Assembly: GCA_020341815.1 (NCBI GenBank)
Contig: CP070837.1
Span: 311,035-375,034, forward strand
Length of the DNA stretch: 64,000 nucleotides
From: Candidatus Omnitrophota bacterium
Lineage (GTDB): Bacteria; Omnitrophota; Gorgyraeia; JAFGHF01
Reading direction: 5' to 3'
The notes under the pieces were generated by a model. It had not been told where the DNA came from. It saw nothing but the letters and a program-made list of their open reading frames with translations, and made no database searches. Positions within the stretch are counted from its first letter, which is position 1. Each line of letters begins with the position of its first letter. Both the position numbers and the translations under genes were made by a program. Positions 1 to 64,000 of the stretch are shown here, piece by piece.

Positions 1-30
1 AAAACACTCACAGAAGTCGGCAAAAAAACA

Positions 31-143
31 ATCACTGAAACCACTGAAAAGAAAGGAGACGCTGAAACCACTGAAGAGTAAACACTGAAACCACTGAAGT
101 TTTTTTCAGTGTTCTCAGTGCTATTAATTCAGTGCCCTCAGTG
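31..143. repeat. Family-1 repeat element, copy A: three direct CACTGAAACCACTGAA units, a T7 run, then two inverted CAGTGNNCTCAGTG units. Immediately upstream of rpsC.
   Basis: Direct reading. The same unit architecture recurs at 11165-11250, 34562-34626 and 63573-63678. Forms an imperfect long hairpin. Confidence 0.75.
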
Positions 144-151
144 TAACGAGA

Positions 152-838
152 ATGGGTCAGAAAGTTCACCCTTATGCATTAAGATTAGGCTATATAAAGA
201 ATTGGAAGTCGTCCTGGTTCTCCAAAAAGAACGATTTTCCAAAGCTTCTCCATGAAGATATTAAAATCCGCAAATATATAAAGAGTAGTTTTACCAATGC
301 GGGTATCTCCAGTATAGAAATTGAAAGGGCCTCGGGAAGGGTAAGGGTTATTCTGCATACTTCCAGGCCAGGCGTAATTATCGGCAGGCGAGGCGCCGAC
401 ATCGACCGGCTTCGAGACGAACTTCAGGATATAACGGGCAAAGAAGTCTTTATTGATATAAAAGAGGTTAAGAATCCCGCAATCGACGCCCAGCTTGTGG
501 CAGAGAATATAGCCTTTCAGCTGGAGAGGAGAGTAGCCTTCAGAAGGGCAATGAAGAAGGCTATTCAGATGGCTATGAATGCCGGAGCCGAGGGGATAAA
601 GATTGCCTGCCGGGGAAGATTGGGCGGAGCGGAGATGTCCAGAAGGGAAGGTTATCGCGAAGGAAAAATTCCCTTGCAGACTTTCCGGGCGGATATAGAT
701 TATGGATTTACCGAGGCAAGGACTGCTTACGGAAGCATTGGAGTTAAGGTTTGGACGTATAAAGGCGAAGTTCATCCAGAGAAATTAAAGGATAAAGATA
801 AAAATGGCGTTGATGCCGAAAAGAGTAAAATATCGTAA
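152..838 (+). CDS. rpsC: 30S ribosomal protein S3
   Basis: [13 protein letters not shown]... KH/S3 signature. Lies in the canonical S10 operon position before rplP. Confidence 0.95.
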
Positions 839-1217
839 ATACCAGAGAGGGACGCGTCGGGGACTCTCAACAAAAGCCTCTCGTGTCGCCTTTGGTGAAT
901 ACGGACTGCAGGCCCTGGAGAATGCCTGGTTGAGTAATACGCAGATTGAAGCGGCCAGGGTTTCTCTAACCAGACACCTGAGAGAAGCAGGCAAAGTCTG
1001 GGTCAGGATTTTTCCCGACAAGTCGGTAACCAAAAAACCCGCGGAAACAAGAATGGGCAAAGGTAAAGGCATGCCCGAGCACTGGGTTGCTGTAGTCAGG
1101 CGCGGACGCATTCTCTTTGAGCTGGAAGGCGTGCATGAAAATATAGCCCGCCAGGCCTTGAGGCTGGCGGCGCACAAAATGCCTTTTAGCACAAAGTTTG
1201 TCTCCCGCAAACGTTAG
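804..1217 (+). CDS. rplP: 50S ribosomal protein L16
   Basis: [16 protein letters not shown]... canonical L16 N-terminus. Overlaps the rpsC end. Confidence 0.95.
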
Positions 1218-1231
1218 GTACGGAGAAAAAA

Positions 1232-1447
1232 ATGAAGCCGAGCGAATTGAGAGAAAAGACCTCATCGGAACTGACGCAAAAGCTCCATTCTTTAAGAGAA
1301 GAATTATTTAATTTAAGATACCAGGCAAAAACAGGAAGGCTGGAGAAGCCCAGCCTTATCAGGAACATTAAAAGGGATATCGCCAGAATCAATACAATAA
1401 CCAAGGAAAAGAAGGATGCAGAAAGAGCGCAACAAAAGAAAAGTTAG
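1232..1447 (+). CDS. rpmC: 50S ribosomal protein L29
   Basis: 71 aa with [28 protein letters not shown], the L29 motif. Conserved order after rplP. Confidence 0.9.
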
Positions 1448-1673
1448 AAAAGGCACGGTTGTTAGCGACAAAATGGATAAGACCATTGTGGTAAGAGTAG
1501 AGAGGCTTACCAAACACCCGAAATACGGTCGTGTTATATGGCGTGCCAGCAAATTTAAGGTTCACGATCGAGAAAACCAAGCTAAGATGGGCGACAAAGT
1601 GCGGATAATGGAAACCCGCCCGCTTTCCAAAGAGAAAAGATGGCGGCTTATAGAAGTAGTATCTAGTCGCTAG
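1416..1673 (+). CDS. rpsQ: 30S ribosomal protein S17. The start could instead be the internal ATG near 1473 (MDKTIVV).
   Basis: [30 protein letters not shown], the S17 signature. Its stop TAG lies inside the family-2 repeat. Confidence 0.9.
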
Positions 1674-1776
1674 TATTTAGTCGTTAGTATTTGATATTTA
1701 GTAAAATAAAAAACAATAAAAAACTTTTAACTAGATACTAGATACAAGCGACCAGCGACTGTGAGGAGCGAAGCGA
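1657..1776. repeat. Family-2 repeat element, copy 1: direct TAGTATC/TAGTCGC 7-mers, an AT-rich core, then inverted CTAGATACTAGATACAAGCGAC units. Overlaps the rpsQ stop codon.
   Basis: Direct reading. Homologous copies at 47821-47910 and 62718-62810 share the ...AGTCGTTAGTAT...AGTAAAA...AACTAGATAC(T/C)AGATAC(A/T)AGCGAC(T/C)AGCGACT core. Confidence 0.75.
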
Positions 1777-1782
1777 CGAACA

Positions 1783-2151
1783 ATGATACAGATGCGCACA
1801 ATATTAGATGTAGCGGATAATACCGGAGCAAAACGGGCTTCATGTATCGGTGTAATAGGACGTTCGGGCAAAAGGTTTGCGGATATCGGAGATATTATCA
1901 GCTGCAATATTAAAGAGTCCACTCCTGACGCAGCGGTAAAGAAGGGTGAAGTCGTAAAGGCGGTCGTGGTGCGGACTAAAAGCCCCATCCATCGAGCGGA
2001 TGGCTCAAACCTGAAGTTCGACCGCAATGCCTGTGTAATTATCGATACCCAAATGAATCCGCGGGGAACAAGGATTTTCGGGCCTGTTGCCCGGGAGTTG
2101 AGGGATAAGAATTTTATGAAAATAATCTCTTTAGCGCCAGAGGCCATTTAA
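1783..2151 (+). CDS. rplN: 50S ribosomal protein L14
   Basis: [17 protein letters not shown]... canonical L14. Confidence 0.95.
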
Positions 2152-2155
2152 AGCT

Positions 2156-2470
2156 ATGCCAAAGATTAGAAAAAACGATACAGTAATCCTGCGCGCAGGA
2201 AAAGATAAAGGGAAAAAAGGCAAGGTCTTGGGTGTCTTCCCTAAGCGCAATCGCGCCATCGTGGAGGGTGTAAATTTTATAAAAAGGCACACCCGTAAAA
2301 CACGCCAGGACGCGCAGGGAGGAATTATCCAGAAAGAAGCGTCTTTGCATATTTCCAACCTGATGCCTTTCTGCAATAAATGCAATAAGCCCACAAGGAT
2401 TGGTTTTACCCTGTTGAAAGACCGTACCAAAGCAAGAATTTGCAAGAGGTGCCGTGAGGTCATAGGATGA
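2156..2470 (+). CDS. rplX: 50S ribosomal protein L24
   Basis: [23 protein letters not shown]..., the KOW/L24 signature. Follows rplN. Confidence 0.9.
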
Positions 2471-3018
2471 TGATTCCCAGGTTATTAGAAAAATATAAAA
2501 AAGACATTATTCCGCATATAATGCAGAAATTCGGCTTCAAAAACAGGCTTCAGGTCCCCCGCCTTAAAAAGATAGTCATAAATATGGGTCTGGGGGCCGC
2601 CGCGCACGATGCCAAACTTCTGGAACAGGCGACAGCCGATTTGGCTTTGATTACAGGGCAACGTCCGGTAATTACCAAGGCGCGTAAGGCTATTTCAAAT
2701 TTTAAGATAAGGAAGGGGTCCAAGCTCGGATGTAAAGTTACGCTTCGCGGACGCAGGATGTATGAATTTCTAGACCGCTTGGTTAATGTGGCCCTGCCCA
2801 GAATCAGAGACTTTCGGGGTTTTTCACAGAAGTCTTTCGATGGCCAGGGTAATTACTCTTTAGGGATAAACGAGCAGACTATTTTTCCGGAGATAGATAT
2901 TGATAAGACCCAGAGGCTTCAAGGTATGGATATTACTATAGTAACCACAACCGAAAACCAAGAGCTGGCGCGTGAGCTCTTAAAGGAATTCAACTTCCCT
3001 TTTATGAATCATGGCTAA
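2467..3018 (+). CDS. rplE: 50S ribosomal protein L5
   Basis: 183 aa with ...ITIVTTT... as in L5. Operon position after rplX. Confidence 0.9.
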
Positions 3019-3196
3019 AAAATCACTAATAGCGAAAGCGGAGAGAAAACCTAAATTCAAAGTCAGGAAATACCATCGCTGTAAAATTTGCGGAAGGCGC
3101 AGAGGATATATGCGCCGCTTTGGAATCTGTAGAATCTGTTTTCGTGAATTGGCCTGGCGCGGAGAAATTCCCGGTGTCACTAAGGCCAGTTGGTAA
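3011..3196 (+). CDS. rpsZ: 30S ribosomal protein S14, type Z (zinc-binding)
   Basis: 61 aa carrying the [23 protein letters not shown] zinc ribbon. Confidence 0.9.
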
Positions 3197-3215
3197 CAAG
3201 AGGAAGGCATAAAAG

Positions 3216-3614
3216 ATGAGCATAACTGATCCCTTAGCGGATATGTTCACGGTTATCCGCAATGCAGGAAACGCAAAGAAGGATAAGGCGGAATTTCCCT
3301 CATCCAAATTTAAAATAGAAATCCTGGATGTCCTGAAAAAAGAAGGATATATCAGAAATTATAAATATATCAGCGACAAAAAACAAGGTCGCTTACGCGT
3401 TTACTTAAGGTTTAAAAAAGAAAAAAAGCCGGCCATAACCATGATAAAACGTATCTCTAGACCGGGCCTCCGAGTCTATGTGTCAAAAGATGAGATTCCC
3501 CGGGTACTGCGGGGAATGGGCATGGCCATAATTTCTACCTCTTCCGGAATCCTCACCGACTCCCAGGCAAGAACGCAAGGCGTGGGTGGAGAGGTAATCT
3601 GTTATTTGTGGTAA
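3216..3614 (+). CDS. rpsH: 30S ribosomal protein S8
   Basis: MSITDPLADMFTVIRNA... S8 N-terminus. Conserved order. Confidence 0.92.
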   Translation: MSITDPLADMFTVIRNAGNAKKDKAEFPSSKFKIEILDVLKKEGYIRNYKYISDKKQGRLRVYLRFKKEKKPAITMIKRISRPGLRVYVSKDEIPRVLRGMGMAIISTSSGILTDSQARTQGVGGEVICYLW

Positions 3615-3626
3615 AGGAGTCAGAAG

Positions 3627-4163
3627 GTGTCCCGTATAGGAAAGAATCCAATAAATATTCCTGCAGGCGTCAAGGCCCAGGTCAGCGGTTCAAATATAAC
3701 CATCGAAGGGGCGAAAGGCAAGCTGAGCAGGGTTATCCATTCACGCATAAAAGTGCAGGTAAAAGATAATCAAATTGTAGTAACAAGGCCTACCAACTCA
3801 AACCAGGACAGGTCCTTGCATGGCTTAACGAGGAATCTTATTTATAATATGGTTAAAGGCGTAAGCGAAGGTTTTAACAAAGAGTTAGAAATAAAGGGTG
3901 TGGGTTTCCGTGCTCAAGCCAGCGGCAAATCCTTAAACCTTCAATTAGGATTTTCTCACCCGGTAGTTTTTACTATCCCTGAGGGTATTTCTATAGAGAC
4001 GCCTAAGCCTGTGCAGATTGTAATCAAAGGGATTGATAAGGAAAAGGTAGGCAGTGTAGCGGCAAAAATAAGGTCTTTTTATAAGCCTGAGCCTTATAAG
4101 GGTAAAGGAATCAGATATAAAGACGAATATGTCAGGCATAAAGTTGGTAAGGCTGTTGCTTAA
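3627..4163 (+). CDS. rplF: 50S ribosomal protein L6
   Basis: MSRIGKNPINIPAGV..., the L6 signature. Confidence 0.92.
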   Translation: MSRIGKNPINIPAGVKAQVSGSNITIEGAKGKLSRVIHSRIKVQVKDNQIVVTRPTNSNQDRSLHGLTRNLIYNMVKGVSEGFNKELEIKGVGFRAQASGKSLNLQLGFSHPVVFTIPEGISIETPKPVQIVIKGIDKEKVGSVAAKIRSFYKPEPYKGKGIRYKDEYVRHKVGKAVA

Positions 4164-4175
4164 TCAGGAAGACGA

Positions 4176-4538
4176 ATGGACGAGAAGAAAATAAAGCGAA
4201 TCAGAAGGCATAAAAGAATCCGCAGGAAAGTCTTTGGCACAAAGACTAAACCCAGACTTTGCGTATTTCGCAGTCTGAACAATATCTACGCCCAGCTCAT
4301 TGACGATATAAATGAGCGGACTCTATTATCAGTCTCTACGGCCAATAAGGATTTCAAGAAAAAAGTCAAAAGTTCCAGCGGAAATGCCAAGGCGGCTGCG
4401 GCCTTGGGCGAGGTTTTTGCCGAAGAGGCAAAGAAAAAAGGAATCAGCGAAGTCGTTTTTGACAGGGCAGGATTTCTTTATCATGGCAGGGTGCGCGCAT
4501 TGGCTGAGTCTGCGCGCAAGCACGGATTGAAATTTTAG
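4176..4538 (+). CDS. rplR: 50S ribosomal protein L18
   Basis: 120 aa with RLCVFRSLNNIYAQLID... and C-terminal ...FDRAGFLYHGRVRALAE, as in L18. Confidence 0.92.
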   Translation: MDEKKIKRIRRHKRIRRKVFGTKTKPRLCVFRSLNNIYAQLIDDINERTLLSVSTANKDFKKKVKSSSGNAKAAAALGEVFAEEAKKKGISEVVFDRAGFLYHGRVRALAESARKHGLKF

Positions 4539-4557
4539 GATTAAGGACTAAACCAAA

Positions 4558-5187
4558 ATGGCGGAGAAAAAATCACAAAAAAAAGCAGAAGAGACGAAAC
4601 AGGCCCGCCTAAAGACTGGCGGACAGGCCCGCCCGCCCTCGGCTTCGCCGAGAGGCGAGACGGCGAGGCAGGAAGAGCTGAAACAGCCGGAATTAATAGA
4701 AAAAGTAGTTGCTGTTAATCGCACTGCAAAAGTAGTTAAGGGTGGCCGGCGTTTCGCATTTAGCGCTTTGGTAGTGGTGGGGGATGCTTGCGGTAATCTG
4801 GGTTATGGCTTCGGCAAGGCGCGTGAAGTGGCTGAGGCCATTCGTAAAGGTTTAAATGCAGCCAAGAAACATATGTTTAAGGTTTCCTTAAAAGATACCA
4901 CCATTATTCATGAAATTGAAGGAAAGTTTAGCGCGGCAAGAGTTATTTTAAAGCCCGCCTCAAAAGGAACAGGGGTAATTGCCGGCGGGGCGGTGAGAGC
5001 GGTATGTGAAGCCGCGGGAATTAAGGATATATTAACTAAAAGTATTCGTTCCGATAATCCTATCAATGTAGCCAGGGCCGCTATCGAAGGTCTGCTTAGT
5101 CTGAAAACTGAAAAAACTCAAAGTCAAACTTTCATAGATGAGTCTGAGGCTGAGGCCGAAGAAGAGGCAACTGATGCGACTCAATGA
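4558..5187 (+). CDS. rpsE: 30S ribosomal protein S5, with a basic N-terminal and an acidic C-terminal extension
   Basis: Core [27 protein letters not shown] is S5. The 209 aa length is longer than a typical S5. Confidence 0.9.
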
Positions 5188-5617
5188 TTTATATCCCTCA
5201 AAAGGCACAAACAAGAAGCCCAAGCGCGTAGGAAGAGGTATAGGCTCCGGTCACGGCAAGACTTCCTGCCGGGGGCATAAAGGTCAAAAGGCCCGTTCCG
5301 GCAGAAAACTGCGACCCGGTTTCGAAGGAGGGCAGATGCCTATAGCGCGCAGGCTGCCAAAAAGGGGATTTAGAAATCGTTTCAAAAAAGAATATCAGAT
5401 AATCAATGTTGAGCAGTTGAATAAGTTCAGGAAAGATTCCACGATAACGCCTCAGATACTTCAGGATGAGGGTCTGATTAAGGATGCTCAAATGCCTATT
5501 AAGATTTTAGGCAAGGGAAAAATCGCAAAGGTATTAAATATTCAAACCCCCGCCATCTCCCAACAGGCAAAAGAGAAGATAGAGAAGGCCGGCGGAAAAG
5601 TAAGCACGGTATGTTAA
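5174..5617 (+). CDS. rplO: 50S ribosomal protein L15. The track ORF begins at 5138; I prefer the ATG at 5174.
   Basis: [11 protein letters not shown]...[21 protein letters not shown], the L15 signature. No L30 gene lies between rpsE and rplO. Confidence 0.88.
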
Positions 5618-6942
5618 AGGCTTTATCGAATATTTTTAAGATTCCGGATCTAAGACGAAGGGTGCTGTTTACTCTGGGTCTTTTTGCTGTTTATAGAATC
5701 GGCGCGTTTATTCCTACGCCGGGAATAGACAGCTCAAAACTGGCTCAATTTTTTGATAACATCGCTAAAAGCCAGGGCGGTACGCTCTTTGGAATAATGA
5801 ATATGTTTAGCGGCGGGGCGATGCGCAGACTTACGGTATTCGCCCTGGGGATTATGCCCTATATTTCGGCCTCAATTATTCTGCAGCTTTTGACTACGGT
5901 CGTGCCTTATCTGGAAAAATTAAGCAAAGAAGGCGAAATGGGCAGAAAGAAGATTATCCAGTATACCCGCTACGGAACTATCGTTCTTTCTATAATCCAG
6001 TCCTTTTTTGTGAGCGTGTGGCTGGAAAATCCGGCTCATTTTCAAGGCCTGCAGATAGTGCAGCTTCCCGGATGGCCTTTCAGGCTGCTGACAGTATTAA
6101 CATTGACTACGGGATGCGCTTTTATTATGTGGCTGGGAGAGCAAATCCAGGAATACGGAATAGGCAACGGAATTTCCCTGATTATTACCGTAGGAATTAT
6201 TTCCCGGCTGCCCAGTGCCCTGTATCAGGTTGGTTTCTATTTGAGAAGAGGACAGATGCAGCCTTTTATTCTGTTGCTTATGGTGATAATAATGCTGGCG
6301 GTAATCGTGGCGGTTATTCTGATTACCCAGGGCCAACGCAGGATACCGGTGCAATATGCCCGCAGGATTATCGGGCGCCGGGTTTACGGTGGACAGAGTA
6401 CCTATATCCCCTTACGGGTAAATCAGGCAGGTGTAATACCCATAATCTTTGCCCAGTCCATTATACTTTTTCCGGCAACTTTAGCCGGGCTTATGCCGTC
6501 TCCTTTTTTGCAGTCTTTAGCTGCTTCGCTTACGCAAGGGGGGCTTTTGTATTTTATTTTATATTCGGGGCTGATTATTTTCTTCAGTTATTTTTATACG
6601 GCAATAACGTTTAATCCTGTGGACGTAGCCGAAAATATGCGCAAATACGGAGGCTTTGTTCCCGGAATAAGGCCGGGAAAACCCACCGCTCAATATTTCG
6701 ATTTTATTTTAACGCGGATAACGCTTCCGGGAGCAATCTTTCTGGCAATAATTGCTATATTTCCGCAGTTTATCGGCGCATGGCTGCGTATTCCCTACCT
6801 GGTAGCTTCGTTTTTCGGCGGCACAGGGCTTTTGATTATGGTAGGTGTTGTGCTGGATACAATGAGACAGGTGGAATCGCATCTTCTGATGAGACATTAC
6901 GAAGGATTTATGAAAAAAGGGAAATTGAAAGGACGACGCTGA
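5611..6942 (+). CDS. secY: Preprotein translocase subunit SecY
   Basis: 443 aa, 10-TM profile with conserved SecY motifs (GIMPYISASII). Position after rplO. Confidence 0.95.
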   Translation: MLKALSNIFKIPDLRRRVLFTLGLFAVYRIGAFIPTPGIDSSKLAQFFDNIAKSQGGTLFGIMNMFSGGAMRRLTVFALGIMPYISASIILQLLTTVVPYLEKLSKEGEMGRKKIIQYTRYGTIVLSIIQSFFVSVWLENPAHFQGLQIVQLPGWPFRLLTVLTLTTGCAFIMWLGEQIQEYGIGNGISLIITVGIISRLPSALYQVGFYLRRGQMQPFILLLMVIIMLAVIVAVILITQGQRRIPVQYARRIIGRRVYGGQSTYIPLRVNQAGVIPIIFAQSIILFPATLAGLMPSPFLQSLAASLTQGGLLYFILYSGLIIFFSYFYTAITFNPVDVAENMRKYGGFVPGIRPGKPTAQYFDFILTRITLPGAIFLAIIAIFPQFIGAWLRIPYLVASFFGGTGLLIMVGVVLDTMRQVESHLLMRHYEGFMKKGKLKGRR

Positions 6943-6944
6943 TT

Positions 6945-7607
6945 ATGCGATTGGTGCTTTTGGGTCCACCCGGAGCAGGTAAAGGCACGCAGGCGAAGCT
7001 GCTTTCGGAAAAATTTAATATTCCGCATATCTCTACAGGGGATATGTTGCGCGATGAGGTGCGCGAAAAAACAGAGCTCGGGCATAAAGTTGCCGAATTT
7101 GTCAAAATCGGAGAATTGGTTCCGGACGATATCGTTATAAAGGTTGTTATACACAGATTAAGTAAACCCGATGCTAAAGCCGGATTTATCCTTGATGGTT
7201 TTCCGCGCACGCTTAAGCAGGCTGAAGAACTGAACAAGGCCCTAAGAGAGTTAAATATTTCTATTGACCGGGTTATTTATTTTCAAACAACACCCGAAGT
7301 GAGCATAAAGAGGCTTTCGGGAAGACGGGTTTGTGAAGGTTGCGGGGTAAACTTCCACCTGATTAATATGCCGCCTAAACATGAGGGAATTTGCGACTTT
7401 TGCGGCAAAGAACTCTTTTTAAGAGAAGACGATAAGGAAGAGACAGTAAAGAAAAGGCTGGAAATTTACCGGAAGGAAACAGTTAGTTTAATCGATTATT
7501 ATAAAAATAACGGAAGTTTAAGGGAAGTCTCCGGAGATTTAGAAGCGAACAAGTTAAATAGTCAACTCCTAAAGATGTTTGCCGAAGAAAAATTGATAGC
7601 TAAATGA
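6945..7607 (+). CDS. adk: Adenylate kinase (zinc-lid type). The track ORF at 6780 is a spurious 5' extension that overlaps secY.
   Basis: MRLVLLGPPGAGKGTQ P-loop. CEGCG...CDFCG zinc lid. ATG at 6945 lies 2 nt after the secY stop. Confidence 0.92.
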   Translation: MRLVLLGPPGAGKGTQAKLLSEKFNIPHISTGDMLRDEVREKTELGHKVAEFVKIGELVPDDIVIKVVIHRLSKPDAKAGFILDGFPRTLKQAEELNKALRELNISIDRVIYFQTTPEVSIKRLSGRRVCEGCGVNFHLINMPPKHEGICDFCGKELFLREDDKEETVKKRLEIYRKETVSLIDYYKNNGSLREVSGDLEANKLNSQLLKMFAEEKLIAK

Positions 7608-8353
7608 TAAAGGTTAAGAGTGCCGAAGAGATTGAGCTGATCAGGCGTGCCTGTGGGGTGGTAAGTGAGGTTATTAAACAGCTCAAGGTTTATGTACGAA
7701 CAGGCATTTCTACAAAACAACTGGATGAGCTGGCCAAGAAGTTGTTGAGGGAACTCGGAGCAACTTCGGCCTTTAAAGGATATCGGGGATACCCCGCTAA
7801 TATTTGCACCTCGGTTAATGAACAGGTTGTTCATGGTATTCCCGGCAGCCGCCGGCTCAAAGAAGGCGACATAATAAGCATAGACGTGGGGGCAAAGTTA
7901 AAGGGATATTTCGGAGATGCGGCCTGCACCTGGCCCGTAGGAAGGATTTCGCAAAAGGCCGATAAGCTTTTGTCTGTTGGCCGCGGCGCCCTGGCTGCAG
8001 GTATTGCTCAGGCTTGCGAAGGCAATCATCTTTTGGATATTTCCAGCCACATCCAATCCTATGTCGAATCTTCGGGGTGTTCGGTAGTGCGTAAGTTTGT
8101 AGGGCACGGGATCGGTTCTCAAATGCATGAAGAGCCGGAGATACCCAATTTCGGAAAAGCCGGGCTTGGGCCCCTTTTGAAGGCCGGAATGGTGCTGGCA
8201 ATTGAGCCTATGGTCAATGAAGGCACCTTCGAAGTCGAGATTTTGAAAGACAAGTGGACGGCAGTAACTAAAGACAGAAAACTTTCTGCGCATTTTGAAC
8301 ACACTGTCTGCGTAACTAAAGATAAACCGGAAGTTCTAACTGCCTGGGAGTAG
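7604..8353 (+). CDS. map: Methionine aminopeptidase type I
   Basis: 249 aa with MAP metal-ligand motifs (...[15 protein letters not shown]..., ...HGIG...). Conserved position after adk. Confidence 0.92.
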
Positions 8354-8358
8354 GTAAA

Positions 8359-8577
8359 ATGGCTAAAGAAGAACCCTTGGAAGTTACCGGCACGGTTACC
8401 GAATCTCTGCCCAACGCTACCTTTCGCGTAGAATTGGAAAACGGACATAAGATTCTCGCCCATATATCCGGAAAAATGAGAATGAACTTCATCAGAATTC
8501 TACCGGGAGATAAGGTAACCATAGAGATGTCGCCTTATGATTTAAGCAAAGGGCGAATAGTTTATCGGAATAAGTAA
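8359..8577 (+). CDS. infA: Translation initiation factor IF-1
   Basis: 72 aa with [31 protein letters not shown], the S1-like IF-1 signature. Confidence 0.95.
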
Positions 8578-8592
8578 GTGAGGACATAAATA

Positions 8593-8706
8593 ATGAAAGT
8601 TAAGGCCTCTATAAAAAGGATTTGCGAAAAGTGTAAGATTGTAAAACGCAAAGGCGTGCTGCGAGTAATTTGCGCCGACCCCAAACATAAACAAAGACAA
8701 GGATGA
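8593..8706 (+). CDS. rpmJ: 50S ribosomal protein L36 (not in the ORF track; translated by hand)
   Basis: My translation [37 protein letters not shown] gives 37 aa with the C-x2-C...C...H zinc ribbon. Canonical slot between infA and rpsM. Confidence 0.9.
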
Positions 8707-8712
8707 TTTGAT

Positions 8713-9117
8713 ATGCCCAGAATTATAGGTGTGGATATACCCAAGGAAAAAAGGATTGAGATAGCCCTTACCTATATCCATGGTATTGGTCGCTCCATCT
8801 CAAATAAATTATTGCGCCTTGCCGCAATTAATCCTGATATGCGCGCCAAGGATTTAACCGAGGAAGAAATTGCCAAATTGACCGGCGTGATTCAGAGAGA
8901 GGTCAAGGCAGAAGGAGATCTAAGAAGAGAACTTGCGCAAAATATCAAGCGACTGATTGAAATCGGTAGCTGGCGGGGTTTAAGGCACAAAAGAGGGCTT
9001 CCTGTGCGGGGCCAGAGAACCAGGACCAATGCCCGGACCCGAAAAGGTCCTCGTAAAACAATAGGCGCGATAAAAGCAAAGGCCGCCGCAGCTCCTGCTA
9101 AAGAAGCGGCTAAATAA
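8713..9117 (+). CDS. rpsM: 30S ribosomal protein S13
   Basis: [26 protein letters not shown]... S13. Confidence 0.95.
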
Positions 9118-9141
9118 ACCTACTAATATAAGAGGAAAAAA

Positions 9142-9537
9142 ATGGCTAAACCCCAACAAAGAACAAAAGTTAAAAAAAGGGTAATTCATGATCCCTCAGG
9201 TTGCATTGCCCACATCCAGGCAACTTTCAATAACACGATAATTACTATTACGGACAATAAAGGTGGCGCCATTAGCTGGGCCAGCAGCGGATTGGTCGGT
9301 TTTAAGGGTTCAAAGAAATCGACTCCCTTTGCCGCGCAACGAGCTGCCGAACATGTCGCCCGTAAAGCCAAGGAACTGGGAGTAAAACAGGTAGAGGTAT
9401 ATGTAAAAGGCCCCGGTTCAGGCAGAGAATCAGCCATTCGCGCCATACAGGCCGCAGGACTTTCTATCGTGGCAATAAGAGACGTTACTCCTATTCCGCA
9501 TAATGGCTGCAGGCCACCAAAACGCAGGAGAGTGTAA
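9142..9537 (+). CDS. rpsK: 30S ribosomal protein S11
   Basis: 131 aa with ...[17 protein letters not shown]... S11. Confidence 0.95.
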
Positions 9538-10163
9538 TGGCAAGATATAGAGGCGCACTTTGCCGGCTATGCAGAAGAGAAGGGACAAAGTTATTTCTTA
9601 AAGGCGAAAGGTGTATGACACCTAAATGTGCACTGACCAGAAGGTCTTATTCTCCCGGTCAACACGGCAAACGACGGGCTAAGCTTTCGGATTACGCCTT
9701 GCAGCTTCGGGAGAAACAAAAAGTGCGCAGGATTTACGGCATTAACGAGCATCAATTCAGATTATATTTTGAGAAAGCCGAAAAGACCAAGATGGTTACA
9801 GGAACAGTTCTATTGCAACTATTGGAAAGAAGACTGGATAACGTAATTTTTAGTTTAGGCTTTGCTGCTTCTCGCAGTCAGGCCAGACAAATAGTTAAAC
9901 ACAGATTTGTGTGTGTAAATTCAAGGCCGGTGGATATCCCCTCTTTTTTAATTAAAGAGAAGGATGTAATTTCCATCAAGAGCGATGAAAAGAAAAGAAA
10001 GCGGCTTCAAGAGATTATCAAGCTTACCAAAGATAGAAGCGTACCTGAATGGCTGAAGGTTGAGCCTGAAAGATTAGAGGGCACTGTTACAAGACTGCCC
10101 CAGAGGGAAGACATCCAATTTCCCATCCAGGAGCAGTTGATTGTAGAGCTGTATTCAAAGTAA
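9537..10163 (+). CDS. rpsD: 30S ribosomal protein S4
   Basis: [16 protein letters not shown]... zinc-type S4 N-terminus. Includes an S4 RNA-binding domain. Confidence 0.95.
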
Positions 10164-10176
10164 ACCAGGAGGCAAA

Positions 10177-11160
10177 ATGGGAGTTAAATGGAGAAATTTT
10201 GAAATGCCGAAGAGATTGGAATGTGATGAGTCCACATATTCTGATTCTTATGCCAAATTTATTGCGGAGCCTTTTGAACGAGGATATGGCATTACTGTCG
10301 GCAACTCTTTGCGAAGGATATTGATTTCTTCCATAGAGGGTAGTGCCGTCACTTCTGTTAAGATTGAAGGGGTATTGCACGAATTTTCCAGTATTCCCGG
10401 AGTTGTCGAAGATGTCCCTGAGATTATCTTAAATATCAAAAGGCTCATCTTGCGCGCACACACTAAAAACCCTAAGACCATTTTTATTAAAATAGAAAAG
10501 AAGGGAGACGTCAAGGCCCGGGATATCATTACGGATGAGACCGTTGAGGTCATCAATCCCGATTTGCACATCGCTACGCTTTCTAAAAATACGAAGTTTT
10601 ATGTGGAGATGGAAGTGGGGCGCGGCAGGGGTTATGTCTCTGCGGAAAAAAACAAAAAAGAATCCCATGCTCTGGGAGTCATACCTGTAGACTCGATATT
10701 TTCACCGGTAACAAGAGTAAATTTCCATGTGGAAAACACCCGCGTAGGGCAGATGACCGATTATGAGCGGCTTATTCTGGAGGTCTGGACCAATAAAAGC
10801 ATGAACCCTAAAGACAGTCTGCTTTATGCCTCTAACATACTGCAGAAACACCTGGAGGTATTTGTCGGCTTCGGTCAGTTGCCCGAAGAAGAGGTAGCCG
10901 AAGAAAGCGAAGAGGATCAGGAGCTCTATGAAAAATTAAGGCAGCCTATTTCCGAGCTTGAGCTTTCGGTAAGAAGCGTCAATTGCCTGGAGGAGGCAAA
11001 AATCAAGACTATCGGAGACCTGGTGCAGAAGACAGAGATGGAAATGCTCAAATACAGAAACTTTGGCAAAAAGTCTTTAACCGAGATCAACAATATTCTT
11101 AAATCGTTATCTTTGTCTTTAGGGATGAAAGTAGACACAAAGAGATTGAAGAAAAAATAA
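10177..11160 (+). CDS. rpoA: DNA-directed RNA polymerase alpha subunit
   Basis: 327 aa with NSLRRILISSIEG... and a C-terminal alphaCTD (ELSVRSVNCLEEAKIKTIGDL). Confidence 0.95.
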   Translation: MGVKWRNFEMPKRLECDESTYSDSYAKFIAEPFERGYGITVGNSLRRILISSIEGSAVTSVKIEGVLHEFSSIPGVVEDVPEIILNIKRLILRAHTKNPKTIFIKIEKKGDVKARDIITDETVEVINPDLHIATLSKNTKFYVEMEVGRGRGYVSAEKNKKESHALGVIPVDSIFSPVTRVNFHVENTRVGQMTDYERLILEVWTNKSMNPKDSLLYASNILQKHLEVFVGFGQLPEEEVAEESEEDQELYEKLRQPISELELSVRSVNCLEEAKIKTIGDLVQKTEMEMLKYRNFGKKSLTEINNILKSLSLSLGMKVDTKRLKKK

Positions 11161-11164
11161 GGAG

Positions 11165-11250
11165 ACACTGAAACCACTGAAAAATAATCACTGAAACCAC
11201 TGAAGTTTTTCTTTCAGTCTTCTCAGTGATAATTTCAGTCTTCTCAGTGA
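11165..11250. repeat. Family-1 repeat element, copy B: two direct CACTGAAACCACTGAA units, a T-run, then two inverted TTTCAGTCTTCTCAGTGAT units. Sits between rpoA and rplQ.
   Basis: Direct reading. Same unit as copies A, C and D. Confidence 0.75.
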
Positions 11251-11258
11251 TTACAAAA

Positions 11259-11786
11259 ATGCGCCATCGAAAATTTTCTAAAAGACGCATCAGTCGCAAA
11301 TATGGGCATCGCCGCTCTACATTGCGCAATCTGGTAATCAATCTTTTAAAATATCAAAAAATCAAGACTACGCCCGCTAAGGCACGTCTTGCGCAGTCTT
11401 CATTTGAACATTTGGTCTCTTTAGCCAAAAAAGACACGCTTCATTCGCGCAGACAGGCCTATAAACTGCTGGATAACAGGGCTGCGGTCTTGGAGCTCTT
11501 TTCACGAATCACTCCTTTATTTAAGGGGAAGACTTCAGGCTTTACCCGAATAATTCGCACCTCTTACAGGCACGGAGACGGCGCGCAATTAGTCTTTCTG
11601 GAACTTACAAATAAGTTGCCTAAGGTAAAGCCCCGCAAAGCTCCGCATGAGAAACCTAAGGCGGAAGTTAAAGAAAAGGAAGAGATAAAACCTAAAGAAA
11701 AGCTCAGGGCCCCTAAGAAATTGAAGCCGAAGAAATTTTTAGGAGGCTTACGCCGGCTATTTAAAAAGGAAAGAGATGCTCTGTGA
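11259..11786 (+). CDS. rplQ: 50S ribosomal protein L17 with a Lys/Pro-rich C-terminal extension of about 60 aa. The track ORF begins at 11226; I prefer the ATG at 11259.
   Basis: MRHRKFSKRRISRKYGHRRSTLRNL... canonical L17 start. Tail KVKPRKAPHEKPKAEVKEKEEIKPKEK... Confidence 0.88.
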   Translation: MRHRKFSKRRISRKYGHRRSTLRNLVINLLKYQKIKTTPAKARLAQSSFEHLVSLAKKDTLHSRRQAYKLLDNRAAVLELFSRITPLFKGKTSGFTRIIRTSYRHGDGAQLVFLELTNKLPKVKPRKAPHEKPKAEVKEKEEIKPKEKLRAPKKLKPKKFLGGLRRLFKKERDAL

Positions 11787-11901
11787 ACCCAGCCCTTCCA
11801 AATACCACGCCTTGCTATAATAGCTATGGATAAAAGCAATAGATAAAAGGAAGGATGGGGATAAAGGCTTGACATTATCAAGAAAGGAAGGGCTGGGTGA
11901 A
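11784..11901 (+). promoter_or_regulatory. Family-3 element, diverged copy 1. Runs from the rplQ stop codon TGA to the GTG start of the downstream aminotransferase. Closed by the inverted repeat ACCCAGCCCTTCC / GGAAGGGCTGGGT. Contains TGCTATAAT (extended -10-like) and TTGACA.
   Basis: Aligns end-to-end with 29353-29469 and 31021-31137. Shows a compensatory C>A / G>T change in the terminal stem relative to the other copies. Confidence 0.6.
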
Positions 11902-13063
11902 AATAGCCCGAAGAGTAACAGAAGTTGCTCCTTCGCTGACCCTGGAAATTACATCTTTGGCAAGAAAAATGAAAGAGCAGGGCGGAAAAATAGTTAATTT
12001 TGCCGCCGGAGAGCCGGATTCGGATACCCCCGAATATATAAAAAAGGCGGCAATAGAAGCTATCGAGCAAGGATTTACTAAATATACGCCCGCAGCAGGA
12101 TGGCCGAAGCTAAAAGAAGCTATATCTAAAAAGTTCAAAAAAGAGAATCAGCTAAGCTATTCCCCCGAACAAATCGTTGTCAGCTGCGGGGCGAAGCACG
12201 CCCTCTATAATATCCTGCAGGTCCTCTGCGAAAAAGAAGATGAAGTAATTATTGCCTCTCCCTACTGGGTAAGTTACCCTGAGATGGTAAAACTGGCAGG
12301 GGCAACCGCGCATATTGTGCAAACCCAACCCCAGAATCAGTTCAAATTAGATAAAAGATCATTAGCCTCCGCTATTACCAAAAAAACTAAAGCAGTTATT
12401 CTTAATAGCCCCGCAAACCCTACCGGCTCTGTCTATTCCCAGGATGAACTTGAGGAAATCTGCGCTCTGGCGGTTGAACGGAACTTTTATATAATAAGCG
12501 ACGAAATATATGAAAAATTTATTTTTGACGGAAAGAAACACATCTCTTGCGCCTCCCTGAATGAAGAGATTTACAGGCGCACTATAGTAGTCAATGGGGT
12601 ATCCAAAAGTTACTCTATGACCGGATGGAGAATCGGCTACCTGGCCTCACCAGATGAGAAAATAATCCAGGCAATAAAAAAACTACAAAGTCATTCTACC
12701 TCCAATCCCTGTTCAATTAGCCAAAAGGCCGCATATCAGGCTTTAGAGAAGACAGACAAAACCCAAATGCAAAAGATGCTGAAGAGCTTCCAGGAAAGAC
12801 GCGATTGCATGCTGAGGGGCTTGGATGAGATTTCCGGTTTATCTTATATAAAGCCGGAAGGCGCATTTTATGTATTTTGCGACATCTCTCAATTAAAACT
12901 GGACTCGATTACTTTTTGCCGAAAACTGCTTGAAGAGGCCGAAATAGCCGCTGTTCCGGGTGAGGCATTCGGTCGAGATGATTATATCCGTTTGAGTTTT
13001 GCTACAAGCAGGAATGAAATAGAAGAAGGCCTGCGCAGATTAAAGAAATGGGTTACACGATAG
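11897..13063 (+). CDS. Aspartate (or aspartate/prephenate) aminotransferase, class I. GTG start supplied by the family-3 element.
   Basis: Strong similarity in pattern to Thermus-type AspAT: NFAAGEPDSDTP, SPYWVSYPEMV, NSPANPTG, SKSYSMTGWRIGY (PLP lysine). Confidence 0.85.
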   Translation: MKIARRVTEVAPSLTLEITSLARKMKEQGGKIVNFAAGEPDSDTPEYIKKAAIEAIEQGFTKYTPAAGWPKLKEAISKKFKKENQLSYSPEQIVVSCGAKHALYNILQVLCEKEDEVIIASPYWVSYPEMVKLAGATAHIVQTQPQNQFKLDKRSLASAITKKTKAVILNSPANPTGSVYSQDELEEICALAVERNFYIISDEIYEKFIFDGKKHISCASLNEEIYRRTIVVNGVSKSYSMTGWRIGYLASPDEKIIQAIKKLQSHSTSNPCSISQKAAYQALEKTDKTQMQKMLKSFQERRDCMLRGLDEISGLSYIKPEGAFYVFCDISQLKLDSITFCRKLLEEAEIAAVPGEAFGRDDYIRLSFATSRNEIEEGLRRLKKWVTR

Positions 13064-14304
13064 CAGAAAAAATACTTTCTCAACACAGCCGCAAGAAGGT
13101 CAAAGCCGGCGATACAGCCCTTTGCGATATAGACTTTTGCTTCGGTCAGGACGGAACCTCGGAACTTGTAATTGACAGCTTCCTGGGGCTAGGCAAAAAA
13201 AGGGTCTTTGACAAAGAGAAGTTTTGTATAGTAATTGACCACAGCACCCCCAGCCCAAGAGAGGCTATTTCCAACATCCATCAGAAATTGAGAAAATTCA
13301 CTCAGAAACAAGGAACCTTACTTTTTGATGTGGGTTGCGGTGTCTGTCACCAGGTAATCCCCCAGGCCGGACTTATTCTACCGGGAAATTTGGTAGTAGG
13401 TGCGGATTCGCATACCTGTACCTACGGAGCGCTTAATGCCTTTGCCTGCGGTCTCGGCTCAACTGACGTAGCCGTGGCCTTGGCCAGCGGCAAAAATTGG
13501 TTTAGAGTCCCTGAGACAATTAAATTGATTGTAAAGGGGAAGTTACCCAAAGGGGTAACGGCCAAGGATATCATTCTCTATATAATCGGGCAACTGGGCG
13601 CCAATGGCTGCACATACATGGCGGTAGAGTTTACCGGATGCGTTATTGATAAGTTAGGTATGGACGGGCGCTTTACCATCAGCAATATGGGCGTAGAGAT
13701 GGGTGCTAAATGTGCTTTGTTTTGCGCAGACGAAAAGACACTGAATTGGTTAAAAGGACGCACAATAAAGAAATTTAAATCTGTTTTTGCGGATAAAAAT
13801 GCCGATTATAAAGAGATTAAGGAGTTTGACATTTCAAAGCTGTCTCCTCAGGTGGCTTCTCCTCACAGCGTAGATAATGTAAACAATATCGATGAGGTTC
13901 TGGGTACAAAGATTGATGTGGCCTTTCTGGGGACCTGCACCAACGGCAGATTAGATGATTTGAAGGCAGCGGCAAAAATCTTAAGAGGAAGGCACGTTAA
14001 AAAAGGGGTAAGGCTGGTTGTAGCTCCGGCCTCAAAAGAGATATATTTAGAGGCTGCCCGCCTTAAGATCTTGGAAGTTTTCCTGGGGGCCGGAGGCGTA
14101 ATTTTACCTCCCGGCTGCGGGCCTTGCGTGGGTACGCACGCAGGCGTGCCGGCAGATAATGAGGTAGTCATCTCCTCGGCAAATAGAAATTTCAAAGGAA
14201 GAATGGGTAATCCGCGCGCTTCTATCTTCCTTGCTTCACCCTTGACTCTGGCTGCCTCAGCTATCGAGGGCAAAATAGCTGATGCGCGAAAATACAGCAA
14301 ATAA
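13048..14304 (+). CDS. LeuC-family dehydratase large subunit (3-isopropylmalate dehydratase, homoaconitase or aconitase-like). Substrate unresolved.
   Basis: 418 aa with DSHTCTYGALNAFACGLGSTDVA and GCGPCVG Fe-S cluster motifs of the aconitase superfamily. Archaeal-type short form. Confidence 0.8.
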   Translation: MGYTIAEKILSQHSRKKVKAGDTALCDIDFCFGQDGTSELVIDSFLGLGKKRVFDKEKFCIVIDHSTPSPREAISNIHQKLRKFTQKQGTLLFDVGCGVCHQVIPQAGLILPGNLVVGADSHTCTYGALNAFACGLGSTDVAVALASGKNWFRVPETIKLIVKGKLPKGVTAKDIILYIIGQLGANGCTYMAVEFTGCVIDKLGMDGRFTISNMGVEMGAKCALFCADEKTLNWLKGRTIKKFKSVFADKNADYKEIKEFDISKLSPQVASPHSVDNVNNIDEVLGTKIDVAFLGTCTNGRLDDLKAAAKILRGRHVKKGVRLVVAPASKEIYLEAARLKILEVFLGAGGVILPPGCGPCVGTHAGVPADNEVVISSANRNFKGRMGNPRASIFLASPLTLAASAIEGKIADARKYSK

Positions 14305-14324
14305 AAAGCAAGAAAGGTGCCAAT

Positions 14325-15368
14325 ATGAACTTGGAAGGATTGTTAAAAGAGGCTCAGGCGAAAGGAGCCTCGGATTTGCATATTACCGAGAATGCACCGC
14401 CGATTTTCCGTATTAACGGGAGGCTTATGTCTACGGATTATAAGCATCTAACCCGCCATGACACCAGAAATATGGTTTACGGCATTCTTAATGAGGAGCA
14501 AAAGAAGGCCTTTGAAAGAGATTTGGAGCTGGATCTTTCTTTGACTATGCCCGGCATTCAGCGCGTGAGGATAAATGTACATATACAAAGAGGCAGCATA
14601 GAAGCAGCTTTTCGCCTGGTGAGTCTAAAGATTCGCTCGATCGCAGAGTTAGGCTTGCCTATGATAGTTGAGGATTTGGCCCGCAGGCCTTCAGGCCTAG
14701 TATTGATAACCGGACCTACGGGGGTAGGTAAGACCACTACTCTTGCGGCAATGGTGGATTTAATTAACACTGAACATGAGCATTTGATTGTAGTTGTCGA
14801 AGATCCTATCGAATATATACATGTCAATAAAAAAAGCGTAATTAAGCAAAGAGAGCTTTATTCCGACACACTCTCTTTTGCCGAGGCTCTCAAGCATGCG
14901 CTGCGCCAAGACCCTAATGTGATTGTAGTAGGAGAGATGCGCGATTTGGACACCATCTCTACCACCTTAACCGCTGCGGAAACCGGACACCTGGTCCTGG
15001 CCACTTTACATACACCGGATGCCCCGCAGACCATAGATAGAATAATTGACGTCTTTCCCCCTTACCAGCAAAAGCAGATAATGGTGCAGCTGTCAAGTTC
15101 TTTACTGGGAGTGGTTTCGCAGCGTCTCCTGCCCCGCATAGATGAGCCCGGCAGGATAGTAGCTACGGAGGTAATGGTGGCTACTGCTGCTATCCGCAAT
15201 CTTATCCGCGAACACGAGACAGAGCAGCTGCTCACGCTTATCCAGACCGGTTCTCAATACGGTATGAAAACAATGGACAAATCTTTAAAGGAGCTTTACG
15301 ATAAACGTATAATTTCTTACGAGACAGCCGTTTCCTTCGCTAAAGAACCTTCAGAATTCAAAAGATGA
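14325..15368 (+). CDS. pilT: Type IV pilus retraction ATPase PilT
   Basis: 347 aa, near-colinear with canonical PilT: GASDLHI, GLVLITGPTGVGKTTTLAAM Walker A, IEDPIE, VGEMRD, AAETGHLV, TAAIRNLIRE. Confidence 0.9.
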   Translation: MNLEGLLKEAQAKGASDLHITENAPPIFRINGRLMSTDYKHLTRHDTRNMVYGILNEEQKKAFERDLELDLSLTMPGIQRVRINVHIQRGSIEAAFRLVSLKIRSIAELGLPMIVEDLARRPSGLVLITGPTGVGKTTTLAAMVDLINTEHEHLIVVVEDPIEYIHVNKKSVIKQRELYSDTLSFAEALKHALRQDPNVIVVGEMRDLDTISTTLTAAETGHLVLATLHTPDAPQTIDRIIDVFPPYQQKQIMVQLSSSLLGVVSQRLLPRIDEPGRIVATEVMVATAAIRNLIREHETEQLLTLIQTGSQYGMKTMDKSLKELYDKRIISYETAVSFAKEPSEFKR

Positions 15369-15871
15369 AAAAGACCGGCCGCGCTTATAAATTCGGGGAC
15401 AATATCAGCACAGATTTGATTATCTCCGGCAGATATAAGTTCGCTATCCGCAGTATGAAAGAGCTAGCCAAACATGTTATGGAAGATGCAGACAGTAACT
15501 TTTATCAGAAAACAAGGAAAGGTCCTTCTTTCATAGTGGCAGGGTGGAACTTCGGTATGGGCTCATCCCGTGAACAGGCCCCCTGGGCCATAAAAGAAGC
15601 GGGAATTTTAGCGGTAATAGCCAAAAACTTTGCCCGTATTTTTTACCGTAATTCCTTTAATATCGGCCTGGCCTTAATAGAGTGCGATACCGACCTGATT
15701 TCGCAAGGCGATATCCTGGAGCTGGACATAGATAAGGGTTATTTAAAAAATAAAACTAAAAAAACGCTCATTGCCATAAAGCCGTTGCATCCTTTAATGA
15801 AGGATCTGCTTAAGTCAGGCGGGATTGTAAAATATTTTAAAAAGCACAGGGGGTTGAACTTTGGCGCATAA
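15365..15871 (+). CDS. LeuD-family dehydratase small subunit, partner of 13048-14304
   Basis: 168 aa starting [26 protein letters not shown], the typical LeuD-like N-terminus. Confidence 0.8.
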
Positions 15872-16943
15872 AATTACGCTTATTCCCGGAGACGGTATAG
15901 GTCCTGAGGTTAGCTTAGCCGCTAAAAGGTGCATTGAAGCCACAGGAGTAAAGGTCCAGTGGGAGGAGGTGCCGGCGGGTGAAGAGGCTTTGAAGAAATA
16001 CGGCAAGGTTTTGCCGGATGAAACTATCGCCTCAATTAAGAAAAATAAAGTGGCTATCAAAGGACCGGTGATTACGCCTATCGGTGAAGGATACCGTTCT
16101 GTAAATGTCCAGATGAGACAAACGCTCAATCTCTATGCCTGCCTGCGTCCCTGCAAATGGTATGAAGGTGTAAAGGCCCCTTATAAAAATATTGACCTGG
16201 CGGTAATCAGGGAAAATACCGAAGACCTCTACGCGGGTATTGAGTTTGAAGAGGGAAAAAACGCAACACGTAAGCTCTTGAAAGACATTAATAAGCTTAG
16301 TAAAAAAACAATAGCCTCAGATAGCGCCATCAGCATAAAGCCTATCTCACGTAAGGCTACCGAGCGAATCGTGCGTTTTGCCTTTGAATACGCCATAAAG
16401 AACAAAAGAAAGAAAGTAACCTGTGTTCATAAAGCCAATATTATGAAGTTTACCGACGGGCTATTTTTAAAAGTTGCCAAAGACGTGGCCCGGGATTATG
16501 AGGGAAAGATCGAATTCGAAGATAGATTGATTGACAACATGTGCATGCAGCTGGTTCAGAAACCCTGGGATTATGATTGCCTGGTTTTACCTAATCTCTA
16601 CGGGGATATAATTTCGGATTTATGCGCGGGATTGGTAGGAGGCTTAGGGGTTGCCCCGGGGGCAAATATCGGTGAGACCTGCGCCATCTTTGAAGCCACT
16701 CACGGAAGCGCCCCTAAATACAAAGGAAAAAATAAGGTAAATCCTGTAGCAATGATTCTCTCCGGAGTAATGCTGCTTAAGTTTATCGGCGAAGAAAAAG
16801 CCGCCCAAAGATTGGAAGAGGCAGTAAAAGAAGTAATCAAAGAGGGAAAAAGAGTAACCTACGATTTAAAAGCGGATAAAAACGACCCGACCGCCGCAGG
16901 CACCAGCGAGATGGCCGATGCTATTATTGAAAGGCTAAAATGA
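15861..16943 (+). CDS. icd: Isocitrate dehydrogenase of the beta-decarboxylating dehydrogenase family. TTG start inferred.
   Basis: SVNVQMRQTLNLYACLRPCKWY matches the ICDH substrate loop (S-x-N-V-x-L-R...LRP) rather than the IMDH loop. 360 aa. Confidence 0.75.
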   Translation: MAHKITLIPGDGIGPEVSLAAKRCIEATGVKVQWEEVPAGEEALKKYGKVLPDETIASIKKNKVAIKGPVITPIGEGYRSVNVQMRQTLNLYACLRPCKWYEGVKAPYKNIDLAVIRENTEDLYAGIEFEEGKNATRKLLKDINKLSKKTIASDSAISIKPISRKATERIVRFAFEYAIKNKRKKVTCVHKANIMKFTDGLFLKVAKDVARDYEGKIEFEDRLIDNMCMQLVQKPWDYDCLVLPNLYGDIISDLCAGLVGGLGVAPGANIGETCAIFEATHGSAPKYKGKNKVNPVAMILSGVMLLKFIGEEKAAQRLEEAVKEVIKEGKRVTYDLKADKNDPTAAGTSEMADAIIERLK

Positions 16944-17875
16944 CACCAGGGATGAAGGTTGCTATAATAGGTGCGGGAAATGTTGGGGCGACTGCGGCCT
17001 TACGGATTGTCGAAGCAAATCTGGCCGATATCGTCCTTATGGATATCGTAGAAGGAAAGGCTGAAGGCCTGGCCCTGGATTTAAGCAGCGCCTCTTCTAT
17101 TGTGGGACATTCGCGTTCGATACTGGGAACGACTGATTATAAGGAAATCTCCGGGGCGAATATAGTCGTTCTTACCGCAGGACAGGCCCGCTCTCCCGGC
17201 CAAAGTCGCGAAGAATTATTATCAAAGAATGCTGAAATAGCCAAAGACGCCTCGCGAAAAATAGTTCAATATGCCCCTTCGGCAATAGTTATAGTAGTCA
17301 GCAATCCTCTTGATGTACTGACTTATTTGACTCTTAAAGCCACAAAGTTTTCCCCTGCCAAAATTATCGGCATGGGCGGGGTATCCGACTGCGCCCGGTT
17401 TAATATGCTCATCGGGAATGAATTAAATATTGCCGGCAGTCAGGTGCAATCTGTAATTATCGGCCCGCATGCAGATAATATGGTAATTTTACCGCGCCTT
17501 ACAACTGTAAAGGGTAAGGCACTTAACGAGCTGCTCAGCGAGAAAAAAATAGAAGAAATCGTCGGTGAGACGCGAAACTTTGGCGCCAGAATTGTCAAAC
17601 TCTTAGGTAAAGGTAGCGCCTATTACGGGCCCTCGGCGGGCATATTTGCGCTGGTAGATTCTATTGTCAATGACCGCAAGAAGTTGTTATGCGCTTCCAG
17701 TTACCTTAGCGGTCAATACGGCCTTAGCGATTTATGCCTGGGGGTGCCGGTAAAGATAGGAGCGGGAGGCATAGAAGAGATAGTTGAATTGGAGTTGACC
17801 GATGGAGAAAAGAGCGCACTTATGAATTCGGCCGCATCAATAAAAAATTTAATTAAAAAAATCCGGAGTATATAA
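16940..17875 (+). CDS. mdh: Malate dehydrogenase of the LDH-like MDH family
   Basis: MKVAIIGAGNVGATAA Rossmann fold. 311 aa, typical of LDH-like MDH. Confidence 0.85.
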   Translation: MTPGMKVAIIGAGNVGATAALRIVEANLADIVLMDIVEGKAEGLALDLSSASSIVGHSRSILGTTDYKEISGANIVVLTAGQARSPGQSREELLSKNAEIAKDASRKIVQYAPSAIVIVVSNPLDVLTYLTLKATKFSPAKIIGMGGVSDCARFNMLIGNELNIAGSQVQSVIIGPHADNMVILPRLTTVKGKALNELLSEKKIEEIVGETRNFGARIVKLLGKGSAYYGPSAGIFALVDSIVNDRKKLLCASSYLSGQYGLSDLCLGVPVKIGAGGIEEIVELELTDGEKSALMNSAASIKNLIKKIRSI

Positions 17876-17876
17876 A

Positions 17877-19061
17877 ATGCACGAAGCAAACAGAATGAAA
17901 AGACTGCCTCTTTATCTTTTTACAATTATTGACCACTTAAAAGACGAAGCAAGAGAAAAGGGGATAGATATAGTGGATTTGGGTATGGGCAACCCCGACC
18001 AGCCCACCCCTAAACATATTATCGATGAATTATGCAAGCAGGCCCGGCTTCCTGAAAATCACCGCTATCCCCGTCCCAATGAACCGGCAGAGATAAAATT
18101 AAAAGAGGCTATTGCCAATTGGTATAAGGACAGGTTCAATGTAAACCTCAACCCCAAAACAGAAGTCTTACCCCTGATTGGCTCAAAGGAGGGCGTGGCT
18201 CATTTATCTTTGGCTTTTTTAAATCACGATGATATTGCTTTGGTTCCTTCACCGGCCTATCCTGTCCACTTCAACGGCGTAATTATGGCCGGCGGTATCC
18301 TTTACAATATCCCTATGACCGAAGAGAATGGTTTTAAGCCGGATTTAAGAAGCGTAAATGACAGCGTAGTTAAAATGGCAAAGATGTTATTCTTAAGCTA
18401 TCCTCACAATCCCACCACCAGCGTGGTGGATTTAAGCTTCTATGAGGATATTGCCCGCTGGGTGAAAAATAAAGATATTATTATTGCCAGCGACCTGGCC
18501 TATTCAGATATAGTATTTGATGATTACAAAACCCCCAGCATGTTGCAGGTAAAGGGGGTAAAAGAAAAGACCATTGAATTTCATACGCTTTCCAAGTCCT
18601 TTAATATGCCTGGTTGGCGTATAGGCTTTGCTGTGGGCAGCGAATCCATTCTGGCTTCCCTTGCCAAGACCAAAAGCTATATTGACTTCGGCATCTTTCG
18701 TCCCATTCAATACGCTGCGGTCAAGGCCTTGAGCAGTTCCCAGGACTGCGTGAAAAAGACCGTAGAGATTTACAGAAAAAGAAGAGACGTATTCGTGGAC
18801 GGCCTCAATAAAATCGGCTGGCCGACAAAGAAACCCAAAGCCACCTTTTATGTATGGACACGCATCCCTCTTAAATACGATGCCTTGACCTCAATGGAGT
18901 TTGCCGAGCTCCTGGTTAACGAGGCGGGCGTGGTAGTTGCTCCGGGAATCGGATTTGGCGAATACGGCGAGGGTTATGTCCGTTTTGCCCTGGTGGAAAA
19001 TGAACAGAGGCTTAAGCTGGCCATTAAACGCCTGGAAAAAGTCCTGGCCATGAAGCCCTGA
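17877..19061 (+). CDS. Class I/II PLP-dependent aminotransferase (AlaA/DapL-like). Specificity unknown.
   Basis: 394 aa with NPTT and SKSFNMPGWRIGF (PLP lysine) motifs. Confidence 0.75.
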   Translation: MHEANRMKRLPLYLFTIIDHLKDEAREKGIDIVDLGMGNPDQPTPKHIIDELCKQARLPENHRYPRPNEPAEIKLKEAIANWYKDRFNVNLNPKTEVLPLIGSKEGVAHLSLAFLNHDDIALVPSPAYPVHFNGVIMAGGILYNIPMTEENGFKPDLRSVNDSVVKMAKMLFLSYPHNPTTSVVDLSFYEDIARWVKNKDIIIASDLAYSDIVFDDYKTPSMLQVKGVKEKTIEFHTLSKSFNMPGWRIGFAVGSESILASLAKTKSYIDFGIFRPIQYAAVKALSSSQDCVKKTVEIYRKRRDVFVDGLNKIGWPTKKPKATFYVWTRIPLKYDALTSMEFAELLVNEAGVVVAPGIGFGEYGEGYVRFALVENEQRLKLAIKRLEKVLAMKP

Positions 19062-19083
19062 GTACGCTTAAAATAAGATTTCC

Positions 19084-19136
19084 CAAGGCGCCTCTAGATT
19101 ATGCTTGAGGCGCTTTCTCTTTGGCAATCTTTTTTG
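19084..19136 (+). terminator. Putative intrinsic terminator: stem AAGGCGCCTC / GAGGCGCTT followed by a T-rich tract
   Basis: A GC-rich inverted repeat immediately 3' of the aminotransferase stop, followed by TTCTCTTTGGCAATCTTTTTTG. Confidence 0.5.
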
Positions 19137-19202
19137 TTTGCCCAAATAGTCAATTTATGCTATATTAGAAAAGTTCACTGTCAAAAAAATAGAGGAGGGG
19201 CC

Positions 19203-19559
19203 ATGAAAAAGAGTATTTCTTTAGCGCTGGTGTTTGTTATGTCTTTATCTCTGTATAGTTGCGCAACCTACTTAACCAGGACGAATGAGATGCGCGATAA
19301 ATTGGCAACAATAAGGATTGGCATGTCCACGCTTCAGGTAATTGAGATTGCCGGCCAACCCCACAGCAAAGAAACCCTCTTATGGGAAGATGGAGAGCTG
19401 ATTCAATTTTACAAATATATCACAGAATATACTCTTGACGGACCCGTTCTTAATTCTGACCTGACACCGGTTTGCCTTAAACAAGATAAAGTAATCGGTA
19501 TAGGACACAAATTCTATAAAGAGCGGAAGAAAACCGCAAAAAAGATTCTGTATCCATAA
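19203..19559 (+). CDS. Hypothetical lipoprotein. The track ORF at 19101 is a 5' over-extension.
   Basis: AGAGGAGGGG RBS 3 nt before the ATG. MKKSISLALVFVMSLSLYSC signal peptide and lipobox. Confidence 0.65.
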   Translation: MKKSISLALVFVMSLSLYSCATYLTRTNEMRDKLATIRIGMSTLQVIEIAGQPHSKETLLWEDGELIQFYKYITEYTLDGPVLNSDLTPVCLKQDKVIGIGHKFYKERKKTAKKILYP

Positions 19560-19580
19560 TTCGGGGGGGGAGTCCTGGAA

Positions 19581-20732
19581 ATGGGGGATAAGAGGATACT
19601 ATTGCTGCATATCTCCGATGTCTCGGGCCATCGTTGCGCGAGTTTAGCTATTCAGAAGGCCCTGCAGGAGATAGATGCAACTGTCAAGACAAAAAGCATT
19701 AATGCATTCAATTATACGAATCCCTTTTTGGAAAAATTTATTAACTGGCTTTATATGTTTGTTATTAAAGCCACTCCCGGAATCTGGGATTATCTTTATG
19801 ACAATGAAGCTGTGCTGAAAAAAGCCGGAAAAACCCGGCTTTTGATTCATAAGCTAAATGACAAGAAGATAAAGAAATTATTTGATGATTTTCGGCCGGA
19901 TATCGTAGTTTGCACTCAGGCTTTCCCTTGCGGAATGGTGGCAGATTATAAACGCAGGCACAATTTAAATATACCCTTGATAGGCGTCTTGACGGATTAT
20001 GCACCGCATAGCTATTGGTTAAATAATTTGGTAGATGCTTACATTGTTCCTGCCCCAAAGATAAAAGAGAGATTTCTGCAAAGAGGTGTCTCGGAGGCCC
20101 GCCTTAAGGTTCTGGGCATCCCCATTGATAGCGAATTCGGTAAGCGGGGCGATCCCCAACAGATCCGCCAACGGCTGGGGTTGGATTTAAAACTTCCTGC
20201 AGTGCTTATTATGGGTGGGGGACAAGGCTTAGGTCCAATAAGGCAAATAGTGCAGATATTGAATAAATTAAAAACTCCTGCGCAATTAATTGTAGTTTGT
20301 GGTACAAACAAGCGTCTTTATAAATGGCTGCAGAAGAATAAGACTGCTTTTAATAAACCTCTGTGGGTAAGGGGTTATATGGATAAAATTAACGACCTTA
20401 TGGAGATATCCAATTTTATTGTGACTAAACCCGGAGGCTTGACTTCTACCGAAGCCTTAACCAAGTCTTTGCCGATAATAATCGTAAATCCTCTTCCCGG
20501 ACAGGAGAGTATGAATACACGGGCCCTTTTAGAAATGAAGGCGGCCTTAAAAGTGGAAAGTTTCAGCGAGCTGGCATCTTTAGCCGAAGAACTATTAAGT
20601 AATTCCGCCAGACTCACAACGCTACGTAAAAATGCTGCCGCTGCAGCAATTAGAGATTCGGCACCAAAGGCGGCTCAACTGATATTAAGCATGATTAAAA
20701 AACAAGCACAGGATGCTATACCATCTCTATAG
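19581..20732 (+). CDS. GT28-family glycosyltransferase (MGDG synthase / UgtP-like diacylglycerol glycosyltransferase)
   Basis: MGDKRILLLHISDVSGHRCASLAIQKAL resembles the UgtP/MGDG synthase N-terminus. The GT28 C-terminal half includes GG..PG...E. Confidence 0.7.
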   Translation: MGDKRILLLHISDVSGHRCASLAIQKALQEIDATVKTKSINAFNYTNPFLEKFINWLYMFVIKATPGIWDYLYDNEAVLKKAGKTRLLIHKLNDKKIKKLFDDFRPDIVVCTQAFPCGMVADYKRRHNLNIPLIGVLTDYAPHSYWLNNLVDAYIVPAPKIKERFLQRGVSEARLKVLGIPIDSEFGKRGDPQQIRQRLGLDLKLPAVLIMGGGQGLGPIRQIVQILNKLKTPAQLIVVCGTNKRLYKWLQKNKTAFNKPLWVRGYMDKINDLMEISNFIVTKPGGLTSTEALTKSLPIIIVNPLPGQESMNTRALLEMKAALKVESFSELASLAEELLSNSARLTTLRKNAAAAAIRDSAPKAAQLILSMIKKQAQDAIPSL

Positions 20733-21576
20733 AATAGCCAGGTTTCTCGCAATAACTTTGCCGGTAGGGTTTTCTTATCGAATAGCGGATATCTCAGGTA
20801 GCTTGTATTATCTTCTGGCAAATAAAGACAGAAAAATTGTCAATGATAACATTGAAGTAATATTGAAATATAATAACGATAAGCGTGCCGTTGGAAGATT
20901 GAGTCGTGAGGTCTTTACAAATTTTGCCCGGTATTTAGTTGAATTCTTTCGCGCCTCTAAAATAGACTTAAAGTATATAGAAAAATATATTGATATTCAG
21001 GGCAGGGAAAACTTAGATAAAGCCTTAAGCTCAGGTAAAGGCGTTTTATTGGTTAGCGCACACTTGGGAAACTGGGAATTAGGGGCAATGGCTTTATCTA
21101 TACTGGGATATCCGCTGAATGTTGTTGCCTGGACGCATCGAGACAGAAAAGTTAATGAGTTTTTTCTTGGGCAAAGGCAAAGCAAGGGCGTTAAAATAAT
21201 ACCTCTGGGAGTAGCCATAAGAAGAGTCTTATTTGCTTTAAAGAATAATGAAGCCGTAGCCTTCCTGGGAGATATTGATTATGCTAACCCTGAGATAGGA
21301 GTAACGGTAAAATTATTCGGTCAAGACACAATTATGCCCAAAGGTCCGGCCGTCTTCAGTTTAAAAACAGATTGCCCGATCGTCCCGGTATTTGTGGTTC
21401 GGGAAAAAGGCAACAGATTCAAGTTCATCATTGAAGAGGCAATATCATACAAACCTACGGATAATTACGAATACGATGTAGCCAATTTAACTCAAAGCTT
21501 GAGCAAAAGACTGGAATTTCATATTTCCAGAAATCCGGGACAGTGGTTTATGCTTACTCCCCGCTGGCCAGCTTAA
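20713..21576 (+). CDS. LpxL/HtrB-family lipid acyltransferase (LPLAT)
   Basis: SAHLGNWELGAM matches the HX4(D/E) acyltransferase motif of lauroyl/myristoyl acyltransferases. 287 aa. Confidence 0.7.
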   Translation: MLYHLYRIARFLAITLPVGFSYRIADISGSLYYLLANKDRKIVNDNIEVILKYNNDKRAVGRLSREVFTNFARYLVEFFRASKIDLKYIEKYIDIQGRENLDKALSSGKGVLLVSAHLGNWELGAMALSILGYPLNVVAWTHRDRKVNEFFLGQRQSKGVKIIPLGVAIRRVLFALKNNEAVAFLGDIDYANPEIGVTVKLFGQDTIMPKGPAVFSLKTDCPIVPVFVVREKGNRFKFIIEEAISYKPTDNYEYDVANLTQSLSKRLEFHISRNPGQWFMLTPRWPA

Positions 21577-21594
21577 AGATAAGGAAATGCCAAT

Positions 21595-22274
21595 TGAAGA
21601 TATGCGTGCTTATTCCCTCATATAATGAATCCAAGGCAATAAGCTCTTTGGTGAAAAGGATAAAGGCCGAGGGTCTGGATATATTGGTAGTTGATGACGG
21701 CTCAATCGACTCTACAGCCGAAGCCGCAGAGCTTGCCGGGGCCTGTGTGTTAAGAAACGAACAGAATAAAGGAAAGGGTGCTTCTCTGAAGGAAGGTTTT
21801 CGTCACATTTTAAGGAAAGATTACGACGCTGTGATAACAATGGATGGAGACAGCCAGCACAGCCCCGATGACATTTCCAAATTTATTGCCGAAGCCACTA
21901 ATCCCGATGTGGATATGATTATAGGCAACCGCATGTCTTTCAACAAGGATATGCCTTTTGTTCGCCGCCTGACAAATTATTCTATGTCAACCCTTATTTC
22001 TCTGATTTGCCGCAGGAATATACCGGATAGTCAATGCGGCTTCCGCCTGATTAAAAGAAATGTCCTTGAAAAACTGAATCCTATCAGTTCTAATTATGAA
22101 ATAGAATCGGAAACAATCATTGATGCGCATCGCAAAGGCTTTAAGATTAAGTTTATACCTGTGCAGACTATCTATGCCAAACAGGTAAGTCAAATCAATC
22201 CTTTTGTTGATACAATTCGTTTCTTTAGATTTTTATTTATTAAAGCCTTCTCGTCTTTCTTTAACAAAAGATAG
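21595..22274 (+). CDS. GT2-family glycosyltransferase (dolichyl/polyprenyl-phosphate sugar transferase-like). Start uncertain (TTG at 21595 after an AAGGAAA RBS; the track ORF begins at 21543).
   Basis: ICVLIPSYNE...LVVDDGSIDST...MDGDSQH, the GT2 DXD-type motifs. Confidence 0.7.
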
Positions 22275-22279
22275 AGAAA

Positions 22280-22924
22280 ATGGATTTTTCGGCCTTAAGA
22301 GAAGAAATGGTCCAGGATCAGCTTATTCGGCGAGGAATAAGCGATGAAAAGGTGCTTAAGGCCTTTCGTGAAGTCCCCAGACATAAGTTTGTGCCGGAGA
22401 AATATCTGGATAGCGCCTACGGAGACTTTCCTTTACCTATCGGTGAGGGACAAACCGTCTCCCAGCCTTATATGGTAGCGCTAATGACGGAGTGCCTGGA
22501 ACTTTCAGGCAAAGAAACTGTCTTAGAAATAGGCACCGGCTCCGGTTATCAGGCAGCTATTTTGGCCAAAGTAGCTGGCGAAGTCTACAGCATAGAGCGC
22601 ATAGCACCTCTAGCAAGGCAGGCCCAGCTGCGCCTGAAAGACTTAGGCTACCGCAATATCCACATAAAGACGGGAGATGGAACTATGGGCTGGAAGGAGT
22701 TTGCTCCTTATGATGGCATAATAGTTACGGCCGCGGCCCCTTCGGTGCCTGAGGTTCTTTTCGAGCAAATGGGCCTTCAGGCAAAGTTAGTCATTCCTCT
22801 GGGCACCAGGTTCAGCCAGATATTGACCGTGGTTAGTAAGCACAGAGACAAGATAGAAACAAAGGAAATCTGTGCCTGTGTATTTGTCCCTTTATTGGGA
22901 AAATACGGCTGGGGCCAAGAGTAG
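22280..22924 (+). CDS. pcm: Protein-L-isoaspartate O-methyltransferase
   Basis: TVSQPYMVALMTE and VLEIGTGSGYQAA SAM-binding motifs. 214 aa. Confidence 0.9.
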   Translation: MDFSALREEMVQDQLIRRGISDEKVLKAFREVPRHKFVPEKYLDSAYGDFPLPIGEGQTVSQPYMVALMTECLELSGKETVLEIGTGSGYQAAILAKVAGEVYSIERIAPLARQAQLRLKDLGYRNIHIKTGDGTMGWKEFAPYDGIIVTAAAPSVPEVLFEQMGLQAKLVIPLGTRFSQILTVVSKHRDKIETKEICACVFVPLLGKYGWGQE

Positions 22925-22938
22925 TAAATAGAGAGACT

Positions 22939-23454
22939 ATGTTGGCTAAGATATTAATACTGATTTTGGTGACATTTATTCCCGCTTTGGAACTGAGGGC
23001 CAGTATCCCCTTGGGAATCCTATCCGGACAAATCAACATATTCAGTTTAAGATTACAGGGTTTTGGCCTTAATTTTATTCTGGTATTTGCAATTTGCGTT
23101 ATTTCCAATATAATTTTAGGAATTTTAGTGTATTTCTTTTTAGATAAATTTGTAAAACACTTGATGCATCTTAAACTATTTGCCAAGTATTACAATAGAA
23201 AGGTAAAGAAGACTCAAAAGAAAATAGGGCCTTACGTCGAAAAGTACGGGACGCTGGGCATTTCGATGTTTATCGGCCTGCCCATACCGGGAAGCGGAAG
23301 TTATACCGGCGCCTTGGGGGCATATCTATTAGGCCTGGGTTATAAAAAGTTTATTGCAGCCAATATTATCGGTGTTATTGCCGCCGGCGTGATAGTTACC
23401 ATGCTTACTTTGACAGGGATTGGCTTCTTTCAATGCCTAATACCTTTCAATTAA
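22939..23454 (+). CDS. Small polytopic membrane protein (Sm_multidrug_ex-like / COG2426). Function unknown.
   Basis: Hydrophobic throughout. ALELRASIPLG motif typical of this family. Confidence 0.5.
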   Translation: MLAKILILILVTFIPALELRASIPLGILSGQINIFSLRLQGFGLNFILVFAICVISNIILGILVYFFLDKFVKHLMHLKLFAKYYNRKVKKTQKKIGPYVEKYGTLGISMFIGLPIPGSGSYTGALGAYLLGLGYKKFIAANIIGVIAAGVIVTMLTLTGIGFFQCLIPFN

Positions 23455-23951
23455 TAAATCTGTTTATCCTGGGGCCTCTTTTCTTTTATCCTTTTTCCTT
23501 TTGCCCCTTTCGAATGCCCTATCTATATTGTTTCATATGTCCCATTCGCTGTCTTTGGTATCGCCTCAGGTGGCCGATTCTTTTAATAGCGGTAGGATTA
23601 AATATAAAGAAGGACTCTTTTTGCAATTATATTTGTCCCTTCGGCACAACGCAAGCGCTTCTGTTTAAAATTAAATGCCGAAAAGCTCATACGCCTAATT
23701 TCTTGCATAATTTCAAATATGTCAGTATATTCCTGATAGCCTTTGTGGTAAGCATAACGATATGGAAAGGGAAATTCCTGATGCCCGTAATAAAGTTAAG
23801 GGAGTTGATATTTGCAGTATTTCTCTTGAGCATGGCCATGAGCATATTCGCTTATCGTGCTTTTTGCGAAAATCTCTGTCCTGTCAGGGCATTAAGCAAG
23901 ATATCACATTTTCTCCTAAAACCAGGAAAGTCGGGTTGTTCATGTTTTTAG
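23433..23951 (+). CDS. Cys-rich membrane protein with repeated C-x-x-x-C-P-x-G / CPFG motifs (4Fe-4S-binding, Fer4_5-like)
   Basis: YCFICPIRC, CNYICPFG, CENLCPVRAL and GCSC motifs between TM helices. Confidence 0.45.
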   Translation: MPNTFQLINLFILGPLFFYPFSFCPFRMPYLYCFICPIRCLWYRLRWPILLIAVGLNIKKDSFCNYICPFGTTQALLFKIKCRKAHTPNFLHNFKYVSIFLIAFVVSITIWKGKFLMPVIKLRELIFAVFLLSMAMSIFAYRAFCENLCPVRALSKISHFLLKPGKSGCSCF

Positions 23952-24550
23952 ACAGGCCTTTAAAAATTGCGCTTTTGCTTTCCATGGCTTTTCATACGAT
24001 AATTTTCCTGCCTTTATTACGCTTTAATAAGCTCGCGTCCCAGAAACGTCAAGTGCTTAAAATTACCTATGTGGCACCGAAGGCAAAGCCCCAACCGGAA
24101 ACCTCTTCCGTCAAAGAAATTATCCCTCCGGCAAAAGAACAAACCTCTGTGCCCGAAAAGCCAAAGATGGAACCGCCTATAAAGCAGCTTAAGGAAACGG
24201 ACAAATCGGCAAAAGACGAAATTCAGGTTCCGCCGGAATTGCCCAAAGAAAAAGAAAAGGTCTATCTGGAATATTACAAGGCCGTCCGCGAAGAAATCCG
24301 CAGATTTGTAATAGAGAGTTCCCCGCGTTTTATAGCCTGCGGTGAAGTCTGTTTATATTTTGTGCTCTCTTCTGACGGAAAATTAGAAGAAATCAAAGTG
24401 GTAGAAGAGCGCTCAACCAAAAACCAACAGCTTAAAAAAATAGCCGCTCGCGGCGTTCAGGGCGCTGCGCCATTTTCGCCTTTTCCTGAAGACCTGGGGG
24501 AGAAGCAATTATCATTTAATGTGGTGATTTCTTTTGAACTGGAAAATTAA
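23942..24550 (+). CDS. TonB-like energy transducer: N-terminal TM, Pro/Lys-rich linker, TonB-C-like domain. The track ORF at 23762 is over-extended.
   Basis: MFLDRPLKIALLLSMAFHTIIFLPLL TM helix. PQPETSS...PPAKEQTSVPEKPKMEPP linker. C-terminal domain with YYKAVREEIRRF...LSFNVVISFEL. Confidence 0.6.
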   Translation: MFLDRPLKIALLLSMAFHTIIFLPLLRFNKLASQKRQVLKITYVAPKAKPQPETSSVKEIIPPAKEQTSVPEKPKMEPPIKQLKETDKSAKDEIQVPPELPKEKEKVYLEYYKAVREEIRRFVIESSPRFIACGEVCLYFVLSSDGKLEEIKVVEERSTKNQQLKKIAARGVQGAAPFSPFPEDLGEKQLSFNVVISFELEN

Positions 24551-24590
24551 TAGTTCGACTTCGCTCACTATTAATGCTTTAAAATTTAGG

Positions 24591-24619
24591 TTGATATTTG
24601 CTTCTTAAAATGGTATACT
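24591..24619 (+). promoter_or_regulatory. Sigma70-type promoter TTGATA-17-TGgTATACT upstream of the small membrane protein and rpsU
   Basis: Near-consensus -35, 17-nt spacer and an extended -10 about 30 nt before the RBS AAGGGGGC. Confidence 0.5.
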
Positions 24620-24648
24620 AAAGTTCAATCGAAGGGGGCAAAGAACAG

Positions 24649-24846
24649 ATGAGGGCTAGCATAAAAGATAGTATGTTGGAAAATGCAAAACTTAGCCTGA
24701 AAGTTATCTTAGGAATTATCCTTTTAGCTATAGGCGCCTGGCTTATCTGGCTCTGGAAGGAAGACGTCTGGACGGTAATCAGGGGTTTCCTGGGTATTAT
24801 CGTTATTCTTTCCGGAGCGATGTTTTTAGCTATCGCTAAGGAATAA
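24649..24846 (+). CDS. Small hypothetical membrane protein (65 aa, two TM helices)
   Basis: RBS GAAGGGGG. Hydrophobic LGIILLAIGAWLIWLW...IIVILSGAMFLAIA. Confidence 0.5.
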   Translation: MRASIKDSMLENAKLSLKVILGIILLAIGAWLIWLWKEDVWTVIRGFLGIIVILSGAMFLAIAKE

Positions 24847-24884
24847 AAAACTTTTATATTTTTAGAGAAAAAGAAGGAGAAGAG

Positions 24885-25040
24885 ATGTCGCGGGTGGAGG
24901 TAAAAAGCAATGAACCCCTGGAAAGGGCACTGAGAAGGTTCAAGCGAAAGATAGAAAGGGAAGGAATTCTCAAGCAAATCAAGGCTCGTAAACATTATGA
25001 AAAACCCAGCGAGCGTAAGAGAAGAAAAAAAAGAAAATAA
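24885..25040 (+). CDS. rpsU: 30S ribosomal protein S21 (not in the ORF track; translated by hand)
   Basis: MSRVEVKSNEPLERALRRFKRKIEREGILKQIKARKHYEKPSERKRRKKRK, the canonical S21. RBS AAGAAGGAGAAGAG 4 nt upstream. Confidence 0.88.
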   Translation: MSRVEVKSNEPLERALRRFKRKIEREGILKQIKARKHYEKPSERKRRKKRK

Positions 25041-27627
25041 CAATACAATTAACCACGGAGAATCCAACCTAAAACGCTACTCTCTGTGGTTTATTGTTTT
25101 TACAGGCCTGACTTTCCTCTTTGGTGCTTCGGGCGCCTCTGCTTACGATGAGGTGGAGCGCCTCACTCTGGATAACGGCATGGTCGTTCTCCTGGAAGAA
25201 AAGCCCAAGCAGGAGTTGGTTAATCTGTTTCTCTGTGTCCGCGTGGGAAGCGGCCGGGAGGGAAAGTATAGCGGCAGTGGAATCTCTCATTTTATCGAAC
25301 ACATGACCTTTAAAGGCACCGCAAAGCGAGCAACAGGCGACATATTTAAAGAAATCGAGTCTTACGGCGGAAAGATTAACGCATTTACCAGTTACGATTA
25401 TAGCGGCTATAATATTACCGTGCCGGGTGATTTTGCTCCTTTGGCTTTAGAACTGCTCGCCGACATGACCCTGAGGCCGACTTTTGACAAACAGGAGCTG
25501 GAGAAGGAAAAGCAGGTTGTTTTAAGAGAAATAAGATTGAATTATGATGACCCCCAAAGGTATTCCTCGCGGCTCCTTTGGCAGAGCGCCTATTCAACCC
25601 ATCCCTACAAATATCCAATTCTGGGCGAGGAAGACTTATTCAAAAAGCTCAGCCGCAGGGACTTGGTCGAGTTCCATCAGGCCGCATACACCCCCGATAA
25701 TATGATTTTAGCTGTTGTAGGCGGTATAGAGAAAGAATCGTTTCTGGCTCTTACAGAAAAAACTTTTAAGCCTTTCAAGCAAAAATATGTAATGGACCTT
25801 GGGGTGTCCCGCGAGCCCCAGCAGACCCAGCTGCGCAAGCACGAAGAGAAGTTTACATCCGGAATGAGCTATCTCTTATTTGCTTTTCACAGCGTAGCCA
25901 TAACGGATGAGGATTGCTTTGCTTTGGATGCCTTAGGGACAATATTGGGAGAAGGGGAAAGCTCAAGGCTCTATAAATTAATCTGCGCCAGAAAAAAGCT
26001 GGCCTATGGCATTGAGGCGGTAAATTATACGCCCCGGGATCCGGGATTATTTATTATCTCCGCATTTCTGGAAGAACGCCATCGTGAAAAAGCGCAATCT
26101 CTAATATTTGAACAGATAGAGCTGCTTAAGAAAAAGGAAGTCTCTCCAGATGAATTGGAAAGCGCAAAGAATAAGATTATCAGCGATATCCTGTTCCACA
26201 GGCAAACCGTAGAAGCCCAGGCGCAGGACTTAGCCTTAAATGAGGCCTTGTGCTCAAATTTTAGATTTACGGAACTTTATATCCAGAAGATAAAACAAGT
26301 AAGCCCGCAGGATATTATCCGTGTGGCCAATAAGTATCTTATCGAGGATAAGCTGAACATAGTTGCCCTGACGCCTCGTGAGGATTCGCCTCGGGCCCTG
26401 GAACCTATTAAGAAGTATGTTCTCGGCCCGGGCATTAGACTTCTGATTAAAGAGGACAGCCAGCTGCCTTTGGTCTCTATGAAAGCGGTCTTTAAAGGCG
26501 GCTTACGCGCCGAAAGCGAGGAGACAAACGGCCTCTGTAACTTAACGGCGCAGATGCTGGATAAGGGAACCCGAGGCAAAAACGCCGCAGAGATAGCCCA
26601 TCTGGTTGAATCGAAAGGCGCACGGCTTTCTTATTTCAGCGGAAACAATAGCTTCGGGCTCTCTCTGGACTCATTAAGCCAGGATTGGGGCCAGATGCTC
26701 ACCTTGCTCTCTGAGTTAATTGCCGACTCTACATTTCCGAGACGTGAATTTCGCAGAGAGAAAGAAAAGAACTTGGCCGGGCTTCTGGCACAGGAAGATG
26801 ACATATTTGAAAGCGGAAACAGGCTCCTGAAAACAACCTTATTCCAGACCCATCCATATAGATTCGTGACGCTCGGAAACGAAAAGTCACTGAAGAAACT
26901 CACACACCGCGACTTAATAACCTTTTACCGAAATTTCTGCCGGGGTAAAAACATGGTCCTGGCAGTATTCGGCGATGTTAAGGCAGAAGAAGTTCTGGCA
27001 AAGGCGGAAGAAGTCTTTGGCAGACTTAAGCCCGGTGAGGCCCCCATCATAGTTACGCCAAAAGAACCGCGGACTGAGAGATTGCGCACAGCTGTCAAAT
27101 CTTTGCCTAAACAGCAGAGTCTGGTGCTGATGGGTTTTTACGGAAGCAATCTTTTTAGCCGCGATAGGTATGTCTTAGAAACGATTTGCCAGGTACTCTC
27201 TCAGGCCTCAGGCAGATTATTTACCCAGATAAGAGAGAAAAAAGGCCTGGCTTATACCCTGGGGGCATATTCGGTATCGGGGCTGGATCCCGGATATATC
27301 GTTATTTATGTTGCTACGCTGCCTGAAAATACAGAAACCGTGAAAAAGGAAATATTAAATCAACTAAACCTGCTTAAGGAGAAGCCTCTAAGTGGAGAAG
27401 AATTGCTTCAGGCCAAAAGGGCGCTTTTGGGCAGAAAGCTGATTGCCCGTCAGACCAACTCTGCCTGTGCTATGGAAAGCGCCCTGGACGAACTCTATGG
27501 CTTAGGTTATGATAATTATCTCAACTATTCTGAGCAGATCAATTTGGTTGAGGGCCGTGACATTATAAGATGCGCCAGGCAATATTTTGATTTTAATAAT
27601 TACGCGACAGTGCTTATCGGACCATGA
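24997..27627 (+). CDS. Two-unit M16 (pitrilysin/insulinase-family) zinc peptidase. Secreted. The start overlaps rpsU and is uncertain.
   Basis: HFIEHMTFKGT inverted HxxEH zinc motif. 876 aa with two M16 halves. Signal-like LWFIVFTGLTFLFGASGASA. Confidence 0.8.
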   Translation: MKNPASVREEKKENNNTINHGESNLKRYSLWFIVFTGLTFLFGASGASAYDEVERLTLDNGMVVLLEEKPKQELVNLFLCVRVGSGREGKYSGSGISHFIEHMTFKGTAKRATGDIFKEIESYGGKINAFTSYDYSGYNITVPGDFAPLALELLADMTLRPTFDKQELEKEKQVVLREIRLNYDDPQRYSSRLLWQSAYSTHPYKYPILGEEDLFKKLSRRDLVEFHQAAYTPDNMILAVVGGIEKESFLALTEKTFKPFKQKYVMDLGVSREPQQTQLRKHEEKFTSGMSYLLFAFHSVAITDEDCFALDALGTILGEGESSRLYKLICARKKLAYGIEAVNYTPRDPGLFIISAFLEERHREKAQSLIFEQIELLKKKEVSPDELESAKNKIISDILFHRQTVEAQAQDLALNEALCSNFRFTELYIQKIKQVSPQDIIRVANKYLIEDKLNIVALTPREDSPRALEPIKKYVLGPGIRLLIKEDSQLPLVSMKAVFKGGLRAESEETNGLCNLTAQMLDKGTRGKNAAEIAHLVESKGARLSYFSGNNSFGLSLDSLSQDWGQMLTLLSELIADSTFPRREFRREKEKNLAGLLAQEDDIFESGNRLLKTTLFQTHPYRFVTLGNEKSLKKLTHRDLITFYRNFCRGKNMVLAVFGDVKAEEVLAKAEEVFGRLKPGEAPIIVTPKEPRTERLRTAVKSLPKQQSLVLMGFYGSNLFSRDRYVLETICQVLSQASGRLFTQIREKKGLAYTLGAYSVSGLDPGYIVIYVATLPENTETVKKEILNQLNLLKEKPLSGEELLQAKRALLGRKLIARQTNSACAMESALDELYGLGYDNYLNYSEQINLVEGRDIIRCARQYFDFNNYATVLIGP

Positions 27628-28550
27628 GAGAAATGTTTGCTTTATCTACTTCCTGGAATGCCTCAAGACATTCCAGGGCCAAAGACATAATAGATGAAAT
27701 TAAAAGCCTCGGCTTCGGCCAGGTAGAGCTCAACTTCAACCTTACCTCAAAGATGGTTGAAGATATGGTTTCACTAAAGGAAGAAGGGGCAATAGAAATA
27801 GTCTCTGTGCATAACTTCTGCCCTATACCTGAAGGCGCCTCGCGGCAAAATGCCTCGCCTGATATGTTTTCTCTATCGGCTCTGGATGAGGCAGAGCGCA
27901 AAAAGGCGATTGATTATACAAAAAGGACTATAGATACAGCCGTAAGAGCCGGCGCAAAAGCCGTGGTATTGCACGGGGGCAAGGTCAAGGTGCAGGAGAG
28001 AATTAAGGAGCTGATTCTCTTTCAGGAAAATAGGCAAAAATATAATGAACTAAGACAACAGATGCTAAAGGAAAGGCAAGGCAAATCAAAAGACTTCTTT
28101 AATCAGACTCTTAGGAGCCTTGAAGAATTATGCCGCTATGCCCAGAGGCAAGAAGTAAAATTAGGCATTGAAAACAGATATTACTTCAGCGAAATCCCCG
28201 ACTTTAAGGAAATGGAAATAATTCTGGCCACTTTTTCCGGAGGGCCGCTTTATTACTGGCACGATGTGGGACACGCCCAGGTATATGAGTATTTGGGATT
28301 TATTAAACATAAGGAAATATTAGACAAGTTCGCTGATGGTATGGTTGGTATACATCTGCATGATGTAGAAGGAATAGACGACCATCGCGCCCCTTTAAAG
28401 GGAAAATTTGATTTTAGTCTGCTCAAGCCTTATCTGAAAAAAGAAACCCTGAAAGTGCTGGAGCCGCATTATCCGGCAACAAAAAAAGAGGTATTAGAAG
28501 GCAAAAGATACCTGGAAGAGCTGTTTGAAAAAGTAGGGAGCGAAAAATGA
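27624..28550 (+). CDS. Sugar phosphate isomerase/epimerase (xylose-isomerase-like TIM barrel)
   Basis: ALSTSWNA...GFGQVEL...HLHDVEG metal-binding pattern of AP endonuclease family 2 / TIM-barrel isomerases. Confidence 0.65.
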   Translation: MREMFALSTSWNASRHSRAKDIIDEIKSLGFGQVELNFNLTSKMVEDMVSLKEEGAIEIVSVHNFCPIPEGASRQNASPDMFSLSALDEAERKKAIDYTKRTIDTAVRAGAKAVVLHGGKVKVQERIKELILFQENRQKYNELRQQMLKERQGKSKDFFNQTLRSLEELCRYAQRQEVKLGIENRYYFSEIPDFKEMEIILATFSGGPLYYWHDVGHAQVYEYLGFIKHKEILDKFADGMVGIHLHDVEGIDDHRAPLKGKFDFSLLKPYLKKETLKVLEPHYPATKKEVLEGKRYLEELFEKVGSEK

Positions 28551-29350
28551 TAAGAGAGCCAGAAGTAGCAGGGCAATTCTATCCGGCAACTCCCGCAGCC
28601 TTAAAGAAGGTGCTGGAGCACCTGGTCGAGAAAAAAGGAAAAAAAGAACAGGCCTTGGGACTGCTTTCGCCTCACGCCGGATATGTATTCTCGGGACAGG
28701 TAGCGGGAATAGGCTTTTCTAAAGTTAAATTAACCGACACCGTGATTATCTTAGGGCCCAATCATACCGGGCGGGGCGCACCTTTCAGCATTATGACAGA
28801 GGGCACCTGGCATATGCCTATGGGTAATGTGGAAGTAGACAGCGAGCTGGCCAAAAATATATTGGAGGAATCGAAGTATCTGGAAGAAGACGTAGAGGCG
28901 CATATATATGAGCATTCCATCGAGGTACAACTTCCGTTCCTGCAATTTCTTTTACCTAAAATTAAGATATTGCCGATAGTTCTCTCTGCGGCAGACTTTA
29001 TGATTTATGAGGAAATCGGCAAGGCCATAGCCAAGACCTTAAAAGCCAACAAAAAGAATTGCCTAATTATAGCCTCAAGCGATATGACCCATCATGAGCC
29101 CCGTAAAAAAGCAGAGGAGGACGACAAATTGGCTATCGAGGCAATGCTTAAGCTGGATGCGCAGGAACTCCTCAGGCGAATACAGAAGTTCAATATTACT
29201 ATGTGCGGCTACGGTCCGGCGGTCTCTATGCTTTGCGCTGTCAAAGAACTGGGGGCAAAAACGGCAAAGTTAATCAAATACCAGACCAGCGCCGATGTAA
29301 CGGGGGATGAGACCTCGGTAGTGGGCTATGCCGGCATAATGGTGTTATAG
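28547..29350 (+). CDS. MEMO1-family protein (AmmeMemoRadiSam system protein B)
   Basis: GQFYP signature. HAGYVFSG and SSDMTHHEP motifs. Confidence 0.8.
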   Translation: MIREPEVAGQFYPATPAALKKVLEHLVEKKGKKEQALGLLSPHAGYVFSGQVAGIGFSKVKLTDTVIILGPNHTGRGAPFSIMTEGTWHMPMGNVEVDSELAKNILEESKYLEEDVEAHIYEHSIEVQLPFLQFLLPKIKILPIVLSAADFMIYEEIGKAIAKTLKANKKNCLIIASSDMTHHEPRKKAEEDDKLAIEAMLKLDAQELLRRIQKFNITMCGYGPAVSMLCAVKELGAKTAKLIKYQTSADVTGDETSVVGYAGIMVL

Positions 29351-29352
29351 AA

Positions 29353-29469
29353 TGAACCCCGCCCTTCCAAACATCACGCTTTGCATAATAGATATAGGCA
29401 AAGATAATAAAAGAAAGGGCGGAATAAAATTTAACCTTGGCCTTACGAAGAAAGGAAGGGCGGGGTGAA
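29353..29469 (+). promoter_or_regulatory. Family-3 element, copy 2. Runs from TGA just after the upstream stop to the GTG start of the downstream gene. Inverted repeat ACCCCGCCCTTCC / GGAAGGGCGGGGT.
   Basis: About 98% identical to 31021-31137. Ends AAGAAAGGAAGGGCGGGGTGAA, where the GTG is the start of ORF 29465. Confidence 0.7.
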
Positions 29470-30412
29470 AAAAAACAAATTATTTGTTTTTTTAAGAATA
29501 TTGATTAGCCTCTGTTTGCTGGCATTGCTGCTATGGCTGGGCCGGGACAATTTCGCAAAAATCGGACAACTATTGAGCTCGGTCAATATATCTATTTTTG
29601 GGCTGGCTCTTGTGTTATTTCTGCTTAGTATTATTATTATGGCCTGGAGGCTGCGGCTTGCGCTGATTGTGCAGGGAAGCTCTTTCGGTGTGGGTGCGCT
29701 ATTTTCTCTGACACTGGTGGGGCTTTTCTTTAGCAATTTTATGCCTACTTCGGTCGGTGGGGACTTGGTAAAAGGCTATTATATTTCTCGCAAAAACAAA
29801 AACAAAATGTCCTCATACGCCTCCGTCTTCGTTGACCGGGTAATAGGCGTCTTTTCCCTTGCCTTAATCGCAAGTGCTGCCCTTGTGATTGGCAGGGGAG
29901 ATATTGAGCATAAGTTTATATTCTGGACCATTGGCCTTTTACTTGTGGCCTGCATTATATCTGCACTTTGTCTGATGAATAAGAAATTGCTGAAGAAAAT
30001 AAGCGGCTCCCTGGGCATCCTGCGTCTTTTGCGCATCTTAAAAGTCGATTCTCTTCTTAAGAGGGCATATGAGGCTATAAACATTTATATAAATTACAAA
30101 AAAACAATCTTTCAATTATTTACTCTTTCTCTGGTCTCGCAATTTATTTCCTTTTTCTCTATGTACATTTTGGCTAACAGCCTCTCACTTTACATTCCTT
30201 TTGAAAGGATTCTTCTGGTTATGCCGATTATTATTGTCTTATGCATGCTGCCTCTGACCATGAATGGATTGGGCCTGCGCGAATGGGCCTTTGTCTTTTT
30301 CTTCAGCCCCAATGTGGGCGAGGCCGCTGCGCTTTCATTTTCGCTGTTATATCTGGCAATGTTTCTCTTGACCAGCCTTTTGGGTGGAATAATCTATTTA
30401 TTCTGGAGGTAA
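29465..30412 (+). CDS. Polytopic membrane protein of the flippase-like / LPG_synthase_TM (UPF0104) family
   Basis: 315 aa with about 8 TM helices. N-terminus typical of UPF0104. GTG start within the family-3 element. Confidence 0.6.
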   Translation: MKKNKLFVFLRILISLCLLALLLWLGRDNFAKIGQLLSSVNISIFGLALVLFLLSIIIMAWRLRLALIVQGSSFGVGALFSLTLVGLFFSNFMPTSVGGDLVKGYYISRKNKNKMSSYASVFVDRVIGVFSLALIASAALVIGRGDIEHKFIFWTIGLLLVACIISALCLMNKKLLKKISGSLGILRLLRILKVDSLLKRAYEAINIYINYKKTIFQLFTLSLVSQFISFFSMYILANSLSLYIPFERILLVMPIIIVLCMLPLTMNGLGLREWAFVFFFSPNVGEAAALSFSLLYLAMFLLTSLLGGIIYLFWR

Positions 30413-30415
30413 AAA

Positions 30416-30574
30416 ATGGATGAAGAACTATTGAATATTCTGGCCTGCCCTGCCTGCAAGGCCGATGTAGAATTAAAAGAAGACAAAGTAGTCTGTAAGG
30501 GCTGTAAAGCCAAATATCCAATCCGGGACGGTATTCCCATTATGTTAATCGAAGAGAGGGAAACAGAACAATGA
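30416..30574 (+). CDS. Trm112/YcaR-like small zinc-ribbon protein (UPF0434). Not in the ORF track.
   Basis: My translation [52 protein letters not shown] shows the typical Trm112 pattern. ATGA overlap with aroQ. Confidence 0.75.
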
Positions 30575-31017
30575 CAAAGATATTAGTTATTCACGGGCCC
30601 AATCTGGACCTTTTAGGTAAGCGCCAGCCGGAAATCTATGGTAGTTTTACCCTGGATGAAATCAACAAGCGCATGAAGAAAATAGCACAGGAAGAGAAGA
30701 TAGAAATAGAATTCTTACAATCCAACCACGAAGGCGAGATTGTCGATGCCATCGGAGAGGCAAAGAATAAGTTCTCCGTCCTACTGATTAATCCGGCTGC
30801 CTACACCCATACCAGCGTGGCTATTCGCGATGCCATCAGCGCCTCAGGCCTGCCTTGCGTGGAAGTTCATCTGTCGAATATTTACGCCCGCGAAGAGTTC
30901 AGACACACCTCTTTAATTGCCCCTGTGGCTAGAGGCCAAATCTGCGGATTCGGCATTGACAGTTACCTTCTAGGGTTACGCGCGGCAATAAACCTGGCAA
31001 AGGCAAGGGGCGCTTAA
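30571..31017 (+). CDS. aroQ: 3-dehydroquinate dehydratase, type II
   Basis: [24 protein letters not shown]... with [15 protein letters not shown] motifs. Confidence 0.92.
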
Positions 31018-31020
31018 GGG

Positions 31021-31137
31021 TGAACCCCGCCCTTCCAAATATCACGCTTTGCATAATAGATATAGGCAAAGATAATAAAAGAAAGGGCGGAATAAAATTT
31101 AACCTTGGCCTTACGAAGAAAGGAAGGGCGGGGTGAA
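31021..31137 (+). promoter_or_regulatory. Family-3 element, copy 3 (near-identical to copy 2). Runs from TGA after the aroQ stop to the GTG start of pepP.
   Basis: Direct alignment to 29353-29469. Ends GGAAGGGCGGGGTGAA with the GTG at 31133. Confidence 0.7.
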
Positions 31138-32182
31138 TACTGCGGCCATAAATAAATTACGTCAGGAACTCTCCCGGCATAAGCTTGACGCCTTCCTGAT
31201 AAGTAAAGGCACAAATGTAGCCTATCTCAGCGGGTTTAGAGGGGAGGGCCAGCTTTTAATTACCCCGAGCAAAAAAATCCTGCTTGTCGACTTCAGGTTT
31301 AAAGAAGAGGCTGAGAAACATTGTGCATCTTGTCGCGTTTATACGCGTGAGGCCTTTGAGCCGTTGGAGAAAAGCCTGTTTTATTTAGTTAAAAAATTAA
31401 GGTTCAAAAGGATAGGGTTTGAGGCCTCATCTTTGTCCTATGAGTTTCATCATAAACTGAAAAATATTTTTAAATCTATAAAGCTATTACCTCTTGGGAG
31501 AGTTATAGAGGCCCTGCGAGCGGTAAAGAACGGGCAGGAGATTAAGCATCTTAAGGCGGCCGCCGCCCTGAGCGTAAGGAGCTTTGACTTTGCCAGAAAG
31601 ATTATCCGGCCCGGCAAAAAGGAGGCGGAAATTGCCCGCGAACTTCAATACTTTATACGCAAGCAGGGAGCTGAAGACTCTGCCTTTGATATAATTGTGG
31701 CCTCCGGCAAGAGGAGCTCGCTGCCCCATGCGCCTGTTTCCGCTAAAGTTATCAAAAAAAATGAGGTGGTTCTGGTAGACTTAGGATGCCGCCTGAACGG
31801 CTACAATTCCGACTTGACAAGGGTGGTCTTTTTAGGTAAAATTAGGGACAAAATTAAGCGGGTTTATGAGGTAGTTCTTCGGGCGCAACGGCTTGCGATC
31901 GAGGCCATAAAGGCGGGCGAAAGGGTAAGCGAGATCGATAAGGTGGCGCGCCAATACATAGCCAGCGCCGGCTTAGGGGCCCTTTTTGGACATGCCTTAG
32001 GGCACGGCATCGGCAGAGAAGTCCATGAACAGCCCTATATTTCCCCTAACAATCAGGACTTCTTAAAAGAAAATATGGTATTTACGGTGGAGCCGGGAGT
32101 TTATATACCTGGCTTAGGCGGGATAAGAGTGGAGGATATGGTTCGCGTTACCAGAAGAGGCGTTGAGGTATTGACCCAGTGA
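31133..32182 (+). CDS. pepP: Xaa-Pro aminopeptidase (M24B)
   Basis: 349 aa. M24 metal ligands: ...[13 protein letters not shown]..., [17 protein letters not shown]. Confidence 0.85.
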
Positions 32183-32736
32183 TTGGCACAAATCAGTTTA
32201 AAAATGGGATAACAATTATATTGGATGGAGCAATTTATACCATTCTCAGTTTCCAACATGTGAAGCCGGGTAAGGGCGGGGCCTTTGTACGCACCAAACT
32301 GCGGAATTTAAAATATGGTAATGTTATTGACAAAACATTCCGTTCCGGTGAAAAGGTGGAACAGGCCTTTATAGAACAAAAGAAGGTGCAATTTTTATAC
32401 CATCACGGACACTTCTATCATTTTATGGACCAGGACACCTTTGAAGAGATGGAGTTTTCCCAGGAACAGCTGAGTGAAAAAGTAAAGTTTCTTAAAGAAA
32501 ATATGGTGATTTCGGTGGCTATGTGCGAAGGGGCTATCACAGATATCAATTTACCTACTTTTGTAGAGCTGAAGGTTGAGGATACCGAACCCGGTCTGCG
32601 CGCAGATACGGTGAAGGCTGGGAGCAAGACAGCTACCCTGGAAACAGGAGCAGAGATTTCTGTCCCTTTATTTATAAATAAAGGCGACATGATTAAGATA
32701 GATACCCGTTCAGGAACGTATATCGGGCGAGTGTAG
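32179..32736 (+). CDS. efp: Elongation factor P
   Basis: 185 aa with [16 protein letters not shown], the EF-P loop including the conserved modified-lysine region. Confidence 0.92.
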
Positions 32737-32753
32737 GGAAAGGTGGGGATAAA

Positions 32754-33203
32754 ATGAACCTAAAAGAAATAAAAGAGATGATTAATCTAATGAACGAACA
32801 CGATTTATTAGAGCTGGAGGTGGAAAGGAACGGCCTCAAGGTTAAGCTAAGGAAAAATGCCGGCCAAGTCCAGCAAATTATCACCACTCAGGAGGCCCCT
32901 TCTGTAGCTGCGCCAGCTATCCCCAGAGAAAAAGGGCCCGCCCTTGAGCCTGAAAAGGAAAAGCTGATAGAGATAATCTCACCTATGGTAGGAACCTTCT
33001 ATCGCGCCTCCTCTCCGGAAAGCGCCCCCTATGTAGATGTAGGAAGCGAAATCCAGCCGGGTGAGGTCGTCTGTATTATTGAAGCAATGAAACTGATGAA
33101 CGAAATAAAGGCGGAAGTTAAAGGTAAAGTGAAAGAAATCCTGGTGGAGAACGGCAGTCCTGTAGAATTCGGACAGGTATTGTTCCGTCTGGAGCCTGCA
33201 TAA
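32754..33203 (+). CDS. accB: Biotin carboxyl carrier protein of acetyl-CoA carboxylase
   Basis: EAMKLMNEI biotinyl-lysine motif. Pro/Ala-rich linker. 149 aa. Confidence 0.9.
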
Positions 33204-33206
33204 GAG

Positions 33207-34562
33207 ATGTTTTCTAAAGTCCTGATTGCCAATCGGGGAGAGATTGCTTTAAGGATTATCCGCGCCTGCAAAGAAATGGGCGTGCGCACCGTAGCGGTCT
33301 ACTCCCAGCCCGATGTTAATTCTCTACACGTGCGTCTGGCGGATGAGGCCATCTGTATCGGCCGCGCCGCGCCGGCTGAGAGCTATCTGAGCATCCCCAG
33401 CATTATCAGCGCAGCCGAGATTGCCGATGTGGAAGCCATCCATCCCGGTTATGGCTTTCTGGCGGAAAATGCCCACTTTGCGGAAATCTGCGCTTCCTGT
33501 AACATCAATTTCATCGGGCCAAAGCCTGAGCCGATGAGGTTAATGGGCGATAAGCTGCAGGCGAAGGCCACTATGCGCAAGGCCGGAATACCGGTTGTGC
33601 CCGGCAGCACAGAAGCGGTGCAGGACAAAGACAAGGCCATAAAGATTGCCCAGCGGCTTAAATATCCGGTGATTATTAAGGCCGCAGCCGGAGGCGGCGG
33701 CAAAGGAATGCGCGTATGCCATAACGATGTGCGCCTGGTCAGCGCCCTGCTTACAGCCCAGGCGGAGGCAGAGGCAGCTTTCGGCAAGCCGGAGGTCTAC
33801 ATAGAGAAATATTTTTCCCGGCCGCGCCATATAGAGTTTCAAATCCTGGCGGATAACTTTGGGCGCATAATTCATTTAGGGGAAAGGGACTGCACTATCC
33901 AAAGACGCCATCAGAAGCTAATCGAAGAATCGCCCTCTATGGCTATCAATGCTAAACTGCGCAAACGTATGGGGGAGGCCGCCATCAAGGCCGCCAAGTC
34001 CGTCAATTACAATAGCGCAGGCACCATAGAATTTCTTCTTGATGAAAAAAACAATTTTTATTTTTTGGAAATGAATACGCGTATTCAGGTTGAGCACGGC
34101 GTTACCGAAATGGTTACGGGCGTAGACCTGCTCAAAGAGCAAATCAGGATTGCCGCGGGAGAGAAATTACGCCTTAACCAGGACGATGTCAAAATAAAAG
34201 GATGGGCAATGGAGTGCCGCATCAACGCCGAAGACCCCAACAACAACTTCACGCCTTCCCCTGGAAGGATCACCTCCTACAATGTCCCGGGCGGACCGGG
34301 GGTGCGCGTTGACAGCTGCGTATATCAGAATTATAATATCCTGCCTTATTATGATTCCCTGATTGCCAAGCTGATTGCGCACGGCAAAACAAGGAATGAG
34401 GCCATCCGGATTATGCTGCGGGCGCTTGAGGAATACGTAATCGAACCGGTAAAGACGACTCTGCCTTTTTGCAGAGACGTATTGAACGACGCGCGCTTCT
34501 TGAGAGGCAAGGTTTATACAGATTTTACGGATATCTTGATTTCCGAAAAACAAAAAGAGTAA
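33207..34562 (+). CDS. accC: Biotin carboxylase
   Basis: 451 aa ATP-grasp with [21 protein letters not shown]-terminus. Immediately downstream of accB. Confidence 0.95.
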
Positions 34563-34626
34563 CACTGAGGACACTGAAAGAAAAATTTCAGTGGTTTCAG
34601 TGTAACAATTTCAGTGATTTCAGTGA
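34562..34626. repeat. Family-1 repeat element, copy C: one direct ACACTGAGGACACTGAAAG unit, an A/T spacer, then two inverted units (TCAGTGGTTTCAGTG and TCAGTGATTTCAGTGA). Begins at the accC stop codon.
   Basis: Direct reading. Same CACTGA(A/G)-based unit as copies A, B and D. Confidence 0.7.
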
Positions 34627-34642
34627 TAAAAGGGAGGTAAAA

Positions 34643-35275
34643 ATGAGGGCATTGGCAGCAATAGTAATCTTCGTTTGCACTCTTGTCTTCGCAGCCTTGG
34701 GAGGTATTTTAGTTGCGCTTTCTCTGGATTTATTCACCTTGCAGAACCTGACGGATTTCCTGCGCCTGGCATTTGAGATCGAAAACATCAATCTAATTGT
34801 CGGCGGATCGGGCCTGTTTTTGATTATCGCCAGCATCTGTATCGCCCAGATTTCCTTTGGCAGGATGCAGAGAGAAAAGACTATTGCTTTTGATAATCCT
34901 GACGGGCAGGTGAGCGTTTCTCTTTCGGCGATAGAAGATTTTATCAAACGGCTCTCCTCGGGCATGTCGGAAGTCAAGGACTTACGCAGCAATGTCGTTG
35001 CCGGCAAGAAAGGCATAGAAATAAATGTACGCGTTAGCCTTTGGGCCGACGCCAATATCCCCGAAAGCACCGAAAGCATTCAGGCAATAATCAAAAACCG
35101 CATCCAGGAAATGCTGGGAATTGAAGAGACAATCATAGTGAAAGTGCATGTGGGAAAGATTGTCCCCAAGGAAAAGAGGCGCTTTAAGAAAAAGGGCAAG
35201 GAGAAGGAGAAAGAGGATGTGCAAACACAGGAGAGATTTGCCCCTTTTCAAGGAAATATTGAATATGGAGACTGA
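34643..35275 (+). CDS. Membrane-anchored Asp23/Gls24-family (alkaline shock protein-like) protein. The track ORF at 34469 is over-extended through the repeat.
   Basis: RBS AAGGGAGGT before the ATG at 34643. N-terminal TM helices. C-terminal DNPDGQVSVSLSAIEDFIKRL...GIEINVRVSL...IIVKVHV, the Asp23 pattern. Confidence 0.6.
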   Translation: MRALAAIVIFVCTLVFAALGGILVALSLDLFTLQNLTDFLRLAFEIENINLIVGGSGLFLIIASICIAQISFGRMQREKTIAFDNPDGQVSVSLSAIEDFIKRLSSGMSEVKDLRSNVVAGKKGIEINVRVSLWADANIPESTESIQAIIKNRIQEMLGIEETIIVKVHVGKIVPKEKRRFKKKGKEKEKEDVQTQERFAPFQGNIEYGD

Positions 35276-35295
35276 AGAGTAGAAAGGATCAGGAA

Positions 35296-36327
35296 ATGAT
35301 TAAAAGAGTCGCAGTTTTAACCGGCGGAGGAGATTGTCCGGGAATCAATTCGGTAATCAGGGCGATAGCCCGCAAGGCCTTGAAAGAAAATTATAAGGTT
35401 ATAGGTATCAAAAACGGCTGGAAGGGTCTAATCGAGAATACTACGATACCTCTTGACCTCGATTCTGTCTCCGGAATACTGCCTAAAGGCGGAACGATTC
35501 TGGGTACCTCAAGGACCAATCCTTACAAAAATGAGGCGGATTTGAAGAAAGCCAAAGGAAACTTTAAGGCCTTAAAAATTGACGCCCTGATTGCTATTGG
35601 GGGAGAAGATACCTTAGGTGTAGCCAGCAAGCTGTACAAAGACGGCTTCAAGGTTGTGGGTGTACCCAAGACTATCGATAACGACCTCTCGGCTACAGAC
35701 AGGACATTCGGTTTTGATACCGCCGTTAATATTGCCACCGAGGCCATTGACAGGATACATACCACAGCCGAATCCCACCATCGGGTAATGGTAGTGGAAG
35801 TTATGGGGCGCCATTCCGGATGGATTGGGCTTGAGGCCGGCATTGCCGGCGGGGCTGATGCCATTCTCATCCCTGAGTTTCCTATTGACATCAAGGAGGT
35901 CTGCGGCTTAATAAAAAAACGGCATGGTCGTGGCAAAAACTTCAGTATCGTTGTGGTAGCCGAAGGCGCCAAGTTCAAAGAAGGCTCAGAGATATTGCAG
36001 GAGGAAAGACTTGATGCCTTTGGGCACGTAAGGCTGGGCGGTATAGGCCAAATCTTGGGTGATGAAATTGAGAAAATAACCGGATTTGAAACACGAGTTA
36101 CGGTATTGGGCCATATTCAAAGAGGAGGCAGCCCCACCGCCTTTGACCGCGTCCTTGGCACTCGCTACGGAGTTAAAGCTATGGAGCTGGTGCTGGAGGA
36201 AAAATTTGGTCAGATGGCCAGTCTGCAAGGGGATAAAATAGTCTCTGTTCCTTTGGAGCGAGCTGTGGGCACCCTTAAGACAGTCCCCAAAGAGTTCTAC
36301 GATATCGCCACTACATTTTTCGGGTAA
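35296..36327 (+). CDS. pfkA: 6-phosphofructokinase (PfkA family; ATP- or PPi-dependent)
   Basis: MIKRVAVLTGGGDCPGINSVIRA...GGEDTLG...MGR motifs. Confidence 0.88.
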   Translation: MIKRVAVLTGGGDCPGINSVIRAIARKALKENYKVIGIKNGWKGLIENTTIPLDLDSVSGILPKGGTILGTSRTNPYKNEADLKKAKGNFKALKIDALIAIGGEDTLGVASKLYKDGFKVVGVPKTIDNDLSATDRTFGFDTAVNIATEAIDRIHTTAESHHRVMVVEVMGRHSGWIGLEAGIAGGADAILIPEFPIDIKEVCGLIKKRHGRGKNFSIVVVAEGAKFKEGSEILQEERLDAFGHVRLGGIGQILGDEIEKITGFETRVTVLGHIQRGGSPTAFDRVLGTRYGVKAMELVLEEKFGQMASLQGDKIVSVPLERAVGTLKTVPKEFYDIATTFFG

Positions 36328-36338
36328 GGATAACTAAT

Positions 36339-36902
36339 ATGGAAAAGGCAATAAAAACTATTTTAAAAGAGAGCATTGCCGTTAAACAGGGTGTTCTCGA
36401 AAATAATATTGCTGCAATCGCCAGGATTACGGAGCTGGCTATTGCCTGTTTGAAAAAGGGAGGCAAAATCATCCTCTTTGGTAACGGAGGCAGCGCTGCC
36501 GACAGTCAGCACCTTGCCGCAGAACTCGTAGGAAGATTCACCCGTGAAAGAAAGGCCCTGGCGGCAATAGCCTTAAGCTGCAACAGCTCCAACATCACCT
36601 CAATCGGCAATGATTACGATTTTGAAAAGGTTTTTGCCCGGCAGATAGAGGCGTTAGGAAAGAAGGAGGATTTGGCAATCGGCATATCTACGAGCGGCAA
36701 TTCCGGCAATGTCCTTAAAGCTATAATTTCAGCCAAGGCAATGGGGATGAAGACCGCCTGTCTTAGCGGTAAGGAAGGAAAACTGGCAAAAGAGGTGGAT
36801 GCTGCGGTGTGCGTGCCATCAACCAACACCGCACGTATTCAGGAAGCCCATATTGCTATCGGACACATTATTTGCGAATTAACAGAAAAAGCCTTTTCGT
36901 GA
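36339..36902 (+). CDS. gmhA: Phosphoheptose isomerase (SIS domain)
   Basis: [27 protein letters not shown], the GmhA signature. 187 aa. Confidence 0.88.
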
Positions 36903-37378
36903 CTAAAGATAAGATTAAAAACTTAAAAACTTTAAAAAGTATAGTAGCTGCCTGTAAAAAAAGACGAGAAAAAGTCGTTTTTACCAACGGCTGCTTCGAT
37001 ATCCTGCATCTGGGCCATATAAAATACTTAGAGCAGGCCTCCTCTTTAGGAAAGAGACTTGTGGTTGCCGTAAATAGCGACGCCTCCGAGCGTCTCTTAA
37101 AAGGAAGCACCCGCCCCATAATCCCCGAAAAAGAAAGAGCTGCTTTGGTGGCAGCCCTTGAGTGCGTAGATTATGTAACTATCTTTAATCAGCCTACACC
37201 CCTGGCCTTAATTAAGGCCTTAAAGCCCGATATCCTGGTTAAAGGAGGCGACTGGCAAAAGGCGGATATAGTGGGAAAAGATTTTGTCGAGTCTTACGGC
37301 GGAAAGGTTGTAGCGGCAGATTTTGTCAAAGGGTTCTCTTCCAGCTCAATAATTGCCGGAATAAGAAAGGGCAAATGA
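36899..37378 (+). CDS. D-beta-D-heptose 1-phosphate adenylyltransferase (RfaE domain II / HldE C-terminal domain-like cytidylyltransferase). GTG start overlaps the gmhA stop.
   Basis: [22 protein letters not shown]...VAVNSD (HxGH nucleotidyltransferase). The track ORF at 36809 is over-extended into gmhA. Confidence 0.8.
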
Positions 37379-37773
37379 AAAAGGACCTCTTTAGAATTAT
37401 TGATGCCAATCTAAACCGCTCCCGCGAAGGCTTAAGGGTCTGCGAAGAAGTTGTCCGCTTTGTCCTGGAGGATGAAAAGCTAACGGGTGAGTTTAAAAGA
37501 GCCAGGCACAGCATTTCCCGCAGCATTAAAAGATTTCCCGGTGCGCTTCCTGAACACAGAAATACCGCAACTGATGCCGGCAGAGATATCGTAACCAAAA
37601 ACGGACGAAAAAATTATCAAGATGTTTTTTCTGCCAACATCCAGAGAAGTAAGGAAGCCCTGCGGGTTTTGGAGGAGTTCTCCGGTATATTCAATCGTTC
37701 TTTAAGTAAAAGTTTTGGCCGGATAAGATTTCAGGTTTACGACTTAGAAAAGAAGACCATTGCGCGACTTTAG
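37375..37773 (+). CDS. Hypothetical protein translationally coupled to thiE. Resembles the N-terminal extension domain fused to ThiE in some lineages.
   Basis: 132 aa starting [22 protein letters not shown]. Overlaps the thiE start by 14 nt in another frame. Confidence 0.5.
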
Positions 37774-38395
37774 GTTATATGTAATTTTAGATGTTGATAT
37801 CGCTGCCTCATGCGGCAAAATAGAGGAAATAGCCCATAATGTTCTTTCCGCAGGAGCCGATATCCTGCAGTTAAGGGCAAAAGGTAAAAGCGATAGTGAG
37901 GTTTTGAAAATAGGCCGTTCTTTAGGAAATTTAGCCCGTAAAGAAAAGGCCTTATTTATCCTTAATGACCGTGTAGAGCTGGTAGATACTATCAATGCTG
38001 ATGGAGTGCATCTGGGTCAGGAGGATGCACCCTTCAGTGAGGCGCGCAGGGCCTTAGGCCCTAAAAGAATAATCGGTATCTCCACCCACAGCGTAGAAGA
38101 GGCGCACGAGGCAGAAAGACAAGGGGTAGATTATATCGCTATCGGACCGATATTTTCCACACAGACAAAACCGCAAAGTACTCCTCTGGGGCCTGAAATA
38201 ATTACAGAGATTAAGGACAAAGTTAAAATCCCTTTTCTGGCTGTGGGGGGCATAAATCTGGAAAACTCAAACCAAGTTTTAACCTGTGGCGCTCGGCGCA
38301 TTGCCGTCTGCAGGGCTATCATTAAAGCAAAGGACGTCTTTGGAACTACGGAGAAATTCAAACAAAGGCTAAACAACCCTACTTACACCTCGTAG
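37760..38395 (+). CDS. thiE: Thiamine-phosphate synthase (TTG start inferred)
   Basis: LYVILD...ADILQLRAKG...GVHLGQED...IGIS.H...GVDYIAIGPIF.T.TK, the TMP-TENI pattern. Confidence 0.82.
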   Translation: MRDFRLYVILDVDIAASCGKIEEIAHNVLSAGADILQLRAKGKSDSEVLKIGRSLGNLARKEKALFILNDRVELVDTINADGVHLGQEDAPFSEARRALGPKRIIGISTHSVEEAHEAERQGVDYIAIGPIFSTQTKPQSTPLGPEIITEIKDKVKIPFLAVGGINLENSNQVLTCGARRIAVCRAIIKAKDVFGTTEKFKQRLNNPTYTS

Positions 38396-38431
38396 GTGTA
38401 AGTAACGAAGCGTGGATTGTGCGCTTAAATT

Positions 38432-39742
38432 TTGAAACGGAATGTACAGATGACCCAACTGGAACAGGCAAAAAAGAATAGAATAACTCCTCAAATGAAA
38501 AAGGTGGCTCGTAATGAAGGGGTTAGTTTTGAGTTTATTCGCGAGAAGCTTGCTGAGGGAAAAATAGTCATCCCTTACAATAAAATCCATAGCCCCAAGA
38601 GGCCTTGCGGCATAGGGGAGGGCTTAACCACAAAAGTCAACGCCAATATCGGCACTTCCAGTGACTATTCAAAGATAAACGAGGAACTGAAGAAAACGAA
38701 GATATCGGTCTTGGCCGGGGCCCATACCGTTATGGACCTAAGCACAGGGGGGAATATTTCTCAGGTGCGCAGAGCTATTTTACGAAATTGTCCTGTGCCT
38801 TTGGGGACCGTGCCTATCTATCAGTCCGCAATCAATGCAGTAAAAAATAACGGCTCCATTGCCGGAATGAGCGAAAACGACATCTTTGCAACCATCGAAG
38901 AACAGGCTAAAGACGGGGTGGACTTTTTCACTCTGCACTGCGGGGTAACGCTTGAGTCCGTTGCCCGCTTAAAGAATCAAGAAAGAATTACCGATGTGGT
39001 CAGCCGGGGCGGAGCCATTTTGATAGAATGGATGTCAAAGAATAAAAAAGAAAACCCCTTATATGAACATTTCGATCGGGTTTTGGATATTGTCAAGAAA
39101 TATGATGTGACCATAAGTCTGGGGGACGGCATGCGCCCGGGCTCAATAGCCGATGCCACCGACAGAACCCAGATTCAGGAATTAATTTTATTAGGAGAGT
39201 TGGCCGAGCGCTGCCGAAAAAAGGGCGTGCAGGTAATGATTGAGGGGCCCGGACACATGCCCCTGAATCAGATTCAAGCCAATGTCTTATTGCAGAAAAG
39301 GCTCTGCCACGGCGCTCCTTTCTATGTATTGGGGCCTTTAGTAACGGATAGCGCTCCCGGCTATGACCATATCACCGCTGCTATCGGCGGGGCCCAGGCC
39401 GCTTCTTACGGAGCCGACTTTCTCTGTTACGTAACTCGTTCGGAACATCTGAGGCTGCCTACGCTTGAAGATGTACGCGAAGGAGTAATCACTACGCGTA
39501 TCGCTGCCCATGCAGCCGATATCGCCAAAGGAATAAAAAAGGCCATAGACCATGATGCAAAAATATCAACTGCGCGCAGAAAAAGGAACTGGAGAAAACA
39601 GATAGAGCTGGCCATTGACCGTGAACGTCCCGGCAAGATGCGCCGGAAGTTTAAGTCATCGACCAAGGATGTCTGCACTATGTGCAGTGAATATTGCTCC
39701 ATGAAATTAATGGATTCGGCAAAAAGGGAGTTAAAGAAATGA
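38432..39742 (+). CDS. thiC: Phosphomethylpyrimidine synthase
   Basis: 436 aa radical-SAM-type ThiC with C-terminal CTMCSEYCSM cluster motif. TVMDLSTGG and EGPGHMP motifs. Confidence 0.92.
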   Translation: MKRNVQMTQLEQAKKNRITPQMKKVARNEGVSFEFIREKLAEGKIVIPYNKIHSPKRPCGIGEGLTTKVNANIGTSSDYSKINEELKKTKISVLAGAHTVMDLSTGGNISQVRRAILRNCPVPLGTVPIYQSAINAVKNNGSIAGMSENDIFATIEEQAKDGVDFFTLHCGVTLESVARLKNQERITDVVSRGGAILIEWMSKNKKENPLYEHFDRVLDIVKKYDVTISLGDGMRPGSIADATDRTQIQELILLGELAERCRKKGVQVMIEGPGHMPLNQIQANVLLQKRLCHGAPFYVLGPLVTDSAPGYDHITAAIGGAQAASYGADFLCYVTRSEHLRLPTLEDVREGVITTRIAAHAADIAKGIKKAIDHDAKISTARRKRNWRKQIELAIDRERPGKMRRKFKSSTKDVCTMCSEYCSMKLMDSAKRELKK

Positions 39743-40668
39743 GCATTTTAGTCGTAGGTACGGTAGCCCTGGATACGGTCCAAACTCCTTTCGGTAAAGT
39801 CAAGAATGCTCTTGGCGGTTCGGCCTCATATTCGGCCCTGAGCGCAAGTTTTTTTAGCAAAGTAAAACTCTCCTCTATTGTCGGAAGCGACTTTCCTCAA
39901 GAGTTTATAACCCTTTTCCAGAGAAGAGGAATTGACACCGAAGGATTGGATATAAAAAAGGGTAAGACCTTCAGATGGTCGGGCTTTTACAGCTACGACC
40001 TTAACACTGCCCAGACTCTAAAGACAGAATTAAATCTGCTTTCGCATTTTAATCCGGATATAAGCGGCGATTATCAAGATGCAAAATTTGTTCTTCTGGC
40101 GAATATCAGCCCGCATGTTCAACTGGAAGTTATCAGGCAACTAAAAGGCCCTCGCCTAATCGTCTGCGACACAATGAATTACTGGATCGAGCATGAACAA
40201 AAGCCCTTAAAGCAGGTGATTAAAAAAAGTGATATATTGATTTTGAATAATTCCGAGGCGCGGGAGCTGACTCAGGAATCCAATCTGATTAAAGCAGGTA
40301 AGGCCCTTCTTGCCCTCGGCGTGCGTCTGGTTATTGTAAAGAAAGGGGAATACGGCTGTTCGCTCTTTTCGCGAGGCTCCTCATTTTCTATCCCTGCCTA
40401 TTTACTGGAAAATGTCTTAGACCCTACGGGAGCAGGGGATACCTTTGCCGGTGGATTTTTAGGCTATCTTGCTGCCTGCCCTAAAATTACCGAATCCTCT
40501 TTTAAGGCGGCAATTGTCATAGGAACTATTATGTCTTCCTATGTCGTAGAAGACTTTAGCCTCAACCGTTTAAATAAATTAAAAAAAGAAGATATCCGCA
40601 ACAGGTTCGAGGCTTTTCAACGTATGACTAATTTCAGCAACAGGATTAATTTAAGGATGCGGGTGTAG
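39739..40668 (+). CDS. PfkB/ribokinase-family carbohydrate or nucleoside kinase. The track ORF at 39694 is over-extended; ATGA overlap with thiC.
   Basis: MSILVVGTVALDTV N-terminus. DPTGAGDTFAGGFLGYL anion-hole motif. 3' end overlaps tRNA-Gly by 10 nt. Confidence 0.75.
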   Translation: MSILVVGTVALDTVQTPFGKVKNALGGSASYSALSASFFSKVKLSSIVGSDFPQEFITLFQRRGIDTEGLDIKKGKTFRWSGFYSYDLNTAQTLKTELNLLSHFNPDISGDYQDAKFVLLANISPHVQLEVIRQLKGPRLIVCDTMNYWIEHEQKPLKQVIKKSDILILNNSEARELTQESNLIKAGKALLALGVRLVIVKKGEYGCSLFSRGSSFSIPAYLLENVLDPTGAGDTFAGGFLGYLAACPKITESSFKAAIVIGTIMSSYVVEDFSLNRLNKLKKEDIRNRFEAFQRMTNFSNRINLRMRV

Positions 40669-40729
40669 TTCAATGGTAGAACATTAGCTTCCCAAGCTAA
40701 CAGCGGCGGTTCGATTCCGCTCACCCGCT
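40659..40729 (+). tRNA. tRNA-Gly (anticodon CCC)
   Basis: Cloverleaf by hand: acceptor GCGGGTG / CACCCGC; D arm GTTC-AATGGTA-GAAC; anticodon stem TTAGC / GCTAA with loop TTCCCAA; T arm GGCGG-TTCGATT-CCGCT. No encoded CCA. Confidence 0.85.
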
Positions 40730-40757
40730 TTGCAGCTACTTGACAATTGACAAGAGA

Positions 40758-41441
40758 ATGAAAATGAAAAAGTTTTTATTATATATTGTATACTGTATAC
40801 TGACAATTAGTTTAATTGGCTGCGCTACCGGTGGCAGCAGGCGGGTGCCTCTTCCGCCGCAAGGAGCCAAGGGGCTATATCATCGGGTCAAAAAAGGCGA
40901 AAGCCTCTGGAGGATATCCAAGGCCTATGGGGTAGAGCTGGAGAAAATCTCCCGCACTAATCGGCTGGCCGACTCATCCAGAATTTATGTAGGCCAGCTT
41001 ATTTTTATTCCGGAGGCAACTAGTGTTATGGCCGATTTAACACTGGAGACGGACTTTACAGATAAAGGAGGCAATTTTATCTGGCCGGCGAAGGGCAGGG
41101 TCACCTCCTTTTTTGGAATGAAAAACGAGGGAGTGAAAAACAAAGGCATCTCCGTCCAGATAAACAAAGGTAATCCCGTTAAAGCAGCCCGCTCGGGAAA
41201 GGTAGCCTTCTGTAGTGAAAACCTAAAGGGTTACGGAAGGACAATTATCCTGGATCATTTAGACGGGTATTCCACAGTTTATGCTTACAATTCGGAGAAC
41301 TTGGTAGAATTGAATCAGCTGGTAAAACAGGGCCAGGTTATTGCCCGCGCAGGCACAAGCGGCAGGAAAAAAACCCCTGAGCTTTATTTTGAAATCAGAA
41401 AAGGGCATAAACCCCAGAACCCTTTCTTTTACCTGCCTTAA
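40758..41441 (+). CDS. LysM-M23 peptidoglycan endopeptidase lipoprotein. The track ORF begins at 40740.
   Basis: MKMKKFLLYIVYCILTISLIGC lipoprotein signal. LysM (YHRVKKGESLWRISKAYGVELEKISRTN). M23 (HLDGYSTVYAYNSE...ARAGTSG). Confidence 0.85.
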   Translation: MKMKKFLLYIVYCILTISLIGCATGGSRRVPLPPQGAKGLYHRVKKGESLWRISKAYGVELEKISRTNRLADSSRIYVGQLIFIPEATSVMADLTLETDFTDKGGNFIWPAKGRVTSFFGMKNEGVKNKGISVQINKGNPVKAARSGKVAFCSENLKGYGRTIILDHLDGYSTVYAYNSENLVELNQLVKQGQVIARAGTSGRKKTPELYFEIRKGHKPQNPFFYLP

Positions 41442-41455
41442 AGATAAGAGGATAT

Positions 41456-43084
41456 ATGTTCAGCGATCCTGTTGTCGGCAATAAATTTTTCGGAAGAAAC
41501 GTACCTTTAACTCTATTTTCCAAAAGGGTTAACGGCTTAAAGGACGGCTACCGGCAGAATATCGCAATTATCGGTCCTGAGCTTATCGGCAAGTCCTCCT
41601 TTGTCCTGCATTTCTTTTCCCAGTTTAAACACCCTCAGATTATTCCTATCTATATTGACTTAAGGCGAAATTCCTTCAGCCATTTTATTTATAAGTTCCT
41701 GGGCACCCTGCTTTATCAATATCTCAAGAATATAAATTTTCATCTTCCCCAGGAGTTTGAGGCCCTTAAAGAGTATGCCGAAAAGACTGTTCCCCAGACA
41801 GTCGGAGATATCCGCAAAGTTGAAGAATGCGTCAAGAATTCGCAATTTGACCGGGCCTACGAAAGCCTTTTAAAGCTGACTGCCGTTTTGAAAGAAGAAA
41901 GCGGCATGTCCTCTATAATCATACTGGATGAATTTCATCTTCTGGACAGCTATAAAATACGCTCGCCATTTTCCGTTTTCGCCAAAGAAATCATGATGCA
42001 GAAAGACACTATGTATGTACTTATCAGTTCACAGGTAAGTTATGCCAAAAGAATTTTTGCAAATGAGCTTTCTCTTCTGTTCGGAAATTTCGAGATTATC
42101 CATCTTGCGCCTTTTGATTACAAAACTTCCTGCGAATTCCTCAAAAAACGCTTTTGCGATATCAATCTGCCGCAAAATATCAGGGATTTTTTAATCGCTG
42201 AAAGCAACGGCCACCCTTTTTATCTGGATATATTGAGCAATAAGCTGGCAGAGAAGGCCAAAGAGCTCAATAAGAGCGAAATTACGAGCATTCTTTTGGC
42301 CGAGGCATTTAATTCCTTAATTTATGACTCCAAGGGAATCCTCAACCAATACTTTACAAATCTCATCGGCCAGAGTCTTAACGGCGCCGATTATTCAAAC
42401 TTTATGCCTGTTCTGGTATCTGCTACCACCCGAGCGATGAGCCTTGCCGATATATCCAGAACTACAAAGCGCCGGCCCAAGATTGTCTCGCGACAAGTCA
42501 ATTCTCTCCTGGATAAAGACCTGGTTGGTAAAGTAGGGACATTTTACAGAATACAGGATAAGATATTCCGCTTTTGGTTAAAATCGGTCTATCATAGAAA
42601 AAGCCTTTCCTTGAGCGTAGACCCCACCAGCCAGTCAAATGACTTCTCCAAGGAAATAGAAGCGCAAATCACGAGATTTTCCGAAGAGAATAAAAAGGAA
42701 TTGACCGAAAGAATAAGCGACCTCTTTAAATCTTTCGATAATGAAATTGTTGTGATTCAAAATAAATCTTCGAAATTCTGGCGCTTTGAAGAGGTCCGGC
42801 CGTGGCTGGCGAAAGAGTTAGATAATTGTATAATTGCCCGTTACAAGGACGGATACTGGGCCTGCCTGATTAAAAAAGAGCAGATTACGGAAAGCGAAAT
42901 ACAACAGTTCCTGCATTGTTGTAAAAGCTCGAAATATAAAATAAATAAGGCTATTGTTGTTGCTCTTGAGGAGCTGGACTTAAATGTGCGCCTGGCGGCT
43001 TTAGAGAAAAAACTCTGGATTTGGAACCTTTGCGACCTAAAGCTGCTTCTTGATATCTACGGAAAGGAGCAGATTGTCCAATGA
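41456..43084 (+). CDS. Arch_ATPase-family (PF01637-like) AAA ATPase with a winged-helix region and an extra C-terminal domain of about 180 aa. Function unknown.
   Basis: Walker A IIGPELIGKSS. Walker B SIIILDEFHLLD. wHTH-like SRQVNSLLDKDLVGKVGTFYRIQDKIFRFWL. The gene looks visibly more AT-rich than its neighbours. Confidence 0.6.
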   Translation: MFSDPVVGNKFFGRNVPLTLFSKRVNGLKDGYRQNIAIIGPELIGKSSFVLHFFSQFKHPQIIPIYIDLRRNSFSHFIYKFLGTLLYQYLKNINFHLPQEFEALKEYAEKTVPQTVGDIRKVEECVKNSQFDRAYESLLKLTAVLKEESGMSSIIILDEFHLLDSYKIRSPFSVFAKEIMMQKDTMYVLISSQVSYAKRIFANELSLLFGNFEIIHLAPFDYKTSCEFLKKRFCDINLPQNIRDFLIAESNGHPFYLDILSNKLAEKAKELNKSEITSILLAEAFNSLIYDSKGILNQYFTNLIGQSLNGADYSNFMPVLVSATTRAMSLADISRTTKRRPKIVSRQVNSLLDKDLVGKVGTFYRIQDKIFRFWLKSVYHRKSLSLSVDPTSQSNDFSKEIEAQITRFSEENKKELTERISDLFKSFDNEIVVIQNKSSKFWRFEEVRPWLAKELDNCIIARYKDGYWACLIKKEQITESEIQQFLHCCKSSKYKINKAIVVALEELDLNVRLAALEKKLWIWNLCDLKLLLDIYGKEQIVQ

Positions 43085-43572
43085 AAATAGGTATAATTTC
43101 CGATACCCACATACCTACGCCTGAGGACCTGCCGGATGAAGTCCTTAAAGCTCTAGCCGATACAGACTTAATCCTGCACGCAGGGGACCTGGTGAGCCTG
43201 GCTATTCTGGCAAGATTGAAAGAAATAGGCCCCGAAGTTAAAGCGGTATGGGGGAATATGGATCCGCCGGAGGTAAAACGCGCCCTGCCGGAGAAACAAC
43301 TCATTCAAATAAAAGAATTTCGTATTGGCCTGACGCACGGCTCAGGCGCACCAACAGGCCTGGTGGAAAAAGTGAAAGAGAAGTTCAAGGGGGAGCGGAT
43401 TGATTGTATAGTTTATGGTCATTCCCATTCTCCCGCCAACGAAATCCATGAAAATATCCTCTATTTCAATCCCGGCAGCCCCACCGATAAAGTATTCGCC
43501 CCGTATAATTCATACGGAATACTGGAAATAGACAAAAAGATAACGGGCAAAATAATAAAATTAACCGGTTAA
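43081..43572 (+). CDS. YfcE/MJ0936-family metallophosphoesterase
   Basis: MKIGIISDTHIP...LHAGDLVS...GNMD...GHSHSP calcineurin-like motif set. ATGA overlap with the upstream ATPase. Confidence 0.8.
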   Translation: MKIGIISDTHIPTPEDLPDEVLKALADTDLILHAGDLVSLAILARLKEIGPEVKAVWGNMDPPEVKRALPEKQLIQIKEFRIGLTHGSGAPTGLVEKVKEKFKGERIDCIVYGHSHSPANEIHENILYFNPGSPTDKVFAPYNSYGILEIDKKITGKIIKLTG

Positions 43573-43575
43573 ATT

Positions 43576-44733
43576 ATGCTTAAGCGTAAAGAGTTCGAGA
43601 AAGCCGAAGATAATTTCCTGGCAAGCTTTGCCGTCAAGAGCAAAAACTCTAAAGGACGCGTTTACCCAGAAAAAGAACACCCCTATCGTTCGGCTTTTCA
43701 ACGCGACAGAGACAGGATTATCCATTCCACGGCCTTCCGCAGGCTGGAATACAAAACCCAGGTTTTTGTCAATCATGAAGGCGACTATTACCGCACGCGC
43801 CTGACCCACACCTTAGAGGTTGCCCAGATTGCCAGGACCATTGCCCGGGCTCTTCGGCTAAACGAAGATTTGGTAGAGGCTATAGCCCTGGCTCATGACC
43901 TCGGGCACACCCCTTTCGGCCATGCGGGTGAGGAAACGCTAAATGAGCTAATGGCAGCACACGGCGGCTTTGAACACAATGCCCAGGGCTTGAGAGTAGT
44001 GGATTATCTTGAAGAAAGATACCCCGATTTTAAAGGGCTGAATCTAACCTGGGAGCTGAGGGAAGGCATCGTTAAACACTCAACGGCTTTTGACCACCCG
44101 CGCTTATGTTCGGAAGAATTCAAAAGTTACAGGTTTCCTACCTTAGAGGCACAGGTAGTGGATGTTGCCGATGAAATTGCCTATGACAGCCATGACACCG
44201 ATGATGGCATAACCTCAGGGCTTATTGATATCGAAGATCTTAGGCAGATTGAGCTTTGGTGCCGGGCTCAGGAAGAGATATCCCAAAAATACCCTCAATT
44301 GAAAGAAGAAATTCAAAAATACCAAATCGTTAAATCCCTGATCAATCTTCAGGTGCAGGATATAATTGAACAGGCAGAGCGGAATCTGGGTGAGTTTAAT
44401 ATCCGTTCTTTAAACGAAGTGAGAAATGCTTCCTCAAGGCTTTTGACATTTAGCGATGAAATCGCCGAAAAACGAAATCAGCTCAGACAACTGCTTAATC
44501 AAAAACTATACCAGCATTATAAGGTAGTAAGAATGTCCAGCAAGGCCCGAAAGTTCATTCAGGAGCTTTTTCAATGCTATATTTCCAATCCTCAGCAGCT
44601 TCCAACTACAAGCAGGGGAAGGCTGCAGGATGAAGGGGCCCACAGGGTTGTTTGTGATTATATAGCGGGCATGACAGACAGATACGCCCAGAATGAATAC
44701 CGCAGACTTTTCCAGCCCTATCAAAGCATATAA
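43576..44733 (+). CDS. dgt: dGTPase-like HD-domain deoxynucleoside triphosphate triphosphohydrolase
   Basis: RTRLTHTLEVAQIARTIA...HDLGHTPFGHAGE HD motif. 385 aa short-form Dgt. Confidence 0.85.
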   Translation: MLKRKEFEKAEDNFLASFAVKSKNSKGRVYPEKEHPYRSAFQRDRDRIIHSTAFRRLEYKTQVFVNHEGDYYRTRLTHTLEVAQIARTIARALRLNEDLVEAIALAHDLGHTPFGHAGEETLNELMAAHGGFEHNAQGLRVVDYLEERYPDFKGLNLTWELREGIVKHSTAFDHPRLCSEEFKSYRFPTLEAQVVDVADEIAYDSHDTDDGITSGLIDIEDLRQIELWCRAQEEISQKYPQLKEEIQKYQIVKSLINLQVQDIIEQAERNLGEFNIRSLNEVRNASSRLLTFSDEIAEKRNQLRQLLNQKLYQHYKVVRMSSKARKFIQELFQCYISNPQQLPTTSRGRLQDEGAHRVVCDYIAGMTDRYAQNEYRRLFQPYQSI

Positions 44734-44756
44734 AGCAGATAAAGATATATTTATGC

Positions 44757-44785
44757 TTGCCAGCTCTTATCTTTTAGGATATAAT
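44757..44785 (+). promoter_or_regulatory. Sigma70-type promoter TTGCCA-17-TATAAT upstream of the HD-GYP gene
   Basis: Consensus -10, good -35 and 17-nt spacing, 15 nt before the ATG at 44801. Confidence 0.5.
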
Positions 44786-44800
44786 TAGAAGTTAATTAAA

Positions 44801-46360
44801 ATGAGAAGAGATAAGAAGAAGTATCAAGAGGAACTCCTTAAGAAATTATCCAAGAGCCCCGGCCTTGGGAAAGAAAAAGAGCTCATCGCGCAACTATTTA
44901 AAAAGCCTCTGTTCTGGATAGCTGCAGGCCCAGGCGCAGATGTAATGTCTCTTGCGCGCGCCAATTCAATTTGCCGGGGAAGAAAAGGCCCAAAAAAAGA
45001 AAAGTGCCTTGAGTGCTTCAACCGGGTTCTGAAAAAGGCGAAGAAATCACGAAAATTAGAACGGTTTTTATGTCCGGCTCACTGCGGCGAGGGTTTTTGT
45101 CTGCCCCTGGTCCAAGGGGATGCCCTTTATGGCTTTTTGATGGTCTGCCATTTAGAGAACCGTCCTTCCCGTGAATTCTTGCGCTTATTCGAAGCCTTGA
45201 ATAGCACGCTTCTGGAAAAGGCACAGAAGGAACTGGAGTTATCCAAGCTTTATCAAAGCATCAGGCCCCGGGCAATAGCCTTATCTACGGTCCATACTAT
45301 TTACAGGCTAATCAGCTCAAGTCTTAATCTGGACGAATTGCTACCCAGGATTGCCAGACTTACGCTTCAGATATTACGGGCCAGGCGCTGCGTAATTAGT
45401 TTAGTGGATAAGAAAACCAAGCGGCTTATCCCCAAAACGGTTATAGATCTTTCTAAAAAGAAAACAAAGTTGCAAATCTCACCTATTCTCAAGAGAGTGC
45501 AGAGCAGGGTGATGCACAGCGGCAATATTTTGCTTAAGAAATCATATCTTTCGGTGCCATTAATCGATGAAGAGCCGATAGGGGTAATTACGGTCTCCGA
45601 GAAAACGAACAGAAAATCTTTTGATAATTTTGACCGGGAAATATTGACCGCTCTTTCTGAACAGGCCATAGGGGCGATAAAGAATGCCCAGCTTTATAAA
45701 GAGCAGGAAGATATGCTTCTGGGTACTGTTAAGTCGCTTTCGACTTTGCTTAAGGTCAAGTCGGGTTATCCCTATGCCCATTCAAAGATATTTATGGATA
45801 TCGTCATGGGTATTGCCCAGGAATTGCACTGCTCCGAAGAAGAGTTACGAAACTTGCGATTTGCCGCAATGCTGCATGATGCCGGAAAAATCGGAATTCC
45901 TGAAGAAATCTTAAAGAAACCCGCGCAGCTAAGCGGCAGGGAATACGAGATTGTTAAAAGGCATCCCAAAAAAGGGGCAAAAATCTTAAGTCCTCTGGAG
46001 CGGCTTAAACCCGCTGTTGAGGTTATCCTGCATCACCACGAGAGGTTTGACGGAACCGGATACCCCGACAAACTCAAAGGAGAAAAGATACCTCTGGGGG
46101 CCAGGATTATGGCCGTGGCCGATAGTTTTGAAGCTATGATTTCCCGGCGGCCGTATCGCAAATCTACTTCAATCCTTGAAGCTATTGAGGAAATCAAAAG
46201 ACAAAGCGGAAGGCAATTTGATCCGCGGATAATAAAAGCCTTTTTGAAATTCGCCAGAACCAAAGCTTTTGAAAAATTAATTTTTAAACGCATTCATCTG
46301 CCGGCTGAGCAATGGCCTGTACTCATGCGTATAATAAAAAAGGAGGGGGCGCATGTTTAA
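44801..46360 (+). CDS. Cys-rich N-terminal region plus GAF-like plus HD-GYP domain protein (putative c-di-GMP phosphodiesterase)
   Basis: HDAGKIGIPEEIL...HHERFDGTGYPDKLKGEKIP, the HD-GYP pattern. N-terminal CRGRK..KCLEC..CPAHCGEGFC cysteine cluster. Confidence 0.8.
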   Translation: MRRDKKKYQEELLKKLSKSPGLGKEKELIAQLFKKPLFWIAAGPGADVMSLARANSICRGRKGPKKEKCLECFNRVLKKAKKSRKLERFLCPAHCGEGFCLPLVQGDALYGFLMVCHLENRPSREFLRLFEALNSTLLEKAQKELELSKLYQSIRPRAIALSTVHTIYRLISSSLNLDELLPRIARLTLQILRARRCVISLVDKKTKRLIPKTVIDLSKKKTKLQISPILKRVQSRVMHSGNILLKKSYLSVPLIDEEPIGVITVSEKTNRKSFDNFDREILTALSEQAIGAIKNAQLYKEQEDMLLGTVKSLSTLLKVKSGYPYAHSKIFMDIVMGIAQELHCSEEELRNLRFAAMLHDAGKIGIPEEILKKPAQLSGREYEIVKRHPKKGAKILSPLERLKPAVEVILHHHERFDGTGYPDKLKGEKIPLGARIMAVADSFEAMISRRPYRKSTSILEAIEEIKRQSGRQFDPRIIKAFLKFARTKAFEKLIFKRIHLPAEQWPVLMRIIKKEGAHV

Positions 46361-46886
46361 TTCAAGCGGTAAAGATAAACAAGCGGAATTCTTCAGCGAC
46401 TTGCCTCAACCCAAAAAAAAGACCAAGAAAAAGGCTTTTGCCCTAACGCGCATCGCCATATCTTTATCGTATGAAAATCTTATATTTCTGGCAATTGGCT
46501 CGGTAATGATTCTGATGGTTTCCTATTCCCTGGGGGTAGAAAGAGGAAAAGGCTTAAATCCAGTTAAAACTGCAATAATAAAGGTTGAGGCCGAAGAAGA
46601 AGAAATTAAAGAAACGCCTACGGAAAAACGCCCTGAGGCCCAGAAAAAGATAAGGATAGAGGTTGCTTCCGGAAAATATACGATTCAGGTGGCCACTCTG
46701 CGCAGAACAAACTCCGTGGAAAAGGAATTGAAACGGCTTGAGAATCGGGGTTATGCCCCGTTCGTAATTAACCGGGGGAAATTTTCCGAAATATGCGTGG
46801 GAGACTATAAAGATAAAAGTGAGGCCTATATAGATTTGAAAAAATTAAAAAGCCTCTATGCCGATTGCTATATGCGCAATAAGTAA
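46353..46886 (+). CDS. SPOR-domain membrane protein
   Basis: N-terminal TM (IFLAIGSVMILMVSYSL). C-terminal YTIQVATLRRTNSVEKELKRLENRGYAPFV...GDYKDKSEA SPOR-like fold. Confidence 0.6.
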   Translation: MFNSSGKDKQAEFFSDLPQPKKKTKKKAFALTRIAISLSYENLIFLAIGSVMILMVSYSLGVERGKGLNPVKTAIIKVEAEEEEIKETPTEKRPEAQKKIRIEVASGKYTIQVATLRRTNSVEKELKRLENRGYAPFVINRGKFSEICVGDYKDKSEAYIDLKKLKSLYADCYMRNK

Positions 46887-46916
46887 AATGCTCAACGAGG
46901 AAAGGAGAAATGCAAC

Positions 46917-47213
46917 ATGTCTGTTCACCCCAGTTTAAGCTCAAAAGGTAAAAGTAAGCGCAGCCGAAGTGTGCTTAAGCGCTTTGAAAGAGTGAAGCAT
47001 CTGGAGGAAAAAGAAAAAAGAAAAGCAGACGATTCCGTCTTTGGCTTACCTAAAGTTAAGGCCGTTCGATGGAAGCTCAAGAAGACAAAGAAAGCCGCTG
47101 AGGCAGAGGCAGAGAAGCCCGAAACACAAGAGACTAAGGCGCCTGCCGCAGAGGCACCTGCTGCCAAGAAGAAACCTGCGTCAGGCAGGGAAGAAAAACC
47201 TCCTAAAAAATGA
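46917..47213 (+). CDS. Small, highly basic Lys/Ala/Glu-rich hypothetical protein (98 aa)
   Basis: RBS AAGGAGA 9 nt upstream. Low-complexity KKTKKAAEAEAEKPETQETKAPAAEAPAAKKKP tail. Confidence 0.5.
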   Translation: MSVHPSLSSKGKSKRSRSVLKRFERVKHLEEKEKRKADDSVFGLPKVKAVRWKLKKTKKAAEAEAEKPETQETKAPAAEAPAAKKKPASGREEKPPKK

Positions 47214-47818
47214 TTTTGATTTCGCTTCCGATTTTCTTTATTGCGGTTGTGATTCATGAATATGCCCATGGCTGGGTGGCCTACAAATTAGGCGACCCCA
47301 CGGCGAAGTATGCCGGCAGGCTTACTCTCAACCCCCTGGCCCATATAGATATGATGGGAACGATAGTTCTGCCGCTTCTGTTAATCATGATGCGTTCTCC
47401 GTTTATCTTCGGCTGGGCAAAGCCTGTGCCCATAAACTTTGCTCTTCTGCGCCGGCCCAGGCAGGATATATTCTGGGTAAGCATAGCAGGGATTGCCGCT
47501 AATCTCTTACTGGCTGTATTTCTTGCTTTTTTATTAAGAATAAGGCTATTTCCGCTTAACAGCTATGGCTGGCTATTTTTAAATTACGGAATTATCATCA
47601 ATTTAGTGCTGGCGGTTTTTAACGCCATCCCCATACCGCCCTTGGACGGCTCAAAAATTCTGTTGCGATTTTTACCCACGGATTTGGCCCGTTCATATCT
47701 TCAGCTTGAGCGTTTCGGTTTTCTTATCCTCATAATCCTTTTGTGGATGGGGCTATTAAGAAAGATTATCTGGCCGTTGGTAATAACCCTGGCCCGTAGT
47801 TTAGGAGTAAGCTTTTAA
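47210..47818 (+). CDS. Site-2 protease family (M50) zinc metalloprotease
   Basis: HEYAHGWVAYKLGD HExxH motif in TM1. Conserved LNP...D and PIPPLDG motifs. ATGA overlap with the upstream gene. Confidence 0.8.
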   Translation: MILISLPIFFIAVVIHEYAHGWVAYKLGDPTAKYAGRLTLNPLAHIDMMGTIVLPLLLIMMRSPFIFGWAKPVPINFALLRRPRQDIFWVSIAGIAANLLLAVFLAFLLRIRLFPLNSYGWLFLNYGIIINLVLAVFNAIPIPPLDGSKILLRFLPTDLARSYLQLERFGFLILIILLWMGLLRKIIWPLVITLARSLGVSF

Positions 47819-47820
47819 AA

Positions 47821-47910
47821 CAGTATTTAGTCGTTCGTATTTCGTATCTAGTAAAACAAAAAAATAATAAAAATTTTTAACAAGATACTAGATACTAGCG
47901 ACTAGATACT
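47821..47910. repeat. Family-2 repeat element, copy 2
   Basis: CAGTATTTAGTCGTTCGTATTTCGTATCTAGTAAAACAAAAAAATAATAAAAATTTTTAACAAGATACTAGATACTAGCGACTAGATACT aligns with copies at 1657 and 62718. Confidence 0.75.
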
Positions 47911-47927
47911 ATATAGAAGAAAAAATT

Positions 47928-49022
47928 ATGAAGAAATTAAAAGTTAATTTAGGCGAAAGAAGCTATTCTATCATAATCGGCAAAGGGTGCCTGACTAAGC
48001 TAAAAGGTATTGTCAAAAAGCTTAAGCTTGGAAAGGTAATTGCGGTAGTTACCAATCCTACAATCAACCGCTTGCACGGGGCCCTGATGCAAAAGGCGCT
48101 TAGAGGTTCGGCGGCCGAGGTGCATTTTGTAGAGGTGCCCGATAGCGAGGAGAGTAAGTCCGCTCAAGTATGCATCAGTCTGATTGAAAGGTTTGCCGAG
48201 CTGGACAGGGGAAAGGGCTTGAGCCTGATTGCCTTTGGCGGAGGAGTGATTGGAGATTTGACCGGCTTTTGCGCCTCTGTTTACAGAAGGGGCATCCCTT
48301 ATATTCAGGTACCCACAACGTTGCTGGCCCAGGTAGATTCAAGCATCGGAGGCAAAACGGCTATCGATTTGGCCAGCGCAAAGAACCTGATTGGCTCTTT
48401 TTACCAGCCGCGCCTGGTCTTAAGCGAATTGCGCTTTTTAAGCTCGCTGCCCGAGGCCCAGATAAAAGAGGCCTTAGCGGAAATCATCAAATATGCAATT
48501 ATTGCCGATAGCCGGCTTTTTCAATTTTTAGAAAAAAATCTTGAAGCTATATTGGCGTTGGAGCAGAAAAAAATAGAATATATCGTAGAGACCTGCTGCC
48601 GGATTAAAGCAAATGTCGTAGAGCAGGACGAAACCGATAAAAAGGACAAAAGAATAATCTTGAATTTCGGACATACAACGGCTCATGCCCTGGAGGCAGC
48701 CGCCGGTTACGGAGAAGATTATACCCATGGCTATTCCGTAGCCTTAGGGATATTGGTGGCCTGTGAAATCGCAAGAGAATTAAAGCTGATTCATGGCAAA
48801 GCCGCAGAACGGATAGAAGCGCTTATTGCAAGGGCGGGGCTGCCCACTAAAATATCGCAGCTTAAGCTGGAGGATATCTTAAAAGCCCAGGCCCACGATA
48901 AAAAATTTATTGGCGGAAAAAATCGCTTTGTGCTGCCTTTGGCTATTGGCAAGACCGTGGTCAGGGAAAACGTATCTAAAACAACTATCGTAAAAGCGAT
49001 AAAATCAAAAATGGGGAGGTGA
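47928..49022 (+). CDS. aroB: 3-dehydroquinate synthase
   Basis: GGGVIGDLTGF...VPTTLLAQVDSSIGGKTAID...H...H metal and NAD motifs of DHQS. 364 aa. Confidence 0.9.
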   Translation: MKKLKVNLGERSYSIIIGKGCLTKLKGIVKKLKLGKVIAVVTNPTINRLHGALMQKALRGSAAEVHFVEVPDSEESKSAQVCISLIERFAELDRGKGLSLIAFGGGVIGDLTGFCASVYRRGIPYIQVPTTLLAQVDSSIGGKTAIDLASAKNLIGSFYQPRLVLSELRFLSSLPEAQIKEALAEIIKYAIIADSRLFQFLEKNLEAILALEQKKIEYIVETCCRIKANVVEQDETDKKDKRIILNFGHTTAHALEAAAGYGEDYTHGYSVALGILVACEIARELKLIHGKAAERIEALIARAGLPTKISQLKLEDILKAQAHDKKFIGGKNRFVLPLAIGKTVVRENVSKTTIVKAIKSKMGR

Positions 49023-49026
49023 AAGA

Positions 49027-49431
49027 ATGGCTAAGGTAAGGTTAGACAAGCAACTCATAGCGATAACCGAAAATAAGGTAGGTATGCTCGCTGAGGTAAG
49101 CTCGGCAGTATCGGCAACAGGAATAAATATTCAGGCTATTTGCGCTTACGCCATGGAGAATGAGGCCCATTTCATGCTGGTTACCGACAATAATCAAAAT
49201 GCCAAAGCGGCCCTGGAGGCAAAGGGATATAAGGTAAAGGAAGAGGATGCGGTGTTGGTGGAATTACCTAATCGTATTGGCGTGCTTCAGGAAATGGCAG
49301 AAAAATTAAAGGGAGAATCTATCAATCTGGAATATATTTACGGAACGACCTGCTCTGCTAAATGCGACTGCCTGCTAATATTCACTTCGGACAATAACGC
49401 CCGGGCAATAGAAGTGCTTAAGAAGGCTTGA
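49027..49431 (+). CDS. Tandem ACT-domain protein
   Basis: Two beta-alpha-beta-beta-alpha-beta-like halves (VGMLAEVSSAVSATGINIQAI; GVLQEMAEKLKGESINLEYI). Common neighbour of aro genes. Confidence 0.6.
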   Translation: MAKVRLDKQLIAITENKVGMLAEVSSAVSATGINIQAICAYAMENEAHFMLVTDNNQNAKAALEAKGYKVKEEDAVLVELPNRIGVLQEMAEKLKGESINLEYIYGTTCSAKCDCLLIFTSDNNARAIEVLKKA

Positions 49432-49433
49432 TT

Positions 49434-49832
49434 TTACTTAATTTTGAGCTGGAACTCCGCCCCTTCAAAAGAAAGCTTGACGTAATTGGGCTGGATTTCT
49501 AAAAGCTTTGCCCCTTCAACAAAAGCACCTGTAGTCACTATCTGCTCATTAATTATAGCCAGGGGTTCTTCCGGGTCGTAAAGAATACCCGTCAATTGGA
49601 ATGTCGGAAGGTCCAGAGTAATAGTTACGTCTTCCGTTATCGGAACCGGCTTGAGCTCTTCGGCGGCATTAATTGTATCGGCAGGCCCTTTCAAAGAATT
49701 TGTTGCCAGGAAAAATCCCAACAAACAAATTACGCCTGTGCCTGTCCAGATAAGCCATCTTTTTAAGACAAATCTTTGAGTCTCTGTCCTGAACTCGTCC
49801 GTCCTTTTTAAGGCATCATTTATAATACTCAT
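49434..49832 (-). CDS. GspB/ExeB-like general secretion pathway protein B homolog
   Basis: MSIINDALKR N-terminus typical of GspB. A single TM. Immediately downstream of exeA on the minus strand. Confidence 0.6.
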   Translation of the reverse strand: MSIINDALKRTDEFRTETQRFVLKRWLIWTGTGVICLLGFFLATNSLKGPADTINAAEELKPVPITEDVTITLDLPTFQLTGILYDPEEPLAIINEQIVTTGAFVEGAKLLEIQPNYVKLSFEGAEFQLKIK

Positions 49833-49854
49833 TTAGCCTCACTCCTTTCCAGGC

Positions 49855-50652
49855 TTACAATTCTTCAATACATTCTTTAACAATTCCTGAAATAATACAT
49901 TTAGTCCTGCGCACAAAGGCGGCAAGAAGCGTCTTGTCACATAACATATTTATCAGCCGGGGAACGCCCTGGGAGTATTCATAGATTTTTTCAACTGCCT
50001 CCGCCGTAAACTCAACGGAATTAGTTGCGCCGGCCACAGACATCCTGTGATTGATATATTGATCTATTTCATTCTTATCCAGCGGTAAAATATGATAACG
50101 CACGCCGATCCTCTGGCGCAGCTGCATCAATCTCGGCAAGTTTAATTTATCCCGCAGCTCAGGTTGGCCCACCAAAACAATCTGCAGGAGTTTTTGCTTT
50201 TCCGTCTCCAGATTAGATAAAAGCCGTATCTGCTCAAGCAGGGAAGGCTTTAAGTTCTGGGCCTCATCAATAATCACGACCACGTTAGTCCTCCGGGGTA
50301 GCTGCCCAATAAGAAACTTATTCAATTGGCTTACCAAAGAACCCCCGGAAGACCTGCCGATATCAATTCCCAGGTCCTGCAATATGGTCTTTAGCAGCTG
50401 AAATTTGGAGAGGTCCGGATTTAAAATCAGGGCTGTCTTGGTGTCCTTATCCAGCGAATTCAATAATAGCTTGCAGAGGGTAGTTTTTCCGGTGCCTATT
50501 TCTCCGGTAATCTCCAGAAACCCCTTGCGCTCTTTGATTCCGTAAATAAGATGGGAGAAGGCCTCTTTGTGGCGCCGGCTGAAAAAAAGAAATGCCGGGT
50601 CTGCAGTTACATTGAAAGGCTTTTCCTTTAAGCCAAAATAGCTTTCATACAT
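49855..50652 (-). CDS. ExeA/GspA-family AAA ATPase
   Basis: MYESYFGLKEKPF N-terminus diagnostic of ExeA. Walker A GEIGTGKTT. Walker B VVIIDEAQNL. Confidence 0.8.
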   Translation of the reverse strand: MYESYFGLKEKPFNVTADPAFLFFSRRHKEAFSHLIYGIKERKGFLEITGEIGTGKTTLCKLLLNSLDKDTKTALILNPDLSKFQLLKTILQDLGIDIGRSSGGSLVSQLNKFLIGQLPRRTNVVVIIDEAQNLKPSLLEQIRLLSNLETEKQKLLQIVLVGQPELRDKLNLPRLMQLRQRIGVRYHILPLDKNEIDQYINHRMSVAGATNSVEFTAEAVEKIYEYSQGVPRLINMLCDKTLLAAFVRRTKCIISGIVKECIEEL

Positions 50653-50734
50653 TTTTTCTCCTTATGAGACAAGTTATCTTTTAGTATACCACCGGCAATT
50701 TTTCTTGTAAAGGGAAAATTAGCAAAAAGCTCTC

Positions 50735-50763
50735 TTGACAATGCCAAAAAATCATTGTAAGAT
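50735..50763 (+). promoter_or_regulatory. Sigma70-type promoter TTGACA-17-TAAGAT for dnaE. The track ORF's TTG start at 50735 is this -35 box.
   Basis: Consensus -35. The ATG at 50774 lies about 10 nt after the -10 with no SD, so the mRNA is short-leadered or leaderless. Confidence 0.45.
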
Positions 50764-50773
50764 AGCCAGCGTA

Positions 50774-53700
50774 ATGAGCCAGCATTCCGATTTTGTCCAC
50801 TTGCATGTGCATACCCAATACAGCCTCTTAGACGGCGCCTGTAAGATTGAACCGCTTCTCAACTTAGCCAAAAACCTCCGTTTTCCGGCTCTGGCTATCA
50901 CCGACCACGGCAATCTATTCGGCGTTATAGAGTTTTACCGCCAGGCTATCGCCTGCGGTATAAAGCCGATTATCGGCTGTGAGGTCTATGTTGCGCCCCA
51001 GAGCCGTCTTGACAAGACCGCGCAGTTAGCCCAGGAAAATGCCTACCATTTAATTCTCTTAGCCAAAGACGATCGGGGATACAAAAACCTGATGAAGCTG
51101 GTAAGCGTGGGCTTCTTAGAGGGCTTCTATTACAAACCAAGGATAGATAAGGAAATCTTACGCCAGCACTCTCAAGGGCTAATAGCCTTGAGCGCCTGCC
51201 TGCAGGGGGAAATCCCCCGCCTGATCCTCGCCGGGCAAGAAGAGAAGGCCGGGCAATTAACCGGCCAATTCAATGACATCTTCGGCCCGGGAAATTTCTA
51301 TCTTGAATTACAAAACAATAAAATTCCCGAACAAAACAAGGTAAACAGGGCCCTGATAGACTTTAGCAAGAAACTTTCTATTCCTCTGGTAGCCACTAAT
51401 GATGTGCATTATCTTAATAAAAACGATGCCCGTTCGCATGAGGCGCTTCTGTGTATCCAGACCCAGACCATACTTTCCAATCCCCAGCGGCTCAGATTTT
51501 CCACGGATGAGTTTTATTTCAAAACCACTGCCCAGATGAAGGAGCTCTTTCAGGAAGTGCCCAGTGCCCTAAGCAATACGCTATCCATTGCCGAGAAGTG
51601 CAATCTGGAACTGGACTTCACCAAGACTTATCTTCCCCATTATGAGCCGCCCAAAGGAAAGACCAGGGAAGAATACCTGCGCCAATTATGCAACGAAGGC
51701 CTCAAGAAAAGATATGACGGCAAAATAGACAAGACCGTTACGGAACGGCTAAATCACGAGCTGGAGATTATTAAAAACTCAGGATACATAAGCTACTTTT
51801 TAATTGCCTGGGACTTTGTGCATTATGCAAAAGAAAAAGGTATATCTCACGGGCCCGGCCGGGGCTCGGCCGCAGGAAGCCTGGTCAGCTATGCCTTGGG
51901 GATTACCGACATTGACCCTTTAAGATACGGCCTGATATTTGAACGCTTTTTGAACCCCGAGCGGGTCAGCCTTCCCGATATAGATATAGATTTCTGCTAT
52001 GAGCGCAGAGGCGAAGTAATTGATTATGTAATCGAAAAATACGGAAAGCATAACGTTGCCCAGATAATCACCTTCGGCACGATGGGGGCAAAGGCAGTAG
52101 TGCGCGATGTGGGCAGGGTTATGGGCATAAGCTATGGCGAGGTAGACAGAATCGCCAAGCTAATCCCCAACGATTTGAACATTACCTTGGGAGCTGCTCT
52201 TCAGACCGAGCCGGAACTAAAGCTGCTTTATAAAGAAAATCCCCAGGTAAAAGAACTTCTGGATACGTCTTTGGCGCTGGAAGGCTTGACGCGTCATGCC
52301 TCAACGCATGCTGCCGGAGTAGTAATCGGACAAGGCGCGCTCACCGACTATATTCCTCTTTTTAAAACCAGTGACGGACAGATTACCACCGGCGTAGCCA
52401 TGGGGTCTTTAGAAAAAATCGGCCTTTTAAAAATGGATTTTCTGGGCCTGCGCACACTGACTGTAATCGATGAAACGCTCAAGATAATTAAGCGAATGAA
52501 GGGCGAGGAATTAAAGATAGAAGAGATTTCCCTGGAGGACGAAAAGACCTATCAAATGCTTCATCAGGCCCAGACGGCGGGAATATTTCAGCTGGAAAGT
52601 CGAGGCATGCGTGACCTGCTCAAAAAATTGAAACCGGAAAAATTCGAAGATCTCCTGGCCCTTTTAGCCATATACCGCCCCGGGCCTATCGGAAGCGGTA
52701 TGGTGGATGATTTTATCAAACGAAAACACGGACAACACCCCATTGTTTATGACGACAAACGCCTGGAGCCCATCCTGCGGGAAACCTACGGAATAATTAT
52801 TTTTCAGGAGCAGGTAATGCGCATTGCCAGCGTCCTTGCGGGATTCAGCCTAAGCCAAGCCGATATCCTAAGAAGAGCGATGAGCAAAAAAGAAAGCGAG
52901 GTTATGGAGGAGCAGAGAAAGTATTTTGTTGACGGCTGTGCCAAAAAGGGAATAAGCAAAAGGGTGGCTGAGAAAATCTTCAACCAGATAGAATATTTTG
53001 CCGGTTACGGATTCAATAAATCTCATTCGGCGGCTTACGCGATGATCAGCTATCGCACAGCCTACCTTAAAGCAAATTTTCCTGTTGAGTTTATGACGGC
53101 CCTGTTGACCTCAGAACGCGACAATACCGATAAAATCGTCGCCTACATCAACGAAGCAAATAAAATGGGCATAGAGATTTTATCTCCCGATGCAAATGAA
53201 AGCTTCGCCCAGTTTACTATGGTCTCTGAAAAATCTATCCGCTTTGGTCTTTCAGCAGTAAAAAACGTGGGGCAGGGGGCAATAGATTCTATTGTCCGGG
53301 CAAGAAATAAGTACGGAAGATTTAATTCCCTGCATGAATTTTGCGAATATACGGATTCGCGCCTGGTAAATAAAAAGGTTATTGAAAGCCTGATTAAATG
53401 CGGGGCATTTGACAGCCTGGGTCTTTTTCGCGCGCAGCTTCTGAGTATGCTGGAGAAGGCAATGGAAACTGCCCAGGGCCTGCAGAAAGACAGACAAAAC
53501 GGACAACTCTCCTTCTTTGACCGCAGCCATCAAAACCAGACATTCAAAAAGAACCTTTATGAGATACCGGATATCCCGGAATGGCCGGAAAATCAACTGC
53601 TGGCCTTCGAGAAACAGATGCTGGGTTTCTATACCAGCGGACATCCTCTGGCTAAGTATTCTACGACCTTAAAAAATTATGTCACCCACTCCACCCAGGA

Positions 53701-54229
53701 ACTCGCCAATCTTCAAGAAACGGAAGAAATCTATATCGGCGGGATAATCAATAAGCTCAAAAATATCACCACAAAGAAAAATGAGAGGATGGCTATTTTG
53801 AGCCTGGAAGACCTTGACGGCTTTACAGAGGTCCTGGTATTCCCCAGGGTCTTTTCGCAATCTCTCAAGGTAATGAAGATGAACGCAACGGTTCTCATCA
53901 AAGGCAAGTTCAATCTGCGCGACCGCGACAAAGACACCAAAATTGTTGCGGAGGAGATAATCCCTCTGGCGGAAGCCCAGAAGCGTTACACCAAGGCTAT
54001 TGTTATAAACCTCTTTACCCCCGGCCTGGAAGAGGCAGTGCTTAAGCGGCTTAAGGACATTCTTAAGCAGCACAAGGGAGAAGCGCCTGTAAGCTTAAGT
54101 TTCAGCAGTCCCGACAATCAACGGGTGCAACTCCTAATCAGTCCCGAATATTACGCCGAACCCTCCGAAAAACTCATTTCCGAAATCGAAGCTGTCTTGG
54201 GAGAAGGGGTAGTCACTCTAAAGAAATAG
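50774..54229 (+). CDS. dnaE: DNA polymerase III alpha subunit
   Basis: MSQHSDFVHLHVHTQYSLLDGA PHP N-terminus. About 1150 aa with PHP, pol beta-like palm, fingers and OB domains. Confidence 0.92.
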   Translation: MSQHSDFVHLHVHTQYSLLDGACKIEPLLNLAKNLRFPALAITDHGNLFGVIEFYRQAIACGIKPIIGCEVYVAPQSRLDKTAQLAQENAYHLILLAKDDRGYKNLMKLVSVGFLEGFYYKPRIDKEILRQHSQGLIALSACLQGEIPRLILAGQEEKAGQLTGQFNDIFGPGNFYLELQNNKIPEQNKVNRALIDFSKKLSIPLVATNDVHYLNKNDARSHEALLCIQTQTILSNPQRLRFSTDEFYFKTTAQMKELFQEVPSALSNTLSIAEKCNLELDFTKTYLPHYEPPKGKTREEYLRQLCNEGLKKRYDGKIDKTVTERLNHELEIIKNSGYISYFLIAWDFVHYAKEKGISHGPGRGSAAGSLVSYALGITDIDPLRYGLIFERFLNPERVSLPDIDIDFCYERRGEVIDYVIEKYGKHNVAQIITFGTMGAKAVVRDVGRVMGISYGEVDRIAKLIPNDLNITLGAALQTEPELKLLYKENPQVKELLDTSLALEGLTRHASTHAAGVVIGQGALTDYIPLFKTSDGQITTGVAMGSLEKIGLLKMDFLGLRTLTVIDETLKIIKRMKGEELKIEEISLEDEKTYQMLHQAQTAGIFQLESRGMRDLLKKLKPEKFEDLLALLAIYRPGPIGSGMVDDFIKRKHGQHPIVYDDKRLEPILRETYGIIIFQEQVMRIASVLAGFSLSQADILRRAMSKKESEVMEEQRKYFVDGCAKKGISKRVAEKIFNQIEYFAGYGFNKSHSAAYAMISYRTAYLKANFPVEFMTALLTSERDNTDKIVAYINEANKMGIEILSPDANESFAQFTMVSEKSIRFGLSAVKNVGQGAIDSIVRARNKYGRFNSLHEFCEYTDSRLVNKKVIESLIKCGAFDSLGLFRAQLLSMLEKAMETAQGLQKDRQNGQLSFFDRSHQNQTFKKNLYEIPDIPEWPENQLLAFEKQMLGFYTSGHPLAKYSTTLKNYVTHSTQELANLQETEEIYIGGIINKLKNITTKKNERMAILSLEDLDGFTEVLVFPRVFSQSLKVMKMNATVLIKGKFNLRDRDKDTKIVAEEIIPLAEAQKRYTKAIVINLFTPGLEEAVLKRLKDILKQHKGEAPVSLSFSSPDNQRVQLLISPEYYAEPSEKLISEIEAVLGEGVVTLKK

Positions 54230-54237
54230 AGAAGTGC

Positions 54238-54266
54238 TTGACAGCTTATCCTTTTAATGCTATATT
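54238..54266 (+). promoter_or_regulatory. Sigma70-type promoter TTGACA-17-TATATT upstream of hup
   Basis: Consensus -35 and near-consensus -10 with 17-nt spacing, about 50 nt before the start codon. Confidence 0.5.
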
Positions 54267-54316
54267 ATTCAAGTCTTGCGATTACTTAGACTTAAGGAAA
54301 GGTGGTGAAGCAGGAA

Positions 54317-54589
54317 ATGACCAAAAAAGAGATAGTTTTAAAGATTGCTGAAGAGACCAAAATTAAACAGGCGGATGTAAAAAAGGTGGTCCAGAAGACA
54401 CTGGAAGAAATCGTAGTGGCTCTGGCTAAAGGCGAGCGAGTGGAGCTGAGGAATTTCGGTATCTTCAAGGTCAAGTCCAGACAGGGCCGAACAGGGAGGA
54501 ACCCCCGCACAGGAGCAGCAGTCCCTGTACCGCCCAAAAAGGTGGCCGTATTTAAACCGGGCCTGATTATGAAACGGGAGATAAAATAA
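54317..54589 (+). CDS. hup: HU/IHF-family DNA-binding protein. The track ORF begins at the GTG at 54302.
   Basis: MTKKEIVLKIAEETKIKQADVKKVV...GFGIFKV..R..R.GRNPRTG, the HU beta-arm pattern. Confidence 0.85.
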   Translation: MTKKEIVLKIAEETKIKQADVKKVVQKTLEEIVVALAKGERVELRNFGIFKVKSRQGRTGRNPRTGAAVPVPPKKVAVFKPGLIMKREIK

Positions 54590-54601
54590 AGCCGATAAGC
54601 T

Positions 54602-55843
54602 ATGCAGATAAAAGCTATTAGGGGAACAAAAGATATCCTCCCGCAGGATTCCCGACTTTGGCGCTCCATAGAAGAAAAAGCCAAAAATTTATCCGAAGTC
54701 TACGGCTACCGCCAAATCCGCACTCCTATCCTGGAAGAGGCGCGCCTTTTCGTGCGCAGCATCGGCAAATCTTCCGATATTGTGCGCAAGGAAATGTATG
54801 CCTTTTTAGACCGCAAAAAAAGGCTCTTGTGTCTGCGCCCGGAAGCTACCGCCTCGGTAGTCAGGGCCTACCTGGAACACGGCTTCGATAAAACTATATC
54901 TCTGGCCAAATTCTATTATCTCGGTCCGATGTTCAGGGCCGAGAGACCCCAGGCAGGAAGACTGCGCCAGTTTTATCATATCGGGGTAGAGGCCATTGGT
55001 TCGGCAAGTCCTTATTTAGATGCGGAAGTAATATCGCTTGCGGTAAGGATGTTAGAGGGAATCGGACTGCAGGGATTTGCGCTGCACCTAAACAGTATCG
55101 GCTGTCAAAAAGACAGGCAGAAATATAAAACTAATTTAAAGGCGGCATTAAAAAATAAATTAAAATCTCTGTGTGCGGATTGCCGCGCCCGCTATAAAGT
55201 AAACCCGCTGCGTGTCTTTGACTGCAAAAATCCTCACTGCAAAGAAATAATCAATTCTCTGCCGAAAGTAGCCGCATCCCTCTGCCGGGAATGCCAGGAT
55301 CATTTCTCTAAAGTCAAACTGGCCTTAGAATCTTTAAATATCGATTACGCTTTTAGTCCGCACCTGGTGCGCGGGCTTGATTATTATACCAAGACCTGTT
55401 TTGAGATAACCCATCCCCAGCTGGGCGCGCAAAACGCCGTGGGGGCCGGGGGCAGATACGATGATTTAGTCAGCGACCTCGGCGGCCCGCAAAAGCCTGC
55501 GGTAGGTTTTTCTCTTGGCGTAGAGCGGGTAATTGCCGCATTAGGGCCGCAAAAAACCGAGGCAATTCCGCCAAAATTGTATATGGCTGCCATAGGAGAA
55601 GAAGCCAAGCGAACTGCTTTTAAAGTATTAGACTCCCTGCGGGCAAAAGGTATAGCAGCCACCGCAGGCTATCAGGATAGCTCCTTAAAGGCGCAGATGC
55701 GCCAGGCAGATAAACTGGGAGCCAGATATGTAACTATCCTGGGCAGCGAAGAGCTAACTAAAAAAACAATAATCCTGCGGGATATGCAAAACAAAACTCA
55801 AGAAGAGATCCCGATTAACAAACTATTTGAGGAATTAAAATAA
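54602..55843 (+). CDS. hisS: Histidyl-tRNA synthetase
   Basis: Class II motifs (RGTKDILP; FYHIGVE; GGGRYD). 413 aa. Confidence 0.92.
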   Translation: MQIKAIRGTKDILPQDSRLWRSIEEKAKNLSEVYGYRQIRTPILEEARLFVRSIGKSSDIVRKEMYAFLDRKKRLLCLRPEATASVVRAYLEHGFDKTISLAKFYYLGPMFRAERPQAGRLRQFYHIGVEAIGSASPYLDAEVISLAVRMLEGIGLQGFALHLNSIGCQKDRQKYKTNLKAALKNKLKSLCADCRARYKVNPLRVFDCKNPHCKEIINSLPKVAASLCRECQDHFSKVKLALESLNIDYAFSPHLVRGLDYYTKTCFEITHPQLGAQNAVGAGGRYDDLVSDLGGPQKPAVGFSLGVERVIAALGPQKTEAIPPKLYMAAIGEEAKRTAFKVLDSLRAKGIAATAGYQDSSLKAQMRQADKLGARYVTILGSEELTKKTIILRDMQNKTQEEIPINKLFEELK

Positions 55844-57243
55844 TGTTGCGCACACACAGCTGTGGAGAGCTAAACGAAAAAAATATAGGCAGTGAAGTAA
55901 CGCTTTGCGGCTGGGTTCATGCTAGACGCGACCACGGAAATATAGTCTTCATCGACCTGCGCGACAAAAGCGGCTTAACCCAGATTGTCTTTTGGGGCAA
56001 AGAACTTGTCCGGCAGATTGCCGAGTTAAGATCTGAATATGTGATATTGATAAAAGGCAAGGTCAATCCCCGGCCCAAAGGAACAGAGAATCCTAAGATA
56101 CCCACAGGTTTGGTTGAGGTTGGCGTCTCCGAATGCGAAATCCTAAACCCCTCTAAGGCAATCCCTTTTGAGATTGCCAAAGACATAGAGGCAACCGAAG
56201 AACTAAGGTTTACCTATCGCTATCTTGACCTGAGAAGGCCGGGAGTCAGCCAAAACCTTATATTGAGACATAAAATCGTTAAAGCGATGAGGGACTTTCT
56301 GGATAAGCAAGAGTTTATCGAGGTGGAAACGCCTCTTTTAACCAAAAGCACGCCTGAGGGGGCAAGGGACTATCTGGTTGCCTCGCGCCTGAATACGGGT
56401 AAATTTTATGCCCTGCCGCAGTCGCCGCAGTTATTCAAACAGATTTTAATGATTTCGGGGCTGGAAAAATATTTCCAGATTAGCAAGTGTCTCAGGGATG
56501 AAGACCTGCGCGCAGACAGGCAGCCGGAATTCACCCAGCTGGATATAGAGATGTCTTTTATTGAAGAGGAAGGCATTTTTTCTCTGATTGAAGAATTGTT
56601 GAAATATATCTTTGATAAAGTCTTGAATATTTCTCTGGAAATTCCTTTCTCCCGATTGACTTACAGAGAAGCACAGGAAAAATACGCTACCGACAAACCC
56701 GACTTAAGGGGGGAGAAAAAAGAGGGCTTTAAGTTTATCTGGATTAATGAGTTTCCTCTTTTTAAATACAATGAAGAAGAAAAGAGATGGGATTCCGAAC
56801 ACCATCCTTTTACCGCGCCTGCAGGCGCCGAACTACTATCTAAAACCAGGGAATTGGGTAAAATTTCCGCCCGGGCATATGATTTGGTGCTCAATGGCGT
56901 AGAAATCGCTTCAGGCAGCATACGAATACATCAAAGGGCGCTTCAAGAGGAAATACTCAAGATTCTCAAAATAGACAAAAAAGAGGCCAGGGCGCGTTTC
57001 GGCTTTTTATTGCGGGCGCTGGATTACGGGGCGCCTCCCCATGGCGGAATTGCCCTGGGGCTGGACAGATTTATCGCCCTTTTAAGAAACCAGACGAGTA
57101 TCAGGGAAGTAATTGCTTTTCCTAAGACACAAAAGGGGGTCTGTCCCTTAACAGGTGCGCCTTCCGATGTATCCGCAGCACAATTAAAAGAATTAGGATT
57201 GAGTATTAAGAAACCGAAAAAGAAAAGGAGGGGGGTAAGATGA
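55843..57243 (+). CDS. aspS: Aspartyl-tRNA synthetase, bacterial-type core but lacking the GAD insertion domain (466 aa)
   Basis: FYALPQSPQLFKQILMISGLEKYFQISKCLRDEDLRADRQPEFTQLDIEMSF motif 2 and HGGIALGLDR motif 3. DKPDLRGEKKEGFKFIW directly replaces the usual insertion of about 130 aa. Confidence 0.88.
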   Translation: MLRTHSCGELNEKNIGSEVTLCGWVHARRDHGNIVFIDLRDKSGLTQIVFWGKELVRQIAELRSEYVILIKGKVNPRPKGTENPKIPTGLVEVGVSECEILNPSKAIPFEIAKDIEATEELRFTYRYLDLRRPGVSQNLILRHKIVKAMRDFLDKQEFIEVETPLLTKSTPEGARDYLVASRLNTGKFYALPQSPQLFKQILMISGLEKYFQISKCLRDEDLRADRQPEFTQLDIEMSFIEEEGIFSLIEELLKYIFDKVLNISLEIPFSRLTYREAQEKYATDKPDLRGEKKEGFKFIWINEFPLFKYNEEEKRWDSEHHPFTAPAGAELLSKTRELGKISARAYDLVLNGVEIASGSIRIHQRALQEEILKILKIDKKEARARFGFLLRALDYGAPPHGGIALGLDRFIALLRNQTSIREVIAFPKTQKGVCPLTGAPSDVSAAQLKELGLSIKKPKKKRRGVR

Positions 57244-57818
57244 AAAAGCATACCTTGATGATGACGCTTCTATTGGGATTTATCTGCATCCAGATGACTG
57301 GATGCGCCAGAAATGTACGCACTACCACTCTGCACAAACCCAGGGCAGACCAGGAGGTTTCCGGAAATCGCGGATTTGTCTCCGGGGAAGCAACGGATGC
57401 TCCAAAAGAACCTGCATTTACAGAGAGAAAAGTCTACCAGCTTGAAGTAGAATTGCCGCAGTGGGGACAAAGAAACGCAGAGGCAGCAGAAAAGACTTCG
57501 GATAGTGCTCTTTGGGGGAACAGGGGATATATTTTCGGCGGGCCTTATGAGAGAGAAAAAGCCGTGATACAAGAAACGCCGATTACGAAATTCAAGGAAA
57601 AAGTATCTGAAATATTTAAACCTGAACCAGTGACTCAAAAATGCACTTACAAAACCAGAAAGGGTGACACCCTGCAGAAGATTTCGCAAAAGTTCTATGG
57701 CACAACCAGAAAATGGACTCTACTCTATCAGGCCAACAGAGATAAGTTAGAGAGCCCGGATGAGCTTTATCCCGGACAGGTCCTGGTTATTCCTGAAGTA
57801 AAAGAATATAAAAAATAA
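57240..57818 (+). CDS. Lipoprotein with a C-terminal LysM domain
   Basis: MKKHTLMMTLLLGFICIQMTGC lipobox. C-terminal TYKTRKGDTLQKISQKFYG...LYPGQVLVIP LysM. Confidence 0.7.
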   Translation: MKKHTLMMTLLLGFICIQMTGCARNVRTTTLHKPRADQEVSGNRGFVSGEATDAPKEPAFTERKVYQLEVELPQWGQRNAEAAEKTSDSALWGNRGYIFGGPYEREKAVIQETPITKFKEKVSEIFKPEPVTQKCTYKTRKGDTLQKISQKFYGTTRKWTLLYQANRDKLESPDELYPGQVLVIPEVKEYKK

Positions 57819-57823
57819 CCTTA

Positions 57824-58768
57824 ATGCAAAAAATAATAAAATTACGTGGTACCGAAGAGGCGCGCAAGCTCTTCGGGAATCAAGACGAAAACCTGAAATT
57901 CATTGAAACTGAGTTTTCTGTAAAGGTTTTCGCCCGGGGCGAAAACTTCACCCTCAAGGGTGAGGCCCTGAATGTCCAGAAAGCGCATCATTTCTGCCAG
58001 GAGCTTCTGGCAATAATCAGAAAGGACGGAGTGCTCAAGAAACAGGAGCTGCGCTATGCCGCTAAATCAGTAAACTCAGGCGCCATTAATAAATTCGGAC
58101 ATATTTATATGGACAGGATCGAGGTATCGGCAAAAAGAAAATATGTAGTCCCCAAGACCAAAGGGCAAAAAAGCTACATAGACGCAATCAGAAATTACGA
58201 TATAGTCTTTGCCATCGGCCCCGCAGGCACGGGCAAGACATATCTGGCAATGGCCCTGGCCGTTCAGGCCTTGACGAGACATGAGATCTCCCGCATTATC
58301 CTCACCCGTCCGGCAGTAGAGGCCGGAGAAAGCTTAGGCTTTTTGCCCGGTGATTTATACGAAAAGGTCTCGCCGTATTTACGTCCTTTGTATGATGCCC
58401 TTTACGATATGCTGGAGACGGAAAAGATAGAATCCTACACCAAGCGGGGAATAATCGAAGTAGCGCCCCTGGGTTTTATGCGGGGCAGGACTCTTAACGA
58501 CGCTTTTATTATCTTGGATGAAGCCCAAAACTGTAAACCCGAGCAGTTGAAGATGTTTCTCACCCGCTTAGGGTTCGACTCCAAAACAGTAATTACGGGC
58601 GACATAACTCAAAGTGACTTACCCGGAGGAAAACCCACAGGGCTCATTCAGGCGCGCGATTTGCTCGGAGACATTAAAGGCATAAAGTTTATCCATCTGA
58701 GCGACCAGGATGTAGTCAGACACGAGCTGGTTCAGGAAATTATCAAGGCCTATACCAAAAAGGGATAA
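57824..58768 (+). CDS. phoH: PhoH-like ATPase
   Basis: AIGPAGTGKTYLAMA Walker A. ILDEAQN. KH-like N-terminus. Conserved neighbourhood with ybeY. Confidence 0.9.
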   Translation: MQKIIKLRGTEEARKLFGNQDENLKFIETEFSVKVFARGENFTLKGEALNVQKAHHFCQELLAIIRKDGVLKKQELRYAAKSVNSGAINKFGHIYMDRIEVSAKRKYVVPKTKGQKSYIDAIRNYDIVFAIGPAGTGKTYLAMALAVQALTRHEISRIILTRPAVEAGESLGFLPGDLYEKVSPYLRPLYDALYDMLETEKIESYTKRGIIEVAPLGFMRGRTLNDAFIILDEAQNCKPEQLKMFLTRLGFDSKTVITGDITQSDLPGGKPTGLIQARDLLGDIKGIKFIHLSDQDVVRHELVQEIIKAYTKKG

Positions 58769-58774
58769 AGGAAA

Positions 58775-61018
58775 ATGAAAAAGAATTTTCAATGGAAGAA
58801 AACAAGATATAGGGCCGTACAGACTACCACCCGGGGAGTTCTGGCAATAATTATTTGTCTGGCTACAATCTTTACCGTCTACATCGGAAGAAAACCTTAC
58901 GGCGAGGAGCTCAAGGAAGGAGATATTTCCTTAAGGACGATATATGCGCCGATAGATTTTAAATATCAGATAGGTGTAGACGAAGAAAAAACTGAAATTG
59001 CACGCAAAGAAGCAATGGCGGCAGTTGAAGAAATCTATGAAATAGAAGCGCAAACTATACAAAATACAAATGAAAAGCTCGATAACTTTTTCGCACAGAT
59101 TATCCTTGTTCAAAACTCAAAAGAAATTGAAGAAAATGAAAAATTAAAAAGAATAAAGGAGGCTTTAGGCCTTGAGCTTTCCGATCCTGATTTAAAGACT
59201 TTTCTGTCTGATGTCAACCCTGAAGAGACAAAAAATAAAATCAAAACTCTCTTGAAAAGGATTTTCACTAAAGGGATAATCTCCGGTGAATTGGAAAACA
59301 AGATAGCCGAATCCGGACAAAACTATGTCGTACTGAAAGATATAGACGGAACAGAGGAAACCAAAGTCTCCATAGAGAGATTTTCTAACATGGCCAAGGC
59401 AAAAAAAGAAATTGCCGTTGACGTGCAAAACCTGATGCCGGAAAACCGAAAATTGAGAATAGCGGCGATATCCCTGAGCGAGCTTTTACTCAAACCCAAT
59501 GTCCAATTTAACGAAGAGCTGACTAATCAAAAGCGGAAGCTCGCCTATGAAAACGCTCCTTTACAATATAAGGAAAGGGAAGTCAAGAAGGAAGAGTTGA
59601 TTATAGCCCGCGGCGAAAGAGTCCTCAGGGAGCATCTGGTCAAAATCAAAGCAATTTTCCGCCAGCAAATTAAGGCCAATCGCTTTATGTTTTTCTCCGG
59701 AGCGTTAATGTTGACTTTGATCTTCCTGGCCATAATTTCTATTTATTTAAAGTCCTACGAACCCAGGATATATTTAAGCACACGCAAATTAACAGCAGTG
59801 GCTATTTTATTTATTTTAATACTTATTCTGGCCAAAATCATCACCTATTCTCCACTGCCGAGTTATGCAATACCCACTGCCATTGCCTCCATACTTATAG
59901 CCATGCTGGTCAGTCCCCGACTGGCTATTATTGTCACCGGCATCCTGAGTATCCTTATAGGAATCATTGCCGGAGATAAGCTCAATATAGCCGCAGTGTG
60001 TTTTATAGGCGGTGTGGTGGGCGTATTTTTCATTAAAGGCGCACGGCGGCGTTCGCAAATCCTCATGACGGGATGCCTTGTGGGCCTGGCCAATTTCCTC
60101 ACTATCTGTGCGATTGAACTTCTGCATGGATTAAAATATACGGTGCTTTTAAAAGAAGGTTTCTGGGGGATAATTAATGGCTTAGGCTCGGCGGTAATTA
60201 TTACCGGAATCCTGCCTGTATTCGAAGGCCTCTTTAATATAACTACCAATATCAGCCTATTGGAGTTGTCGGACCTGAACCATCCTTTATTAAAAGATAT
60301 GGTTTTTAAGGCCCCGGGCACATATCACCACAGCTTGATCGTGGGAAATCTGGCCGAGGCCGCCAGCGAAGCCATCGGGGCAAACGCCCTTTTGGCGCGG
60401 GTGGGTTCATATTTCCATGATATCGGTAAAACCGAAAAGGCGGAATATTTCAGCGAAAACCAGATAGGCACGGCCAAAAAGAAACACGATACCCTAACCC
60501 CCAGCATGAGCAGCCTGATTATTACCAACCATGTCAAAGACGGAGTGGAGCTTGCCCGTAAATATAAACTCAATCAAGCGGTAATTGATTTTATCGAACA
60601 GCATCACGGTACAAGCCTTATTTATTATTTTTATCAACGGGCCCTGGAAAAGGCGGAAGAAGAGCTGCCCAAAGAGGAAGGCTTCCGCTATCCCGGTCCC
60701 AAGCCGCAGAGCAAGGAAACCGCAGTCGTGCTTCTGGCAGATTCGGTGGAAGCGGCCTCACGCACACTGGCTGACCCCACGCCGGCAAGAATAAAGGGCC
60801 TGGTGCGCAAAATTATCAACAATAAATTCATCGATAATCAGCTCGATCAATGCGAGCTGACCTTAAAAGACCTGGAAGTAATTAGCGATATCTTTGCCCA
60901 TATCTTGATGGGGATATTTCATTCCCGGGTAGAATATGAAGAAAAAGAGAAATCCGGAGAAACATTAAAGAGTGAAAATAAGAATAAAAAACAACCAAAG
61001 AAAAATAACCATAAATAA
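58775..61018 (+). CDS. 7TM-receptor HD-domain phosphohydrolase (7TMR-HD / YqfF family)
   Basis: Extracellular 7TMR-HDED-like N-terminal region, 7 TM helices, C-terminal HD domain (HHSLIVGNLAEAASEAIGANALLARVGSYFHDIGK). Conserved phoH-yqfF-ybeY-dgkA order. Confidence 0.85.
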   Translation: MKKNFQWKKTRYRAVQTTTRGVLAIIICLATIFTVYIGRKPYGEELKEGDISLRTIYAPIDFKYQIGVDEEKTEIARKEAMAAVEEIYEIEAQTIQNTNEKLDNFFAQIILVQNSKEIEENEKLKRIKEALGLELSDPDLKTFLSDVNPEETKNKIKTLLKRIFTKGIISGELENKIAESGQNYVVLKDIDGTEETKVSIERFSNMAKAKKEIAVDVQNLMPENRKLRIAAISLSELLLKPNVQFNEELTNQKRKLAYENAPLQYKEREVKKEELIIARGERVLREHLVKIKAIFRQQIKANRFMFFSGALMLTLIFLAIISIYLKSYEPRIYLSTRKLTAVAILFILILILAKIITYSPLPSYAIPTAIASILIAMLVSPRLAIIVTGILSILIGIIAGDKLNIAAVCFIGGVVGVFFIKGARRRSQILMTGCLVGLANFLTICAIELLHGLKYTVLLKEGFWGIINGLGSAVIITGILPVFEGLFNITTNISLLELSDLNHPLLKDMVFKAPGTYHHSLIVGNLAEAASEAIGANALLARVGSYFHDIGKTEKAEYFSENQIGTAKKKHDTLTPSMSSLIITNHVKDGVELARKYKLNQAVIDFIEQHHGTSLIYYFYQRALEKAEEELPKEEGFRYPGPKPQSKETAVVLLADSVEAASRTLADPTPARIKGLVRKIINNKFIDNQLDQCELTLKDLEVISDIFAHILMGIFHSRVEYEEKEKSGETLKSENKNKKQPKKNNHK

Positions 61019-61376
61019 AAAAGATATAGCCAGAATCGCCGAAAAGATTCTTAAAATAAAAGGTTTCGAAAACGCAGAATTAAGTATTTTATTTACCGGA
61101 AAAAGAAATATCTGCGCGCTCAACAAAAAGTTCAGAAATATAAACAGGCCCACCGATGTCCTGGCCTTCAGCATGCGCGAAGGAGAGGATGCCGGCTTAC
61201 ACCCTGAGCTTCTGGGTGATGTGGTAATTTGTCCGGAAATTGCGCAAGGCGAAATTTATCTTTGTCTGGTGCACGGCATATTACATCTTCTTGGGTTTGA
61301 TGACTCGACTGACAAGAAGCATTCTATAATGAAAAGGGAGCAGTCACGAATCCTAAGGCAGGTTACCCAAAAATGA
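60972..61376 (+). CDS. ybeY: rRNA maturation endoribonuclease YbeY. The start overlaps the preceding gene by 47 nt and is uncertain.
   Basis: HGILHLLGFDD zinc-binding H..H....D/H motif. 134 aa. Confidence 0.8.
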   Translation: MKIRIKNNQRKITINKKDIARIAEKILKIKGFENAELSILFTGKRNICALNKKFRNINRPTDVLAFSMREGEDAGLHPELLGDVVICPEIAQGEIYLCLVHGILHLLGFDDSTDKKHSIMKREQSRILRQVTQK

Positions 61377-62074
61377 AAAAACAAAATCTCGTTCAAAGCT
61401 TCAATTCCGCAATCGAGGGTTTCATTTATGTGGTCAAGACCCAGAGAAATATGCGCCTTCACTTTTTAGTGGCTATTTTGGTGCTTTTTTTGGGAATCTA
61501 TTTGAATTTGGAAAAGGTGGAAATCCTGCTTTTATTCATAGCTATCTGCTTTGTAATGCTTGCGGAAATGTTTAATACAGCCATAGAGATGAATACAGAT
61601 TTACTTGAAGAAAGTTTCAATCCCATAGTGCGCATAATCAAAGATATCTCTGCGGGATGTGTGTTAGTGGCTTCGGTAAATGCCTTTATTGTGGGGTATC
61701 TTTTATTTTTAAGCCGGCCATGGAAGGTGCATATCGAAAGCGGAATAGACAAAATTAAGTCTTCCCCCTGGCATATTACGCTGATAACCCTGGTTGTCGT
61801 TTTATTTCTGGTTCTCTTAAGCAAGGCTCTCCTGCACAGAGGCACTCCCTTAAGAGGGGGCATGCCCTCGGGGCATGCGGCGCTGGCCTTTTCCATCTGG
61901 ACAACCATCTCTTTTCTCGGGACCAACCATATAGCAATAGTCCTGGTTTTTATTCTGGCTCTTTTGGTAGCGCGTTCAAGGCTCGCAGGAGGCATCCACA
62001 CCATCTGGGAAGTAATTGCAGGGGCGGCGTTAGGGGTGCTTGTGCCTACATTGATATTTCAAATATTGAGATAA
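61373..62074 (+). CDS. dgkA: Fusion protein: N-terminal diacylglycerol kinase (DgkA-type, about 120 aa) plus C-terminal PAP2-family lipid phosphatase
   Basis: N-terminus AIEGFIYVVKTQRNMRLH...EMFNTAIE (DgkA). C-terminus KxxxxxxRG...PSGHA...SRxxxxxH PAP2 motifs (RGGMPSGHAALAF; SRLAGGIHTIWEV). Confidence 0.75.
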   Translation: MKKQNLVQSFNSAIEGFIYVVKTQRNMRLHFLVAILVLFLGIYLNLEKVEILLLFIAICFVMLAEMFNTAIEMNTDLLEESFNPIVRIIKDISAGCVLVASVNAFIVGYLLFLSRPWKVHIESGIDKIKSSPWHITLITLVVVLFLVLLSKALLHRGTPLRGGMPSGHAALAFSIWTTISFLGTNHIAIVLVFILALLVARSRLAGGIHTIWEVIAGAALGVLVPTLIFQILR

Positions 62075-62102
62075 TTAATCTTAAAATTACCGGGAGTGAA
62101 AA

Positions 62103-62720
62103 ATGTTTAATAAAATAAAAAATAATTTTCTTACCGGGCTTGTGGTAATCCTTCCTCTTATTCTTACTATAATAATTTTCCGATTTCTGATAAAACAGAT
62201 TAACGATATTGTGCTGGTGCCGACAATGGAATTATTGGGTCTGCATTTCTATAATCCTTATTGGGTATATATATCCAGAGGCATCGGTTTTTTGATTATA
62301 GTTCTACTTATAATCTTAATCGGCCTGGCAACGAGATTGCTTCTCTTGCGTAAATTTTTCGGCTTCTGGGAAAAGCTGATAGCAAAAGTGCCGATGCTCG
62401 GCAAAATCTATATTACTATAAAACAGATAAGCCGCGCATTTTTAGGGCAGGGTAAATATGTATTTGATAAGGTGGTACTGGTCGAGTATCCGCGCCGGGG
62501 CATATATTCCCTGGGTTTTATTACAGCCGAAGGCTGCGAAGAAATCCAGGAAAAGACTAAAACAGGCAGCGTTTATGTCTTTTTACCCACTACCCCTAAC
62601 CCTACCAACGGCTTCTTCTTAATCATCCCCAAAGAGGAGGTCGTACCGCTTTCGATGTCCGTGGCCGATGCTTTTAAACTTATTGTTTCCGGCGGAACCT
62701 TCTCGCCGCCACATAAATAG
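62103..62720 (+). CDS. DUF502-family membrane protein
   Basis: 205 aa with two N-terminal TM helices and the conserved core of the DUF502 (COG2928) family. Its stop TAG is the first base triplet of the family-2 repeat. Confidence 0.6.
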   Translation: MFNKIKNNFLTGLVVILPLILTIIIFRFLIKQINDIVLVPTMELLGLHFYNPYWVYISRGIGFLIIVLLIILIGLATRLLLLRKFFGFWEKLIAKVPMLGKIYITIKQISRAFLGQGKYVFDKVVLVEYPRRGIYSLGFITAEGCEEIQEKTKTGSVYVFLPTTPNPTNGFFLIIPKEEVVPLSMSVADAFKLIVSGGTFSPPHK

Positions 62721-62810
62721 TATCTAGTATCTAGTCGTTAGTATCTAGTTAAAATTTTTTTGTCTTTTACTAGATACCAGATACAAGCGACTAGCGACTA
62801 ATTAGCGACT
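62718..62810. repeat. Family-2 repeat element, copy 3: (TAGTATC)x2, TAGTCGT, TAGTATC, an AT-rich core, then inverted ACTAGATACCAGATACAAGCGACTAGCGACT
   Basis: Direct reading. Aligns with copies at 1657 and 47821. Begins with the stop codon of the upstream gene. Confidence 0.75.
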
Positions 62811-62816
62811 AATAAT

Positions 62817-63578
62817 ATGGCTATCCAGAAAAGCGAAGCGATTGTCTTGAAAACTTCTGACTTTCGCGAAACCAGCCTCGTGGTAAATCTTTTCACAAAG
62901 GATTTTGGCAAGCTCGGCGGCCTCATCAAAGGCATAAGGCTTACCCCCCAAAGATACGGGGGAATGCCTCTGATTTTCTCCCGCAGCTCCATTGTGTTTT
63001 ATCAAAATCCCAAAAGAGATTTAAGCCTGGTTACCCAGTGCGATGCCCAGGAACAATTCCTGCCTATCCGGGAAGATTTAGAAAAGACCGCTTACGCCAA
63101 TTATTTTCTCGAGCTTCTGGATACGGTTACCCAGGATTATGATAAAAACGAAAGGCTTTTTGAATTAACGGTCGATGCCTTAAGAGCCCTTTGTCATACC
63201 CGGGAAAGCTGGCGGATTGCCCGCATATTCGAAATTCGGCTTTTGAATTTTTCAGGGTTTAAGCCGCGCCTGGATTCCTGCGTCAACTGCCAAAAAGAGA
63301 TTGTTCAAGAGGCCCGCCTAAAGACTGGCGGGCAGGGCAGATTTAGTTCAATCCTGGGAGGCATACTTTGTGAGCGCTGCTTTGGGCATGATAAAAATGC
63401 CCAGGCAACACTAAAAGGAACCCTGGCCTCCATAGAGTATATTGAAAAATCGGACTGGTCCAAGGCACTGCGTCTTAAAATAGCTCCTGATATAGCGGCA
63501 GAGCTGGTAACCATTTTGAATAGCTTCCTGGATATCCACTTAGACAAAGAGATCAAATCCCGAAAATTTTTACACTGA
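62817..63578 (+). CDS. recO: DNA repair protein RecO
   Basis: MAIQKSEAIVLKTSDFRETSLVV OB-fold N-terminus. C-terminal CVNCQKE...CERC zinc finger. Confidence 0.85.
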   Translation: MAIQKSEAIVLKTSDFRETSLVVNLFTKDFGKLGGLIKGIRLTPQRYGGMPLIFSRSSIVFYQNPKRDLSLVTQCDAQEQFLPIREDLEKTAYANYFLELLDTVTQDYDKNERLFELTVDALRALCHTRESWRIARIFEIRLLNFSGFKPRLDSCVNCQKEIVQEARLKTGGQGRFSSILGGILCERCFGHDKNAQATLKGTLASIEYIEKSDWSKALRLKIAPDIAAELVTILNSFLDIHLDKEIKSRKFLH

Positions 63579-63678
63579 GGGCGCTGAATTATCACTGAAA
63601 GCACTGAAAAAAATGACACTGAGAACACTGAATAAAACTCAGCGGCCTCAGTGGTCACTCTTCAGTGATTTCAGTGAC
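63573..63678. repeat. Family-1 repeat element, copy D: three direct CACTGA-based units then inverted units (CTCAGCGGCCTCAGTGG and CTTCAGTGATTTCAGTGAC). The recO stop TGA is the CACTGA of the first unit.
   Basis: Direct reading. Same architecture as copies A-C. Confidence 0.7.
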
Positions 63679-63686
63679 AAAAATTC

Positions 63687-63715
63687 TTGATTTAGAGACG
63701 AAATTGTGTTAAATT
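63687..63715 (+). promoter_or_regulatory. Putative promoter TTGATT-17-TAAATT (with TGT before the -10) directly upstream of glyS. Short leader.
   Basis: Spacing and motifs read directly. The ATG at 63725 lies about 10 nt after the -10 with no SD. Confidence 0.35.
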
Positions 63716-63724
63716 AAACAGACT

Positions 63725-64000
63725 ATGGCCAAGGCAAAGACAGAAACATCAATGGAAAAAATCACCTCTCTGTGCAAGCGCAGGGGCTTTATCTTTCAGA
63801 ATAGCGAAATCTATGGGGGCCTGGCCAGTACCTGGGATTACGGGCCCTTAGGAGTAGAGCTTAAGCGAAATGTCAAAGAGGCCTGGTGGGCAAGTTCTGT
63901 TTATGAAAGAGACGATATTGCCGGACTCGATGCGGCAATCCTGATGCATCCTAAAGCCTGGCAGGCTTCCGGGCATGTGAAAAGCTTCTTCGATCTTTTA
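63725..64000 (+). CDS. glyS: Glycyl-tRNA synthetase, dimeric (alpha2) class II type. 5' fragment that continues beyond the window.
   Basis: [55 protein letters not shown], the canonical GlyRS(alpha2) N-terminus. Confidence 0.85.

Follow-up and report, generated by a model that had tools for sequence, protein, structure and literature searches.

The REP unit is an imperfect palindrome of 20 to 40 bp with an unpaired GTAG or CGTC tag at one end, and a role at the RNA level, downstream of ORFs, has been suggested for REP elements (Di Nocera et al. 2013, PMC3733652). In REPINs, inverted doublets and a spacer form a hairpin, and these elements are mobilized by RAYT transposases (Bertels & Rainey 2011, PMC3116915). 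The cognate RAYT gene usually has copies of the repeat on either side. Direct repeats of the heptamer TAACTGA have been described from marine Beggiatoaceae, Cyanobacteria, and Bacteroidetes (MacGregor 2015, PMC4679880). The sequence studied here, an iterated CACTGA element between rpoA and rplQ, was found in a 64,000-nt stretch of the genome of a Candidatus Omnitrophota bacterium (the window). It forms a ladder-like hairpin that is closest in behavior to REPINs and MITEs and for which we found no counterpart among the described families of repeats or RNAs.

With REP elements and REPINs, the CACTGA elements share a short, non-coding, high-copy extragenic sequence whose inverted doublets can form a hairpin in single-stranded DNA or mRNA. 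Both kinds lie mostly downstream of ORFs, are clustered and occasionally intragenic, and are non-autonomous, presumably relying on an enzyme from a single-copy gene located elsewhere. In contrast to the REP unit, the CACTGA module is a non-palindromic tandem of 9-nt units without a GTAG/CGTC tag, and the arms built from it carry 2 to 5 phased hexamers with unpaired spacers. Its hosts (Omnitrophota, Chloroflexota, Verrucomicrobiota, and Auribacterota) lie largely outside the phyla from which REP elements have been described. Every array consisted of direct units, a loop, and inverted units and folded as a hairpin, as in REP elements, but the REP-defining self-folding unit and tag were both lacking. 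A single 17-nt module (CACTGAAACCACTGAAG or CACTGAGAACACTGAAA) had no self-structure (0.0 kcal/mol), and GTAG, CTAC, and CGTC were absent within, and up to 10 nt from, all four elements of the window, where a single GACG at position 58 stemmed from a CGCTGA variant.

Two other insertion families in the window, a hairpin with a 7-nt period (TAGTnnn) and a classical TIR MITE (29352-29466), were window-specific when compared with the close relative introduced below. Like this MITE, the Correia elements, and the Rickettsia palindromic elements, the CACTGA elements are small (<300 bp), non-coding, multi-copy, and dispersed, have terminal inverted repeats, and show sharp-edged presence/absence polymorphism between relatives; they also enter the ends of ORFs, where they alter protein termini and supply stop codons or signals. 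Unlike MITEs, each is a single palindrome of iterated 9-nt units rather than a pair of TIRs around unique sequence, and neither a clear target-site duplication nor a cognate IS was associated with it in the loci examined. Moreover, the hexamer is conserved between phyla, while a MITE family is usually confined to one lineage. The TAACTGA repeats resemble the CACTGA elements in being built from iterations of a short, stop-codon-containing unit with an ACTGA core, in their intergenic positions, including ribosomal-protein operons and sites near start codons, and in a patchy cross-phylum spread that suggests horizontal transfer and has no known mechanism or binding protein (PMC4679880). They differ in forming perfect 7-nt direct arrays without hairpins, with 1 inverted repeat among 170 in BOGUAY (PMC4679880), whereas the CACTGA elements have a 9-nt period, a free 3-nt spacer, and always mirrored arms. 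Identity with a head-to-tail simple-sequence or heptamer array was rejected, as the CACTGA units share the hexamer only and the arrays are always two-armed.

Four loci of the window had been predicted to share one architecture, and the sequence as well as the module and core-pattern counts confirmed this. The four copies and two associated signals are as follows.

33 to 143, no strand assigned: element copy 1, at the rplV 3' end and before rpsC (sequence, fold, and module scan); direct modules 33-47, 60-74, and 83-97; T-loop 99-105; inverted modules 106-120 and 129-143; predicted hairpin 59-144
11166 to 11249, no strand assigned: element copy 2, between rpoA and rplQ, the element under study (sequence, fold, and module scan); direct modules 11166-11180 and 11189-11203; loop 11205-11213; inverted modules 11214-11228 and 11235-11249
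34563 to 34625, no strand assigned: element copy 3, between accC and amaP, polarity opposite to copies 1 and 2; direct module 34563-34577; loop; inverted modules 34588-34602 and 34611-34625
63573 to 63676, no strand assigned: element copy 4, between recO and glyS, polarity opposite to copies 1 and 2; direct modules 63573-63587, 63593-63607, and 63617-63631; loop; inverted modules 63639-63653 and 63662-63676
86 to 88, plus strand: TGA stop codon of rplV, from the CACTGA unit at 83-88; frame from the gene call on the relative's contig L050 (PF00237) and alignment
11161 to 11165, plus strand: GGAGA, Shine-Dalgarno-like sequence for rplQ, directly 5' of the hairpin base

Loci 1 to 4 thus contained 3+2, 2+2, 1+2, and 3+2 direct and inverted modules, respectively; the two or three tandem direct modules expected at each were present at loci 1, 2, and 4, but locus 3 has only one. 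The elements measured 63 to 111 nt, contained no ORF, and occurred at 4 copies per 64 kb. Their four clusters held 29 of the 36 CACTGA/TCAGTG hexamers of the window. The two-unit module CACTGAnnnCACTGA matched 23 times with up to 2 mismatches (2.0 ± 1.4 in shuffled sequences) and 17 times with up to 1 mismatch, in every case within the four loci, so that the module scan at this threshold revealed no fifth locus in the 64 kb. The core pattern of direct module, tract, and inverted module matched 4 of 4 loci and 0 of 100 shuffles. Copies at different loci were alike beyond the hexamers, their core 40-mers agreeing to within about 4 mismatches. Judged by loop and spacer type, two copies pointed one way and two the other, without strand bias. 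The order of direct then inverted units, although correctly recognized as the common architecture in the original prediction, carries no strand information, since the reverse complement has the same form.

As had been proposed, all four elements folded into long, interrupted hairpins, both as RNA of either strand (z = -4 to -9) and as DNA. The basic period was 9 nt, made up of the CACTGA hexamer and a 3-nt spacer, and the 16-17-mer originally taken as the repeat proved to be a two-unit module. In 48 arrays, comprising the four of the window and those from fetched loci, 136 of the 198 distances between successive units measured 9 nt, and distances of 8 and 10 nt were less common. Where units face each other in these arrays, their 3-nt spacers were complementary at 36% of positions, compared to 29% by chance. 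Because the spacers barely pair, the stem takes the form of a ladder in which 3x3 internal loops separate 6-bp CACTGA/TCAGTG helices. Divergence from the consensus across the 17 modules of the window was 2.5% in hexamers versus 43% in spacers (about 17-fold; p = 2e-13). The conserved feature is therefore the hexamer together with its phasing, and not the stability of the helix. The loci also had an asymmetry of the arms in common, with AAy spacers in one arm and GrN spacers in the other, and all copies had the termini ...CACTGA and TCAGTG....

The flanking genes encoding S3, RpoA, L17, AccC, and RecO were confirmed under the names first given to them, and glyS was backed by the gene call in a relative; the gene downstream of locus 3 had only a weak Asp23-family match, its homologues being named AmaP in the sources. 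The relation of the elements to the stop codons was also as described before: the TAA of rpoA is followed by GGAGA and then by the element, the TAA of accC abuts copy 3, and recO ends at the TGA (63576-63578) of the first unit of copy 4. Locus 1 does lie before rpsC, but only part of it is intergenic: the rplV frame stays open across two of its modules and terminates with the TGA in the third, so that the direct arm encodes a C-terminal tail ending in QSLKPLKRKETLKPLKSKH; a reading of this frame as ...TETTE... was wrong, the relative's gene call giving ...LKPLK.... AccC of the window is 4 amino acids shorter than that of the relative and ends at a new TAA (34560-34562). At the two ribosomal junctions, rplV/rpsC and rpoA/rplQ, the hairpin is situated between the Shine-Dalgarno sequence and the ATG, which lies 7 to 9 nt from its 3' foot. 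At copy 2, the rplQ ATG is found at 11259, 9 nt 3' of the hairpin; at locus 1, AAGGAGA (53-59) is followed by the hairpin (59-144) and by the ATG at 152, an arrangement also present in L050.

These positions would suit a host RNA element in the operon mRNA, either a barrier to 3' exonucleases or stabilizer, a processing site (e.g., for RNase III), or a split ribosome-binding site for translational coupling. All four copies lie inside plus-strand transcription units, at or no more than 5 nt from the upstream stop codon, they have the strong RNA folds given above, and at rplV/rpsC and rpoA/rplQ, as well as at locus 1 of L050, the Shine-Dalgarno-like AAGGAGA marks the 5' foot of the hairpin. Many copies in other phyla also abut stop codons exactly, and a role in RNA downstream of ORFs has been proposed for REP elements (PMC3733652). 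We nevertheless regard a host RNA element as unlikely. The copies are split 2:2 in their polarity with respect to the genes, at 3 of the 4 loci it is the antisense RNA that folds more stably, and the spacers are non-complementary, so that helix stability is not conserved. Relatives with 92 to 94% identity lack the element at the rpoA/rplQ and accC/amaP junctions, which means that it is not required there, and some copies in other phyla separate divergent genes or precede gene starts. A terminator-like signature was lacking as well: none of the 22 terminator-like calls in positions 1 to 12500 overlapped locus 1 or 2, and the T-tract is located in the loop with none 3' of the stem, whereas an intrinsic terminator needs a short G+C-rich stem-loop followed by a U/T tract. 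The suggestion that the element might serve as terminator, attenuator, or mRNA stabilizer was therefore not upheld.

Searches for known families gave no match. In Rfam 15, only tRNA was found in the window, both at the gathering score and at E <= 1, and nothing was found at the elements of 12 loci from other phyla. A literature search with six family-specific 14- to 15-mers found no paper. Together with the missing REP-defining features, this agrees with the earlier statement that the unit fits no repeat class that could be named. Two kinds of recombination or partition site were compared by eye and rejected. The attC consensus is RYYYAAC/GTTRRRY, which the termini of the element do not fit, and the unit differs from the 16-bp parS palindrome.

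The history of the individual copies was studied by comparison with a close relative of 92 to 94% DNA identity, represented by three contigs (L050, L059, and L062) from sample SRR24270831, and with more distant relatives (L051 to L055, L060, L061, L063, and L064; RpoA identity of 85 to 88% and RecO identity of 80%). The states of the four junctions are as follows.

rpoA/rplQ: filled in the window (gap of 98 nt); 15 nt without any unit in L050; 6 nt in L051 to L055
accC/amaP: filled in the window (gap of 80 nt); 7 nt without any unit in L062; empty in more distant relatives
rplV/rpsC: 3+2 modules in the window; a degenerate, smaller 1+1 version in L050
recO/glyS: filled in the window; filled in L059, with whole modules near the apex differing; empty in L060 and L061

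At locus 1, the inner 44 nt (about 78-122) were specific to the window when compared with L050 and were nested within the older loop. Rare variants were common to complementary modules in the comparison of the window with L059 (CGCTGA with TCAGCG, and CATTGA with TCAATA), suggesting that modules arise as inverted pairs. The only clean pair of filled and empty sites from which a target duplication could be read was that at recO/glyS. The empty site there is CCCGAAAATTCTTGA, with the L060/L061 junction reading CCCGAAAA followed by TTCTTGA, and the filled form consists of CCCGAAAATT, the element from TTTACACTGA to TCAGTGACA, and AAAATTCTTGA. This pair fits a target duplication of 0 to 6 bp, either the 6-bp AAAATT or none at AAAA/TT; its length is ambiguous because the target is AAAA/TT and the ends of the element are a T-run and an A-run. 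At accC, about 9 nt of the target were lost upon insertion, and the rpoA junction had diverged too far for a target duplication to be read. In general, insertion sites were A/T-rich and resembled the elements' own loops; they lay at the 3' ends of genes or slightly inside them, as well as in the spacers of ribosome-binding sites. The only public contig with an identical RpoA stops inside the element, as expected of a dispersed repeat.

These alignments show that the copies are recent, discrete insertions; close relatives may have or lack a given copy, or have it with other modules at the apex. The original prediction had named absence of the element elsewhere and lack of conservation in relatives as grounds against it. 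The family is in fact present elsewhere, and the failure of individual copies to persist in relatives argues for mobility, not against the reality of the element.

Could the arrays instead have formed locally, through slippage or template switching during the replication of a 9-nt repeat? Unit and module numbers do differ between close relatives, three arrays from other genomes (L003, L026, and L038) have identical spacers, as expected of young products, and at locus 2 the rare TCAGTC variant occurs in both inverted modules, implying local duplication. Arrays of heptamers with an ACTGA core are, moreover, documented in other phyla, including ribosomal-protein operons (PMC4679880). Slippage needs a seed, however, and where the window has a full hairpin with both arms, at rpoA/rplQ and accC/amaP, the relative has not a single unit. 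Different loci agree in module sequence, loop type, and arm asymmetry, and the arms are mirror-symmetric in unit spacing. We therefore consider formation in place very unlikely; slippage may well account for the growth and shrinkage of arrays, but not for their origin at new sites.

Beyond the window, the core pattern had 48 matches in 185,579 species-representative genomes, compared to about 0.15 expected by chance. Hosts were Anaerolineae and other Chloroflexota, Verrucomicrobiota (Akkermansiaceae, Luteolibacter), a Candidatus Auribacterota MAG, and two MAGs that are unclassified or labeled "Thermoplasmatota," with single matches in Balneolaceae and Cryobacterium. The architecture was [CACTGAnnn]x2-5, a loop of 1 to 25 nt separating the arms, and [nnnTCAGTG]x2-5, with extra units beyond the pattern in all matches; the arrays were always mirrored, with the CACTGA arm first. 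In Chloroflexota and Verrucomicrobiota, the termini often extended to GAAyCACTGA and TCAGTGrTTC, and in Verrucomicrobiota the ladder formed the core of a palindrome of about 200 nt with outer TIRs of about 19 nt, which in many cases was found shortly before a gene start. Viral contigs contained no match to the element pattern. With the lineage-specific core, 3 matches were obtained in JGI metagenomes, all from other taxa, which added no insertion sites for the Omnitrophota lineage.

Genomic context in these genomes was read from flanks of 8 to 20 kb, in which gene calls at GC-rich loci are crude. Sequence repeated between loci spanned just 100 to 250 nt. Copies were located between tandem, convergent, and divergent genes and also upstream of gene starts, and the TGA of the terminal unit was strikingly often the stop codon of the neighboring gene, at one locus (L016) on both sides. 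Six of the 48 genome-collection loci lay at contig ends. Twelve calls of an element inside an ORF, which would have meant in-frame intragenic insertion, could mostly be traced to ORFs called too long in GC-rich DNA: Pfam domains began after the element, and one case (L020) was a rearranged contig. Long direct duplications of 20 to 60 bp flanked just 2 to 3 of the 48 copies (about 60 bp of the 3' end of a methylase gene at L021/L044 and 20 bp at L045) and are unlike the product of a simple cut-and-paste transposase; as they were absent from the other roughly 45 copies, they were rejected as a signature of the family.

The initial view of a REP/MITE-like iterated element at the 3' ends of genes was thus substantiated: the family is polymorphic for insertion between close relatives, is multi-copy and breaks short-read assemblies, and is dispersed among unrelated genes in several phyla. 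The same view had offered, as an alternative, a binding-site array for a regulator. One form of this alternative is a chromosomal array unrelated to mobility, in which cooperative sites for a nucleoid-associated, partition-like, or regulatory protein common to these phyla are subject to ordinary turnover. Such an array would explain why conservation resides in the hexamer and its spacing and not in spacers or pairing, and why distant phyla have the same hexamer, period, and arm polarity. Orthologous copies (L017 and L023) persist between species that are about 90% identical, and several copies in Verrucomicrobiota precede gene starts by a short, fixed distance. No candidate protein was found in the window, however, nor did any neighbor gene recur. 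The sites arrive as complete insertions of 60 to 110 nt at unrelated junctions, share sequence beyond the hexamers, and break assemblies as dispersed repeats do; a 9-bp phasing would also place successive sites on different faces of B-DNA. Stray hexamers are not specifically avoided either: CACTGA occurs 7 times outside the elements, and although base composition predicts about 30, a fourth-order Markov model (Markov-4) expects 9.3, and the hexamer ranks about 240th of 3648 for avoidance. We thus judge an array unrelated to mobility to be quite unlikely, while noting that it overlaps with the mobile-element model preferred here. What stands of the binding-site idea is the array itself, with its 17-fold difference between hexamers and spacers; in our view it is more likely the signal of a mobilizing enzyme than the target of a regulator of ribosomal operons. 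Taken together, each of the alternatives is weakened by the 2:2 polarity, the stabler antisense folds, the unpaired spacers, the empty sites, and the all-or-none states of the junctions.

An enzyme that might mobilize the elements was sought in their surroundings. No mobilizing enzyme or transposase was encoded in the 64-kb window or beside any copy examined, and a RAYT (Y1/HUH transposase) was neither present in the window nor recurrent among the 133 nearest ORFs in the flanks. These ORFs matched 191 Pfam families, none of them in more than 2 ORFs, and included no recurrent transposase or integrase. Among the fetched loci, there was no autonomous element with the same ends, and in none of them did a split array bracket a gene. 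The sole nested cargo, at L021, was a 650-nt segment with a frameshifted DUF3800-like ORF and no transposase.

Multiple phased transposase-binding sites are known from the ends of Mu, Tn7, and IS21 and from the subterminal repeats of the plant elements Ac and En/Spm. There, as in the ladder, direct copies of a motif at one end face inverted copies at the other, with a conserved motif and freely variable sequence in between. In contrast to the ladder, their sites are longer or wider apart and flank kilobases of coding DNA. We know of no autonomous element whose ends match the CACTGA ladder.

On balance, we think it probable, with moderate confidence, that the CACTGA elements are non-autonomous mobile palindromic "ladder" hairpins that behave like MITEs and REPINs. 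The hexamer array probably serves as the multi-site recognition signal for a putative mobilizing enzyme, as its pattern of conservation suggests. A transposase-like enzyme acting in trans and encoded elsewhere would recognize the phased hexamers as multiple binding sites and insert the element at A-tract/T-tract targets. If the enzyme reads phased hexamers, hexamer and spacing would be kept, and spacers and helix stability would be free to vary. Because the A/T-rich loop would mimic the preferred target, arrays could nest within themselves, new modules or copies entering the apex and building up the ladder; slippage or unequal exchange between units would add further variation. Tolerance in essential operons may have several sources. 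The unit would supply its own TGA stop or bring a TAA, and the direct arm would in one frame encode a harmless Lys-rich tail of the LKPLK type. The folded hairpin would return the displaced Shine-Dalgarno sequence to the canonical 7 to 9 nt from the start codon. In addition, the non-pairing spacers may shield a palindrome of about 100 nt from hairpin-processing nucleases. In old and possibly immobile copies, such as the orthologous pair L017/L023, conservation of the hexamer could reflect host use instead.

A broader reading is that the ladder and other Omnitrophota hairpins with periodic arms (4- to 6-nt cores) represent a new class of mobile elements, characterized by phased short motifs on a hairpin or cruciform, a putative enzyme that has crossed between phyla (Chloroflexota, PVC-group phyla, and others), and growth by nesting in the loop. 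We offer this reading tentatively and regard it as doubtful. If it is true, identification of the enzyme would bring to light a new system of transposition or recombination and would explain how the spacers between Shine-Dalgarno sequence and ATG in essential ribosomal operons became colonized.

The ladder would be a distinct, cross-phylum addition to the miniature repeats of bacteria (REP/REPIN, BIME, MITE, and RPE), and its phased hexamers, unpaired spacers, and self-nesting point to a mode of recognition unlike that of REP/RAYT. Such elements break short-read assemblies of uncultured lineages and alter protein C termini, here those of L22, AccC, and RecO. Since their presence or absence differs at about 93% identity, they are sensitive strain markers for Omnitrophota populations. 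The copy between rpoA and rplQ, finally, is a natural experiment in the most conserved operon of bacteria, in which translation initiates although a hairpin of 84 nt, in a gap of 98 nt, separates the Shine-Dalgarno sequence from the ATG.

In addition to CACTGA elements, whose hairpin arms have a 9-nt period, the window contains a classical MITE of ~115 nt, bounded by 17-bp terminal inverted repeats (GTGAACCCCGCCCTTCC...GGAAGGGCGGGGTGAA). Three copies were found, two near-identical and one diverged:

Window 11783-11896, MITE copy, flanked by a GTGAA direct repeat
Window 29352-29466, MITE copy
Window 31020-31135, MITE copy

None of the three is present at the corresponding sites of the close relative (92-94% DNA identity to the window; contigs L050, L059 and L062). 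A related copy lies 3' of rplQ in L054 and L055, contigs of more distant relatives. Further intergenic insertions, differing in sequence type, are also lineage-specific, namely, an 84-nt segment at window 38363-38446, which includes the palindrome CCTACTTACACCTCGTAGGTGTAAGTA, and a 179-nt segment with two hairpins at L059 9200-9380, where the window counterpart is a 28-nt gap. Within coding sequence, the N-terminal region of rpsE carries a 69-nt in-frame insertion (window 4600-4668), which is G+C-rich and partly palindromic; S5 comprises 209 aa in the window versus 186 aa in L050. In this it resembles Rickettsia palindromic elements that have inserted in frame within genes.

Outside Omnitrophota, two Anaerolineae MAGs carry the CACTGA element at the 3' terminus of an N6-methylase-like gene:

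L021 1455-2350, CACTGA element at the N6-methylase-like gene
L044 6351-6528, CACTGA element at the N6-methylase-like gene

At both loci, ~60 bp of the 3' coding end of this gene (...YELYGLTEEEIGVVEG) is duplicated on both flanks of the element. The inverted arm of the L021 element additionally contains a nested 650-nt segment, which carries a frameshifted DUF3800-like open reading frame (YVDETG...) and is itself flanked by duplicated TTCAGTGGGGTCAGTG.

The second hairpin family of the window (family 2) has a 7-nt period and follows the design (TAGTnnn)x4-5, A-rich loop, (nnnACTA)x4-5. Its three window copies occupy intergenic junctions:

Window 1657-1745, rpsQ/rplN junction, absent from L050
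Window 47824-47915, upstream of aroB
Window 62714-62804, DUF502/recO junction, absent from L059

A shorter version is present at the rpsQ/rplN junction of L052, from a more distant relative. Family-2 units contain CTAG, whereas hexamers with CTAG or GTAC are nearly missing from the whole window (e.g., CCTAGG, ACCTAG and CGTACG, with 0 observed versus 25 to 30 expected from base composition).

L054 also has a 443-nt noncoding gap (19002-19446) with two TTATCCACA-type DnaA-box-like motifs; this gap may be related to a replication origin. Relatives lacking CACTGA elements have hairpins that share the design of those elements but differ in their cores:

L054 260-354, periodic-arm hairpin
L054 2658-2814, periodic-arm hairpin
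L054 12861-12943, periodic-arm hairpin
L051 12687-12859, periodic-arm hairpin

Their cores are (TAGGnnn)x4/(nnnCCTA)x4, GTGTAAn/TTACAC and TGACAAA/TTTGTCA, and the hairpins are located in gaps within the same ribosomal and aconitase region. Hairpins with periodic arms thus appear to form a general class among Omnitrophota.

Follow-up and report, generated by a model that had tools for sequence, protein, structure and literature searches.

A MIRU-like family of probable MITEs inserted into start codons in Candidatus Omnitrophota

The window analyzed here is a stretch of 64,000 nucleotides from contig CP070837.1 of a Candidatus Omnitrophota bacterium (assembly GCA_020341815.1). Between rplQ and an aminotransferase gene it carries a 118-nt unit on the + strand (copy 1, 11784-11901) with the layout TGAA-CCCAGCCCTTCC ... 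GGAAGGGCTGGG-TGAA. The 5' terminal inverted repeat CCCAGCCCTTCC occupies 11788-11799, and the 3' terminal inverted repeat GGAAGGGCTGGG, which includes the Shine-Dalgarno-like GGAAGG, occupies 11886-11897. Extended by A11787 and T11898, respectively, they form the 13-nt arms ACCCAGCCCTTCC (11787-11799) and GGAAGGGCTGGGT (11886-11898), which pair as a perfect 13-bp helix. Between the arms lie TGCTATAAT, an extended -10-like motif with no matching -35 upstream (11813-11821), a G-rich internal segment, GGAAGGATGGGG (11849-11860), that imperfectly repeats the 3' arm and has a counterpart in all subfamilies, and a TTGACA hexamer (11869-11874) that is followed by no -10 and is probably incidental. 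The termini, the interior TGCTATAAT and the TTGACA had all been described in a first-pass annotation of this DNA, and all of these statements hold.

The unit is framed by two start codons. The native aminotransferase GTG (11783-11785), in overlap with the rplQ stop TGA (11784-11786), stands at its 5' edge and is now the start of a mini-ORF of 16 codons, VNPALPNTTPCYNSYG, that runs through the 5' arm to a TAA stop (11783-11833). A new GTG (11897-11899) at the 3' edge opens the 388-aa aminotransferase ORF, which is 100% identical to protein P0121. The earlier observation that the rplQ stop and the aminotransferase GTG stand at the two ends of the element is thereby confirmed. Upstream (11226-11262 of the window), the mechanical ORF call for rplQ (GTG 11226) begins inside a CACTGAA repeat insertion; the gene of a relative and the alignment place the real rplQ start at the ATG of ATGCGCCATCG, near 11259.

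Two more copies are present in the window, both on the + strand. At copy 2 (29352-29469), which has C-G arms, the order is native ATG, TGAA, element, TGAA, and the downstream LPG_synthase_TM gene now starts at GTG 29465; its mini-ORF has 38 codons and ends at a TGA overlapping that GTG. Copy 3 (31020-31137) lies between aroQ and a pepP-like gene, with the new GTG at 31133. From TGAA to TGAA (29353-29469 and 31021-31137) these two copies are 99% identical to each other and share the arms ACCCCGCCCTTCC / GGAAGGGCGGGGT; their identity to copy 1 is 61% when aligned without gaps and 73% when gaps are allowed. All three copies lie between co-directional genes, start with [A/G]TGAACCC and end with GGGTGAA, and the next ORF begins at the final GTG of each. 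Since copies 2 and 3 carry ACCCCGCCCTTCC / GGAAGGGCGGGGT, the C>A change of copy 1 (A at 11791) and its G>T change (T at 11894) fall on paired positions; this matched substitution with an intact 13-bp helix, the central observation of the first-pass annotation, is reproduced against both copies.

The pepP-like and aminotransferase proteins of the window are 100% identical to proteins of an Omnitrophota MAG at NCBI. The next relatives, at 90% and 95% amino acid identity, are contigs L025 and L029, both of one Logan sample. Each aligns collinearly with the window (91-94% DNA identity), with breaks only at short insertions. All three sites are empty in these contigs, and each empty junction is a single N-TGAA. 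At site 1, L029 reads ...GATGCTCTGTGAAAATAGCCC, with the rplQ TGA overlapping the aminotransferase GTG, and the aminotransferase is called there from the native GTG (CTGTGAAAATAGCC). Site 2 reads ATAAGATGAAAAAAAAT in L025 (8440-8455; with flank ...GGCATAAGATGAAAAAAAATAAATT) and site 3, in the same contig, GCGCTTAAGGGTGAATACTGCGG. Farther outgroups are empty as well, L030 at site 1 and L026 and L027 at site 3. Alignment of the window with the empty sites marks the insertions as clean segments of 114, 113 and 113 nt (sites 1, 2 and 3), the second TGAA included: at site 1 there is one TGAA in the empty L029 and L030 and two in the window (11784-11787 and 11898-11901). Overall, 33 kb of the 93%-identical relative contain no copy and the 64 kb of the window contain three. 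Five more short insertions (~65-130 nt) relative to L025/L029 are found at 1650-1781, 4604-4668, 11160-11254, 34559-34628 and 38363-38446 of the window. They belong to other hairpin repeat families, including CACTGAA/TTCAGTG heptad hairpins, TAGTATCTAGTCG hairpins and a G+C-rich palindrome, and it seems that several small repeat families have expanded in this genome in a burst.

Filled and empty sites together show that the element inserts at a TGAA within the start codon (NTG^AA), flanked by a 4-nt direct repeat, and that the native start is kept at its 5' edge. The 3' repeat supplies GGAAGG 6-11 nt before the new GTG, as well as the final G of the element. This G and the TG of the right TGAA rebuild a start codon, so that the protein sequence is unchanged and the gene now starts with GTG; at site 2, an ATG before insertion has become a GTG after it. 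The two TGAA copies also provide the 13th base pair of the closing stem. That the rplQ stop and the GTG start coincide with the ends of the element is a consequence of TGAA having been duplicated at a GTGA stop/start overlap.

Because site 1 is empty in a close relative (95% identity in the aminotransferase, ~93% in DNA), copy 1 is a recent insertion that came from a source lineage other than that of copies 2 and 3. The first-pass annotation had argued that copy 1 is not a decaying relic, which is borne out, and that its loop had diverged in place while selection preserved the helix, which is not supported. The same rplQ/aminotransferase GTGAA has also been entered by a different copy in L032/L033, which has C-G arms, 130 nt between the two starts and an unrelated interior, next to an aminotransferase 71% identical to that of the window. 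The aminotransferase proteins group as ((window, L029 95%), (L030, L032 80%)); L029 and L030 are both empty, and two independent insertions at site 1 are therefore the simplest history. In L034, the relative with the independent insertion at site 1, the ribosomal-protein operon harbors its own, different palindromic repeats between genes (8202-8317 and 2649-2728), with the motifs CACAGATTAG / ATCTGTGAT.

When copies at one locus are compared between genomes, each proves closer to its genome-mates than to its counterpart: L009a shares 89% identity with L006 and 71% with L002, and L003 is 86% identical to L004 and 65% to the same-locus copy L007. One further pair of a filled (L009b) and an empty (L002) site does not represent a simple insertion, as ~100 nt of native leader are missing in the filled genome. 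In this pair (L009 2860-3075 against L002 475-710, - strand), the empty genome retains a leader of ~100 nt with GGAGG-N9-GTG, and at the filled site the element directly follows a TTTGTGATATATTTT box common to L009 and L002. In L026 (82-96), the start of a distant pepP homologue, ATGAACCCCATAGCA, mimics the 5' junction of the element, ATGAACCCC, probably by coincidence.

Two pattern scans that left four to six stem positions free found the family in MAGs of Candidatus Omnitrophota (L001-L010), to which all MAG matches belong, and in a few metagenomes (L011-L024). Three metagenome matches (L014, L016 and L018), with 8/13 complementary positions, were judged to be chance and dropped. After de-duplication there are ~20 distinct full-length copies from five MAGs and several metagenomes, at least six of them in MAG DBS2-5.bin57, and all read [A/G]TGAACCC ... 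GGGTGAA. Around a core of ~110 nt, the termini are perfect 12-bp inverted repeats in most copies (CCCNGCCCTTCC ... GGAAGGGCNGGG), and the interior is poorly conserved between genomes, at ~50% identity. A tandem array of three short ~52-nt units, each made of a 5' arm, a 24-nt loop and a 3' arm, is present in L023 (2050-2208); its neighboring units share a single TGAA, their 5' arms are mismatched variants, and the array resembles MIRU-type tandem repeats. A 22-copy nhmmer profile and a fuzzy arm search found no further and no reverse-oriented copies in the window and the fetched loci, including 21 kb around L032. All copies have one orientation; both search patterns favored it, so that constancy of orientation is weakly tested, and the copy in L032 and the extra L023 copies are free of this bias. 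Neither aroQ nor the 38-aa mini-ORF had an exact match in the assembly index.

All 26 units have TGAA on both flanks. The terminal GTG begins an ORF at each of the 16 sites that allow the check; these ORFs are 43-499 aa long, the shortest being the one after the L023 array. The downstream genes are unrelated and encode the aminotransferase, pepP, ackA-like (acetate kinase), pdxJ-like, exonuclease, PFOR-gamma-like and membrane proteins. The 5' NTG is mostly ATG and in a few copies GTG; it follows the stop of the upstream gene by 1-2 nt or overlaps it in 8 of the first 14 copies, and some of the 5' ATGs have a good native Shine-Dalgarno sequence, e.g., L011 GAGGAGaaaaacATG and L017 AAGGAGaaatATG. 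The sites lie in housekeeping operons (ribosomal protein genes, aroQ-pepP-efp clusters), into which the hairpin alone has been inserted. In the window there are 15 NTGAA starts, three of them occupied, 53 non-coding TGAA and nine TGA-A stops. Many TGAA thus lie outside starts, yet every copy sits at a start, and TGAA alone is insufficient to account for the location. Among the targets as reconstructed before insertion (16 sites, from the window and L001-L023), TA is found at +7/+8 in nine of 16, as compared to two of 12 unoccupied NTGAA starts of the window, and there is a tendency to A at -3/-2; both may belong to an extended target preference.

In 9 of 22 distinct copies, copies 2 and 3 of the window among them, the mini-ORF stays open as far as the GTGA overlap; in the other 13, including copy 1, it stops early. 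The other forward frames are open in one and in no copy (five if the built-in 5' TGA is ignored), and the longest internal ORF of the inserted segment has 38 codons. A coding role as an N-terminal extension of the downstream gene was rejected, because the distance from NTG to GTG falls in all three frames. Several known kinds of signal were also set aside. The motif TGCTATAAT lies upstream of TTGACA and the pair therefore makes no + strand sigma-70 promoter, and a promoter scan found no + strand site in copy 1. Copies 2 and 3 (29380-29408 and 31048-31076) contain a weak promoter-like TTTGCA-17-GATAAT on the + strand (9/12 matches), which does not exceed shuffle expectation and is absent as a conserved site from copy 1. 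The element is no intrinsic terminator, since its stem closes a loop of ~86 nt and is followed by GAAAAT with no T run, and a terminator scan reported none at the element. An integron attC site (RYYYAAC / GTTRRRY) does not agree with ends that read [A/G]TGAAC ... GGGTGAA or with positions in housekeeping operons. Rfam returned no match, either at the gathering score for the whole window or at E<=1 around the element. A cis-regulatory leader RNA (riboswitch, thermometer or attenuator) is disfavored by the unrelated downstream genes and the absence from the closest relative at three loci.

A 13-bp inverted repeat in three copies cannot be chance. It is the predicted closing helix of all three copies, on both strands, folded as RNA or as DNA, and also in the context of a 221-nt transcript; fold z-scores of the three window copies range from -3.9 to -5.4, and no shuffle folds as well. 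In an alignment of 18 distinct arm pairs, pairing holds in 96.6% of cells, and the observed covariation was reached by one of 500 shuffles. The position of the matched substitution, pair 9-32, is A-U in nine arm pairs, C-G in five and unpaired in four. One further double change, U-A to C-G, occurs at pair 14-27 (L023d, CCCCTCC / GGAGGGG). Only these two of the 13 pairs show a double change and five pairs are invariant, so the covariation is real but thin. Five G-U wobbles occur across the 18 arm pairs, and in mRNA sense five transitions preserve pairing and one breaks it (counted by hand), which is a weak hint at most.

At pair 9-32, arms are A-T in L007, L008, L017, L019, L020 and L023 and C-G in L002, L006, L009, L010, L015, L022 and L032, with hybrid arms in L001, L023b and L023c, and both states are present in the window/L032-type and the bin57-type interiors, which are ~50% identical. 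The C-G / A-T difference is a marker of element lineages that coexist in several genomes, and copy 1 comes from the A-T lineage. The first-pass annotation had held that its reading would be undermined if the two arm variants went back to separate master copies with inverted termini, and this is nearly what was found: both variants are widespread as separate lineages. Its claim of selection on pairing survives in part. The arms do change in concert, but matched arms are to be expected of the inverted termini of a transposable element, so the covariation is no pointer to an RNA function in the host. Judged from the sequences, two matched protein sites and a hairpin would account equally well for the paired ends. 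As a caution for similar cases, matched substitutions in the closing stem of a repeat are not in themselves evidence of a functional RNA.

We conclude, with a probability of roughly 80%, that we are dealing with a MITE-type, non-autonomous mobile element, MIRU-like in its mode, that inserts into start codons in a clade of Candidatus Omnitrophota. The reading closest to the first-pass annotation, a cis-regulatory RNA of the host in which the 5' arm acts as an anti-Shine-Dalgarno sequence sequestering the ribosome-binding site, the internal G-rich segment serves as an alternative partner and pairing is under selection, appears very improbable to us. It would draw on the predicted helix, which hides the Shine-Dalgarno sequence and the GTG in every copy, on the internal copy of the 3' arm, which tracks the A/C variant in L007 and L008 and in window copy 1, and on the excess of G-U wobbles over pairing-breaking transitions among single changes in mRNA sense. 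Against it stand the empty sites at all three loci of the 93%-identical relative, downstream genes of unrelated function, an interior only about half conserved between genomes, the lack of an Rfam match even at E<=1 and covariation at only 2 of 13 pairs. Arms that are identical between same-locus copies of different genomes while interiors and flanks diverge might be taken for selection in place, an argument that we withdrew because these copies are closer to their genome-mates and site 1 was hit twice; the pattern fits re-insertion or turnover and not conservation in place. A different objection is that the matched C>A / G>T carries no information on selection, having arisen once or spread by recombination or repair between the arms, and only marks two master lineages. 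That only a single position toggles commonly, that hybrid arms exist, and that the bin57-type C-G copies are 85-90% identical to each other and 79-84% to A-T copies all agree with this. However, both states occur in two deeply separated interior types, so that either the polymorphism is old or double changes have recurred. L023d shows another, independent double change, and pairing exceeds that of 499 of the 500 shuffles. We regard this account as rather unlikely.

A second doubt concerns how the element moves. It could be a single-stranded DNA hairpin mobilized by an HUH/Y1-type enzyme (IS200/IS605- or RAYT-like) that inserts 3' of TGAA; TGAA would then be the end of the element and not a true duplication. 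The fixed orientation, the seamless empty sites and a selection for pairing would follow, and such a mechanism is in keeping with the TGAA flank of 26 of 26 units, always in the same orientation relative to an asymmetric tetranucleotide, with the single TGAA shared by tandem units in L023 and with the predicted stability of the DNA hairpin. In known IS200/IS605 elements, however, each end has a subterminal hairpin of its own and terminal inverted repeats are lacking, whereas the two termini here pair with each other; the evidence on orientation is biased by the search patterns, and a DDE transposase with a preference for TGAA targets fits equally. In the ~340 kb of fetched DNA we saw no Y1 transposase; neither a transposase nor a full-length element carrying these termini came to light there, and there were no arm pairs at a spacing of 0.3-3 kb. 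Mobilization as an HUH/Y1 hairpin is on balance unlikely.

For the start-codon-inserting MITE, the following sequence of events at the mRNA level may be proposed. The G+C-rich 13-bp helix is predicted to hide the new Shine-Dalgarno sequence and GTG. Translation of the mini-ORF (MNPALP...), of which codons 2-6 are the 5' arm, would come either from initiation at the native codon or from ribosomes finishing an overlapping upstream gene, as at rplQ; it would melt the helix and let ribosomes pass to the new GTG. Where the mini-ORF stops at the TGA of GTGA, the -4 overlap could set up termination-reinitiation at the new start. The mini-ORF of copy 1 ends after 16 codons, so coupling at this copy, if any, would be by unmasking only. 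By analogy with what has been proposed for mycobacterial MIRUs, such coupling may leave the insertion nearly neutral, and the arms would stay complementary because transposition needs matched ends. A stronger version, in which the element homes actively to translation starts (for example through a transposase that recognizes targets like its own SD-spacer-GTGAA end), perhaps doubles as a host device enforcing translational coupling and represents a start-codon-homing transposon independent of MIRUs, strikes us as doubtful. The MITE reading suggests how a parasitic repeat can colonize a compact genome (~93% coding density) without killing genes, namely by entry at the start codon, a throw-away mini-ORF and a new ribosome-binding site. 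If the coupling is true, the strategy proposed for MIRUs would have been invented twice, independently, and the element would be a source of natural 'bicistronic design' parts. For annotation, the insertions explain a class of GTG starts behind a strong hairpin in Omnitrophota MAGs.

By its structure the element qualifies as a MITE: it is short (113-114 nt), has no transposase gene, carries terminal inverted repeats and a TGAA repeat that is single at empty sites, exists as dispersed copies, and differs in presence between relatives (three copies in the window, none in L025/L029). The Neisseria Correia elements, RUP and Nezha are MITEs of ~100-150 nt that likewise lack a transposase gene and have terminal inverted repeats and a short specific target duplication; they occur in many copies, vary in presence between relatives, form long RNA hairpins and are co-transcribed with their neighbors (PMC3184786, PMC10969869). 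The Omnitrophota element shares their size class, inverted termini, target repeat and copy differences between relatives. Unlike it, however, they insert in intergenic DNA generally (Correia at TA) (PMC3184786, PMC10969869), and none has been described as entering start codons and rebuilding the start with a Shine-Dalgarno sequence in its own repeat. Start-codon insertion is not mentioned in a 2024 review of prokaryotic MITEs, and our literature search on Omnitrophota repeats found no report.

Other small repeats are less similar. Neisseria REP2, compared alongside the Borrelia IR repeats, differs in having no terminal inverted repeats and in carrying a promoter, and no start-codon target duplication has been described for it (PMC3184786); no conserved promoter is evident in the Omnitrophota element. 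Rickettsia palindromic elements are mobile palindromic repeats with an open frame that makes their insertion tolerated at the level of translation (PMC10969869). The Omnitrophota element is also a palindromic mobile repeat that would be tolerated at that level, but whereas the Rickettsia elements insert in frame within coding sequences and join the protein (PMC10969869), it stays outside and restarts translation. Of the features of IS200/IS605 and REP/REPIN systems, the fixed TGAA and the seamless empty sites fit and the mutually pairing termini do not.

The functionally closest case is that of the mycobacterial MIRUs (Supply et al. 1997, as reviewed), intra-operon repeats of 40-100 bp that lie in gene orientation and are described as mobile (PMC12548453, PMC3184786). 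They are described as entering start codons, where filled sites carry direct repeats of a tetranucleotide and relatives have empty sites, and their internal ORF is coupled to the downstream gene at -4 nt, which is thought to minimize the effect on expression; they also have G+C-rich dyad symmetry and form tandem arrays (PMC12548453, PMC3184786). In the Omnitrophota element we find start-codon insertion in gene orientation at all 16 checkable sites, the TGAA repeats, the GTGA overlap in 9 of 22 copies and the tandem array in L023. Unlike MIRUs, it ends in perfect inverted repeats of 12 bp, which pair with each other over the full unit and are predicted to hide the new Shine-Dalgarno sequence and start; it replaces the first base of the start codon to give GTG, and most of its copies are single and not in tandem. 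The phylum differs too, and the likeness is one of analogy and not of membership. Taken together, this is a MIRU-like, start-codon-inserting MITE family in Omnitrophota, of a kind that is already known and in a variant that is new.

Follow-up and report, generated by a model that had tools for sequence, protein, structure and literature searches.

Three copies of an inverted-repeat element at gene starts

Within the stretch of Candidatus Omnitrophota DNA that we analyzed as a whole (64 kb, here called the window), a repeat finder detected one repeat family with three members, all read on the forward strand. The reference member, copy A (29353 to 29469; 117 nt with both flanking TGAA included), is a non-autonomous element situated between a Memo-like gene (28547 to 29350) and a gene encoding an LPG_synthase_TM protein (29465 to 30412). 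Copy B (31021 to 31137; 117 nt) separates aroQ (30571 to 31017) from pepP (31133 to 32182) and is identical to copy A at 116 of 117 bases (99%). Copy C belongs to a diverged subfamily and lies between rplQ (11226 to 11786) and an aminotransferase gene starting with the GTG at 11897; the repeat finder placed it at 11785 to 11901, with 61% ungapped identity to copy A, while its full span, including both TGAA repeats, is 11784 to 11901 (118 nt). A near-identical pair and one diverged copy had been described in an earlier note on this DNA, which put the identity of the pair at 98%.

The three copies share the layout TGAA-CCC(C/A)GCCCTTCC...GGAAGGGC(G/T)GGG-TGAA, with AAGAAAGGAAGGGC(G/T)GGGTGAA as the 3' end, and in all of them the terminal inverted repeats are perfect over 13 nt. 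In copy A, the 5' arm ACCCCGCCCTTCC (29356 to 29368), which would form the anti-Shine-Dalgarno (anti-SD) side of a stem, and the 3' arm GGAAGGGCGGGGT (29454 to 29466) are exact reverse complements, just as the earlier note had it; the arms of copy B are found at 31024 to 31036 and 31122 to 31134. Copy C has arms ACCCAGCCCTTCC (11787 to 11799) and GGAAGGGCTGGGT (11886 to 11898), with a paired substitution that changes both in a matched manner (ACCCAGCCC / GGGCTGGGT). The TGAA repeats are located at 29353 to 29356 and 29466 to 29469 (copy A), 31021 to 31024 and 31134 to 31137 (copy B), and 11784 to 11787 and 11898 to 11901 (copy C). Inside copy A, we also found the previously described -10-like motif TTTGCATAAT (29380 to 29389) and an inner, imperfect copy of the 3' arm, AAAGGGCGG (29414 to 29422). 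Such an inner arm occurs family-wide in short derivatives, including copy C (GGAAGGATGGGG, within 11843 to 11864).

A search of the window for the arms, allowing up to two mismatches, returned 10 sites versus 1.5 expected, a count reached in none of 100 shuffles, and only the six true arms among these matches were located at gene boundaries. Exact and fuzzy arm scans of the window yielded the three element copies and no more. Apart from TGAA, the flanks of copies A and B share no homology. Neither the window copies nor the vestigial open frame of copy A (29352 to 29468; ATG, 38 codons, TGA) had a match in Pfam. The TGA of this frame overlaps the GTG of the next gene (GTGA); the corresponding frame in copy B is 31020 to 31136.

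The 3' arm of copy A holds the SD sequence GGAAGGG and extends two bases into the GTG (29465 to 29467) with which the downstream gene had been proposed to start. That assignment is supported by our analysis, since the GTG at 29465, 31133 (31133 to 31135 in copy B), and 11897 is the earliest possible start of each downstream ORF and the same GTG starts are used in NCBI proteins P0001 and P0241 (matches with 100% identity and coverage). The claim that the element directly follows the upstream stop codon needs correction for copies A and B, where the stops (TAG, 29348 to 29350, and TAA, 31015 to 31017, respectively) lie 2 to 3 nt 5' of TGAA; in copy C, the element's own TGA (11784 to 11786) is the rplQ stop codon.

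Empty sites reveal a 4-bp target duplication

Through homologues of proteins encoded in the window, we reached a relative, represented by two contigs from one sample (L125 and L126), in which each of the three sites orthologous to the window copies contains just one TGAA and lacks the element. Gene order is conserved, DNA identity is 92 to 94%, and protein identity amounts to 90% for PepP and 95% for the aminotransferase. Empty site A (L125, 4444 to 4460) reads ...CATAAG ATGAA AAAAAATAAA, with one TGAA, and the blastn blocks on either side of copy A overlap on TGAA only. Empty site B (L125, 5996 to 6012) reads GCTTAAGG GTGAA TACTGCGG, and empty site C (L126) reads ...GATGCTCTG TGAA AATAGCCCG; the latter site is also empty in L127, a 71% relative. 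The flanks remain 92 to 94% identical right up to the TGAA, i.e., without co-conversion.

Window copies A to C are thus insertions with a 4-bp target-site duplication. At all three sites, the relative's single TGAA sits inside the start codon of the host gene. The 5' TGAA of copy A, together with A29352, is therefore the displaced original ATG of its host gene, and comparison of the filled and empty sites identifies 29466 to 29469 as the second copy of the target. Whereas the membrane-protein gene starts with ATGAAAAAA in the relative, it starts with GTGAAAAAA in the window, where the G is supplied by the element. These filled and empty pairs bear out two suggestions of the earlier note, namely, that the element is mobile and that it gives a ribosome-binding site (RBS) and a start codon to unrelated genes. 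Neither the 4-bp duplication nor an origin from a GIY-YIG gene (see below) was part of that note.

Individually checked copies with flanks other than TGAA likewise have the same 4-mer at either end (TAAA in two copies, TTGA in one, and TGAG in one, the last with co-varying arms). Since the flanking 4-mer differs among insertions and yet agrees on both sides of each, the duplication is real.

A widespread family at the starts of unrelated genes

Copies were also looked for beyond the window, and the exact 21-nt 3' end was found at a minimum of 120 metagenome loci (at least 120, from many samples and assemblers), as well as in two metagenome-assembled genomes (MAGs), one of them named Omnitrophota. 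Two of the four genome-contig loci matched by the search pattern (L001 and L003) were chance matches within coding DNA and were rejected, and viral contigs scanned with the 3' arm gave no match.

The GTG opens an ORF of at least 80 codons in 99 of the 121 nonredundant copies among the matches listed, and 11 more ORFs leave the contig. The 106 downstream proteins among these matches fall into 70 unrelated clusters, so that the family precedes at least 70 gene families. The duplicated 4 bp proved to be TGAA nearly always, a preference that, as with 3'-arm conservation and the lack of reversed copies, is partly an ascertainment effect because the metagenome sample was drawn with a pattern containing TGAA and the exact 3' arm. 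With the 3' arm set by that pattern, the arm covariation seen consists of the C-G/A-T pair that separates the subfamilies. No reversed copy occurred among about 190 arms in this sample, which was picked with an oriented pattern; among TAAA- and TTTA-flanked copies, both orientations do occur.

When the targets were reconstructed (n = 81), position -1 was most often A (68), followed by G (12) and T (1), and never C, and positions -13 to -9 were purine rich, such that the targets resemble initiation regions. A strong SD core was present in 47 of 98 cases, versus a background of 11%. Persisting copies occupy the (A/G)TGAA of gene starts, often where a stop and a start overlap in xTGA. This location could stem from the survival of harmless insertions instead of targeting.

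The full-length cassette encodes a GIY-YIG nuclease

At about ten loci, the element takes a 291-nt form (both TGAA repeats included) that is an intact 96-amino-acid GIY-YIG nuclease ORF (MNPALP...KKGRAG*). Full-length forms measure 291 to 297 nt, match Pfam family GIY-YIG (PF01541; E = 3.5e-14), and occupy at least nine different sites. The first six codons of the ORF (M-N-P-A-L-P) are the 5' arm, and the last codons (K-K-G-R-A-G-stop) are the 3' arm; start, SD, and stop all come from the arms or the target, and the ORF has none of its own.

Related proteins form 160 clusters, mostly of 95 to 98 amino acids and annotated as Omnitrophota. Among the best 120 of these 160 clusters, MNPALP is found at residue 1 in 83 and the GRAG end in nearly all. 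Catalytic residues Y13, Y24, R34, H38, and E58 are invariant, and dN/dS is 0.06 to 0.12 at a dS of about 1 or more (in a set leaving out the mis-registered L123). Third-codon positions are variable in 65 of 83 core codons, versus 1 of the 6 codons of the 5' arm. In an AF2 model (pLDDT, 81.6), the first strand begins at residue 10, past the arm-encoded N terminus, and the five C-terminal residues (92 to 96), which stem from the 3' arm, lack structure (pLDDT, <50). The closest structural matches of the model are Slx1 (probability, 1.0; TM score, about 0.6) and UPF0213 protein 1zg2, and the latter (BH0048) is matched by sequence as well (E = 4e-6). Its predicted fold and its catalytic residues assign the product of the parent ORF to the Slx1/UPF0213 type of GIY-YIG nucleases; it has a single domain of 96 amino acids and no separate DNA-binding domain.

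There is no full-length copy within the 64-kb window, and the 1.55-Mb contig carrying the genes of the window hosts none of the best 120 of the 160 GIY-YIG clusters. The GIY-YIG ORF is the sole ORF associated with the element ends: no other transposase accompanies them, and no HUH (Y1) transposase was found with the repeats.

Short copies as probable remnants of the nuclease gene

Because the window copies align only to the 5' 20 nt and the 3' ~95 nt of the parent gene, they are best read as internal-deletion, non-autonomous derivatives, and the alignment contains intermediates between the full gene and these copies (L114, L115, and L117). At one orthologous site, both full-length copies (L053 and L057) and two distinct deletion forms (L017 and L115) are present, showing that full-length copies decay in place through internal deletion. 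Short forms, too, reach new sites, as demonstrated by copies A and B, which have the same deletion and are 99% identical at two sites. The interior of the element is not conserved across the family. Taken together, the window elements are probably internally deleted derivatives, similar to miniature inverted-repeat transposable elements (MITEs), of a very small mobile cassette of Candidatus Omnitrophota.

Consequences for translation and transcription

The minimum-free-energy RNA folds of all three window copies (-40 to -44 kcal/mol; z = -3.3 to -6.0) and of five further family members contain the 13-bp closing stem. This predicted stem encloses the SD sequence, as the earlier note had suggested, and also the GU of the GTG start. 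Of the 69 short elements, 43 are of a length that maintains the reading frame (P = 8e-7), and the ORF frame is stop free in 43, versus 2 and 4 for the other two frames. On the basis of the predicted folds and these frame statistics, it is plausible that the element gates translational coupling, while the open frames could partly reflect young age.

The comparison of filled and empty sites shows what is exchanged at insertion: the 5' TGAA, the host SD, and the host A or G become the start of the element's ORF, and the G at the element's 3' end joins the 3' TGAA to make the new GTG of the host gene, for which the 3' arm provides the SD GGAAGGG. Since the start of the ORF is borrowed and a new SD and GTG are given back, insertion adds a GTGA-coupled cistron to an operon and does not disconnect the gene downstream.

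Donation of a promoter, also proposed earlier, was not supported. The promoter-like match inside the element scores 9/12, but the region has 4 such sites versus 5.0 expected from shuffles, and in the absence of enrichment we dropped the promoter reading. The TGCATAAT motif aligns to parent-gene codons ..C-A-Y-K/Q-R-E.. and therefore looks like a coding relic. At the gathering threshold, Rfam reported one tRNA in the window and no match to the element.

Proposed mechanism and alternative explanations

We tentatively propose, as a reading with slightly less than even chances, that the 291-bp cassette transposes autonomously, with the 96-residue Slx1-like GIY-YIG nuclease as its sole product. Its targets would be stop/start junctions (T-R-A-R, mostly TGAA), where it would borrow the SD and start of the host and return a replacement SD and GTG in a stem that ribosomes can open; its MITE-like offspring would now start the translation of many Omnitrophota housekeeping genes. 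Movement might result from the element-encoded, putatively structure-specific nuclease acting on a hairpin or cruciform made by the arms, with the nuclease presumably supplied in trans for the window copies. In the mRNA, the 13-bp stem would conceal the SD and GUG until opened by a ribosome, either the one finishing the upstream gene or one on the vestigial 38-codon frame, and translational coupling would thus be preserved. Several points count against this mechanism. To our knowledge, GIY-YIG enzymes are hydrolytic nucleases, and we know of no strand-transfer activity among them. Moreover, although the three window insertions are recent, the window has no full-length copy and its contig has none of the best 120 nuclease clusters.

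Alternatively, short hairpin repeats might be spread by another enzyme of the host or an insertion sequence (IS), with the GIY-YIG gene as a homing-endonuclease passenger whose product cleaves short repeats already in place, whereupon repair copies the gene into them by way of homology in the conserved arms. The occurrence of full-length and short forms at one orthologous site would fit such a scenario, as would ends conserved over ~20 to 27 nt, enough for short-homology repair, and GIY-YIG homing endonucleases are well known (PMC2988022). We nevertheless consider it unlikely. Short forms keep relics of C-terminal codons and differ in their deletion breakpoints, which argues for decay from gene to remnant and not for insertion of a gene into a remnant. 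Moreover, the ends are an integral part of the ORF and do not simply enclose it, as its start, SD, and stop come only from the arms and the target; the protein comprises only the 96-amino-acid catalytic domain, lacking a DNA-binding domain of the homing type; and the ends are associated with no other transposase.

Less likely still is a dedicated cis-regulatory cassette, the reading closest to the earlier note, in which an internal promoter would yield transcripts with a free SD and read-through would lock the SD, in the manner of a switch or thermometer. The closing stem over the SD and the GU of GUG, the -10-like motif (TGCTATAAT in copy C), and a possible alternative pairing via the inner arm are all compatible with this idea, and T4 endonuclease cassettes embed promoters and RBS hairpins (PMC2988022). 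Against it, the nearest relative has the same operons, and its genes are expressed, without the element; the downstream genes belong to about 70 unrelated families; the interior is variable and derived from coding sequence; and promoter-like sites are unenriched and no Rfam family is matched, which also speaks against a dedicated regulatory RNA class. Regulation by the element may be a side effect and not its nature.

That a functional 38-residue microprotein (MNPALPN...KKGRAG) was duplicated before several genes seems very improbable: no stop interrupts the frame in copy A or copy B and most short elements are in frame, but copy C has a stop after 16 codons, the peptides of the family resemble each other only at their arm-encoded ends, conservation is at the nucleotide level, synonymous sites included, and Pfam has no match. 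Finally, although copies A and B are nearly identical and only 1.67 kb apart, chance similarity, a local gene-conversion duplication, or an assembly artifact is refuted by the shuffles (none of 100 reaching the arm count), the independent loci (120 or more) spread over many samples and assemblers, the precise empty sites, and the lack of homology between the A and B flanks past TGAA.

Relation to known mobile elements

A literature search turned up no published description of such a GIY-YIG cassette or its remnants. Bacterial MITEs, such as the Correia elements of Neisseria, ERIC, and RUP, are noncoding, 50 to 150 nt long, and co-transcribed with their neighbors. They have terminal inverted repeats and a short target duplication, usually TA, and are present in many copies at gene boundaries; their hairpins in mRNA can alter the expression of neighbors, and they are deletion derivatives moved in trans, whose parents are IS with DDE-type transposases or are not known. 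The window copies resemble MITEs in their inverted repeats, target duplication, shortness, lack of coding function, many unrelated sites, and internal deletion from a longer element with the same ends. Unlike those of known MITEs, the parent is a 291-nt cassette that produces only a 96-amino-acid GIY-YIG nuclease and no transposase from a known IS family. In addition, the target duplication spans 4 bp (TGAA), and the copies that survive provide the host gene with a reconstituted SD and start codon.

REP/RAYT systems and IS200/IS605 elements with their noncoding derivatives, PATE, also have a small gene between palindromic repeats that are found alone in many copies, and they combine hairpin ends with insertion at a specific tetranucleotide, HUH (Y1) transposases, and no true target duplication. 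The palindrome-bracketed small gene, lone repeats, hairpin ends, and tetranucleotide site recur in the Omnitrophota family; the differences are the GIY-YIG enzyme and the flanking 4-mers, which vary and are matched on both sides. Rickettsia palindromic elements, for which no parent gene is known, are inserted in frame inside ORFs and add peptide segments. They too are short palindromes in expressed regions that keep the frame, but the Omnitrophota elements reside at start codons and their parent ORF has been identified.

As for the enzyme, Slx1 cleaves branched and stem-loop DNA, as the titles of the matched PDB entries also indicate; it depends on Slx4 and contains a RING domain. UPF0213 genes (e.g., Escherichia coli yhbQ) are housekeeping genes present in single copy and are not known to be flanked by inverted repeats. 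The parent ORF is similar to these proteins in fold, sequence match, and intact catalytic residues and differs, as far as is known, from UPF0213 genes in being bounded by inverted repeats. Unlike the riboswitches, leaders, and thermometers in Rfam, the element matches no covariance model, has a variable interior, and precedes unrelated genes.

The sole useful analogue that we found in the literature is provided by a review of T4 endonucleases (PMC2988022). The seg genes of T4-like phages are free-standing GIY-YIG genes in promoter-less cassettes between conserved genes, where start/stop overlaps hint at translational coupling and RNA hairpins mask the RBS (PMC2988022). Seg proteins have DNA-binding domains and act at one cognate locus via double-strand-break repair with co-conversion of the flanks (PMC2988022). 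The full-length Omnitrophota relatives share with them the GIY-YIG domain and the intergenic, promoter-less cassette; the window copies have lost the domain. In contrast to seg genes, the Omnitrophota family has inverted-repeat ends, a target duplication, and a swarm of noncoding derivatives, occupies 70 or more unrelated sites, where exact 4-bp duplications are seen without co-conversion, and has a single-domain parent protein of 96 amino acids.

Implications

In practical terms, these elements affect the annotation of MAGs by creating GTG starts and short spurious ORFs, and they are likely break points in assemblies. As insertion polymorphisms, they could serve for strain tracking, and the tiny nuclease could be a useful reagent if it is hairpin specific.

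As far as we know, established prokaryotic transposable elements use DDE/DEDD, HUH, or serine/tyrosine recombinases or Cas1. An inverted-repeat, target-duplicating element built around a bare GIY-YIG nuclease would extend this list of enzymes. Were the proposed autonomous cassette to be real, it would establish a new enzymatic class among prokaryotic transposons and might be the smallest of them that is autonomous, and it would point to a possible selfish role for the widespread UPF0213/Slx1-like small nucleases. For the host, the operon-neutral design illustrates how a parasite can slip into densely packed operons with translational coupling, in a genome that is streamlined, and cause no polar damage; many essential genes then come to rely on start signals derived from that parasite.

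Copies of the element in the window

The earlier note had described a near-identical pair of elements with a diverged third copy, an observation that is confirmed here with two small corrections. A repeat finder returned one family with three members in the window, at 29353-29469 (copy A), 31021-31137 (copy B), and ~11785-11901 (copy C). Copy B is 99% identical to copy A (a single mismatch in 117), rather than 98% as first given, and copy C shows 61% ungapped identity to the reference copy. Furthermore, the element does not directly follow the upstream stop codon in copies A and B, where the stops lie 2 to 3 nt before TGAA. All copies share the layout (A/G)TGAA-CCC(C/A)GCCCTTCC ... AAGAAAGGAAGGGC(G/T)GGG-TGAA, of which the 13-nt arms are, as originally noticed, perfect reverse complements; copy C carries a matched change on both arms (CCCAGCCC / GGGCTGGG). 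Arm matches in the window numbered 10, versus 1.5 expected (0 of 100 shuffles reached 10), and a looser arm scan revealed no further copies there.

Copy A is located between a Memo-like gene and a gene encoding an LPG_synthase_TM membrane protein, copy B between aroQ and pepP, and copy C between rplQ and an aminotransferase gene. The proposed GTG start codon, consisting of the last G of the element and the TG of the 3' TGAA, proved to be the earliest possible start of each downstream open reading frame (ORF) and is the start of NCBI proteins with a 100% match (P0001 and P0241, from a Candidatus Omnitrophota MAG, 1.55-Mb contig). The 13-bp closing stem was also recovered, being present in the predicted minimum-free-energy RNA fold of all three copies (z = -3.3 to -6.0).

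Other repeats were observed in the window. A second intergenic family (47-143, 11153-11249, and, in reverse, 34560-34625) forms long AT-rich hairpins in which a T-run is surrounded by tandem CACTGAAAC / CTTCAGTG motifs; its sites include the rpoA-rplQ gap and a position immediately 5' of the gene at 34640, and these hairpins may act as terminators or belong to a further small repeat element. In a third family of intergenic hairpins (1672-1760, 47822-47910, and 62714-62799; copies 80 to 90% alike), sub-repeats of the types AGTATCTAGT / ACTAGATACT and AGCGACT surround an A/T-rich loop. Finally, a 30-nt repeat, AA(C/G)AGGCCCGCCTAAAGACTGGCGG(A/G)CAGG, with a short GC hairpin inside, occurs at 4598-4627 and 63307-63336 (93% identical, 58.7 kb apart).

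Filled and empty insertion sites

The closest relative, represented by contigs L125 (13 kb) and L126 (6.5 kb) from sample SRR24270831 (92 to 94% DNA identity), lacks all three insertions. On L125, which has the gene order of the window and a pepP homologue with 90% identity (P0002), the gap between the Memo-like and membrane-protein genes is 1 nt and that between aroQ and pepP 2 nt. At site A, the empty sequence ...GGCATAAG ATGAA AAAAAATAAA... corresponds to ...TATAGA ATGAA [element] GGGG TGAA AAAAAACAAA in the window; at site B, ...GCGCTTAAGG GTGAA TACTGCGG... corresponds to ...GCGCTTAAGG GTGAA [element] GGGG TGAA TACTGCGG. In a blastn comparison of L125 with the window, three colinear blocks (91 to 94% identity) were found, the ends of which overlap solely on TGAA (site A) and GGGTGAA (site B). 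Site C is empty on L126 (aminotransferase 95% identical), where ...GATGCTCTG TGAA AATAGCCCG forms a GTGA stop/start overlap, and likewise in a 71% relative (L127). Because these sites are empty in relatives, all three copies arose in the lineage of the window, each with a 4-bp TGAA duplication; at site A, the insertion changed the host start from ATG to GTG. The window lineage thus carries three insertions per 64 kb, from two arm subfamilies, and since its closest relative has neither the insertions nor, in the 19.5 kb of L125 and L126, any element arms, the element was very recently active in this lineage.

Distribution and target sites

Further copies exist outside the window: at least 120 metagenome loci carry the 21-nt 3' end, for which a scan of viral contigs gave no hit. 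In species-representative genomes, the two-arm pattern identified two true relatives (L002 and L004, the latter an Omnitrophota MAG); two other matches were dismissed as chance. Among the matches listed, 99 of 121 nonredundant copies have a GTG that begins an ORF of 80 codons or more (11 more leave the contig), and 106 downstream proteins fall into 70 unrelated clusters. In 105 of the 121, a 5' arm is found no more than 450 nt away, preceded by ATGAA in 75 and GTGAA in 16. The sample was selected on the exact 3' end plus TGAA, so that its apparent conservation and its TGAA preference are inflated. Arm pairs are of the C/G (90), A/T (8), or unmatched (7) type, and lengths cluster at ~54 to 61, 75 to 87, 117, and 291 to 297 nt.

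That the 4-mer does not belong to the element but is a genuine duplication of the target follows from copies with other identical 4-mers on both sides: TAAA (L046 and L095, the TAA in the latter being the stop codon of the upstream gene), TTGA (L008), and TGAG (L083, with co-varying arms CCCCGCACCTTC / GAAGGTGCGGGG at a stop/GTG-start junction). The 81 reconstructed pre-insertion sites resemble translation-initiation regions, with A at position -1 in 68 (G 12, T 1, C 0) and purine richness at -13 to -9, and are otherwise unspecific. A strong Shine-Dalgarno (SD) core occurs in 47 of 98 cases (background, 11%), and in 33 of 98 the upstream gene ends with the 5' TGA as its stop codon (xTGA overlap). 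The location at start codons may reflect either targeting or the survival of harmless insertions. In tandem arrays of two to four units (L007, L013, L051, L078, L116, and L123), neighbouring units share one TGAA, which is what insertion of new copies into the GTGAA of a resident copy would produce; in L123, short units immediately precede a full-length copy.

A GIY-YIG nuclease gene and its deletion derivatives

The 291- to 297-nt forms consist of a single ORF running from the 5' (A/G)TG to the 3' TGA (e.g., MNPALPKNWYYVYLLKSNDTPWIYIGCTNDL..RLKEH...KKGRAG*) that matches Pfam GIY-YIG (E = 3.5e-14). The protein database contains 160 clusters, most of them 95 to 98 residues long and carrying the annotation GIY-YIG nuclease, Candidatus Omnitrophota; among the best 120, MNPALP starts at residue 1 in 83 and nearly all end in GRAG. 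One cluster (P0134) is labelled Candidatus Sungbacteria (CPR), which could reflect mis-binning or transfer to another phylum. Residues Y13, Y24, R34, H38, and E58 are invariant, and a dN/dS of 0.06 to 0.12 between copies at different sites (dS ~1 or more) indicates that the protein is under selection. Of the 83 core codons, 65 differ between copies at the third position, versus 1 of 6 codons in the 5' arm, so that constraint on the arm acts at the nucleic-acid level. The AlphaFold model (pLDDT 81.6) has its first strand beginning at residue 10 and a pLDDT of <50 for residues 92 to 96; the C-terminal arm-encoded residues are thus unstructured and the N-terminal ones precede the first strand. 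The best structural matches were Slx1 (probability 1.0, 29 to 35% identity, TM ~0.6) and UPF0213 BH0048, with UvrC and I-TevI weaker; the best solved relative by sequence was 1zg2 (E = 4e-6).

The window copies can be aligned to this gene over its first 20 nt and last ~95 nt, with L115, L117, and L114 as intermediates, and 20 residues of the window peptide correspond to ..CAYKREK..KLKSRLGI.KKGRAG of the parent. The -10-like TGCATAAT of the earlier note aligns to the parent codons for C-A-Y. At one orthologous site, between a NuoD-like and a common downstream gene, the full gene (L053, L057) and differing internal deletions (135 nt in L017, 142 nt in L115) were found, which shows decay of the gene at the site it occupies. 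Copies A and B represent one deletion form at two sites with nothing in common in their flanks, so that short forms also move. No full-length copy lies within the 64-kb window, and none of the best 120 of the 160 clusters is on its 1.55-Mb contig. Short forms carry an inner imperfect arm (GGAAG-n-GGGG).

The parent gene itself seems to be a target for a still smaller hairpin form: L099 differs from L015, at one site, by a 30-nt in-frame palindromic mini-insert (..CCCAGCCCCTGCACGCAGGAGCTGGG..) after codon ~20, also seen in P0231 and P0240, which adds the peptide PAPARRSW and has arms similar to the outer portion of the A/T-type arms of the element. A similar TGAA-flanked unit of ~26 nt is present in L020.

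Proposed mode of action and relation to known systems

As the sequence shows, the 5' duplicate and the host's own SD start the ORF of the element, the TGA of which overlaps the host-gene GTG; this GTG is composed of the last G of the element and the 3' duplicate, with its SD supplied by the 3' arm. The Slx1-like nuclease may act as a structure-specific enzyme on the arm hairpin or cruciform, moving the element. In mRNA, the predicted stem would hide SD and GUG until opened by ribosomes that either terminate the upstream gene or translate the vestigial frame. Indirect support for such opening comes from frame retention: 43 of 69 short elements have an in-frame length (P = 8e-7), and 43 of 69 contain no stop in the ORF frame, versus 2 and 4 for the other frames.

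The element is not of the REP/RAYT or IS200/IS605 type, given its lack of an HUH enzyme and its genuine target duplication. It behaves as a MITE would, except that the parent gene is not one of the known transposase genes. The free-standing GIY-YIG endonuclease cassettes of T4 are likewise promoter-less, with overlap coupling and RBS hairpins (PMC2988022); unlike these, the Omnitrophota element is bounded by inverted repeats, duplicates its target, shows no homing to a single locus, and encodes a protein without a DNA-binding domain. Full-text literature searches, in an incomplete collection, yielded no published description of it.

In L089, L121 (by eye, a NusB-like protein), and L067, the 5' arm is absent and host ORFs end in ...KKGRAG*, the 3' arm being fused in frame to the C terminus of the upstream protein, while in L027 the upstream ORF runs through the 5' arm, adding a tail of 25 residues. 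The C termini of host proteins can thus be remodelled by the element.

Follow-up and report, generated by a model that had tools for sequence, protein, structure and literature searches.

The junction between the DUF502 gene and recO raises the question of what kind of DNA is built of tandem 7-nt units that begin on the stop codon of one gene, fold back on themselves across an A/T-rich core, and end just ahead of the start codon of the next. The host is a Candidatus Omnitrophota MAG, its L14, RecO, and AroB being 100% identical to proteins assigned to Candidatus Omnitrophota, and the window, i.e., the whole 64-kb stretch of DNA that was analyzed, contains three homologous loci of this type, at 1657-1776, 47821-47910, and 62718-62810. 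The original prediction had reported this homology and had placed the loci between the genes for S17 and L14, for an M50 peptidase and DHQ synthase, and for a DUF502 protein and RecO; sequence comparison within the window bears out both the places and the flanking genes. A regular-expression scan for a left arm paired with a right arm finds exactly three such pairs in these 64 kb.

Each copy consists of two heptamer arrays, the right one inverted relative to the left, with an A/T core of 19-27 nt between them (Table 1); there are four to six heptamer units per array. Left-array units are of the form TAGTATY or TAGTCGY and right-array units are their complements, AGATACN or AGCGACN; the inverted arms, ~31-46 nt long, are tandem heptamers and not a unique repeat, and the elements start with AGTAT and finish with (AT/CG)ACT. 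Their length is 83-104 nt, or 124 nt at rpsQ-rplN if the tail of that copy is counted. The arms had been described as strictly 7-nt periodic, and they are: TRF reports a period of 7 or 14 at 1657-1703, 47883-47915, and 62718-62749, and the in-phase pattern GTMKY-NN-GTMKY-NN-GTMKY occurs 13 times, versus 0.01 expected from shuffles, with all 13 occurrences inside the three loci, on the + strand in left arms and on the - strand in right arms.

Copies 1 and 2 are 83% identical across 89 nt. The right arm is more conserved than the left and keeps the unit order AT-AT-CG-CG in copies 1 and 3; since the left arms of these copies differ, the two arms can pair only with register slips and with 1x1 mismatches at 7-nt intervals. 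The loci had also been called giant palindromes, which is correct as far as the inverted arms and the long hairpin are concerned, but not in the sense of unit-for-unit complementarity. Each locus forms a long imperfect hairpin, with + strand RNA energies of -28.8, -29.9, and -24.8 kcal/mol and z-scores of -4.5, -7.9, and -3.0, and the consensus hairpin of the inverted arrays has 26 pairs. The core of copy 3 aligns better with those of copies 1 and 2 as a reverse complement (scores of 13 versus 6.5 and of 9 versus 4.5 in direct orientation), which suggests that copy 3 was probably inserted in the opposite orientation to the other two.

Table 1. Features of the three copies and of their junctions (positions within the window)
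Junction	Feature	Position	Strand	Sequence or remark
rpsQ-rplN	Copy 1 left arm	1657..1702	+	TAGTATC TAGTCGC TAGTATT TAGTCGT TAGTATT TGATATT TAGT
rpsQ-rplN	rpsQ stop TAG	1671-1673	+	Third unit of copy 1 left arm
rpsQ-rplN	Copy 1 A-rich core (hairpin loop)	1703..1729	+	
rpsQ-rplN	Copy 1 right arm	1730..1760	+	ACT AGATACT AGATACA AGCGACC AGCGACT
rpsQ-rplN	Copy 1 tail	1761..1782	+	GTGAGGAGCGAAGCGACGAACA
rpsQ-rplN	Shine-Dalgarno-like GAGGAG in copy 1 tail	1763-1768	+	Ahead of rplN ATG at 1783
M50 peptidase-aroB	M50 peptidase stop TAA	47816-47818	+	Copy 2 array starts 2 nt later
M50 peptidase-aroB	Copy 2 left arm	47821..47852	+	CAGTATT TAGTCGT TCGTATT TCGTATC TAGT
M50 peptidase-aroB	Copy 2 A-rich core	47853..47879	+	Orientation same as copy 1
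M50 peptidase-aroB	Copy 2 right arm	47880..47910	+	ACA AGATACT AGATACT AGCGACT AGATACT
M50 peptidase-aroB	aroB ATG (DHQ synthase)	47928	+	Downstream of copy 2 right arm
DUF502-recO	Copy 3 left arm	62718..62749	+	TAGTATC TAGTATC TAGTCGT TAGTATC TAGT
DUF502-recO	DUF502 gene stop	62718-62720	+	First TAG of copy 3 array
DUF502-recO	Copy 3 T-rich core	62750..62768	+	Probably inverted relative to copies 1 and 2
DUF502-recO	Copy 3 right arm	62769..62799	+	ACT AGATACC AGATACA AGCGACT AGCGACT
DUF502-recO	11-nt tandem duplication	62792..62813	+	TAGCGACTAAT x2; spans right end of copy 3 and flank
DUF502-recO	recO ATG	62817	+	Downstream of copy 3

All three copies occupy stop/start junctions of co-directional genes at which relatives have either an overlap (ATGA) or 3-4 nt between the genes, and the spacers that carry them have a G+C content of 14-30%. 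Every copy holds stop codons in all six reading frames and has no coding capacity, which means that an upstream ORF is closed within a few codons; at the other end, the right arms finish 5-22 nt ahead of the start codons. It had been proposed that each copy starts on a TAG stop codon. This is true for the DUF502 gene, whose stop opens the array, but the rpsQ stop belongs to the third unit and the M50 peptidase gene ends on TAA; an array TAG thus serves as the upstream stop codon in two copies only, and in both, as foreseen, this TAG is part of a repeat unit. At rpsQ, the array overlaps the final codons and encodes the last S17 residues, VSSR, changing the C-terminus of the protein from ...EVIK-stop to ...EVVSSR-stop.

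Presence/absence polymorphism in related genomes had been set as a check by the original prediction, and the outcome is positive, as orthologous spacers of close relatives are empty at all three sites. At rpsQ-rplN, a relative that is collinear with the window and 92-94% identical to it at the nucleotide level (L243) lacks the element, and the two genes overlap as GAGGTTATTAAATGA; the site is likewise empty, with overlapping genes, in L245, L246, L248, and L250, and a homologous 90-nt element is present in L244, L247, and L249. The filled L244 and the empty L245 are 99.8-99.9% identical. The DUF502-recO junction is empty in L251 (from a sample shared with L243), with a spacer of 3 nt, and in L252-L255, with a spacer of 4 nt, and the M50 peptidase-aroB junction is empty in L257 and L258, where the genes overlap by ATGA. 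Across 35 kb of the 92%-identical relative, the regular-expression scan finds zero arm pairs, versus three in the 64-kb window. Two other hairpin repeat families of the window are likewise missing or shorter in this relative.

Filled rpsQ-rplN alleles of two lineages that are ~78% identical have a private tail in common and are, for this reason, one allele rather than independent insertions; being absent from empty sites and present only in filled alleles, the tail belongs to the inserted DNA. The number of units varies between alleles of this site, from 6+4 in the window to 4+4 in L244, and no extended recombination tract was found around the filled allele.

Because close relatives lack the copies, these are, as judged from the comparison of sequences, recent insertions, and probably selfish ones. 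Absence from relatives without target-site duplications had been put forward as an argument against mobility; this does not hold, since absence is itself evidence for insertion, and missing duplications argue solely against a classical cut-and-paste MITE. Indeed, no clear target-site duplication is seen when filled and empty sites are compared at the three loci, which speaks against a classical DDE cut-and-paste element; duplications can decay with age, yet one of these filled/empty comparisons involves contigs that are 99.9% identical to each other. The same comparison shows that a few junction nucleotides are replaced and not merely interrupted. The target junctions are A/T-rich (TTATTAAATGA, AAATCTATGA, and AAAATAAAAAATG).

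The best explanation, to which we give a probability of roughly 0.6, is that the family consists of small, AT-rich, non-coding palindromic insertion elements, similar to MITEs or REPs, that are passively carried and near-neutral. Transcribed with the operon, the element would fold on its own into a hairpin of ~26-30 bp in which every seventh position is mismatched, and would leave the downstream initiation region about as accessible as elsewhere, so that its insertion would be tolerated. New copies would be made by an activity that acts in trans, either on the heptamer arrays or on the hairpin in single-stranded form; candidates are a single-strand transposase that depends on hairpins, and exchange between arrays through template switching or gene conversion. 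Filled alleles would then spread between related strains through recombination. What counts against insertion elements is that three copies are visible in the 64 kb covered here of a 1.55-Mb genome, and that the filled rpsQ-rplN alleles of the two lineages amount to one allele. In addition, related or array-bearing loci totalling ~0.9 Mb revealed no partner transposase, and the ORFs between distant inverted arrays of these loci look ordinary by eye and do not suggest an autonomous parent element. Viral carriage was set aside, with 2 and 1 matches among 2.9 million viral contigs.

Heptamer arrays of this composition are not confined to the Omnitrophota. More than 120 metagenome contigs, including some from Atribacterota, contain the TAGTATT-TAGTCGT array, and the 21-nt order of units is identical in these largely non-redundant, low-GC contigs. 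All of 133 metagenome arrays lie outside ORFs, 58 of them ~30 nt upstream of a start codon, which is the commonest position, with AAATACT/AACGACT on the sense strand; some of the metagenome hairpins are almost loopless (e.g., L157). A degenerate four-unit pattern proved too loose when applied to a genome collection, the matches listed being heptamer arrays of a generic kind, spread over many phyla. Among the tandem repeats of the array-selected loci, period 7 is dominant, and the other period-7 units of these loci often contain AGT/ACT. A general NAGTNNN rule for heptamer arrays was rejected, as arrays from other phyla differ in their second base and lack an orientation bias.

A speculative and, on balance, unlikely extension of these data would be that the TAGTATY/TAGTCGY array is the recognition module of an undescribed system that crosses phyla (Omnitrophota, Atribacterota, and others). 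Such a system might take one of two possible forms: a mobile element with heptamer-array ends that targets stop/start junctions without target duplication, or a collection of sites recognized by a conserved single-strand nucleic-acid-binding protein that acts on translation initiation. Were the sites those of a single-strand binder, the TAACTGA repeats of Beggiatoaceae and the heptamer repeats of cyanobacteria would be instances of this same, so far unexplained, phenomenon.

It also seems unlikely that the copies are functional intercistronic RNA hairpins, whether as an RNase III-type processing site, an mRNA stabilizer, or a translational-coupling device in which a ribosome halting in the left arm would unfold the stem and so expose the downstream start, even though several features point in this direction. 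All copies are on the sense strand of genes that are transcribed together, with the upstream stop within or beside the 5' arm. Four stem positions vary between U.G and C.G on the + strand, and the sense strand folds better than the antisense strand in 11 of the 15 hairpins with co-directional flanking genes; this 11:4 excess is at most suggestive of some RNA-level selection, and strand-asymmetric C-to-T mutation could equally yield such a bias. Moreover, it is the antisense strand that folds better in the L244 copy, and the probable inversion of the copy 3 core also argues against a function of the transcript. No covariation is apparent in a consensus fold computed from four homologues (1 of 26 pairs compensatory, covariation term +0.5). 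Only tRNA is found in the whole window with Rfam 15 at the gathering score, and the loci of copies 1 and 3 give no Rfam match at E<=1.

Regarding coupling, when a ribosome is placed on the upstream stop in the model, the downstream start becomes cheaper to open in copy 2 (from 8.5 to 4.0 kcal) and copy 3 (from 10.7 to 6.8 kcal) but not in copy 1 (from 10.1 to 11.6 kcal), and the start regions downstream of the copies are ordinarily accessible (modelled opening cost of 8.5-10.0 kcal versus a median of 7.8 kcal, IQR 6.3-10.0, for 54 genes of the window). With a modelled effect in two of three copies and ordinary start accessibility, translational coupling was not taken as the main explanation. 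Finally, and against any function of the hairpin RNA, the element is dispensable in strains that are 99.9% identical and at all sites of the 92%-identical relative.

Growth in place, in which polymerase slippage would nucleate heptamer simple-sequence arrays at A/T-rich gene junctions and fold-back or template-switch replication would then turn them into palindromes, is rather improbable. It would be in keeping with the dominance of period 7, with the report that among the long simple-sequence repeats of prokaryotes those of heptanucleotides are the commonest (Mrazek 2007, cited in PMC4679880), with the variable unit number of the rpsQ-rplN alleles, with the lack of target-site duplication, and with the near-loopless metagenome hairpins. 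The M50 peptidase-aroB junction of L256 additionally carries a different, unrelated heptamer array, of TAGTTCG type, which hints that arrays may also originate in place. However, the window copies share their A/T core as well as their unit types, which independent growth in place would not produce, and the recurrence of one 21-nt unit order in so many contigs argues against it as well.

The original prediction had drawn a comparison with iterons or with the binding arrays of a dimeric protein, and protein-binding arrays acting at the DNA level, for transcription, replication, or chromosome structure, would indeed fit strict tandem heptads with inverted symmetry and a better conserved right arm; heptad arrays bound by a transcription factor also have a precedent (10.1101/2021.05.14.444153). 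This reading has become very improbable: a consensus scan detects no promoter-like site inside any copy, nor is there one beside any of them, the copies lie inside or between essential ribosomal-protein operons, and sibling strains do without the element. In addition, successive sites at a spacing of 7 bp would be rotated by ~240 degrees around B-DNA, and neither a candidate binding protein nor an origin context was found.

Intrinsic terminators or attenuators marking operon ends, which the stable hairpins immediately after stop codons might bring to mind, as might the fact that rpsQ-rplN is the S10/spc operon boundary in E. coli, are hardly credible, given AT-rich stems with periodic mismatches, no T-run after the right arms, a terminator scan that finds nothing at the three loci, a sister hairpin family inside operons (rplV-rpsC and rpoA-rplQ), and close relatives without the elements. 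Three further candidates were set aside: HutP-type (UAG-N4)3 RNA sites, for lack of test or fit; integron attC sites, since the neighboring genes have housekeeping roles and the core sites show no match; and DnaA-trios, which have a period of 3, not 7.

If the copies are insertions, the very compact genomes of an uncultivated phylum still gain small pieces of DNA, even where ribosomal-protein genes are translationally coupled. Such pieces may be tolerable because they offer stops at once in every frame, fold into a hairpin of their own, and leave the ribosome-binding site intact or replace it. Their presence or absence at the strain level provides ready markers for the population genomics of Omnitrophota. 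The recurring 21-nt order further links the element to the puzzle of why heptamers dominate the long simple-sequence repeats of prokaryotes and why such repeats gather upstream of start codons, a puzzle that thereby gains a concrete sequence family and pairs of filled and empty sites.

Among known systems, the TTTTGAT heptads of the Vibrio cholerae ctxAB promoter and plasmid iterons are also tandem short repeats offering potential multiple binding sites, but they act on double-stranded DNA in promoters or origins, whereas the Omnitrophota element has no such context and is dispensable between near-identical strains. The element also resembles the intergenic TAACTGA heptamer direct repeats of Beggiatoaceae, cyanobacteria, and Bacteroidetes (MacGregor 2015) and, more widely, the long heptanucleotide simple-sequence repeats (Mrazek 2007). 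Like the arrays described here, they have a 7-nt period and stop codons within the unit that confine them to intergenic DNA, they lie directly upstream of start codons, including within ribosomal-protein operons, and their distribution across phyla is patchy. The TAACTGA-type arrays, however, repeat one unit in direct orientation and lack a predicted secondary structure, whereas the Omnitrophota arrays alternate two unit types, their inverted pairs form a hairpin, and their dispersed copies share a core.

REP and BIME sequences are, similarly, extragenic palindromes that follow coding regions where neighboring genes are co-directional; they are plausibly transcribed and free of target duplication. 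REPs measure 20-40 bp, have an unpaired GTAG or CGTC tag, and are thought to be moved by a hairpin-recognizing tyrosine transposase, RAYT (PMC3733652). The family had been considered atypical for REP elements, and rightly so, as the Omnitrophota elements are larger (83-104 bp) and AT-rich; membership through a GTAG tag was rejected because this motif is inconsistent, preceding the rpsQ-rplN copies only (copy 1 and L244), with ATAG in copy 3 and ACAG in copy 2.

MITEs are shorter than 500 bp, non-coding and AT-rich, with inverted ends, strain-variable occurrence, and stem-loop transcripts (PMC10969869). The Omnitrophota element shares with prokaryotic MITEs (Correia/NEMIS, RUP, ERIC, or Coxiella QMITEs) its size and lack of coding capacity, its AT-richness, its inverted ends, its AT-rich intergenic targets, its co-transcribed stable stem-loop, and its multiple dispersed copies that differ in presence between strains. 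It differs in that flanking direct repeats are absent at the three loci and no related insertion sequence was found in the loci examined, in that its inverted ends are 7-nt tandem arrays filling nearly the whole element, and in that it is inserted exactly at stop/start junctions with a few nucleotides replaced. The class to which it belongs is a familiar one, but its construction is unusual.

The heptamer-armed palindromic element is a real repeat family, recently and polymorphically inserted at gene junctions. Presence or absence at orthologous spacers, the check put forward in the original prediction, gave a positive result, with empty sites in relatives and polymorphism among strains. At rpsQ-rplN, the window carries 124 extra bases (1658-1781) compared with L243, a 92%-identical relative, and L245, empty at this junction, is 99.8-99.9% identical to L244, which is filled. 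From this comparison of filled and empty alleles, the element is an insertion, and its presence varies even between strains. When arm pairs were sought by regular expression, the window gave exactly three and 35 kb of the 92%-identical relative gave none; the window's second and third hairpin families are likewise absent or shorter in this relative.

Repeat copies in the window and state of orthologous junctions (L-handles, comparison loci or contigs)
Feature	Junction	Location	Similarity	Observation
Heptamer element, copy 1	rpsQ-rplN	window		+ strand RNA -28.8 kcal/mol, z-score -4.5
Heptamer element, copy 2	M50-aroB	window		+ strand RNA -29.9 kcal/mol, z-score -7.9
Heptamer element, copy 3	DUF502-recO	window		+ strand RNA -24.8 kcal/mol, z-score -3.0
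Orthologous junction	rpsQ-rplN	L243 (SRR24270831)	92-94% nt identity to window, collinear	empty, gene overlap GAGGTTATTAAATGA
Orthologous junction	rpsQ-rplN	L244, L247, L249	~78% nt identity to window	filled, homologous 90-nt element, same site
Orthologous junction	rpsQ-rplN	L245, L246, L248, L250		empty, sequence as in L243
Orthologous junction	DUF502-recO	L251	91-94% nt identity to window, genes flanking junction	empty, spacer 3 nt
Orthologous junction	DUF502-recO	L252-L255	RecO 80% identical	empty, spacer 4 nt
Orthologous junction	M50-aroB	L257, L258	AroB 74% identical	empty, ATGA overlap
Second (CACTGAA) family	rplV-rpsC, rpoA-rplQ, after the biotin carboxylase gene, after recO	window 24-146, 11157-11255, 34560-34631, 63584-63682		
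Third family, 110-nt elements		window 11787-11896, 29351-29464, 31018-31132		closed by CCCGCCCTTCC/GGAAGGGCGGG

Sequence comparison of the three copies bore out their proposed homology and locations. In all of them, a left array of 7-nt units (TAGTATC, TAGTCGC and the T-variants TAGTATT and TAGTCGT) is followed by an A/T core of 19-27 nt and an inverted right array with units AGATACN and AGCGACN; the 7-bp periodicity of the arms also stands, Tandem Repeats Finder returning a period of 7 or 14. In-phase GTMKY-NN-GTMKY-NN-GTMKY occurs 13 times in the window versus 0.01 expected from shuffles, and all 13 matches fall within the three loci, on the + strand for left arms and the - strand for right arms. 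The inverted arms, described as a giant palindrome, are not complementary unit by unit. For each locus, the + strand RNA is predicted to form a long hairpin whose 6-bp helices are broken by single mismatches. The right arms of copies 1 and 3 keep the order AT-AT-CG-CG while left arms vary, so that pairing needs register slips. Copy 3 was probably inserted in the opposite orientation, as its core aligns better with those of copies 1 and 2 when reverse-complemented. Homology among the copies starts at AGTAT and ends at (AT/CG)ACT. No copy leaves any of the six reading frames open, since TAG or TAA recurs every 7 nt and 7 and 3 are coprime.

The flanking genes encode, by Pfam, S17 and L14, an M50 peptidase and 3-dehydroquinate synthase, and DUF502 and RecO proteins. 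The L14, RecO and AroB products are 100% identical to proteins assigned in NCBI to a Candidatus Omnitrophota MAG and encoded on a contig of 1,553,238 bp. That each copy starts on a TAG stop codon is true only of DUF502, where the first TAG unit doubles as the stop (62718-62720); rpsQ stops at the third unit of the copy 1 array (1671-1673), and the M50 gene ends with TAA (47816-47818), 2 nt ahead of the copy 2 array. In the window (44% G+C), nearly all genes are on the + strand, and spacers are scarce; nearly all those longer than ~60 nt contain one of the three hairpin families. In the second of these, CACTGAA(AC) units and the complementary TTCAGTG surround a T-run; its rpoA-rplQ copy is absent in L243, and those at rplV-rpsC and recO are shorter in the 92%-identical relative. 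The third, with ends of the form CCC(A/G)CCCTTCC...GGAAGGG(C/G)(T/G)GG, includes two copies that are 99% identical. Its copy after rplQ is absent in L243, where the genes overlap, and GTGA on both sides is a possible 4-nt target duplication.

For the heptamer element, no target-site duplication is definable from filled and empty junctions at the three sites, and a few junction bases change between alleles. In rpsQ, both filled alleles read GAAGTA versus GAGGTT in both empty ones, and S17 ends with an element-encoded ...EVVSSR* in both filled lineages versus ...EVIK*. At this junction the element also contributes a 22-nt tail that includes a Shine-Dalgarno sequence, GAGGAG; since this tail is restricted to filled rpsQ-rplN alleles, the window and L244 share one allele common to ~78%-identical lineages, rather than independent insertions. 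L244 and L245 are identical to within ~10 nt of the element; any transfer of the allele by recombination must then have involved a very short tract.

Other differences were seen between the compared sequences. An in-frame, GC-rich and partly palindromic 69-nt insertion in rpsE (ORF 4558-5187; window 4604-4668) makes ribosomal protein S5 23 residues longer than in L243 (209 versus 186 aa) and looks like a palindromic element tolerated within a coding region. The 99.9%-identical L245 and L244 contigs also differ by a 145-nt palindromic insert at adk-map (L245 10841-10985) and a 290-nt insert at rpsK-rpsD (L245 12937-13225), called as a 103-aa ORF with no Pfam match. A cold-shock-domain gene lies between the HU gene and hisS in L252-L254 (1607-1810) and is missing from the window genome (about 54590-54601) and from L251, a contig from the same sample as L243.

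As to function, the tests made, together with dispensability in sibling strains and sites inside essential operons, favour a tolerated insertion carried passively in mRNA over a regulator, a terminator or a DNA-binding array. Some observations are compatible with a folded RNA: four stem positions vary between U.G and C.G pairs, consistent with + strand pairing, and of 15 such hairpins flanked by co-directional genes, 11 fold better as the sense strand. This bias is suggestive only, as strand-asymmetric mutation could explain it, and for the L244 copy the antisense strand gives the better fold. The consensus fold of four homologues comprises 26 pairs, of which only one shows a compensatory change (covariation term +0.5), and Rfam contains no family matching the element. 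In the model, opening the downstream initiation region costs 8.5-10.0 kcal, which is unremarkable relative to the 54 window genes (median 7.8, interquartile range 6.3-10.0); modelling a ribosome on the upstream stop lowers this cost for copies 2 and 3, not for copy 1. Neither a hairpin-plus-T-run terminator nor a sigma-70-type promoter was found inside the three copies scanned.

Heptamer arrays extend well beyond this genome. Exact copies of the left-arm pattern AGTATYTAGTCGTTNGTATYT occur in at least 120 metagenome contigs. Among viral contigs, only three matches were found. Among the matches listed, array-bearing contigs are largely non-redundant, with 26-53% G+C (median 36%), and three of eight proteins looked up from array contigs fall in clusters with NCBI members named Candidatus Atribacteria. 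None of the 133 metagenome arrays listed lies inside an ORF; the commonest layout (58/133) is ~30 nt upstream of a start codon with AAATACT/AACGACT on the sense strand, and 20/133 directly follow a stop codon. Period 7 predominates among tandem repeats in array loci, and under a strict pattern an inverted partner lies near only about one in five of the arrays listed. Related-unit arrays, some as hairpins, occur among the matches listed in genomes titled Omnitrophota, Flavobacteriales, Nitrospirae, Planctomycetota, Clostridia and others. In another Omnitrophota genome (GCA_030616185.1; L256 1254-1292), the M50-aroB junction is filled by a different, direct array of TAGTTCG type (TAGTTAT GAGTTCG TAGTTCA TAGTTCG GAGTTAA) with no inverted partner.

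Many contigs among L122-L241 (e.g., L138, L222, L168, L215), some from Atribacterota, carry long non-coding stretches in which several heptamer families (TAGTATT/TAGTCGT, ACAAGAT/GCGAGAT, CCGGTCA, TTCAGTT) form a mosaic, often with other palindromic modules nested between inverted arrays; a recurrent tail, ATTTTCGACGAAGGAG, lies between array and start codon. In the GC-rich contigs L261 (12109-12131), L103 and L120, one viral and two titled Pirellulales and Planctomycetota, arrays such as AGATACG AGATACG AGCGACG AGCGACC end 4-5 nt ahead of ATG, and the viral array repeats the AT-AT-CG-CG order that copies 1 and 3 show in their right arms.

Literature searches turned up no account of elements like these from Omnitrophota or Atribacterota. 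Identity with REP elements (in the sense of PMC3733652) can be dismissed, as size and composition are wrong and the GTAG tag is inconsistent. Going by the descriptive criteria of a review (PMC10969869), the element resembles MITEs in being small and AT-rich, with inverted ends, AT-rich intergenic targets, predicted stem-loop transcripts and polymorphic dispersed copies, but differs in lacking a target duplication; no parent element was seen between distant inverted arrays in the related or array-bearing loci examined. It fits best within the MITE/REP kind, as a variant whose arms are heptamer arrays. Its importance could rise through the cross-phylum recurrence of an exact unit order, or through a link to unexplained intergenic heptamer repeats. 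The TAACTGA repeats of Beggiatoaceae and heptanucleotide long simple-sequence repeats in general resemble the element in their period and stop codons, in lying upstream of start codons and within ribosomal-protein operons, and in being patchily distributed across phyla, although those repeats, unlike the element, are direct, unstructured, single-unit arrays (PMC4679880).
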